A DNA stretch of 43,875 bases, the filler included, from Jimgerdemannia flammicorona (lineage: Eukaryota): assembly GCA_003990765.1 (NCBI GenBank). It is 2 parts of 2 records of this genome, joined end to end, with 100 filler letters (N's around TTAATTAATTAA, not from the genome) between each part and the next. Parts side by side here need not be neighbours in the genome. Positions count along the whole stretch, not along the records: positions 1 to 21,891 come from RBNJ01001372.1; 1 more part is not named here. The stretch is one strand, 5' to 3'. The notes under the pieces were generated by a model that was given only the letters and a program-made list of their open reading frames with translations, was not told the DNA's origin and made no database searches. Shown in pieces: positions 1 through 43,875 of this stretch (positions within the stretch are counted from its first letter, which is position 1; every line of letters starts with the position of its first letter). Made by a program: the position numbers and the translations under genes.

Positions 1-187
1 TTAAGGGCTTTCAAATGACAACAAGATCATCAAATTTGGATGATTATTCATCAAGGTATTGATGTAAACATTTAATTGTCTAATTTGGAAATCAAAACAA
101 TGGTTGATTCGAATCCGATTCGAATCCGATTCGAATCCGATTCGAATCCATCCGAATCCCATCCGGATTGACTCGTTCGGAGCACTA
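1..187. mobile_element. Right end of a hAT-like DNA transposon/MITE, inserted in the pol region of Gypsy copy A1 and running off the window
   Basis: Ends in ...TTCGGAGCACTA (187), nearly the same as the right terminus TTGGGAGCACTA of the MITE at 30368-30731. Has subterminal TCGAA-rich repeats. Family-A pol sequence starts at 188. Confidence 0.7.
106..170. repeat. Tandem 11-bp GATTCGAATCC repeat (about 4 perfect units, then degenerate); subterminal repeat of the hAT-like element
   Basis: Directly visible head-to-tail units with no spacers. Confidence 0.9.
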
Positions 188-2803
188 TATAGGACTGGAG
201 CATAGGTCAGGTGGTTCTTGAGTTCTTAAAAGACTTGTTGACAGAAGAGGTCCTAGGTGAAGGGTATATAGTGGTCTGAGTGTAGAGCCTTCCTCATGAG
301 GTTAGTGGCTCAGCAATACCAGAGAAGCTTTTGACAAAGTGACAGTAATAGTCAGCTAGGCCAAGAAAGGATCAGAGTTCTGTGAGGTTTGACAGAATAG
401 GCCATTCTTGAATTGTCTCTATCTTGTAGGGATCTATTTGAATTCCTTGTATAAAGACAATATAGCCAAGATATTTGACTTGTTCCTTGAATAATTCATA
501 CTTCTTGAGCTTGACATAAAGCTTGTATTTTCACAGAATCTCCAGGACTATTTAAATATGTTTAAGATATTCTTCTTTAGTTATACTAAAGATCAGAATG
601 TTGTTAAGATATACCAACAGAAAAATAAATAGTTGGTCCTTGAATATCTTATTTATCAATGTCTGAAATATAGCAAGTGTATTAGTGAGATCAAATACTA
701 AGACCAGGAATTTATAGAGTCCAAAGGGGGTTATAAATATAGTCTTGGGAATGTCTTCTGGCTTGATTCAGATCTGGTGGTATCCTGACATAAGGTCCAA
801 CTTAGTAAAGTACTTGGTATTTTTGAGAGTATTAAATATTTGATCAATCAAGAGTAGCAGATAGCAGTTCTTGGCAGTAAGCTTATTGAGTACACAGTAG
901 TCTATATATATTCATAGGATATCATCCTTCTTAATAAATAGAACTGGTGAGCCATAAGGGAATTTGCTTGGCTAAATGGCTTCTCATATAAGTAGTTCTT
1001 CTAGTTCCTTCTTGACTACTTCAATTTCAAGTAGTGATATGCAGTATATATATTTCTTGGGTAGTATAGCTCCTGGGGTCAGTTTGATTTCATAATCAAC
1101 TTTTCATATAGGTGGTAGATCAGGTAGCTTATCTGAAAAGACATCCTTGAATTCTTCTAGTAGTAACTTGATACTTTTATTGACTAATAATTTCTTGTCT
1201 TGTTTCTTGGAATAGACTATTACAATAAAGGTATGCATTGCCTTCTTGAGTACTCTCTTATACTGTATGACTGACAGTATTGCAATCTGGGTCTTACTTG
1301 TAGTCTTGTCTGTCTTAATGGTGATATTGACTCCATCTTAAAGTAAGGTGACTTCATTCTTACACCAATCAATATCTGGGTTATAGTTCATAAATCAGAG
1401 TTTTCCTAGAATCAGGTCATAATCTCCTAGTAGTGCAATCTTGAAGTCTATTCATTCTCAATATTTCTGAATTTTGATAGATAGTTTAGTAGCAATTAAC
1501 TCAATAGAGTATAGTATATTATCTGTAATAACTATACTATTATTAAATATAGGCTTAGTGAGGATCTTGAGGCTTTTGATGAGATTCTGATTGATGAAGT
1601 TCTCTACAACTTTACTGTCTATAAGTACTTAAACTTCTTTTTCTTTAACTAGGTCTTTGAAAATAAGCATAGCTTGAGCTCAATTTTCAGTAAGACTTGC
1701 TGCTTGATCAGTGCTACTAAAATCTTTTTGATCTCATTTGGTTTCAGAGAGTTCTTGGACTTCTGTAATCTTGAGTTGACTGGCTTTTTCTAGAATCATT
1801 TGTGTGACTTAGTCTTCTTTCTTGACTGTGTAGTCTTGATCCTTCTGGTTGATAAGCAGAACTTGAACTTATCCTTGAAAGTCTGGGTCAATAATATCAG
1901 TATCTACATCTAAATGATATTTGACACTGAGTCCTGATCACAGTATAATTCTGGTATAATGTCTTTCAGAATATTGGACTGCAATTCTAGTAGGCACCAG
2001 AGTTCAGCCCTTGGCTAGAATAATGACTTATTTGATAGAGTGTAGGTCAAGATCAATGGCTCCTTCTATTAATATTGAGAGGCCTGGGTCTTTGAGGAAA
2101 GCTTCTTAATCTTAAGCTCAGATTGGCTGATAGTAGGATTGACAGGTATGTCTTTGGACAATATGGTGACTGGTCTAGAAGGTTCACTAGTCTTCTTAGG
2201 ACATTTGATTATAATATGTCCTATTTGGCAACAGAAGAAACAGACTCCAGATTTCTTCAGATAGTTCTTTTCTTCAGAGGTAAGCTTGGTGTTCTTTTTG
2301 TTCATTGTGTCTAAGTCTATTAGTACTAGACTAACTATCCTTGATTAGTTTCTGTGGTAGTTCTCGAAGTGGTTCTTCTTGTAGTATTCTAGTTCAAAGT
2401 GGTTGCTAAAGATAATGATATCAAACCTATTGGCAATTCTCATAGCTTCATCAAGACTTTATAACTCTTCTAGCTTGACCTTGACTCATATATTTCCCTT
2501 CAGACCTTGGACATAGTGGTCTATCATTTTGTTCTTAGCTATCGCTGGTAGTTTGAGTAGGATTGATAGAAATTGTACATTATAGCTTTATACAGACTTA
2601 AGTTGCTTGATGTTTGCTAGCTTGTCTCTAGCTAGCTTGATAGTATTAGTAAACTTGAACTGCCTATGAAGGGCTCTCTTGAAAGCTTCCCAATTTTTAA
2701 TTTGTATATATGAGTGTATAGATATAGTCATAATGTAATTATACTACTAAATAGCTATATTTCCTCAGAGAAGTATAGTGGCAAATTGGACTTATATGTC
2801 TTC
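188..2803 (-). pseudogene. A1 gag(C-term)-dUTPase-protease-reverse transcriptase, many in-frame stops
   Basis: Zinc knuckle CFFCCQIGHIIIKC (ORF 2069-2305), protease LIDS motif near 1620, RT motifs LDLMSGYHQI and a degenerate YL(D)(D) near 605. Confidence 0.9.
1710..2119 (-). pseudogene. dUTPase domain of A1
   Basis: Degenerate trimeric dUTPase motifs (IL*SGL, IIDPDFQG, ED*VTQM, C-terminal *DQKDFSST); colinear with A2 17161-17574. Confidence 0.85.
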
Positions 2804-3024
2804 TTTTTTTTTTTATTTTTTTTATTTTTTTTTTATAGTCACTTGGACTTTGCCATTTATTATCAGTATAGTTACAGTGACAGGATTTCCTCTCACTACC
2901 CAATCCCCATAAGAAAGTCCCCTCTCATATCTTCACATTTGAAGACTATCTTATCACTCACAACTCCAATTCTCCCTCTACTCTACCTATAGATTTTCTC
3001 TACCAAGCAATATCTCCAACTATC

Positions 3025-3538
3025 TGTAGAGGCACATGGGCAAAAATAGGATGCATCCAAATTAGGCAAGAATCCTGGATTCTGAAACAACATGGAAGAA
3101 GTCCTGTTCCATTTCCATTTCTATTGGTAAAGTGCTCTAATTACTCAGCAGAGTGTTCCAGACACTTCTTGGGGTTTGTAGAAGCATATGGAGAAAGATT
3201 ACTCAGTATTTCTAGCAGTTTCGAGGATAGGAGGGCTTCTATGTATAAATAGTATAGGCTCAAGCATGCAATAAAGGACAGAGTTAGTTCAGTAAGAGAA
3301 TCAGAATTTATTGAGAATTGGCAACTAGAAGTGCATATCCTGAGGATTCGTAGATCTAAGGATTCGGTGTGCAAGCGGTCGTTTTTCAAGCCTTCCGAGA
3401 GGTTCTTCTGACACTTTACTTAGCGAATTCCCTAGCAAATGTGTCGCGATTACCACACACCCTTTCGATCTACAACCAGTCCAATTACCGCCCCTTTGAC
3501 AGTCAAGTGATTTTAGGTAGAAATTGCCAAATTTTACA
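3025..3538 (+). repeat. 5' LTR of element B
   Basis: TG...CA termini; aligns without gaps to 9814-10327; TATAAATA at 3244-3251. Confidence 0.97.
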
Positions 3539-3539
3539 T

Positions 3540-3558
3540 TGGTAGAGACGTCGAGGAA
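3540..3558 (+). promoter_or_regulatory. Primer-binding site of element B (TGGTAGAGACGTCGAGGAA); primer tRNA uncertain, possibly Ala
   Basis: TGG-initiated motif 1 nt after the 5' LTR. Confidence 0.6.
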
Positions 3559-3607
3559 TATAATTCTCAAAATCAAGCATTCAAGTGAAACCCACAACTA
3601 CATCAAG

Positions 3608-6600
3608 ATGTCACCAGCACAGGAGGCTCTGCTACGCTACACCAGTGCATACCACAAAAATGTCATCACTTTCTTTGAAGATCTAGAAACCTATATGGTT
3701 GACTGTCATATCTGCGCCAACAATGAAAAGGTGGACGTGCTCAAAGCCCACCTATGTGATGAAGCCCTAACAGTTGCCAATACTATAGTTCCATCAGAAA
3801 ACCCCTTCATTGTCTTCACTGGACCTACATATGATGTGATTAAGGCCCGCATTATCAGCCACTTCACCAAGAATTGAGGGCTCGCAGCGCTCAACATTGG
3901 CCTTGGTAACATCGTGATCAGCCTGGGGGAGAGCCCCGTTGCTTTCTGGGCCTGTGTGCAGAAGAACTGCAACCTATATGGCATTGATATAAGGGAGCTG
4001 AGAGAGCAGACATTCTACCAAGAAGCCATGAAGGTCTATAGTAGTGAGATACATTGGAATTATCGGAAGAGGTTTGATGAAGTACTCCTTGCCACTCAGA
4101 ATGCATAGGAAGACTATGTGGGACAAATCAGAATGTCCGGGCCAGCAGTATACACCCCAAGGATCCCTCTGTTTGTCTTGGACTCTTCGCCGGCCACCGG
4201 TATACCAACCAATCCTCTGGTGGCTCACTTGATGGAGTTCCGGGCTGTGATGGCGATAGTGGCAAGCACCTACATGGCTCAGCCGGCGGCCTCCCCTATG
4301 CCTATGACCAGCGATGAGCTAACGGAGTTGATCAAAAAGGCCGTTAGTCTGGCAGTGAATGATAAAATACAGCAAATCAATGACAAATTACAACAGTTCG
4401 AGAAATACACCTTGAGCAGTCCCTGGAAGTACTACAACTGTGGAGAGGTCGGCCACATGGCAAGATATTGCCCAAACTGCAAACAAGAGGATGGATTGGG
4501 ACCAGCAACAGGCAGCAATCATATACCAGTCCAAGTGGCACCCGCCAGCCATACCCCTTCTGCCAATCATGTGGGCATAAGTGAGCAGCCAGAAGGTTCA
4601 GCTGAAGCCTACCTGGTTGTAAAGGATGTCCATTTTAACCCGATAGCTGGAAGGACATGGGGAAAACAGGTGGCAACTGGAACTGGTGGGGCCAGCGGAG
4701 CCAGCGGGGCCGTTTAGGGTGGAACAGCACCAGAAGATGAGGTAATGGCAGATGTAGAGGAAGGAAACAAGAAGCCAGCTGGTGAGCAAGTAGTGGAAAT
4801 TCCCATCCTCCCAGTACCGAAGAAGAAAGCAAAGCAAGCTCAGAAGAAGTTTGGGATAATCAACATAATGAATGACGGGGAACCTTACTCGATTACAGCA
4901 TCCCTAGCCAACACACCCGCCGGTATAACCTACAGACAACTCCTAGCCATCTCCCTGATTACCCAGAAGGAGTTCAGGCAAGAGCTGTGGCATGGTGTCA
5001 TCATGGTGGAACCAGCAGAAGAACCCATGGTCAAACTGGTCATCCAGGAACCCACCATCCAAGACCCTGCCAAGAGACTAGTAGGAGCAGCCGTAACGGC
5101 CTCCGCTGTTATCACGAAACCCACCACAACCCTATATGAAGAGGTAGAAGTAGGCAGCAGGAGATATGAGGTCATCTTCGACACTAGCGCCTCGGAGAAT
5201 TGTATCCCGGAACACGTGGCCAAAACTACGAAAAGGGTGATCAAGTCTACCAACCTTGTTGTAAGCATGGCAAATGGAACCCTATGCCCGCGCGGAATAA
5301 TAGAAGGACTCAGGGCAAGGATCGGCACCAAGGAATACTTGCTCAATGCTATTGTCTTCCTGGACACCTTGTTAGCAACCATCTTAATCGGCACAGCTTG
5401 GTTGCAGCCACAAGGCACCCACATCCACTTGGATACCATGCAATTAGTTCTAAGGGATGGCAATAGCATTCCAGTATGGACTGGAGCCCAATTAATGTGG
5501 GCTGAAGGCATCGATGAGGATGATAGCGGAACGGACAATACCTCAGATGAAGAAGACAACAAAGAAAGTGACGAGCAGGCACACACTATGACAATAAACC
5601 TAATAGACCCCGACCTGGATAAGGAACAACTGCATGACCTCACGCTTATACTAGGTGATGCTCCATTCACTGACAGGGTAGAAGATTTCAGGCATTGTAA
5701 CCTTGTCTAACATTGCATATATATAGGTGACACGGTCCTGATTAGACAAAAGGCGTATAGGCTTAGCCCATAGAAGAAAGCCATTATGCAAGAAGAATTG
5801 GAAAAATTAACAATACTCAGGGTAATACAACCATCGGAGAGTCCCTGGGCCTCCTCTGTCATCATTCCAGACAAGAAGGATGGAAACTTATGACTTTGCG
5901 GCAATTTCTGGAAGCTCAACCTGGCAATGGTCAAGGATACATATCTCTTGCCTAGAATCGACGAGCTCTTGGACACACTAAGTGGAGGCACATGGTTCTC
6001 AATCTTGGACCTGAAGAGCGGGTTCTGGCAGATCGAACTGGTTCCAGAGGATAGGTCGAAAATAGCATTCATCACGGCATTCAGACTATATGAATACCAG
6101 CATATACTGATGGGTCTCGTGAACTCCCCAGCAATGTTCCAGCACCTTATGGACCTGATCCTATGACCATACATTGGCAAGTTTGTACTGGTTTACGTAG
6201 ATGATATCATCATATATTCAGCAATCTATAATGAGCATATGGAGTATTTAGCTGCCATAATGGAAGCCTTTTGGCATGCCAACCTTATGCTCAACCATAA
6301 GAAGTGTTTCTTTGCTCAAAAGCAGGTTGCTTACCTGGGACATGTCATCAATGGTGCTGGAATACATATGGATACCACCAAAATGTATAAAATTAGCATA
6401 TTTCCCATTCCAAAGAACCTCAAGGACGTACGATGGTTCCTAGGAATCATGGGATATTATTGCCATTTCATGCTTGGCTTTGCGGCAGTGGTGCAGCCCC
6501 TTATGAAGTTAATATCCAAGACACGTGCCTTCAAGTGGTCGAAGGATATGCAGCAAACATTTGAGGAATTGCGGGATCATCTGATTCAGGCACCCATCCT

Positions 6601-8475
6601 GGCATACCCACACGACAGGGCCCCCTCTATCTTGCAAACAGATGCCTCGGACTACACGATTGGCTGTGTGCTCACACAGATAGAGGTCGACAGTCTTGAA
6701 CACCCCGTCGCTTATGCAAGCAGAACTCTAAACAGTGCTGAGCAGAAGTATACAATAATGGAAAAGGAAGGATTAGCAGTCATTTGGGGTATAGACCAGT
6801 TTCATTACTATTTGGACACCGGTCAGCCTTTTGTTATACAGACCGACCATGCAGTGCTCAAATCTATCCTCGCTACCAAAGAACCCAAGGGACATATAGC
6901 TCAATGGATAGTCAAGTTGATGGCTTATCAGTATACTGTTGAGCTTCACCCAGGTCGAGTTCACTTGAATGCTGATGCATTGTCCCAGCTGATAGAACCC
7001 GAGCAAGAAGAACCAGTGGAAGTCTATGTGGTGAAGAAAAGAGCAGAACACGTAAGCACAAAGTGGACCCCAGAAATGTATGACAAGACTTTCGCCAAAA
7101 TCACCAGTTCCCCATCCAGCTTACTTCTTGTACCCCAATTCGGAGGAAAATAGAAGAAATAGTCCAGAAGCTCAAGCTCAACCAGCAGATCCTTCACTAT
7201 ATCAAAGATAAGTGCGTCTTACCTCATCCTGACCAGGTATCTCCCCTGATAGACCGATTCCATGGGATGGCACATTTCAGGCTCAAGAACACCTTGCGGG
7301 CAGTGCAACATGAATACCGGTGGCCGGGAATGTTTCAGGATGTACAACGATGTGTAGCCTCCTGTGAAGCTTGTCAGGCACGTGCCAGCCCAAAAAGGCA
7401 TGAGAACTTGATGCCTATCGAAGTGACGGGCCCCTTTGACAGGGTCGGAGTGGACTTTATTGGACTGTTGCTGCAAACAGACTGTATGAATGCATATATT
7501 ATTGTTGGCATAGACTACCTTATGAAGTGGGTAGAGGCACACACCACCATCGATGCCACCACTGCCACCGCCACTAGGTTCATATACGAGGACATAGTTT
7601 GCCGACATGGTTGCTCTGTAATCTTGCAGAGTGACCAGGGGAGCCATTTCATGGGGAATGTTGTCAGCGAGCTAACTGCTCATTTTGGAATCACCCACAA
7701 GTTTACGACGCCATATCACCCCCAGTCCAACGGCCTTGTGGAGAGATTCAACCGAACCCTAAAAGGAGTATTAAAAAGGCTGGTGTTAGAACATGACAAT
7801 AACTGGGATCTACATCTTCCCACTGTTCTTTTTGCATACCGAACCATGACCCAGGCAACTACTTGCCATTCCCCATTCACACTTACCTATGGGCAGGAGG
7901 CATGGCACTCCTTTGGACCCACCATCAGTCTAGTTGATGAGCCCTTGGAGGATACCTTAGCAGAGGCTATCCTTAGGCGAGCCAAGGAGGTCACCCATCT
8001 CGACAAGAAGGCTCGTAAGCAGGCCCTTGAGCAAATCAGGAATGAGCAAGTGAAATAGAAGGCTCAGTACGATGCTCAGAGAGTTTGGGGTCTCATTCCA
8101 CCATTGGCGGAAGGAGATCTGGTAATGCTGTATAAAGAAACCACTGGGGTGTGGGAATCTCAGTGGGTGGGGCCATATACAGTCAAGATCGTCCACGGAA
8201 ATGGCACTTATTCGCTGATGGAGCCTGGCAGAGTGGACCTAGAGGCTCCCCAACATGGAAACAGGCTCCAGGCATATATTCCAAGGGTGTAGGGGCCGAA
8301 TGAGAGCAGATACAAGAGGATGCAGGTGGAATGGAGTGTGGCTGAGTGGCGGGAGACAAAAATTAGATGCTGGCAGGACTGGCAGAAGCTGTTATTGGAG
8401 GGAATCAGCATATATTACTGCCGGAGGAATATTTGCAGATGTATAGCAGTCCAAGGAGTGGGCCGAAATAGATGA
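3608..8475 (+). pseudogene. Element B single-frame gag-pol polyprotein (9 in-frame stops, one frameshift near 7100; may end at 8292 or 8475)
   Basis: Knuckle YYNCGEVGHMARYC, protease IFDTSAS, RT LDLKSGFWQI and YVDD, RNase H LQTDASDY...EKEGLAVIW, integrase H..CEAC, VDFIG, SDQGSHF, NGLVERFNRTLK, WVGPY. No chromodomain seen. Confidence 0.95.
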
Positions 8476-8636
8476 CAACAAGGTAGCAGCATAGAGCAGA
8501 CTGAAACCTATCAAATGAGCTTTTTAGAAGAAAAATCAGGTACCAATTAGGCCAGATAACCCTGGGTAAAGAACAGACCCTTGGTAGCCCACCAGAATGC
8601 GTAGACATTTCAGTATTCCTCTTTTAGTTAAACTAG

Positions 8637-8723
8637 TATAAATATGCATCGAATATGTGACAAATCCTCTTTATCCTTGTCAATCCTCTCTCTCTTCTTT
8701 CTCTTTTCCTTCGTTATATCATC
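8637..8723 (+). promoter_or_regulatory. Putative internal promoter (TATA box plus CT-rich leader) for the cyclin-like ORF
   Basis: TATAAATA at 8637-8644, pyrimidine tract ~8664-8712, then ATCATGG at the 8724 start. Confidence 0.55.
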
Positions 8724-9782
8724 ATGGCTAACTCTTCGGTGCAAGCCCCCCTTTCCCGCTCCTCTTCAACTATCGTACCATCAACTCCACCCTTTTACCA
8801 TGCTATCCCAAACTGGGGCACCACAGCCCCAGTATCCCCCTCAATACTGTGCTCGGCTTTCACTACCCTGGAACCCGATAATGGTGGCTCCTCGACAGAT
8901 CACTTGAGCCACAACGAGTTCTCTCCCTCCGACCTTTATGAAGAAGGAGAAGCACAATGACCCCTTTGAATAGAACCCTGTGCTCCGCCCCTCAAGGAAA
9001 ACCATTACGAGCGATTCTGGTCGACTCCTGGCCACCTAGATGGTGTCATTGATTGGTAAGAAAGATATCTGCATTGGTAGGAGCACAGACGAAAACTGGA
9101 AAGTGAGGCAAAGGGTGTCTAAGTCAATATTAGAATAATGCTGATGCATAACCCATATGCTTGGCACCGATGGGAGGAAATGTTTTTATGATTGCTAGTT
9201 CTAGCATCCACGTATGGTACAGATCAGCAAATATCGATGTCCTTCGTAGCATTGAATATCCTAGACCAATTCATGGCAAGGGGTCTATTGGAAGAAGACT
9301 GTTATTGAATCGCCGACATAGTGTGCTTTGGACTGGCATATAGGGCAATGACCCCTTACCTAGATTGTCATTGGTCCTCAGAACAAGCAAAAAGACTGCA
9401 CAATGAATGATATGAGGAGAGAGGAAATGAGGAGGTCTTTTATCAACTGGAGCATGAGATTCTATAACTGTTAGAATGGCATTTGGTGCCTAAGGCCTCC
9501 GTGGAAAGCATCCTCTAGTTCCTGGGGAATGAGCAAGGAATATGACCAGAAGAAAGGCTATATACCAGGGGACTAAATGAACTGGCAATCTTCGACCAGG
9601 ACTTGGCCGAATTCAATGCATAGACCCTGGCGTCATCCAGTCTATACATTGCCAGAAAAGGGAATGCAGGGCCTCTGACCCTGGACGACCCTTGTTTTCC
9701 GTGTCTTCACTGTTTCTCACAACGCTTATGTTCCTCAGCGCCCCCCATGGTCCACCAGCATTACTCGCAGTTGTTCTTGTAA
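8724..9782 (+). pseudogene. Cyclin-like protein (N- and C-terminal cyclin folds), 352 codons, 12 in-frame stops, no frameshift
   Basis: Manual read-through: WEEMFL*LLVLASTY..SFVALNILDQFMAR..*IADIVCFGLAYR..EEVFYQLEHEIL*LLEWHLVP..RLYTRGLNELAIFDQDLAEFNA*TLASSSLYIARK. This is colinear with the cyclin consensus [90 protein letters not shown]. Confidence 0.85.
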
Positions 9783-9796
9783 GGAAGGATACATTC

Positions 9797-9813
9797 AAAG
9801 AAGGGAAGGTAGA
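9797..9813 (+). promoter_or_regulatory. Polypurine tract of element B
   Basis: AAAGAAGGGAAGGTAGA immediately before the 3' LTR. Confidence 0.85.
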
Positions 9814-10327
9814 TATTGAGGCATGTGGCCAAAAATAGGACATATCCAAATCAGGTAAGAATCCTGGATTCTGAAACAATATGGAAGAAGTTCTGTTCCA
9901 TTTCCATTTCTATCGGTAAAGCACTCTAATTACTCAGCGGAACATTCCAGACACTTCTTGGAGTTCATAGAAGCATATGGAGAAAGATTACTCAGTATTT
10001 CTAGCAGTTTCGAGGATAGGAGGGCTTCCATATATAAATAGCATAGGCTCAAGCATGCAATAAAGGACAGAGTTAGTTCAGTAAGAGAATTGAAATTTAT
10101 TGAGAATTGGCAACTAGAAGCGCATATTCTGAGGATTCATAGATCTAAGAATTCGGTGTGCAAGCAGTCGTTTTTTAAGCCTTCTGAGAGGTTCTTCTGA
10201 CACTTTACTTAGCAAATTCCCTAGAAAATGCATTGTGATTACCACACACCCTTTCAATCTACAACCAGTCCAATTACTGCCCCTTTGACAGTCAAGTGAT
10301 TTCAGGTGGAAATTGCTGAATTTCACA
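9814..10327 (+). repeat. 3' LTR of element B
   Basis: 514-bp direct repeat of 3025-3538, followed by TSD CTATC. Confidence 0.97.
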
Positions 10328-10332
10328 CTATC

Positions 10333-13300
10333 CTGCAGATTCCAGCCAAGCCACCAGTCAATCATAATGTCCTCTATTAACCCTTGCCATCTCAACAGCC
10401 TCATCTCCAAATCCAGGCTTCTCTCTTCCTCAAAAACAAATAACCAGTGACCCATCAACTCCACCTAAACTGCTAGTGCCCAACCTAAAGTAAGCTACTC
10501 CTTTTCCACCCCCCCTACCAATCTATCTCTCAAATCCTCCCACTGACCCCACTCACTATCTCTCCTATATATGATATCCAATTGATCCCCAATAACTAGC
10601 CAAAAGTCACAGGTATCTTACACTCTCCTAGCCAATGTTCTGGCATCTGTACAAATCCCTCCTCCTGTCTCACATTATGGCACTCCTCACAGTCAAAGCT
10701 TCCCTCCTCAATAAGGTGGTCTGAGCAGAAGTTGAACATAACATTTCTCTGCAGTATATATTACTAGACCACCTAGTACTTTAGCAACATCTACTATCAT
10801 ACCTCAGCACTCCAGGTCCAAACCCCATTCCAATCTCACTCCTCTCTAATACCTGCCAACTGCCATCCTCTAGGCCATAGATTCTGCCCTGGACCCCTCT
10901 GATACTCAATCTCATTGCTAATATTAAAATCAACTAGAGGAATGCCCCCCAACAATACTCTGTTTCATCTTCACATCACTAGGTCCTAAGATACTTCCCC
11001 TTCATTTCCCCTCTAGCAGATTCCAATACAGTGTGCCCTATCTACTACCCCCCACCAGAAGCCCTTGTACCACATGTGTCTATTGTTCTGAAGCCCAACT
11101 AAGGACAGTAGATCTCTCATAGAACCTCTTAGTGAGGATCTCATCTCTCAGACCTTCTGTATCAGGGGAACCCAGCTACCTCCTCTCAACTCCACCACTC
11201 TCTTCAGTCACTATGCTCTCAGACAGTATAGCCTTTTCAGAAAATCAACCAGCCCAAGGCCCCCTCTAGCCACCAGTAAAGATAAGATCTCTCAGCTAAT
11301 CTGACTCCTTCTCTTAGTCCAGATCCACCCCTTGACCAGTTTTATCAGTCTCTTTACTACCCAGGCTGGGAAGTTCAGATGATATGTCAAATACTACATA
11401 TTTAGCATTCAATAGACATTCAAAATCAAAATATACCCTGTCAGAGACAAGTAGTGTCCTCCCAACTCTGTAGGGCCTCCCCTCAGATCACAACCCACTG
11501 CTCCCACCAATGTCTTGGTAGGACTGATCCATATACTGGCAGATAGATACCCAAGTATCACACTATCTCTCCCATAGGGACAATTGTTCCAATGACATCC
11601 CCTTCCATCAGGTCATTACTCAATATCATCATTTTACACTTGTGCCAATTGAGTTTAGCCCCAGAGTATACCTCATACCACTCTACTATCTTTCTGAGCT
11701 CCTCAATGTCAGCAATCAATCCCAGGCCAACCACTATATTATCTGCAAAAGCTCCAACTTTCCACCCAATTCCATAAACCAAGAGCTTAACTATTCTCCT
11801 TCTAATCCTATCCATTAAAGGCTCTAGGGAAAGAGCATATAGAATGGGGAACAGTGGATCCCTCTGGGGCATACCTATCTCCAGGAGGAACACCACCTCT
11901 CTGTATCTATTGCATATAAGTGCAGCTCAACTCCTTTCCAGTAAGCTGACCATCACTAACTGGAACTGGTGAGGTACACCAATCTTATCCAATACCTTCA
12001 CTATCCAGATCCACCAAACCTAGTCATATGCCTTCTCCTCATCCAGAAAGACTAGTTACCCATCTAGTCTACAGGTTTGTGCCCCTTCAATAACTCTATA
12101 TATCCAAGCTGTGTTATCTCTAATGAGCTGATCTCTTATAAAGCCCCACTACTCTGCACCCAATACCTGCTGGGCCACCTTCTGCAGCCTTGTGACCACC
12201 ACCTTAGTAACCAACTTTCTGTCTATGTCTAGCAGCATGATCAGCTATCAGTTCTTCCAATCCTCCTACCTTCTCTTGTTCTTATATAGCAATATCACCA
12301 GCCCTAGATTCTGCTCTCCCACCTATCTCTCTGACTATAGTATCAAGTCATATAGTATCATCAGCTCACCCAGTAGTCTAGAGACTCCCACTATCTTCCT
12401 CCAGAAGTCTCAGGGCAGACTGTTCTCTCCTGGTACCATGTCCAGTATAGTTACAGTAAGAATCTGGCAGATCTTCTCCTCCTGTACTAGCTCTGCTAAG
12501 TCACCCAGCTCTTTGGCATATGGTAGATACCAATCCTCCAAAGCATGGTTAATGGTAACAGCATCAGCCCCACCCTCCTTCTCACTCCATAAACCACTCC
12601 ATCTCTTCTTTAACAAACCAAGAATGTCTTATATGCCATGCACCAGTAGACTATTAAAATCTAATACTCCCTCTCATCTCTACTTTACTCTCCTTACCCG
12701 AAGGGCCCTCATAAGATACTTAGAAGGCCTTTTCCCTTTCTCTATCCTCTACCAATGTAACTGAGCCACCAAACCCTACACCTACACCTCCTCTTCCAAC
12801 ATCTGTTGTAGTTCCTCAACCTCCATTTTCACCCACAGTAATCTTCAGTCCTCCCTCCCTTCCAGTGCCACCAGATCTGCCAAATCTTCCAAGAGTCTAG
12901 CCAGTCTAGCAGAAGCCCATCTCACCCTTCTCCTCCACTATCTTCTGGCCACCATACCAGCCTTACTCCAATAGGCCCTTGCAACCTCTTTTATTCTCAT
13001 CCATCAGGCACCAACTGGGGTACCTTCCTATATCCAGCCCTCCACCTTCTGCTGAATATCCTCAACCTACTTGTCCCACATCACTATATCATCCAATAAA
13101 GAGGAATTAAGGCACCAATGTCCAGGCCCATTCCCACCTCCCCCAAATGACTCTGCCCTAGCAGCCCCCAATGATCTGACTACAGACACCACTCTGTCTC
13201 CAGCGATTTTCAGACATCCAAACCCCAGCAGCTTGCTATCAGAATCCAGTCAATCCTTGTTCCCAGACTACCTGCCCAATGTGTATATACCCTCCTATTA

Positions 13301-13850
13301 CCCCAGAACCCCCTGCTAGTATCTACCAGAGTACTTAGTCTTTCTACTTCCTCCCATACCTCCAGCCCTCCACTCCTACCCATGGTCCCCCACTCTCTGT
13401 CAGTTCTATCTACCAGCACATCTCTGATCATATTGAAGTCCCCATCAAGCACATTCACTCTAGTCTCTATAAGTACTCCACTCTCCTGAAGACTCTTTAC
13501 TCAATTTATATACTCATTTCTTATAGTAGAGCAGTAGCAGGAACCCACTGTAACTGGCTCCCAATCTGTTTGTATCCACTCTTCCCAAACCAGCCTATCT
13601 CTCCAGATCCTCACATTCTGTATCTCCCTTCTGCCTCTCTGAATCAGAATCCCAACCTTGCCTTTCCAAACTATCTCACCACTCCATTCCTTCATCCATT
13701 CCAGCCTATCCAAATCATCCTCACATCTGATATCCTGCAAAAGAAAAAGATCAGTCTCCAATCCCTTCAGCCAAGCAAAAATGTTCTGATGCCAAAAGAA
13801 CTCCTTAACCTATTCACATTCATAGAAAAAATGTTGGTTATACTGTTCAT
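10333..13850 (-). pseudogene. LINE copy 1 ORF2 (APE endonuclease-RT-C-terminal Cys/His); extreme C-terminus continues at ~2900-3024
   Basis: MNSITNIF.., DLFLLQD, GDFN, TRIDWIL (endonuclease); GMPQRDPLFPILY, KVGAFADN (RT). Confidence 0.9.
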
Positions 13851-13879
13851 AGGGAAAATTGTGTGATATCAAGAATATT

Positions 13880-15900
13880 CTCTACTACTCTATATTCATC
13901 ACCTCCTGCACCATGTTTAGATTGTATTCAGCAGACACCTCCTCCTCCTCAGCCCTCTTAGCCTCTAATCCAACCAGTAGCTCAGTCATTATCCCATTAT
14001 TCCTTTCCTCAAAGTCTTCATGATACTCCAGACAAGCCTCCTATCAGAGTTACAATCTATGATACTTAGCCCAACAGTAGGTGGCCCTTTTACCAGCAAC
14101 AACTACCAGCTCAGCCTTTCTCTCCTTATCCACCTCATATTCCTTCTCCTCCAAGAACACTGCAAGTATTTCTGCCTTCAATGCTACCACTACTCCATCA
14201 CTCTATAAGATCTGTGCCCAGTATTCATCACTCATCACTCTAAGATCCACTTCTCCCAACTCTTCAGCTGCCAAGTTATTCATCATCTGGTACACCCAGA
14301 GTAGATTCCCAATATCCTTCCCCCCAGAGATTGCTGGCCTTCTTCTATCCAGCATCATGATATCAGTCCCTGTACTTACTGACTCATTCCACTCCTCCTC
14401 TGGGACATCTACCAATTTCTCTTCACTAGTTGCCACCACCTGGCCCCCCTTCACCACCTCAGAAACTCCAAAGTACACTTGTTGGGCACTACACATTATC
14501 ACATTCTCTGCCACCTGGCCTCTCACAGCTGGTCCCCACCTTATAAGGAGAGGGGGGATATCCTCCCAGACTTCAAACATACCATCCTCATATGGGTCTT
14601 TACTCAGCACCATCCTGGCCTCCTCCAGACCTACCTTCTTATTCTCTCTACTTCCACTGACCCAGACACTTGCCTTGGCCCCTTCAGTTTCTTTACTATC
14701 ACCTGTACTCCTCTTTGCCTCTTTCTCAATTTTTGCCAGCAACTTCTTCTGCCTCCTGTATTCTTGAGACCTCTCCCATAGCTCCTTATCTATATAGACC
14801 CACTTTCCATCAATAATCTCCAGATGAGTCAACTCCACAAATACCTTCCAAGCCTTCACCCTCCTCTCTACTGCTCTACTCAACTCCTCTAGCACCTCTA
14901 GTAAGTCTTCTTCCTTCTCCTCCTCCCCTTCACCTTCATCACCTTATATATGAAGACTCTCCACACTATCACTGAAGGCCAGTCCTGTGCCTTCTCAGTA
15001 GCCTCTCTTCCAGCCAACTGAATCCAGATATCAATATTCTCTATCCAGAAGGAGATTCCTTCTTACACCCTGAACCCTACATTGACCACCTCCCTATACT
15101 CAGCCATGACTTCCTCTACTCTCCTCCTTATCTCTACTGTAGTTACTATAGGAACTCCTTTCACCAAGAGCTAGACCACTCTGGGGTCCTACCTCAGGCA
15201 GCATATCATTGATATATATATATATCTCTCCAACTATCAACCCAGCCTTCAATGCATCCTCCAATAGCCCAGCCTCCTCAAAGCCTACCTCCACTCCTTC
15301 CAAGCCCCTCAGGAACTTAACAGATGCTGCACCACCCATCTGTTTAGCAATCAGCCCTAGGACTATTTTTGCTATCACTACTAAGCCCCAGAAGTATAAA
15401 GTGACTGTGAACTCTGAAATCGATTTCTTGAGTAATGGGACCACCACTAGTCCTATTACATCATCAGCTAGGTCACTAGGCCTTATGCCCTTCCCACCAC
15501 TCAGTCCACCATCAGTAGTCCCATTTAGATTTTTTTCCAGATCCCCCATTACACTTCCATTAGCAGTTACCCCCTCAGCTACTATACTGCCAGCCCCCCT
15601 ACTCTAGCTATTTAGTGAGACTCTCCCCAGCTGCTGCTGCCCTACATTCTTCACTGTCTTCTTGCTCTTCCTCAGCCAGTCCTCCAGTTTAGTCACCATC
15701 TGCCTCTCCTTTACCATATCTGTAAAGCTTGCTCTTCTGCTCCTCTACCCTCTAATATTGCTCTCTCTCCTTCTCTGTCCATCTGCCAGCAAGTCTCTCA
15801 TGCTTTCCCCCAAGCCAGGGCCTCTTCTTATATATTGCCAGTCAAATGCACTTGGGCCTCTCTGCCCAGTATATACCTCAGAACACTCATTGGTCATTAT
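13880..15900 (-). pseudogene. LINE copy 1 ORF1, fragmented; boundaries approximate
   Basis: ORF-track fragments 15745-16005, 15100-15549 and 14203-14895 are homologous to copy 2 ORF1. Confidence 0.8.
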
Positions 15901-15988
15901 GTTTCTAGTATCTTTCTCTAAAACTATATCATAAGAGTTGTCAGAAGGTTGTGTAACCTGAATGTTACTAGAGAAAAGATGTGCCCTA

Positions 15989-16290
15989 TATATGTTTTCT
16001 TTCATTCTTATGAGCTTGAAGTATTGGTCTAATTGGAAGATCCATGTATCTGTAGATAGTTCTCCTCAGTAACTGTTGAAGATATCTGGCTTGAGTAGCT
16101 TGAAACTGACTAATATTATAGCAGAATATAATGTACTTGTAGTTCTTGTTTTCTGCTATTCTAGTTATACTTGAAATACTTGAATTTGGTGGGCCATAGA
16201 GATGATTATATCCTCTATGCTGACTTGTAGTTCTTCTGCTTCTCCTATAGCAAAGAGGTCTGGTTAGTAGACTGACTCTTCATGGCTCAT
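15989..16290 (-). pseudogene. A1 gag N-terminal part
   Basis: FKLLKPDIFNSY*GELSTDTWIFQLDQYF is a retrotransposon Gag capsid-type motif and joins the gag at 2803. Confidence 0.8.
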
Positions 16291-16364
16291 TTCAGATTTA
16301 TATGACTAGTTGTGACTGGTTTCTGAATTTGTATAAGGTGTCTTAATAAGGCAAGGTGTAATGA

Positions 16365-16380
16365 CACTACTATTATCAAG
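16365..16380 (-). promoter_or_regulatory. Degenerate PBS of A1 (TGATAATAGTAG, probably from TGGTAGCAG.., tRNA-iMet-like)
   Basis: Directly follows the 5' LTR; resembles the degenerate PBS of element C at ~31513. Confidence 0.45.
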
Positions 16381-16826
16381 TGTAATGGTTTTAGTTTCTT
16401 TAAGAGAAAGCAGCTAAATCTGGAAGTTCTAGTTGCCCTAAAATAGCTCAAAGAAATACTTAAAGAATTTCTGAGAGAAAATATTCTGAACTTTATTCAG
16501 GCAAAGAATAAGGATATTTATATATAATCTAAAAGAAAGATCTAGAAGAATCTTGGAAAGAAAGAGAAATACCAAGAAATAGGTTCTTAGCAAAGCTGAC
16601 TAATATAATTCTACAATATTCTGAAAGGTTCTATGACTAGCTAAGATAAGATGCTTAGCACCAAGGAAAGATAAGAGTGTTCTAGTAGTGTCTGGATATT
16701 GAGAGAAGGTTTCTAAGTAAGTAGAAGGTGGTAGAACATAGTAGAATATTCAAAAAATAATAAGAAAAGACTAAATAAAAGACACAAAAATGTACTAAGA
16801 CTAAATATGACTGTGAAGTTATTACA
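16381..16826 (-). repeat. 5' LTR of A1
   Basis: TGTAA...TTACA; reverse-complement homolog of 21267-21731 and 42660-42983. Confidence 0.9.
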
Positions 16827-17160
16827 GTTGAGCTAGAAGAGTTACAAAGCCTTGATGAAGCCATGAGAATTACCAATAAATTTACTTCAAACTAGAATAC
16901 TGCAAGAAGAACTACTTTGAGAACTGCTATAGAAACCAATTAAGGACAGTTGGCCCAGCACTAATGGATTAGATACTATAAACAAAAAGAGTACTAAGCT
17001 TACTCCTGAAGAAAAGAACTGTCTGAAGAAATCTAGAGCTTGTTTTTTCTATCACCAAACAAGACATATTATAACCAAATATCCTAAGAAGACTAGCAAA
17101 TCTTCTAGACCAGTCACTGTATTGTCCAAAGATATATCTGTCAATTCTACTATCAGTTAA

Positions 17161-17574
17161 CCCAAGCTCAAAATTAAGAAACTTCATCTAAAAGTCCAGG
17201 CTTCTCAATATCAAACAAAAGAAACTATTAGTCTTAACCTATATTCTGTCAAACAAGTTACCATTCCAGCTAAGGGCTGAACTCCGGTGTCTACTAGAAT
17301 TGCAGTCCAATATTCTGAAGGACATTATGTTAGAATTATACTATGATCAGGACTCAGTGTCAAATATTATTTAAATATAGATACTAGTGTTATTAACCCA
17401 GACTTTCAAGAACAAGTTCAAGTCCTACTTATCAACCAGAAGGATCAAGACTACATAGTCAAGGAAGGAGACTGAGTCATGCAAATGATTCTAGAAAAAG
17501 CCAGTTAACTCAAAATTATAGAGATTCAAGAACTCTCTAAAATCAAATGAGACCAAAAAGGTTTTGGTAGCACC
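17161..17574 (+). pseudogene. dUTPase domain of A2, between the Gag knuckle and protease
   Basis: RIIL*SGLSVK, SVINPDFQEQVQVLLIN, EGD*VMQMIL and *DQKGFGST correspond to dUTPase motifs 2-5. Confidence 0.88.
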
Positions 17575-20500
17575 AATCAAGCAGTAAGTCTTATTGAAAA
17601 TCAAGCTTAAGCTATACTCATTTTTAAAGACCTAGTTAAAAGAAAAGAAGTTTATATACTCATAGATAGTAGAGCTATAGAAAACTTCATCAATCAGAAC
17701 CTTATTGAAAGTCTCAAGATTCTCACCAAGTCTGTATCCAAGAATAATAGTATAGTTACTACAAATAGTATACTGTACTCCATTAAGTCAATTACTATCA
17801 AGCTATCCATCAAGATCTAGAAATATTAGAAATGAGTAGACCTTGAGGTCACACCACTAGGAGATCATAACCTAATCCTAGAAAAATCCTGATTTATGAA
17901 ATATAATCCAGATATTGATTGGTATAAGAATAAAGTCACCTTACTTCAAGATAGAGTCAACATCACTATCAAGACAGATAAGATCTTAAGTAAGACCCAG
18001 ATTGCAATACTATCAGCTATACAGTACAAGAGAGTACTCAAGAAGGCAATATATGCCTTTGTTGCAATAGTTCATTCTAAGAAACAAGACCAGAAACTAT
18101 CAGTTAATGAAAGTATCAAGTTACTACTAGAAGAATTCAAGGATGTCTTTCCAGACAAGCTATCTGATCTACTACTTATACAAGAAGTTGATTATGAAAT
18201 CAAACTGACCCCAAAAGCTATACTATCTAAGAAATACATATACCACATATTGCTACTTGAAATTGAAGCAGTTAAGAAGAAACTAAAAGAACTACTTATA
18301 TAAGGAGCCATTCAGCTAAGCAAATCTCCCTATAGCTCACTAGTCTTAAGAAAAAGGATAGTACTCTGTAAATATATATAAACTATCATGTACTCAATAA
18401 GCTCACTATCAAGAACTCTATCTGCTATCCTTGATTGATCAAATCTTTGATGCTTTCAAGAATGTCAAATATTTTACCAAGTTGGATCTTATGTCAGAAT
18501 ACCACCAGATCTGAATCAAGTTAGAGGATATTCTCAAAACTATATTCATGACCCCCTTTAGACTCTATGAATTCCTGGTCTTAGTATTTAGCCTCATCAA
18601 TGTATTCACTATATTCCAGACTTTGATGAATAAGATATTCAAAAAACTAACTATTTATTTTCCTGTTGGTATATCTTGATGATATTCTGATCTTTAGTGT
18701 AACTAAAGAAGAATACCTTAAACATATTTGAATAGTTCTGGAGATTCTGTGAAAACACAAACTTTATACCAAGCTCAAGAAGTACAAATTCTTCAAAGAA
18801 CAAGTCAAATATCTTAGCCACATTGTCTCTGTACAAGAAATTCAAGTAGACCCACATAAGGTAGAAGTAATTCAAGAATAGTCTATTCTATTAAACCTCA
18901 CAGAACTCCAATCCTTTCTTGGTCTAGCTGGCTACTATTATCACTTTGTCAGAAACTTCTCTGATATTGCTGAGCTACTGACTAACCTCATGAGGAAGGC
19001 CCCACACTCAGACCACTATGTATCCTATATCTGAGACCTCTTCTGTCAATAAGCTTTCCAAGAACTCAAGAACTATCTAATCTATACTCCAGTTCTGCAT
19101 AATACAGATCAAAGCCTAAAATTCATAGTTATCACTAATGTGTCAAAATTTGTCATTAGAGCAGTCCTATTATAAGATAATGGTAAAGAACATCGCTCTA
19201 TTGCTTTTAAGTTCCACAAGTTGACTCCAGCCAAACAAAAGCTAGCTACTCACAAGAAGGAACTACTGGTAATAATATACACACTAGACTACTGGTAATA
19301 CTATCTAGAAGATATTGAGTTTGATGTCATTACTGACTATCAATCTCTCAAATACATCAATACCCAATCTACTCTATTATGTTTACAAGTTAAATAGAGC
19401 CTCAAGCTCAAACCTTCAACCCAATGATCATCTACAAGTCTGGTAAGATACTTATAGTACCAGATGCCTTATCAAGATATCCAGATCTTACCATAATCAT
19501 ACAAGTTATCTTGGCATCAGAATTTCTAGACCAAATTAGGCAAACTTACAAAAAAGACATAGTCACTAATAGAGTTTTCTCAAATAAGCTCAAGGATATA
19601 TATACTATTGAGAACAACCTAATCTATCATCAAGACCAAGTCTATTTATCTGAAAACATGAGCTTATATTATAAGGTTTTGTAAGAATACTATGACTCCT
19701 CTCTTGCCAGTTATCTTAGAATCAAAAAGACTATCAATAATATCCAATACTGCTATTATTAGCCAAGCATAGTTAAGAAAATCATAAACTATATTACTAG
19801 CTATAATCTATATCAGTATAACAAGTCTACTAACTAAGCACTAGCCAGTTTGTTACAATTACTACTAATTCTCACCAAGAAATTTGAGTAAGTTATAATG
19901 GACTTTGTAACTCAACTGCTATAAACTCAATCTGGTGCTAATACTATTGTTATATTTATTGATTGCCTGACTAAGACTATAGTTACTGAACTAAATACTA
20001 CTAATACTACTGCACTCAAGATTGCAAGAATCTTCTTCAAGTTCATCTTCTATCACTATAGCCTACTATGAGTAATTATCAATAATCATAACTCTAAGTT
20101 TACTAGTTACTTCTGGTAAACTCTCTTCAAGACCCTGAGAACCCAATTAGCTATATCTACTGCCTTTCACTCATAAACTGATAGACAAACTGAGTACATT
20201 AACAGAACTCTAGAATAGATACTTAGAAACTATATTTCTTATGAATAAGATGATTGGGACTATTATCTAACTTATGCAGAGTTTGTATACAATAATACTA
20301 TCTAATCATCTACTGGTCTTTTTCCTTTTCAGTTACTTTATGATCAAGATTCTGAGACCCCTGCAAGTTTAGTCTCTTTCAAGAAAAGCAGTCAAATATA
20401 AGTCTCTACTGCTAAGAGTTTTATAGACAAAATGAACAAACTACTTAAGATTGCTACTGTAAATCTTCAGAAGACCCAATAGTATCAAGCCAAGTATACT

Positions 20501-20789
20501 GATAAGAAATACTACAATATTACTTATACTGTTAGAGATCAACCTACTATCTACTGAGAACCTCAAGATATAATCTCAAATCAACCACCTGTTAAATAAG
20601 TTCTAACTCAAGTATATTAGACCTTTCAAGATTACTGAACAAGTTTCTGCATTCTCTTATCACCTCAAGCTATCTGAAGTTATAAGAGTATACTCAGTCT
20701 TTTATATATCACACCTCAAGACCTAGAACTAGTTACTGCCCTATCCTGGTCAAATTCCCAAGCTATCTATCTCTGATTATTGAAGACTA

Positions 20790-20945
20790 TATTGAGTATA
20801 AAGCTGAGAAAATTCAAATGAATCTGTTACTGCTATTCTGAATACCTAGTCAAGTAGATGGACTATCCTGAATATGATACTATCTGGGAACTACTGGTTA
20901 ATCTCAAGAACTCTCAAGATCTAGTTCAAGACTTCAAGGCAAAAT
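20790..20945 (+). pseudogene. Integrase C-terminal chromodomain of A2
   Basis: EYKAEKI...EYLVK*MDYPEYDTIWELLVNLKNSQDLVQDF resembles YLVKW.GY...TWEP..NL. Confidence 0.85.
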
Positions 20946-21266
20946 ATATTATCTAATCTCTATAGTGACTTCTTTGAATTATTAATGATCTATGATAATA
21001 ATCAGTACTTTATATATCAGAAGTTTACTTTGAGACCCCAGAACCAGTAGAATATTTAATGAACAAAAAGTCTACTGAAATAAAGCTACTAGCTAGATTC
21101 AAACTCCTTCTAGTTAGTTAGTCTAGTAATAGACCCTCTGTCCTATATAAGGATGGCTAATCCCTACCAATGTACTAATATAAGTTTGAGAAATTTTAGT
21201 AAAGTATATCTAATCTTATATTATCTAAGAACTCAATAAGGATATTAGTTCTTAAGAAAAGAGAGA

Positions 21267-21731
21267 TGTAATAATTTCACAGTTATATTTTAACCTTAAT
21301 ATATTTTCACATCTTTTAGCTAGTCTTTTTTTATCATTTTTTGAACATTTTACTATATTTCACTACTTTCTACTTACTTGAAAATCTCCTCTTAGTATCT
21401 AGACACTACTAGAATATTCTTGTCTTTCCTTGACATCAAATATCTTATCTTAGCTAGTTATAGAATCTTTTAGAATATTATAGAATTATATTAGTCAGCT
21501 TTATCAAAAATCTATTTTTTGACATTTCTCTTTCTTTCCAAAATCCTTCTAGATCTTTCTTTCAGATCATATATAAATATTCTTATTTTCTATCTGAATA
21601 AAGCTCAGAATATTTTCTCTCAGAAATCCTTCTAAAATACTTGAATCTTTAAATATCTCTTCAAGCTACTTTAGGCTTACTAGAACTTCTAGATTTAGCT
21701 ACTTTCTCTTAAAGAAACTAGAACTGTTATA
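21267..21731 (+). repeat. 3' LTR of A2
   Basis: Follows the PPT; TGTAA...GTTATA (from TTACA); homologous to the A1 LTR. Confidence 0.9.
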
Positions 21732-21740
21732 GTTTTAATA

Positions 21741-21891
21741 AATCTTAAGTAACTCAAAGAGATATATATATATATTTAAGTAATCTTAAAAAAAAATTTA
21801 AAAAAAAATTATAAGCTTTATTTGAGTAGAGAAAGAGAATATTTATATATATAAGATCTGAAAGAAAGATTTAGAAGAATCTTAAAAATGA
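21741..21891 (-). repeat. Highly degenerate family-A LTR fragment
   Basis: Resembles 16430-16560 (e.g. ATCTGAAAGAAAGATTTAGAAGAATCTT). Confidence 0.5.
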
Positions 21892-21991
21892 NNNNNNNNN
21901 NNNNNNNNNNNNNNNNNNNNNNNNNNNNNNNNNNNTTAATTAATTAANNNNNNNNNNNNNNNNNNNNNNNNNNNNNNNNNNNNNNNNNNNN
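21892..21991. other. Assembly gap / artificial contig linker (N44-TTAATTAATTAA-N44)
   Basis: Symmetric N runs around a six-frame stop 12-mer at 21936-21947; 100 bp total. Confidence 0.95.
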
Positions 21992-22049
21992 TTTTTTATA
22001 GTCCCTTGGACTCTATCTTTATTACCAGTCTATGAATAAGTATACAATA

Positions 22050-25000
22050 TCACCACCCACTATCCAATCTCCATCAGGGGGCCCCTCTCCACCTCTTCAC
22101 ATATAAAGACCATCCTCTCACCAACAACTCCAACTCTCCCACCACTCTGACCACAGATTTTCACTACCAAGCGGCACCTCCGACCCCCCTACAGCCCCCA
22201 ACCAAGCCACCAGCCTGTCAAGGTATCCTCTATAAGGCACTGCCACCATGATAACTGGCTCCCCAAGCTCTGTTGCCTCTCCTCCTCAAATACAAATAGC
22301 CAGTGATTGGCCAGCCCAATCCAAATAGCCAATGTCCAGTCTAAAGTAATCTACTCCTCCCCTACCCCTCCTACCAATTGATCCCTCAGGTCCTCCCACC
22401 TCCCCCATACATTATCTCCCCTATGTCTCACCCCCAAGCGGTCCCCAATGGCCCACCAAAAGTCTCTCAACACTTCACACTCCCCTAGCCAATGTTCTGG
22501 CATCTGTACAAATCCCCCTTCCTTCCCTACATTATGGCACTCCTCGCAGTCAAAGCAGCCCCCTATGACAAGGTGTCCTGAGCAGAAGTTAAACATCACA
22601 TTTCTCCTCAGCATGCACCACCAGATCACCCAGTACTTTGGCAGCATCCAATTTTTCACTGCGGCACTCCAGGTCCAAACTCCATACCAGTCCCACTCCT
22701 CACCAATTCCAACTCTTTGCCAACCACTCAGCCACAGATCCTGGCCTGGTCTCCTTTGGCATTCAATTCCATCACCAATGTTGAACTCAAGTAAAGGCAT
22801 GCCTCCTAGAAGAATGCCATCCCATCTCTACATCGCTGGGCCCTAAGTCCTCTCCCCCTCATCCTCTTACCAGCGAATACCAATATGGTGTGCCCCCTCA
22901 GCTATCCCCCACCAAAAGCCTTTATATCTCAGTTGTGCAGTGTTCTGAAGCCCAACTAATGAAAGAAGATCACCAGTCAAGCCTCTTGGTGATGACCACC
23001 TCTCCCATACCTTCTGCAGCAGGGGGACCCAGCCCCCTCCATGCAACTCCACCACCCTCTTAAGCCACCATGCCCTCAAGCAGTGTAGTCATTTGGGGAA
23101 GTCCACCAGCCCAAGACCACCTCTCACCACCAGTAGGGACAAAGTCTCCCAACCAATCTGACTCCATCTGCCAGCCCAAATCCATCTCTTGGCCACCTTC
23201 ACCAATCTCTTCACCATCCAGGCTGGGAAGTCCAGATGATAAGCCAGATACCACAGCTTCAGCAGCCAGTATATATTCAAAATTGAGATCCTTCCTGTCA
23301 GAGAGAAGTGTCTTCCCCCCCAACCCCACAGGTCCTCCTCCTAAATTTCAATCCTCTGCTCCCACCACAGCCTGGGCAGAACAGACCCATAGACCAACAA
23401 ATAGATGCCTAAGTATCGCACTGCCTCTCCGGTGGGGACAATTGTTCCAATAACTTCTCCGCCCACCAGGCCATTGCCCAGCACTATTGTTTCGCACTTG
23501 TGCCAATTCAGCTTCACCCCAGAGTTCTCCTCATACCACTCCACTGTCTTCTTGAGCTCTTCGACATCCACAGTCACTCCCAAACCAACCACCATATTAT
23601 CAGCAAAGGCTCCAACTTTCCAGCCAACTCCATAGATAGAGAGCCCCACTATTCTCCACCAAATCCTATCCATTAGAGGTTCCAAGAAAGAGCATACAAA
23701 ATGGGGGACAGTGGGTCCCCCTGGGGCACTCCCCTACCCAGAGGGAATGCTACCCCTCTATGCCTATTACACATGAGTGCAGCCCTACTCCTTTCCAGTA
23801 GGCTGACTATCGCCAACCGAAATGGGACCGGAACCCCAATTCTATCTAATACTTTCACCAGCCAGACTCACTGCACCTGGTCATAAGCCTTCTCCTGGTC
23901 CAAGAAGACAAGATGCCCATCCAGTCCACAGGCTTGAGCACCTTCAATAACTCCATGGACCCAGGCTGTGCCATCTCTAATAAGCCAACCCCCTATGAAG
24001 CCCCTCTGCTCAACACCCACAATTTGCTGGGCTACCTTCTGTAGCCTTGCAACTACCACCTTAGTCACCAACTTTCTGTCCATATCTAGCAACATTATCA
24101 GCCACCAGTTCTTCCAATCCTCTCATCTTCCTTTGTTCTTATAAAGCAGCGTCACTAGCCCAAGATCCTGCTCCCTCACCCATCTCTCTGACTGCAATAT
24201 AAAGTCACACAGTTCTGTCAACTCCCCCAACATACCCGGGACTCCAACCATTCGCTTCCAGAAGTCCCAGGGTAGGCCATCCTCCCCAGGTGCCATACCC
24301 GAGGCCATCATGGCAAGAATCTGGTGGATCTCATCCTCCTTTACAGGTATCACCAGGTCACCTAATCCCTCAGCCTGTGGTGGGTGCCAATCTTCTAATA
24401 TTTGGTCAATGGCTGTAGCATCTGCCCCACCCTCCTCCTCACTCCACAATCCACTCCATCATGCCTTCAGCATTCCAAGGATATCCTGTACACCATGCAC
24501 TAGTATACCATCCAAGTCAAGTACCCCTTCCCACTGCTGCTATACCCTTCTCACTCGAAGTGTCCTCATGAGAAACTTGGAAGGCCTCTCCCCTTCCTCC
24601 AGCCTCTGCCAGTGAAGCTGTGCCACCAGGCCTTGTATCCTTGACTCTTCCTCTTCCTGCAGCACCTGTTGTAGTTCCCCAACCTCCATCTTTACCCTCG
24701 TTATTCTCCAATCCTCTTCTCTCTCCACTACTGCCAGTCTCGCCCACTCCTTCAGGAGCCTAGCCAATCTAGTAGAAGCCCAATGCACTCTCTGCCTTTG
24801 CTGCTTCGCAGCCACTCTGCCAGCCTCACTCCAGTACATCCTGGCCATCTCTTTCAACCTCATCTACCAAACCCCAATTGCAGCCCCTTCCTGCCACCAA
24901 TTCGCCACCTTTAGCTGAATGTCTTTCACCCACTCCTCTCACCGAGACTCATCATCCAACAAGGAGGAATTTAGGCGCCAATGTCCAGGCCCATCACTAC

Positions 25001-25715
25001 TTCCCCCAAAACACCCCTGTCCCAAAAGGCCCCAGTGATCTGACCATGGATACCATTCTACCTCTAACACCTTCCAAACATTGCAGCCCCAACAGTCAGC
25101 CATCAGAATCCAGTCAATCCTTGTCCCCAGACCTCCAGCCCAATGTGTATATACCCTCTTGTCCCCCCAGTACTCCCTACCAGCATCCACCAGTGCTCCT
25201 AGCCTTTTGACCTCCTCCCACATCACCAGCCCCCCACTCCTGCTCTCAGCACCCCACCCTCTATCAGTTCTATCCAGCCATATATCCCGAACCATATTGA
25301 AATCTTCTCCAAGCATATCCAACCCAACTTCAGCAAGGATCCCACTCTCCAGGAGCCCTTTCACTCAATCCACATGCTCCCCCCGCACAGCAGGGCAGTA
25401 ACAGGAGCCAACTATAGCTGGCTCCCAACCTGCATGAATTCACTCACCCCAGACCAGTCTCTCTCCCCAGCTCCTCACATCCCTTATCTCCCCTCTGCCT
25501 TTCCGAACCAGAATCCTGACCTTGCTGTTCCAAATCACCATGCCACCCCATTCCTTAGTCCATTCCATCCTATCAGAATCATCCTCATACCTGATATCCT
25601 GCAAGAGGAAGAGATCGGCCTCCAATCCCTTCAACCAAATAAAAATATTCCTGTGTCTAACTGCACCCCTTAGCCCATTTACATTCAAAGAAAAAATGTT
25701 GGTTATACTGTTCAT
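22050..25715 (-). pseudogene. LINE copy 2 ORF2 (endonuclease-RT-CCHC); 3' boundary approximate
   Basis: FSLNVNGL, RIDWIL, FLDQEKAYD, GVPQGDPLSPILY, AFADN, CEEC-x14-H-x4-C. Confidence 0.93.
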
Positions 25716-25749
25716 AATGAAATATGGTTTGTTCTCAATCAATCCCTAC

Positions 25750-27775
25750 TGCTCCATGCCTATCTCCTCCTATGCCGTGTCCAGATTATGTTCAGCCATC
25801 ACCTCCTCCTTTCAGCCCTCTGAGCCTCCAGTCCAGCCAACAGCTCAATTATCTCCTCATCAGCCTTCTCCTCAAACTCCTCTCTATACTCAATGCAAGC
25901 CTTCTACCAAAGCTGTAACCCATGATGCCTGTTCCAACAGTACTCAGCCTTCTCTCCAGTGACAACCACCAACTCTGCCTCCCTCTCCTTGTCTACCTCA
26001 TACCCTTCCTCCTCCAGATACACCATGAGAATTTCCACCTTCAGCGCCATCACCACTCCTTCCCCTTGCAAAATTCTCATCCAGTGCTCATCACCCATCC
26101 CATGCAAGTCCACCTCCCCTAGATCTTCTGCTGCCAGGTTATTCATCATCCAGCACACCCAAAGTAGATTCCCCACCTCCTTTCCACCAGGGGTTGCTGG
26201 CCTCCCTCTATCCAGCATCATGGTGTCAGCTCCAGCACTCACGTCCTCATCCCACACCTCCAGGACATCCACCAGTTCCTCCTCCCCGGCCGCCACCACT
26301 TGGTCCCCATTCATTACCTCCAGAATGCTGAATTTTACCTACTGGGTCCCCAGTATCATCACGTCCTCCCCAGACTTGTTCCTGGAAGCTGGGCCATGCC
26401 TAATAAGAGGAGAAGGGGTGGGGGAGTTCTCCTAGACTTCATCCCAAACCTCCAAGGTGCCATCAGCATATGGGTCACTAATCTTCACCTCTTTTGCCTT
26501 CCCTGTCTTTGCCCCATCATTCCCACTCCTCTCACCAGCCCAGACACTTGCTCCAGCCTCTTCTGCATCTGTCTTCATGCTCTCATCCTTCTGTGGTCCA
26601 CCCCCCAGTTTAGCCAGCAGATCCTTCTACCTCTTCCACCCCTGAGCCCTTTCCCACTGCACCTTGTCCACTCAAATCCTCTTTCCATCCACCACCTCCA
26701 GGTGTGTCAACTCCTCAAAAGTCTTCCAGGCCTTAGCTCACCACTCCACAGCCCCATCCAGTTCTTCCAGCACTTCCAATAAGTCTTCCTCCTCTTCTTC
26801 ACTTCCTTTCACCCATATCACCTTGCACAGGAATGCTCCCCAAACCATCACCAAAGGCCAGTCCCTCACCTTCCCAGTAGCCTCTTTCCCAGCCAGCCGA
26901 ATCCTCACATCCACATCCCCAGTTCTGAGTGTAGTCCCTTCCCAGACCCTGAATCCAATATCCACCACCTCTCTGTACTCTGCCATGACATCCTCCACTC
27001 TCTTCCTTGTCTCCATCACTATCACCATGGGTACTCCTTTCACTAGCAGTTGGACCACCCTCAGATCCCATTTCAAACACCTTGCCATTAGAACACACAC
27101 CTCCCCAACCACCAACCCAACCTTCAGTGCCTTCTCCAGCAGTTCAACCTCCTCAAAACCCACCTCCACCCCCTCCAGTCCCTTCAGAAACTTCACTGAA
27201 GCCACTCCTGCCACCTGCTTAGCGATAAGCCCCAACACCATTTTCACCATCATTGCTAAGCCCCAGAAGTACAGTGTGATCACGAATACCGAGATCGACT
27301 TCTTGAGTAATGGAGCCACCACCAGTCCTGTTACACCATCTGCCAGGTCCCTGGGCCTCATGCCCTTCCCACTACTCAGCTCACCATCAGCAGTCCCATC
27401 TAGATTTTTTTCCAGATCACCTGTCACACCCCCATCAGCAGTCTCCGCCCCAGCCGCTATCCCCCCAGCTCTACCCCTATGGCCCTCCAGAGAGATACCC
27501 CCAAGAGGTTGCTGCCTGGTAGCCTTCACCAGTACTTTCCCCCCTCTCAGCCAGCTCTCCAGTCCAGCTCCCTGCTGACCCCCCTTCACCTTCTCTGCAA
27601 AGCTCACCCTGCCAGACCCTTGCCCTCTAGCTCCACCCCCTCCTCCACCACGGCCTCCTGCCAGCAGGCCCCTCATACTTCCCCCCAAGCTGGGGCCTCT
27701 CCCCACTTGCTGCCATTCAAATGCTCCAGGGCCACCCTGCTCAGTATGCACCTCAGGATACTTGTTGGTCACCAT
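25750..27775 (-). pseudogene. LINE copy 2 ORF1 (Gly-rich N-terminus, RRM-like middle, acidic coiled-coil)
   Basis: 345-aa ORF 26738-27775 plus downstream fragments; lies upstream of ORF2; conserved in copies 1 and 4. Confidence 0.82.
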
Positions 27776-27859
27776 GATACTAGTAGCTTTTCTCCAGAAA
27801 CTGTATCAAAAGTGTTACCAAAAGATTGTGTAACCTGAATGTTACTGAAGAAAGGTGTG

Positions 27860-29363
27860 AATATCAAGAACTCTTCTACAAGTATAGCACCTTTATTCTC
27901 TACCTCTAAGTTATTATCACCAAAATGATTGCTACTCTGTCCTATGGCCAAATCGATGACATGATACAAGAACTCAACCACAAGTACCTCAAGTATATTG
28001 AGACTACAGACAGAACCTTCTCACACCCTGATGACTACATCCTGCAAATGCCTCAAGTTGGATATGCAATGAAGGACGTCTATGATATAATTCACTTTGA
28101 TAAAGACAAAGCAGAAGACAATGATCTCTCTGATGATGATATGACCTCAAGCCAAGGATCTCTACCAACCCTGATCATGCCCCCCAACCTTACCGATGAA
28201 CTTATAATAGTTCATAACTACCTATGAGACCTATTGGAACAATGACCATTGGTATGAATACCAACCCACATTCACCCCTTATTATTTCAACTATAATGAA
28301 GAGACTGGAGAACACAACCTGTACCTTCAGACAACTCTTGAGAGTGAACCAACCACTCTACCACCCAAGTATAAGCAACATGAACCACAGCCACCAGCTT
28401 ACTACAATCTCATGACTCATAGTGCTGTAACCTATAGAAGGTACATATGCAGATAGCGAATCTGATGAAAGTGAAGACAATGCACCCCTCTTTTGCCCAC
28501 CAATACCTTATCTAGCATATGAGACAGATGATGCAATTCTGTGGGATGGAGACAAAGTCCCAATATATTACTACCTCAGCCAACAAGGAGAAGTAATCCA
28601 TGAACCACTCTTCCTAGATGACTACTTCATCAGAGATGATGTCATTGATGGTAATATCATCAAAGACTACCCAGATAGCATCTAAATCTATAGATAGTCT
28701 AGCAGTCATAGTATAGTTAGATTAGCCTTATATGACATAACTGTGAACTGACTCAGCAGTCAGATGATCTCTTGATATGTCAGATCACACTTGTACTACA
28801 TGACTGCATTCTGACTCAGCAAGGCACTTAGTGCTACATCCATATTTAGCATAGTCCAGATAGCCCCTCACTAGTATAAATATCCCCTCCCCCAGACCTC
28901 AGAATCTCAGACTGAAACAGACTTGAACAATCTGAATACAACTTCTGAGCACTTCCCCACAATATCCCTTTATACAACTACTCCTAGTATAGTAATATTA
29001 TGAATAGCAAATAAACCTATTTAATAACCCACAAACTACTCTTAAGTAAATCCACTCCCCATTAGGTCCCACTCCTAACCCTGTTATGAAATTTCCTAAT
29101 TGGGTATTGTCTGCAGCGATATGCCAATTCAACTAAGCTGGTCTTAGTTTTTTGAACTTCCTGAAATATGGAAATCCTGAACATCCAGAACTAGTCCAAA
29201 AAAGGACTTTGGTTGAGACATCAAGAAATCAATAAGTATAGAGGATGTACTCTATATAAAATTGATCTTGACTATAAGAAAATAGTCTTTCAGAATATCT
29301 AGAACTTCCAGAAAACCCTTTCAGAACTATGTAACAGTTACCCTAAAAAGCAACCCTCTTACA
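27860..29363 (+). repeat. Family-D long LTR copy D1 (5' part cut by LINE copy 2), with part of the U3 ORF (to ~28685)
   Basis: Reverse-complement homolog of 40035-41490; ends CTCTTACA; TATAAATA near 28875. Confidence 0.88.
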
Positions 29364-29655
29364 GCTAATCTAACTATACTATGACTGCTAAGCTATCTAT
29401 AGATTTAGATACTATCTAGGTAGTCTTTGATAATATCACTATTGATGACATTATCTCTAATGAAGTAGTCATCTAGAAAGAGTTGTTTGTGGATTAACTC
29501 TCCTTGTTCACTAAGGTAATAATATATTGGGACTTCATCACTATTCTACAGAATAGTATCATCTGTCTTATATACTAGATAAGGTATTGGTGGATGAAGG
29601 AGTAGTGCATCATCTTCACTTTCATTAGATTCACTATCTGCGTACCTTCTATAGG

Positions 29656-31509
29656 TGTAAGCACACAACTTCCAAGCCACCAAAGTCATATGTCATCCTC
29701 AGAACTAATTTGGAAACCACATATGAGACTACAAAACAAGTTACTGAAGAGATTATATGGTTACACAAAATATACCAGTAAGCATGAGAACTCTTTACCA
29801 AGATACAAGAATACCAGAAGAAGTACTATAATCATAAGACCAACTCTGAACCTCTATAACTAGTTTGGTATACTGTACTATTACAAAAGAAAACCAAAAG
29901 TATCAAAATCAAACCAAGACAAAAAGAACTCTATCTCACTCATCAAAAGGTTTATGAACTATACTTATTAACTTAAGACTAAGATATATCACAACTATAT
30001 AAGACCTCATTACTTAGCAGAAGTAAAATGCATTTAAACAACTCCATTTGCTCTATCTGTATCACCTCTATTGGAGAGTGATGGATGCTTCATCTGAACT
30101 CAAGAAAGCTGACATCATCAAAACCAATCTCAAGCCATCTACATAACAGATATTACTACTAGAAATTGCCTCAGATTACAGAAAATATCATTTCCAAGAG
30201 GTTTGAACCCCCAGCTGTGACATTGAGAGCCCTCGCTCTAGACAAGAATGGCCAGTCCTCACAAATATACCAGCAGACCAAAAAAAAAAAGAACCAAGAC
30301 CTGTTATCCTTGTATACCCACTGCTACCAAGGATAGCCTTAATCTTGCAAGAGATAGAAGTGATGACTAGTGCTCCCAAATAAGTTGAATCAATTCGAAT
30401 CGAATCAAATTGAGGGTTAAACGAGTCAAATCGAATTGGGGATTTTTCAATTCAAATCAATTCGAATCGAATCAAAAGTCAAATCAAATTGAGGGTCTGA
30501 TTTGAACCCTAATTTTCAAAATGCAATAACTCAGCGTAAACTCGTCCAAATCTAACGTACTTTAGCTTGTTAGAATCACATTAATATGGTGAATCTAACA
30601 AGCTAAAATACGTTAAATTAGGATGAGTTTTCATCAAGTTATTACATTTTGAAAATTAAGGTTTGAATTGAACTTCAAATCGAATCGAGTTTGGGCCAAA
30701 TTCGATTTGATTTGATTTGTTGGGAGCACTAGTGATGACACCTTTGAAACTGATGATATCAGAAGTCAGAAAACTGCTCAGACTTTGCCAGTGATGATGT
30801 CATCAATAGTGATATTATTGAAGATTACCCAGATAGTATTTAAACCTATAAATAGCTTAGCAGTCATAGTATAGTTAGATTAGCCTTATATGATGTGACT
30901 GTGAACTGACTCAGCAGTCAGACAATCTCTTGATATATCAGATCACACTTATATTATGTGACTGCATTCTGACTCAGCAAAGCACTAAGTGCTACATTTA
31001 TATCTAGTATACTCTCACTAGTATAAATACCCCCTCTCTCAGACCTCAGAATCTCAGTTAAGAATATACAAGAACATTTCTAAATACTTCCCCACAATAT
31101 CTCTTCATACAAACTACTCCTAGTATAGCAATATCATGAATAGCGAATAAATCTATTTAATAATCTACAAACCACTCTTAAGTAAATCTGCTCTCCATTA
31201 GGTCCCACTCTTAACCTCATCACGAAATTTCCTAATTGGGTATTGTCTGTAGCAATACACCAATTCAACTAAGCTGGTCTTAGTTTCTTGAACTTCCTGA
31301 AATAAGAAAAATTCTGAACATTCAGAACTAGTCCAAAAAAGGACTTTGGTTGAGATGTCAATCTGATCTTAAAATTAATAAGTATAGAGAATATACTCTA
31401 TATGAAATTAATCTTGACTATAAGAAAACAGTTTTCCAGAATATCCAGAACTTTCAGAAAACCCTTTCAGAACTATGTAATAGTTACCCTAAAAAGCAAC
31501 TCTCTTATA
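29656..31509 (+). repeat. 5' LTR of element C (contains the MITE insertion)
   Basis: 1482 bp after removing MITE plus TSD; direct repeat of 37973-39455. Confidence 0.92.
30368..30731. mobile_element. 364-bp hAT-type MITE
   Basis: TIR TAGTGCTCCCAA / TTGGGAGCACTA, perfect 8-bp TSD GTGATGAC (30360-30367 and 30732-30739), empty site in the sister LTR at ~38677. Confidence 0.93.
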
Positions 31510-32329
31510 ACTTAATAGCAGTAGTTTATAATCCAATTCCACTTCAAGACACTTTCTTACCCCACTATAAACCTTGCTGAGAATTCCTACAAGTTGATAT
31601 AAAGCCCAACCTCTGAACTGGAATTTATCTTGAACTATCTGATAATCTGGAGAGAATTAAACCTGATATATGTATAAGGACAATTTGACCTCCACATCTG
31701 CAACAAGTGGGACAAACTTCACTCAAAGAAAGAAGTACTCTGATTAAATCAGCAGATAGGCAAAACTCTATTTACTGAACTCCTTGCTCTACACCCAGCA
31801 AGTCAAGATGAAGAAGGTCTTATAGAAGTCTTCTTTACTCTTCTTAACAAGAGTTTTGTCAGCTCCACAAATCTGAGTAATCTAGGATAACCAGCAGCAG
31901 TCTTTCTAGCCTTAGTTCCTCACAAAGTCCAAGCTTCTATAGCCAAGTAGTTCAACTCTACTGACTTTTACTGCACCAGGACCAAGACCACATTATACTA
32001 CTGATTCTAGAACAGTAAGGCCCACCATATTCTTAAAGAAGAAGCAAGAGAAACCCTTCATCAACTACCTGACCCCAAACCAGAAGCAGGCTCTGCTACA
32101 GCTCTACCTGAATCTGAAATCAATACTGAACCAGAACTTGACTTTGAATTAAGTCTATCTAAAATCAGATATACCACTGATTCTGTCTACTTCAATGCTG
32201 AGCAAACCTAATTATATAGGGACCAAACTGAAGAGGAGGAGGAGTATCTCAGTGAATTTGATCTCAGATATACCACTAAAGAAGATGTACCTCTATTAGA
32301 ACAAAATACACCTATACAGCAATAAATAG

Positions 32330-35300
32330 CTATCTATCGAGCTCTTACTCCAGACCCACAACTATTACTCCAGTAACTAATACAGACCTAAAGAACACTC
32401 TTACACTCTGTACCAGTACCTCAAGTAGTATTAGTAATACCACTACCAGCAGTCCAACTGCCTCTAGTAAACAATATAGCAAACCAACAGATTCTAGACC
32501 TCACAGCCCAGGTAGCCATAATGGCAGCAACCATTACTGCCTTAGCTAAACAGATCTGACCAACAAAAAATCTGAGCCTACCTACCTTCAATGGTACTGC
32601 ACAAGAAGTCCAAAGCTTTATTAGTGTAGTTGACACCAACTTTGAGACTAATCAATGGACCAATGAGTGAGTTGCTAACTGCCTTCTGACAAACAATCAA
32701 GACCACACTCTGGAACAACTCTTTACTACTACTATAGCCTATGTTCGCTGAGTTGTTACATTCTTCTGAGGATCTGCTAAAGAATGGTAGTGAATCCTTC
32801 CTGAAAAACTCCTCACATGGGATACCTGACCTACAGTAGTTGTCCAGAATGCAGCAAACAATGCCCTAGGATATGGAGCTCATCCTGCAGCCCCTGGACT
32901 AAAACAACTCATGATTGCTCAATATTGCAGCAAAACCATAATTGCTGAATCTTGAGTAAAACTCCATAACCTCAAATTCAACATACATGGCAAAGAAGAA
33001 TTCAAAACCTTCTGTACAAAACTTGAATCACTTCTGAATACTGTTGGCCTAGAATATATTGTCAATGATGAAGTATGAAGGGGGGAGATTTGGGGGAAAT
33101 GAGGATGGACCTGGACATTGGCAACTAAATTCTTCCCTGTTGGAGAATAGGGTGTTGTGGGAGGGATGGGAATTGGAGGTGGTTGGAAATATCGGCAGGT
33201 GGCGGGAACAAGGACTGGAGATTGGGGACTGCTGGAGAAGGCTGAAGGCAAAGGCTCAGGAGTATTGAAGGGAAGCAGGGAAAGGGAAGTGTGCCCAGTG
33301 AAGGCAGCGAGTGCTGTGGGCCTTGCAGTATCTGGCAGCACTCATGGAGAGATGGGCAGGTGTGCTGAAGGATGGGGCCATGACTGATTGGCATATTGTG
33401 AGGATCCGGCAGAAGGTAGAGGAGCTCAAAGGGGTGCTACACAAGGAGGAGGAGGAGCAGTTGCAGGGAATGGTGGCCCACCTGCGGTGGCAGGGGCTTG
33501 AGGAGGAGGAGAGGCCTACCAGATTCTTGTCATGGTTGTTATAAGTACAACAAACGAGGCAGCAGTGGGAGGGAGTTTTGGATGAGAATGGCAAGCTGGT
33601 GGTGGAGACTCTGGCGATTCTGGGCCTACTATGAACCTGGTGGGGGAATCTTTGGAGTGAGGAGGATGGGGGATTGGATGCCCTGGACATTGAAAGACAG
33701 CTGAGAGATTGGCACCTGGACCCTGTGATGGGTCTTGGGGCATTGGGAGACCCAGTGAGTGGCGAGGAGATTTGCAGGGTTATGGCCTCAATGAGTAAGG
33801 GGACAGCTCTGAGAGAGGATGGGCTTCCCTGGGATTTTGGCAGAAGATGACTAAGGTGGGTGAGGTGCTAGAGGAAATGTCTGCTATGTGTGATAGAATT
33901 CTTCAGTCTGGTGCCTGGATTGGAGGACAGCACTTAGGGCTAGTCTCTTTGCTCTTTAAGGACAAGAGTAGGCAAGAAGACTAGAAGAACTGGCGGCCAA
34001 TTATGCTTCTTGACATGGACCACAAATTGGTGATGAAAATCTTGGTGATGAGGTTGCAAGACATTGCTCAGCAGGTTCTTGGTATGGAGCAATGTGGGTT
34101 TGTTGGTGGTCGGTTGATTTGAGATGGGACAGCCTGGGTTCATAGAGTGATTGAAGGTGCCTGGGCAATAGGGGTGGATGGCAGATTGGTGTTTCTGGAC
34201 CAAGAGAAGGCTTATGATAGAGTGTGGAGAATATGGCTGGAGGGAGTGCTGAAGTGGATTGGTGTCCTGCTGGGGGTCCAAAGATCATTAATCAGCCTCT
34301 TGGAGGACAGTCAGGTGGCATTGGTCATCAATGGCCATAGAGGGGTGACCTTTCTTCTGGGACATGGGGTACTACAAGGGGACCCCTTGTCACCCATATT
34401 GTATGCTCTTTCCCTGGAGCCACTACTGGACAGGATTCGGCATAAGATTGGAGGTTTGGATATTTTAGGGGTAAACTGGAAGGTGGGGGCCTTTGCTGAT
34501 GATATAGTGGTCAGGCTGGGCTCCTTGGGAGATGTGAGAGAGTTACAGAGGACTGTGGAATGGTATGAGCGGGGTTCTGGTGCTAAACTTAACTGGCACA
34601 AATGCAAGATGCTGGTACTGGGCACTGGAATTGTTGGTGGTGATGTTATTGGGATAGTGGTGCCAGCGGGTGAACCAGTGTGCTACTTAGGGATCTACTT
34701 CTCAGTGTTCAGATCTCTTCTTCCCCAGGCATAGTGAGACTGTAAACTTCTGGAGTGGGGTAATGTCTTGCTGAGATGGGGAGGCTGGCATATGTCTCTT
34801 GCTGGAAGGGTGATAGTGTTGAATGTGTACTGGATGCTGAAGCTGTGGTATATTGGATATCATTTGGATTTCCCAGCCTGGGTGGTTAAGGCGTTGTTGA
34901 AGATGGTAAGGTCATAGATCTGGGGAGGGTGGTGAAGCCAGGTTGGTTGGGAGGTGCTCACACTGCCCTTGGAAAGAGGTGGGCTAGGCCTAGTGAACTT
35001 TACTAAGTGGCTTCTATGTCTGAGAGCCTGGTGGCTGTGAAGGGCGAGTGAGCTCAGGAGGCGGGAGTGGGTGCCACTCATGCAGAGATTGTGGGAGGTT
35101 CGGTACTCCCCACGTGGTGGCTCTGGGGACCTGCTTGCGATGGTGGCCATAGAAGGGAGCAGGAAGATGTGGTTTATAGGCTTTTGATAGGGGGTGGTGG
35201 ATAGTGCTAAGAAGATTGGACTTCAGTGGTGAGGTGATGAAGCCAAGGAGGTTTGGGGACTGTGGATGTGGTAGTGGGACAGGCTTCTATTGGGTGGTGT

Positions 35301-36109
35301 CCTGGTGGAGGACTTTCAGCTTGGCGAGGGCCTGGAGTGTCTGCGAGGCCTAGGTGGGGACCTGTGGCCAGAAGCCTGGCAGAGGGTTGGAATTAGGGAA
35401 GAGTGGGATTAGAATGGACTCTGGCTTTAGAGCAAATGGGTGTGGCAGTGGCTGCCCCCCAAGTTCTGGGTGGTATGGTGGTGGGTCCTATGGCGGAATG
35501 TGATGTTGAACTATCAGTCTGGACACTTGATGGATGGTGGGGTATTCGAGTGCGAGGATTGTTTCAATGTTGGTCAGGAGGGAGGAGTGGTACAAATACC
35601 TGAACATTGGCTTGGTGAATGCAAGGTTTTGGGGGAGTTTTGGAGATGTATTATGGACAGGGTAGGGCTGAGTGCCATGGAGGGAGAGGAAGGGGGGAGA
35701 TGGGGAGAGCTCCACCAGTGACTGGTGGGTGGGGTTGGGGATGAATGGCTGACCCTTAGTTGGGCTTTGGCTATGTGGGTTGGGCTGGCTGAGCATTAGG
35801 TTTATATATTTGAGGAAGGGCGCCAGGTCAGGGTTGGTGACAAGATGGCCTGGTGGGAATGGTTGATGTTGGATATTTTGAATAGCTGGTGGCGGAGTTG
35901 GGGGATGGGTGGGGGGTACCGCAGAGGTCTAGTGCAGCATATCACCTAGAGGAGTGGTGGGAGGGTTCGGGTAGTGGGTAATTGGGTGGTGCTTGGGCAG
36001 GGGGAGGTTGAGGAGGGGGGATTGGGCCCCCGGGGCATTGGTTGAGGGTAGGGGTGACATTGTATTGTTAATACTATAGACTTCGGTAATAAAGGGCAGT
36101 CCAAGAGAC

Positions 36110-36148
<39 letters not shown>

Positions 36149-36600
36149 ATGAAGTATGAAATAGTACAAGAGCAGACCACCTATTCAATGCACTATCTGA
36201 ATGGCTTACTAGAAAAATCCAAGACAAGGATGCCTAGTTAGTTGTGATCACCAATAATAGTGCCTAGCAAGAATCAAGACCATGGTCAAGTGAATTCTAA
36301 TAGCTGGACCAATTCTGCCTAAAGACAATTTAACAATAAGAAAAAGACTTGGACCAAGAAAGAAGAACCCAAGTATAAAACATTCTGAGCTCCCTCAACA
36401 TCTATCTCATGGACACTCAGAAATCATAAATCCACCCAGCTGAGTACCTTCAAGAAACTCACTGAAGGAGAAAGGAATAAACTTTAAAGAAGTAGAGCAT
36501 GCTTCTAATGCTAAAAGACAGAATACATGGCCAGTGCCTGCCCTAACCAAAAACCCCAAACAGCAATATGAGCAACTGTTACTACTCTGCACCACCTCAA
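32330..36600 (+). pseudogene. Element C gag, split by LINE copy 3; 5' boundary approximate
   Basis: LSLPTFNGTAQEVQSFI.., VVTFF*GSAKEW*, degenerate CCHC knuckle at ~36500-36545. Confidence 0.72.
33080..36144 (+). mobile_element. 5'-truncated L1/Tx1-like LINE copy 3 (RT and C-terminus of ORF2, poly(A))
   Basis: Perfect 16-bp TSD AATGATGAAGTATGAA (33064-33079 and 36145-36160), long pure poly(A), FLDQEKAYDRV, QGDPLSPILY, AFADD. Confidence 0.96.
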
Positions 36601-36625
36601 TAACCTAACTACCAGAACACTAGAC

Positions 36626-37025
36626 TTTGTCAAGTTAAGATAAACAGCTAAGACCCCAACTAAAGGAAGTCAAAAAGCAGCTGGATATGACCTGTATGTA
36701 GCTGAAGAAGCTATAGTTTCTAACTGAGAAGTTAAGTAAGTCTATATAGAAATCAGCATCCAAATTCCTGAAGGATATATTGGAAGAATATACTGTTGCA
36801 GCAGCCTAGCATTGAAAGGACTCTCAGTAGAAGGAGAAGTCATTGATGAAGATTATATAGGTGAAATTATTATTCTTATCTGAAACCACAGTTGGATACC
36901 CTTCAAGATTCCCATAGGTTTCTGTATTGCCCAGATCCTATTTGAAAAAATAGAGTCAACTCTGACAGTCAAGGAAGTCCCTGAACTACTATCTACCATC
37001 TGAGAATTCAAAGGATTTGGCTTAT
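36626..37025 (+). pseudogene. dUTPase domain of element C
   Basis: KAAGYDLY, GRIYCCSSLALKG, VIDEDYIGEI, CIAQILF and FKGFG correspond to dUTPase motifs 1-5. Confidence 0.9.
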
Positions 37026-37244
37026 TAAACAAGACCCCAGCCCAACCCACCATGAGTAAAGAAGAACAATTCTACAAAAAAATTGAAGACAAATATGTAC
37101 CAAGTGGCCAATGCCTCCATGGTATTGGAATGTACTCTTCCCAAATAATTGATGATTGCTTCTCTTGTGTCAATGAACTGGCTTAAAGAAGAACTAATAG
37201 AAGAAAAGCTCCTACAACTGAAATCACCACCATTAGATCAGAAA

Positions 37245-37590
37245 AACTACTTACACTTCAAGCTTTTGTTAACTGAGTACCTGTCAAGATTATGATAGAC
37301 AGCAGTACCTCAGACAACTTCATCAATGAAGAAACAGCCAACAGACTCAAGGTCTTCACCTCTCTGGTACAATAAACTCAAGCTGATGGAATCTCACATG
37401 TCATTAGCAAGGAAGTCTACAATCTGCCCTTCTGAATTAGTAACTACCAAGTATATGTTATCCTCCAAATCATACCACTCTCTGACAATGAAATTATTCT
37501 TGGGACTCCATAGTTAAAACAAGAGAACCCCATGATCAATTGGGTAAACCATTCTCTGACCATTAAGAAAAGATGCCACAACTTCAAATT
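37245..37590 (+). pseudogene. Element C aspartic protease
   Basis: VKIMIDSSTSDNFI ... IILGTP*LKQENPMINW. Confidence 0.8.
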
Positions 37591-37972
37591 GCAAGGTGAA
37601 AAGGACCCACTCAGCTCTCATGACCCTAGACCAAAGATCACCTACATCAACAAGCTATAGCTCAAGAAATTGGCCAAGAAATGTTCTCTTTTTGCCATCT
37701 CCATCTGCCCATCTAATGGAGAGCCTGAGAACTCTGAAGAAGACTTTCCAAAGTTGACAGCCATGTTAGACCACTACTCCAGAAAGTCTGAGATACATTT
37801 CTGAACTGAACCACAGAACCACCTGTACCTTTTATTATTAATAACTAAGAAGAGTACAAAGTTGAACAAATCCTCAATAAACATAGTCACAAAAACCATC
37901 CAAATGGTATAACAATACTAGAACAAATTAGAAGGCCCCGACAAGGACATCAAAAGCTAAGAAGGGGAGAGT

Positions 37973-39455
37973 TGTAAGCACACAATCTCCAAGCTACCAA
38001 AGTTGCATATCATCCTCAGAACTAATTTGGAAACTATATATAAGACTACAAAACAAGTTACTAAAGAGATCATCTGGTTATACAAAATATACCAATAAGC
38101 ACAAGAACTCTCCACCAAGATACAAGAATACCAGAAGAAGTACTACAACCATAAGACTGACTCTAAATCTTTATAACTAGTTTGGTATACTATATTATTA
38201 TAAAAGGAAACCAAAAGTACCAAAATCAAACCAAAATAAGAAAACCCCTATCTCACCCATCAAAAGGTTCACGAACTGCACTTATTAACTCAAGACTAAA
38301 ATATATCATAACTATATAAGACCTCATTACTTAGCAGAAGTAAAATGTATTTGAACAATTCTGTTTGCTCTATCTGTATTACCTCTGTTGGAGAGTGACG
38401 AATGCTTCATCTGAACTCAAGAAAGCTGACATTGTTAAAACCAATCTCAAGCCATCTACATGATAGATAATACTATTAGAAATTGCCTCAGATTACAGAA
38501 AATATCATTTCTGAGAGATTTGAACCCCCAGCTATGATATTGAGAGTCTTTGCCCTAAATAAGGTTGGCCAGTCCTTGCAAATGCATCAGCAGATCAAAA
38601 AAAAAGAGAACTAAGACCTGTTATCCTTGTACAACCACTGCCACCAAGGACAGCCTTAATCTTGCAAGAGATAGAAGTGATAATACCTTTGAAACTGATG
38701 ATGTCAGAAGTCAGAAAACTACTCAGACTTTGTCAGTAATGATGTCATTAATAGTGATATCATTGAAGACTACCCAGATAGCATCTAAACCTATAAATAG
38801 CTTAGCAGTCATAGTATAGTTAGATTAGCCTTTTATTATGTAACTGTGAACTGATTCAGCAGTCAGATGATCTCTTGATATGTCAGAACTACATGACTAC
38901 ATTCTGACTCAGCAAAGTACTAAGTACTATATCTATATCTAATATAGTCCAGATAGCCCCTTACTAGTATAAATACTCCCTCCCCCAGACCTCAGAATCT
39001 CAGTCAAGAATACATAAGAATATTCCTGAATACTTCTCCACAATATTCCTTCATATAAACTACTCCTAGTATAGTAATATCATAAATAGTAAATAAACCT
39101 ATTTAATAACCCACAAACTACTCTTAAATAAACCTGCTCTCCATTAGGTCCCACTCCTAACCCTATCACAAAATTTCCTAATTGGGTATTATCTGCAGTA
39201 ATATACCAATTCAACTAAGCTGGTCTTAGTTTCTTAAACTTCTTAAAATATAGAATATCCTGAACATCTAGAACTAGTCTGAAAAAGAACTTTGATTGAG
39301 ACATCAATCTGATCTTAAAATCAATAAGCATAAAGGATATACTCCATATGAAATTGATCTTGACCATAAGAAAACAGTCTTCCAGAATATCCAGAACTTT
39401 CAGAAAACTCTTCTAGAACTATGTAACAGTTACCCTAAAAAGCAACTCTCTTATA
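37973..39455 (+). repeat. 3' LTR of element C
   Basis: 1483 bp, TGTAAG...CTTATA, follows the PPT. Confidence 0.92.
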
Positions 39456-40034
39456 ATAAGTTATGGTACTATGAGTTGTGGAGTTGTAGTAAGCTAGTGA
39501 CTATGGTTCATATCATTCATACTTGGGTAGTAGAGTGGTTGATTTGATCTCAAGGGTTGTCTGAAGGTACAGATTGTGTTCTCTGGTCTCTTCATTGTAG
39601 TTGAAGTAGTCAGGGGTAAATGTGGGATAGTACTCATACTAGTGATCATTATCTTAATAGGTCTTGTAGGTGGTTATAAACTGTTGCAAACTCATTGGTA
39701 AGATTGACAGAGTGATCAGAGTTGGCAGAGATTCTTAAGTTAAGGTCATATCAGCATTAGAGGGATCATTGTCTTCTGCTTTGTCTTCATCAAATCAGAT
39801 TATATCATAGATATCCTTCATAGTATATCTAATTTGAGGTATTTGTAGAATGTGGTCATCGGGGTGTGGGAAGGTTCTATCTATGGTCTGAACATACTCA
39901 ATATACTTGTGATTGAGTTCTTATATTATGTTGTCAATTTGGCCATAGGAAAAAGTAGCAACCATTTCAGTGGTAGTAACTCAGAGATAGGAAATAAAGG
40001 TGCTATACTTATAGAAGAGTTCTTGATATTTGCA

Positions 40035-42056
40035 TATAAGAGAGTTGCTTTTTAGAATAACTATTATATAGTTCTGAAAGGGTTTTTTGGAAGTTCTGGA
40101 TGTTCTGGAAGACTGTTTTTCTTAAGGTCAAGATCAATTTCATATGGAGTATATCCTCTATGCTTATTGATTTTAAGATCAGATTGACATCTCAATCAAA
40201 GTCCTTTTTCGGACTAGTCCTGGATGTTTAGGATTTCCCATATTTCAGAAAGTTCAAGAAACTAAAACCAGCTTAGTTTAATTGGCATATCGCTGCAGAC
40301 AATACCCAATTAGGAAATTTTGTGATGGGGTTAGGAGTGGGACCTAACAGAGAGTAGATTTACTTAAGAGTGGTTTGTAGGTTATTAAATAGGTTTATTC
40401 ATTATTCATGATATTGCTATACTAGGAGTAGTTATATAAAGGGATATTGTGGGGAAGTGCTCAGGAGTTGTGTTCAGATTGTTCAAGTCTTATTATCTGA
40501 GATTCTGAGGTCTGGGGGAGGGGGTATTTATACTAGTGAGGGGCTATCTGAACTATGCTAAATGTGGATATATGTAGCACTAAGTGCCTTGCTGAGTTGA
40601 AATACAGTCATATAGTACATACAAGGCTAATCTAACTATACTATGACTGCTAAGCTATTTATAGGTTTAGACACTGTCTGAGTAGTCTTTGATGACATCA
40701 CCATCGATGACATCATCTCTGATGAAGTAGTTATCTAGGAAAAGTGGTTCGCAGATTACTTCTCCTTGTTTACTGAGGTAATAATACATTGGAACTTCAT
40801 CTCCATCTCACAAGATGGCATCATCAGTCTCATATGCTGGGTAAGGTGTTAGTAGGTGAAGGAGGGATATATCATCTTTGCTTTCATCGGATTTGCTGTC
40901 TGCATATCTTCTGTAGGTTATAGTACTATGAGTCGCAGGGTTATAGTAAGCTGGTAGCTGTAGTTCATGTCACTCATACTTAGGTGGTGGAGTGGTTGGT
41001 TCGATCTCAAGGGTTATCTGAAGGTACAGGTTGTATTCTCTGGTCTCTTCATTGTAGTTGAAGTAATCAGAGATAAACACAGGTTGGTATTCATACCAGT
41101 GGTCATTGTCCCAATAAGTCTTGTATGTAGTTATGAACTATTGTAAGTTCATCAGCAAGGTTGGTGGCATGATCAGGGTTGGTAGAGATCCTTGGCTTGA
41201 GGTCATGTTGGCATCAGAGGGATCATTGTCTTCTGCTTTATCTTTGTCAAAGTGGATTATATCGTAGACATCCTTCATACATAGTATAACTGACTTGGGG
41301 CATTTGCAGGATATGATCGTTGGGGTGTGGGAAGGTTCTGTCTGTGGTTTCAACATACTCAAGGTACTTGTGGTTGAGTTCCTGTATCATTTCATCAATT
41401 TGGCCATAGGACAGGGTAGCAACCATTTTGTTAATAGTAACTTGGAGGCAGAGAATAATGGTGCTGTACTCATAGAAGAGATCTCGATATTTGCGGGTGA
41501 TGAGTTTCTGATGTTGAGATATCTGGGTAATATCTATATCATAGTGGTGTTCAACCATGTCTTCTAGGAGGTGGCCGATCTGGTAGTAGCTTGAGATTTG
41601 TCTGATCTGGTGGGCCTTATTAAGTATATTCAGAGTATTCCAATGGACTTTTACGAAGTAGAGGGGTGCTAGGCTATGGATATTCATGAGGGACAAAGGG
41701 GATGTGGCTTGGTTGATAATAGCATTCCAAATGTCAGCATAGATACAGTTGTAGATCTCAGTGGTCATGTTTGTATGTTTGGAAGTTATGGTTGTTATTT
41801 GTTTTGGTTCTCTGTTTTGAAACATCTTGGTACTTGGTATATATACATTTGGTCCTGATTAGTAAGATTTTGTTTATGTGAATCTTGTATTCTGTGACTT
41901 TGTATTGACTCAGCTTTGTACACTGTGACTTCAGTTTGACTCAGCTTCGTGATCAAGCAGGTGATTTCCAGATTTGTTTGGAGGTCGCATGTGATTTCAG
42001 TGGCTTGTTCAGAGAGTGACATGTGATTTTGGTGACTTGGAGATTGTGTGCTTATA
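40035..42056 (-). repeat. Family-D solo LTR D3 (2022 bp), inserted in D2
   Basis: Same termini as the C LTRs; 5-bp TSD TTGCA/TTACA (40030-40034 and 42057-42061). Confidence 0.9.
40667..41768 (-). pseudogene. ~365-aa protein of unknown function encoded inside the D LTR (3 stops, one 4-bp duplication)
   Basis: MTTEIYNCIYADIWNAII...YKTYWDNDHWYEYQP...PPPKYE...DVIKDYSDSV*; same frame recoverable in D1 and D2 with different lesions. Confidence 0.75.
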
Positions 42057-42659
42057 TTACAAGTGATGAGTTTCTAGTGTTAAGACATCTGAATAATATT
42101 TGTATCATGATGGTGTTTGATCATGTCTTCCAGGAGGCAGCCAATCTGATAGTAACTTGAGATTTATCTGATTTAGTAGGCTTCACTAAGTATGTTTAGA
42201 ACATTCCATTGGGCTTCCATGAAGTAGAAAGATGCTAGACTATAGATATTCATAAGGGGCAGAGGGGGTATAGCTCAGTTGACAATGGCATTCTAAATGT
42301 CAGCATGGATGTGATTGTAGATCTCAGTGGTCATGTTTGTATATATTCAGAAGTTGTGGTTATTGTTTGTTTTGGTTCTCTATTTTGATATATCTTGGTG
42401 CTTGGTATATATACATTTGGTTCTGATTGGTAAGATCTCATTTGTGTAAATCTTGTATATATTCTGTGACTTCATATTGACTCAGCTTTGTATGCTGTAA
42501 CTTCAGTTTGACTCAGCTTTGTATATTGTGACTTTGGTTTGACTCAGCTTTATAATCTTACAGGTGATTTCCAGATTTGTTCAGAGCTCACATATGATTT
42601 CAGTGACTTGTTCAGAGGGTGACATGTGATTTTGGTGGCTTGGAGGTTGTATGCTTACA

Positions 42660-42983
42660 ACTAGAACATTCTTGTCTTTCCTTGGCACCAAGCATCTTGT
42701 CTTAGCTAGTCATAGAACCTTTTAGAACATTGTAGAATAGTATTAGTCAGCTTTGCTGAGAATCTATTTTTTGACATTTCTCTTTCTTTCCAAGATCTTT
42801 CTAGATCTTTCTTTCAGATTATATATAAATATCCTTGTTCTCTATCTGAATAAAGCTTAGAATATTTTCTCTCAGAAATCCTTTAAGAATACTTGAACCT
42901 TTAAGTATCTCTTTGAGCTACTTTAGGTCAACTAGAACTTTCAGATTTAGCTACTTCTTCTTAAAGAAACTAGAACTGTTACA
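42660..42983 (+). repeat. 3' portion of a family-A LTR, interrupted by D2
   Basis: Matches 21408-21731; ends GAACTGTTACA. Confidence 0.88.
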
Positions 42984-43579
42984 TTCTTAATCAACCATAT
43001 TGATATATATCATTAGGTAAGTAATTTTTAGTAGAGATTACTATACCTCTTATTTCACTATATAATTTGGCAATAATTTGTTTCTCTTAGCAATGACAGT
43101 ATTATCTTCTGTTACTTAAAAAACTTTGTTTGCTTTCTCAGCCCCTTCTGAAGATAAAGCTTTTTATGAAACTTCTTTAATTTCTAAACTTCTATAATTT
43201 TCTTTATATTTGGAAACAATTTATATATAAAAATGAGATAGGTTTTGGGCAGTAATTAGTCCTATTGGTATACTAATTTTGTCAATCTTTTTAATAATAT
43301 CTTAAAGTCTAGGCAAAATATCAGCTTATTCTTATCTAGTTATTTCTTTAAAATTTTCAGTATAATATTTAGTACATAATACTGTATGATCTTTGGAGTT
43401 TTGTCTTAAAACCACTCTAGTAGTAATGCTTTTTCCTAAATCAGAGACTTGACTTTTAAGTATTCTTTTTTTAAGTATTTCCATTTTATCATATATATAA
43501 CAAACTATTTCACTCTCTTTGACACTTTTGAGACAAATATAACTAGGAATATTATCTGATTTTCAAGAGAAATGTTGAT

Positions 43580-43875
43580 CTCATCTTTCTCCGGTAACAT
43601 TCAGATTACACAACCTTTTGGCAACACTTTCAACACAGTTTCTGGAGAAAAGCTACTAGTATCATGGCGACCAATGAGCATTCAGAGGTGCATATTGGGC
43701 AGGATGGCCCTGGAGTGTTTGAATAGCAGCAGGTGGGGAGAGGCCCCGGCTTGGGGGGAAGTATGAGGGGCCTGCTGGTGGGGGGCCACAGTGGAAGAGG
43801 GGGTGGAGCTGGAGGTCAAGGGTCTGGCAGGGTGAGCTTTGCGGAGAAGGTGAAGGGGGGTCGGCAGGGAGCAGG
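43580..43875 (+). mobile_element. 5' end of LINE copy 4 (5'UTR and start of ORF1 at ~43663), runs off the window
   Basis: Reverse-complement homolog of 27560-27859; retains more CpGs than the other copies. Confidence 0.9.

Follow-up and report, generated by a model that had tools for sequence, protein, structure and literature searches.

Does a retrotransposon that lives inside a genome carry a cyclin, as some viruses do? Viral cyclins are a textbook means of host cell-cycle takeover and, to our knowledge, have been described in large DNA viruses and a few fish retroviruses. Among the former, the v-cyclins of gammaherpesviruses are host-derived and still recognizable as homologues of D-type cyclins. 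The question is raised by a stretch of DNA from Jimgerdemannia flammicorona (GCA_003990765.1), analysed here over its whole length of 43,875 nucleotides (the window). A sequence-only reading of the window had described a Ty3/Gypsy element carrying, between its integrase and its polypurine tract, a cyclin gene of its own, with blocks colinear with both cyclin folds and several hallmark residues that were either kept or restorable by single transitions. In this study, we followed up this description by examining the element, the coding character of the frame, its similarity to cyclins and the history that may have produced it.

The element is a complete Ty3/Gypsy (Metaviridae) LTR retrotransposon, in agreement with the earlier description: the LTRs, the CTATC duplication, the order of the domains, the zinc knuckle and the polypurine tract are all present, and the frame in question lies 3′ of the integrase and 5′ of the polypurine tract and is enclosed by the LTRs and the duplicated target site (Table 1). 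In blastn the LTR pair aligns without gaps over 510 nt at 90.98% identity (5′ LTR against 9818–10327). Pfam detects zf-CCHC (E = 1.2e-4; 22.4 bits against a cutoff of 20.8, in gag), gag-asp_proteas (7.2e-5), RVT_1 (2.3e-25) and RT_RNaseH (1.9e-32) in the gag-pol frame, and Integrase_H2C2 (9.3e-13) and rve (2.4e-9) in the integrase frame; protease, reverse transcriptase, RNase H and integrase thus follow one another along 3602–8289 in the Ty3/Gypsy order. Judged from the sequence, the TAG at 8290 is likely to be the natural end of pol, because the integrases of relatives align up to about position 8280. In the spacer that follows, base composition does not differ significantly between codon positions (8351–8723; chi2 = 6.3, p = 0.39), and no frame scores best. 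No second copy of the element was found within the window (blastn), and no env gene was found in the element (Pfam).

Table 1. Coordinates of the element and of the features in and around its accessory frame (positions in the window).
Feature	Position	Strand	Remarks
Target-site duplication CTATC, left	3020–3024	+	Identical 5 bp flank the outer ends of both LTRs
5′ LTR	3025–3538	+	514 bp; ends set by eye
gag-pol frame	3602–7171	+	Zinc knuckle, protease, reverse transcriptase, RNase H; 9 in-frame stops
Integrase	7201–8289	+	Frame differs from that of the reverse transcriptase; premature stop at 8056
Spacer, pol to accessory frame	8293–8723	+	Without coding signal
352-codon frame of the sequence-only reading	8724–9782	+	ATG 8724 to TAA 9782; 12 in-frame stops
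R-A-I-L-V-D-coding stretch (cyclin helix-1 motif)	9008–9025	+	Frame +2 relative to 8724
Cyclin-like core, codons 174–316	9243–9671	+	From helix 2 (first fold) to helix 3 (second fold)
Pfam Cyclin_C match	9567–9662	+	Profile positions 27–58 of 119; 14.6 and 13.9 bits
Polypurine tract AAAGAAGGGAAGG	9798–9810	+	Directly 5′ of the 3′ LTR; read from the sequence
3′ LTR	9814–10327	+	blastn partner of 3025–3538
Target-site duplication CTATC, right	10328–10332	+	Mirrors 3020–3024

A recount of the accessory frame reproduced its description exactly: a single frame of 352 codons interrupted by 12 stops (six TGA, three TAA and three TAG, at codons 79, 82, 112, 119, 133, 156, 195, 229, 248, 265, 274 and 300) and open over its first 78 codons only. 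It is also true that each stop lies one transition away from a codon for Arg, Gln or Trp, as had been pointed out; the argument carries no evidential value, because it fits every stop codon. The number of stops is not below chance, the six frames holding 12, 16, 15, 20, 14 and 12 and shuffled sequences 17.5 ± 4.0 (P(≤12) = 0.10). Despite this unremarkable count the frame is coding-like. Base composition differs between its codon positions (chi2 = 22, p = 0.0012, with 0.9 for the LTR and 36–77 for chunks of pol), and a codon-usage score trained on gag-pol ranks it best among the six frames, a result matched by 0.25% of dinucleotide shuffles for that frame and by 0.6% when the best of six is taken. 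The coding signal is located in about 8844–9680 and is absent from the first 78 codons; these are indeed rich in Ser and Pro, as the supposed N-terminus had been said to be, and show neither coding signal nor similarity.

The cyclin reading first seemed refuted, since searches with the whole frame were null. HMMER of the read-through protein, with stops as X, returned 0 Pfam families at E ≤ 10 for the whole frame, and Cyclin_N matched neither the whole frame nor any of 16 fragments. Against PDB chains, phmmer found no cyclin for the whole read-through or for two sub-fragments, and no relative of the read-through came up among 1.84 billion representative proteins or in a word-indexed search of 5.8 billion clustered proteins. 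A 38-residue stop-free piece retrieved no family from the ESM Atlas, only unnamed short clusters. The single-sequence AlphaFold2 model of the frame, with pLDDT 35 and pTM 0.23, is unusable, and Foldseek on this unusable model gave no cyclin and nothing at E ≤ 0.001. The frame was also considered as an envelope gene, and this identity was rejected, no Baculo_F or other env match being present in it (Pfam).

Finer tests turned in favour of the cyclin reading. When Pfam was run on fragments of the frame (16 in all, including 11 overlapping pieces of 100 residues), the sole family found was Cyclin_C, in two of the 11 overlapping pieces and at a single site (E = 0.035 and 0.056). The match stays below the Pfam gathering score (14.6 bits; cutoff, 22), and an E of 0.035 is insufficient by itself considering how many pieces were tried. 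Pieces from the other five frames served as a control: three of 55 matched, at two sites (SAMD1_SHD, E = 0.07; a zinc knuckle, E = 1), and none matched a cyclin. A purpose-built HMM of 81 natural B-type cyclins aligned codons 240–312 of the frame at 10.6 bits (P = 1.4e-5), with three of the other frames at P = 0.2–0.35 and two without a reported match. By the same HMM the frame outscored every other chunk in a set of 396 drawn from the six frames of the window (runner-up, 5.3 bits), and its score was reached by none of 5000 residue shuffles (real 11.1, top shuffle 3.6). The sub-profile of the second fold gave 17.1 bits (P = 1.9e-7; 0 of 3000 shuffles) over the same stretch as the Cyclin_C match, and that of the first fold, which does not overlap it, gave 3.2 bits (P = 0.005; 23 of 3000 shuffles), its site FVALNILDQF being colinear. 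With hhalign, codons 174–316 aligned to template positions 166–300 of the 81-cyclin alignment over 132 columns (Prob 74.5%, E = 2.7e-5, 17% identity); the other five frames reached 0.1–2.9% and 150 shuffles at most 5.3%. Pairwise phmmer against B-type cyclins gave a top E of 7e-6 at 20–28% identity (best of 20 shuffles, 0.0057), and the top tblastn HSP over the cyclin-like core spans 9243–9683. Every positive cyclin test is a sequence-profile test on one decayed copy, and for the second fold the evidence from Pfam, the HMM and hhalign is not mutually independent. Colinearity with both cyclin folds is borne out by hhalign, the profiles and the Cyclin_C match, with helix 1 unaligned and the Pfam thresholds missed, and the frame can be called free of frameshifts only for codons 174–316, the stretch that hhalign covers.

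In cyclins, a Lys in helix 3 and a Glu in helix 5 form the pair that contacts the kinase. In keeping with the sequence-only reading, hhalign sets the Glu of LEHEIL on the near-invariant helix-5 Glu and the Arg of AYR on the invariant Lys column, so that the conserved Lys is replaced by Arg. The LDQF taken for a decayed LDRF is aligned at the near-invariant D-R of helix 2 and keeps the Asp, with Gln in place of the Arg. Several other positions that are invariant in B-type cyclins have changed in the alignment: Met stands for the Glu next to the Lys, Asp for a Gly and a stop for a Gln. Helix 1 fared worse. The segment R-EEMFL-W offered for it lies outside all alignments, and the two residues called ‘hallmark’ in it are hypothetical; an R-x5-W pattern reached by one back-transition per codon can be found 2–10 times in every one of the six frames, and 98% of shuffles contain it. 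Nothing in the frame is aligned with the helix-1 motif M-R-A-I-L-x-D-W, of which Arg, Asp and Trp are invariant, and a motif scan of viral contigs found nothing.

A stretch coding for R-A-I-L-V-D does exist in frame +2, about 160 nt upstream of where helix 1 would be colinear. It is conceivable that the single frame is wrong and that this stretch encodes helix 1, joined to the remainder over about 160 nt by an intron or by an insertion and a frameshift; we regard this as unlikely. The site is the only one of its kind in the 43.9-kb window, lies within the accessory frame's region and has no counterpart in 100 shuffles; its sub-HMM score of 3.4 bits is equalled by three of 3000 shuffles, and it is the top hhalign match of frame +2 (E = 0.015). 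GGTAAG is found at 9055–9060, a T-rich run with AG at 9180–9204, and four of the 12 stops fall within 9057–9191. However, the score depends wholly on the hexamer and is gone when this is masked, the motif was spotted post hoc, and the metagenome read described below differs at the codon after it in a manner suggesting that CpG decay created the Trp next to RAILVD-S. An intron bringing RAILVD into frame was sought by hand and rejected, as no GT–AG pair satisfies both frames and the canonical spacing of helices 1 and 2.

The differences between the LTRs are transitions in 44 of 46 cases, as are all 11 of the listed differences to the metagenome read. The decay pattern of the element is CpG decay, because many CA/TG pairs stand between the LTRs and CpG observed/expected is 0.3–0.5; RIP was considered as the process and discarded, the indices (TpA/ApT 0.67–0.88, (CpA+TpG)/(ApC+GpT) 1.3–1.7) not being RIP-like. 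Stops number 12 against 23 remaining stop-prone codons in the cyclin-like frame and 11 against 107 in gag-pol-integrase, that is, 12 of 35 (34%) versus 11 of 118 (9%) have turned into stops. This about fourfold rate (Fisher P = 8e-4; Poisson P = 1e-5 at the stop density of pol) indicates that the frame had probably died by the time this copy was inserted. What the copy holds is a pseudogene, with 12 stops and no helix 1 detectable in the frame; given the 12 of 35 and 11 of 118 stops, the copy shows no working gene, and ‘its own cyclin gene’ could not be maintained in that sense. The excess of stops is equally compatible with passive cargo, and there is no sign that the gene ever served the element.

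A second copy of the element region exists in a soil metagenome. This is the only DNA run listed for the query (0.05 of the query words); two of its 151-nt contigs cover 8685–8832 with three differences and 8923–9073 with 16, and in the latter codons 79 and 82 are sense codons. Coverage is confined to 8685–9073, with none elsewhere on the element, no RNA runs matching the frame were listed, and a search for relatives of the frame in metagenome or viral contigs found none. With the integrase as query, 49 metagenome loci were obtained, mostly at 26–44% identity, with two short pieces at 61–64%; frame-like sequence was found in none of the 49 (best tblastn E = 5.3). Nor did a cyclin domain occur among the 120 pol relatives listed. 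Downstream of the integrase in 17 metagenome loci, 28 ORFs (picked from 91 of at least 100 aa) comprised no cyclin and 12 Baculo_F envelope genes.

Taken together, we consider the main account probable as a whole: the element's third frame, in sense orientation, is the decayed remnant of a very divergent cyclin-like gene with two folds, with a proposed capture history and a putative kinase function set out below. That the resemblance is a matter of chance, the region being non-coding 3′ internal sequence or a decayed frame of no known family, appears improbable to us. Such a likeness would be an accident of an all-helical translation rich in Leu, Ala and Glu. The missing Pfam family for the whole frame, the lack of relatives in 1.84 billion proteins, a stop count not below random (P = 0.10), the 17% identity of the hhalign alignment, the weak Pfam matches of control frames (SAMD1_SHD, E = 0.07) and two of 20 shuffles at phmmer E = 0.006–0.015 all fit an accident of this kind, but composition-preserving shuffles stayed below the real score throughout (0/5000, 0/3000 and 0/150), two separate segments each fit the colinear part of the cyclin profile, the single Pfam family found is the predicted one in the predicted place, and periodicity and codon usage point to the same frame.

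Passive cargo, in which a fragment of a cyclin mRNA was transduced once into a sub-line, or a cyclin retrocopy inserted, and then decayed neutrally without ever working for the element, is possible, albeit on the doubtful side. It would account for the formation of stops at 34% in the frame and 9% in pol of the same copy, for the helix 1 not found in the frame, for the first 78 codons without coding signal and for the absence of cyclins among the 120 pol relatives listed and the 28 ORFs past the integrase. Yet the cyclin similarity is far below what neutral decay of a canonical host cyclin leaves, and the pol domains of the same copy are still found at E = 1e-25 to 1e-32; similarity this low argues for long evolution as a separate and probably selected gene, unless the source itself was aberrant. 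Neither poly(A) nor a second target duplication surrounds the frame, and a diverged second copy of its 5′ part exists in the metagenome. Going further, one might suppose that a present or recent Ty3/Gypsy lineage of this organism encodes a working, fast-evolving cyclin that pairs with a host CDK, which we find rather unlikely. Such a protein would be expressed from spliced subgenomic RNA and would favour transcription or integration of the element.

For the divergent cyclin-like remnant that we prefer, the following course may be envisaged. The family would have acquired a cyclin coding sequence 3′ of pol, the simplest route being template switching to a host mRNA in the course of reverse transcription, and the captured sequence would then have diverged for a long time from canonical cyclins. 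While intact, the protein was presumably made from a spliced subgenomic RNA, as is usual for the ORF3s of LTR elements, and, by analogy with the walleye virus cyclin and CDK8, may have bound a host cyclin-dependent kinase, shifting the cell-cycle or transcription state in favour of the element. Function would have been lost in the lineage of this copy well before insertion, after which the whole element would have decayed by transitions, largely at CpG.

Several known systems resemble parts of this picture. The orf a gene of walleye dermal sarcoma virus reportedly lies close to the 3′ LTR. Its product rv-cyclin (Orf A), found in the walleye dermal sarcoma and epidermal hyperplasia viruses (epsilonretroviruses), is likewise encoded by an accessory cyclin-box frame of an LTR element, but walleye dermal sarcoma virus is an infectious vertebrate retrovirus with env and no env was found in the present Ty3/Gypsy element. 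The divergence is alike: according to PMC3185748, rv-cyclin is less than 20% identical to host cyclins and has CDK8 as its binding partner, and our frame shows 17–28% identity to B-type cyclins. The likeness is one of description, rv-cyclin being intact, produced from spliced RNA and CDK8-binding, whereas the present frame is broken 12 times. Herpesvirus v-cyclins, also compared by description, are parasite-borne cyclin homologues too, but of a DNA virus. With cellular A/B-type cyclins (PF00134 + PF02984) the frame shares the colinear likeness, the helix-2 Asp and the helix-5 Glu, with Arg for Lys; in contrast to them it has no Cyclin_N match and no destruction-box region, helix 1 is not found in frame, and it is a transposon-borne pseudogene. 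In position between pol and the 3′ LTR, sense orientation and gain of foreign coding sequence, it matches the aORFs or ORF3s of LTR retrotransposons. According to PMC5408684, ORF3s are expressed via spliced messages; there and in PMC7264820, the additional ORFs of bdelloid rotifer elements include env-like genes, a GDSL lipase, a DEDDy exonuclease and others, and plant LTR retrotransposons carry sense or antisense aORFs. The known ORF3 types are envelope, enzyme or coiled-coil proteins; cell-cycle regulators are not among them, and the word ‘cyclin’ has 0 occurrences in each of the two papers.

A cyclin-like gene is an unusual cargo for a Ty3/Gypsy element. Full-text searches of the literature turned up no cyclin described as the cargo of an LTR retrotransposon; the ‘cyclin-like’ of PMC4905642 was set aside because it names a host gene beside a Gypsy insertion and not a cargo. 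The present copy is a fossil, more decayed than its own pol, and the value of the finding hinges on intact relatives. Should a lineage with a working cyclin exist, a retrotransposon would for the first time be known to carry a cell-cycle regulator, and this acquisition would be independent of those by which epsilonretroviruses and gammaherpesviruses gained their cyclins, and convergent with them. If the cyclin-like remnant is what we take it to be, purely intragenomic retroelements have also sampled the strategy of cell-cycle takeover, and this family would provide a natural experiment on whether retrotransposition is limited by cell-cycle or Mediator-kinase control.

Element B, at 3025-10327, is a complete Ty3/Gypsy LTR retrotransposon, every membership feature that was looked for being present. 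Its two LTRs align over 510 nt at 90.98% identity with zero gaps (blastn), and no second copy of the element was found within the window. RNase H and integrase lie in differing frames. Shortly before the switch (7151-7201) come two TAG stop codons, at 7151 and 7160, and the switch is either a frameshift of decay or a programmed one.

Features of element B and of the frame that it carries
Feature	Position	Remarks
5′ LTR	3025-3538	blastn with other LTR; ends adjusted by eye
3′ LTR	9814-10327	blastn with other LTR; ends adjusted by eye
Target duplication CTATC, 5 bp	3020-3024 and 10328-10332	adjoins both LTRs
gag-pol, single frame	3602-7171	zinc knuckle, aspartic protease, RVT_1 (E 2.3e-25), RNase H (E 1.9e-32)
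Integrase	7201-8289	different frame from gag-pol, downstream of it
Read-through frame	8724-9782	between integrase and purine tract; 352 codons, 12 in-frame stops
Purine run	9798-9810	directly 5′ of 3′ LTR

The read-through frame (frame 0; other frames are numbered relative to 8724) had been taken in the sequence-only reading for a cyclin gene of the element. Its length, the exact number and positions of its stops and the restriction of its open part to the first 78 codons were confirmed. The single transition that separates each stop from Arg, Gln or Trp proves nothing, since it is a property of all stop codons, and the stop count is not low beyond chance (shuffles 17.5 ± 4.0, P(≤12) = 0.10; 12, 16, 15, 20, 14 and 12 stops in the six frames of this stretch). 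Despite this unremarkable count the frame is coding-like. Its three codon positions are unlike in base composition (chi2 22, p 0.0012; for comparison, LTR 0.9, spacer 6.3, pol chunks 36-77), and a codon-usage score trained on gag-pol places the frame at the top of the six, a value matched by 0.25% of dinucleotide shuffles in the same frame and by 0.6% as best of six. The coding signal spans ~8844-9680, peaks at 9084-9680 and is missing from both ends of the frame (the first 78 and the last ~70 codons), so that ATG 8724 is unconfirmed as the start.

Searches with the whole read-through frame did not bear out the cyclin assignment. With X at the stops, no Pfam family matched at E ≤ 10; the PDB sequences yielded a single unrelated chain (E 0.41) and no cyclin, and no protein relative was found among 667 word-sharing candidates or in 1.84 billion representatives. 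The AlphaFold2 model has a pLDDT of 35, and a Foldseek search on such a model is meaningless. When the frame was cut into overlapping 100-residue pieces, two of the 11 matched Pfam, at one site and to one family, and nine matched nothing: codons 282-313 align with positions 27-58 of Cyclin_C (E 0.035 and 0.056; 14.6 bits versus a cutoff of 22). Control pieces from the other five frames gave three matches in 55, at two sites (SAMD1_SHD, E 0.07; zinc knuckle, E 1), none of them to a cyclin.

A cyclin profile independent of the window was built from natural sequences. A search for the cyclin helix-1 motif in contigs of prokaryote genomes returned one natural cyclin exon (L054:1911-2144); this exon led to 120 B-type cyclins, 81 of which, of 300-520 residues, were made into an HMM. 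The exon itself is of eukaryote B-cyclin type and keeps the motifs of both helix 1 and helix 2. It lies on a contig of 732 kb that bears the label of a Nitrospirales MAG, and is either bin contamination or a chimera, or a transferred gene. With filters off, the HMM scored the frame at 10.6 bits (P 1.4e-5) over codons 240-312, an alignment with one gap that begins at helix 5 of the first fold and extends into the second; three of the other frames stood at P 0.2-0.35 and two were unreported. Among 396 six-frame chunks of the window, the two containing the frame ranked highest (next, 5.3 bits), and none of 5000 residue shuffles reached the real score of 11.1 (best 3.6). Split into two non-overlapping tests, the second-fold sub-profile scored 17.1 bits on codons 240-352 (P 1.9e-7; 0/3000 shuffles) and the first-fold sub-profile 3.2 bits on codons 140-239 (P 0.005; 23/3000 shuffles), the latter through FVALNILDQF, at the place expected for helix 2 from colinearity. 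Against the 81-cyclin alignment, hhalign gave a probability of 74.5% (E 2.7e-5; 132 columns, 17% identity) for codons 174-316 versus template 166-300, compared with 0.1-2.9% for the five other frames and at most 5.3% for 150 shuffles. The best pairwise phmmer E was 7e-6 versus 0.0057 for the best of 20 shuffles, and BLASTP identities to cyclins were 20-28%.

The hhalign alignment places the kept Glu at the helix 5 Glu and the Arg at the invariant Lys, as had been proposed, and the near-invariant helix 2 Asp is kept. Other columns have changed: the Arg after this Asp is Gln, the Glu beside the Lys is Met, one invariant Gly is Asp and one invariant Gln is a stop. The R-x5-W block, offered as a hallmark, carries no weight, since one back-transition per codon suffices to reach this pattern in 98% of shuffles and at two to ten places in every one of the six frames. 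Cyclin helix 1 found no counterpart in the frame, with the profiles or with hhalign. The sole stretch of the 43.9-kb window encoding R-A-I-L-V-D lies within the candidate region at 9008-9025 (+) (0/100 shuffles), in frame +2 and ~160 nt upstream of the place colinear with cyclin helix 1. It may be the true helix 1 shifted by an insertion or intron, or it may be a coincidence: its profile score is carried by the hexamer alone (3/3000 shuffles), with nothing left once this is masked, and no clean GT-AG pair was found that reconciles its frame and spacing with the core (9243-9671). The interval from the stretch to the colinear place contains GGTAAG (9055-9060) and a T-rich run that includes AG (9180-9204). 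The description of the frame as free of frameshifts is thereby weakened for its first third.

On profile evidence from one decayed copy, the core is probably homologous to cyclins. For the frame as a whole, the profile tests and hhalign argue with moderate strength for homology, but both Pfam gathering thresholds are missed and helix 1 fails; we class it as cyclin-like by homology, short of a demonstrated cyclin.

The decay is nearly all by transitions, as under heavy CpG methylation, and its mode is deamination of methylated CpG together with other transitions. Transitions make up 44 of the 46 LTR-LTR differences, many being CA/TG pairs or CG kept in one LTR, and CpG is depleted to an extreme degree, observed/expected being 0.3-0.5 inside element B versus 0.01-0.17 across the rest of the window. 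RIP was rejected as the process on its indices. The 510 nt of aligned LTR are free of indels, which makes 12 stops without a frameshift plausible. The frame holds 12 stops versus 23 surviving stop-prone codons (34%), and gag-pol-integrase 11 versus 107 (9%; Fisher P 8e-4); at the stop density of pol, 2.5 stops would be expected per 352 codons (Poisson P 1e-5). Read as decay time, the excess comes to about four times, within the wide margin of ~1.2 to 14 (rough binomial bounds). Because of this excess within one copy, the frame was most likely already dead when the present copy inserted, at a time when pol was still maintained. Pol domains of the same copy are still detected at E 1e-25 to 1e-32, and the cyclin similarity is much below what such decay leaves of a canonical cyclin; the gene would therefore have diverged far before dying, either as a fast-evolving element gene, like rv-cyclin, or from an aberrant source cyclin.

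A soil-metagenome run contains two contigs of 151 nt that match 8685-8832 (three differences) and 8923-9073 (16 differences), so that the 5′ part of the frame has at least one further, diverged copy; nothing ties the read to an LTR element. All 11 listed differences are transitions, codons 79 and 82, stops in the frame, are sense codons there, and both frame 0 and frame +2 stay open over the 31 codons with listed differences. Among the 120 pol relatives listed, the closest share only 37-44% identity and none has a cyclin domain; those with a name come from animals (fish, rotifer, fluke, bivalve and insects). At 17 metagenome loci with sequence 3′ of a related integrase, 28 ORFs picked from 91 of at least 100 aa included 12 with a Baculo_F envelope and no cyclin. 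A Baculo_F gene lies downstream of a distant integrase relative at loci L020, L021, L024, L028, L029, L034, L037, L039 and L040, whose elements are insect errantivirus-like.

Elsewhere in the window, a ~5 kb repeat occurs in two copies (10620-15525 and 22477-27400; 68-77% alike). Their strand skew is very strong (GC skew -0.35 to -0.53) and their CpG observed/expected is 0.01 and 0.15; 18 ORFs of at least 130 aa scanned at 12132-27838, mostly inside these copies, matched no Pfam family. The region 33000-36000 is G-rich (GC skew +0.39 to +0.52) and contains an RVT_1 match (E 1.9e-16) at 34123-34731 (+), which belongs to a separate retroelement, by blastn unrelated to element B. Decayed Ty3/Gypsy-like pol fragments lie at 225-1181 (-) and 18400-20540 (+) (tblastn with pol relatives, 26-48% identity).

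Walleye epsilonretroviruses encode retroviral cyclins in accessory genes; these have <20% identity to the cyclins of the host, are expressed via spliced RNA and bind CDK8 (PMC3185748). The frame of element B resembles them as a divergent cyclin-like frame on a reverse-transcribing element, but here the frame is broken. LTR retrotransposons are known to acquire a third ORF, placed between pol and the 3′ LTR and translated from spliced messages (PMC5408684, PMC7264820); a cyclin is mentioned in neither paper. No cyclin-carrying LTR retrotransposon was found in the full-text literature outside subscription journals, which falls short of proof that there is none. The frame would be a variant of kinds already known, viral cyclins and the extra ORFs of retrotransposons. 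A cyclin of the element's own that tuned CDK would be a candidate function, for the present copy in the past tense, and is worth following in the source genome.
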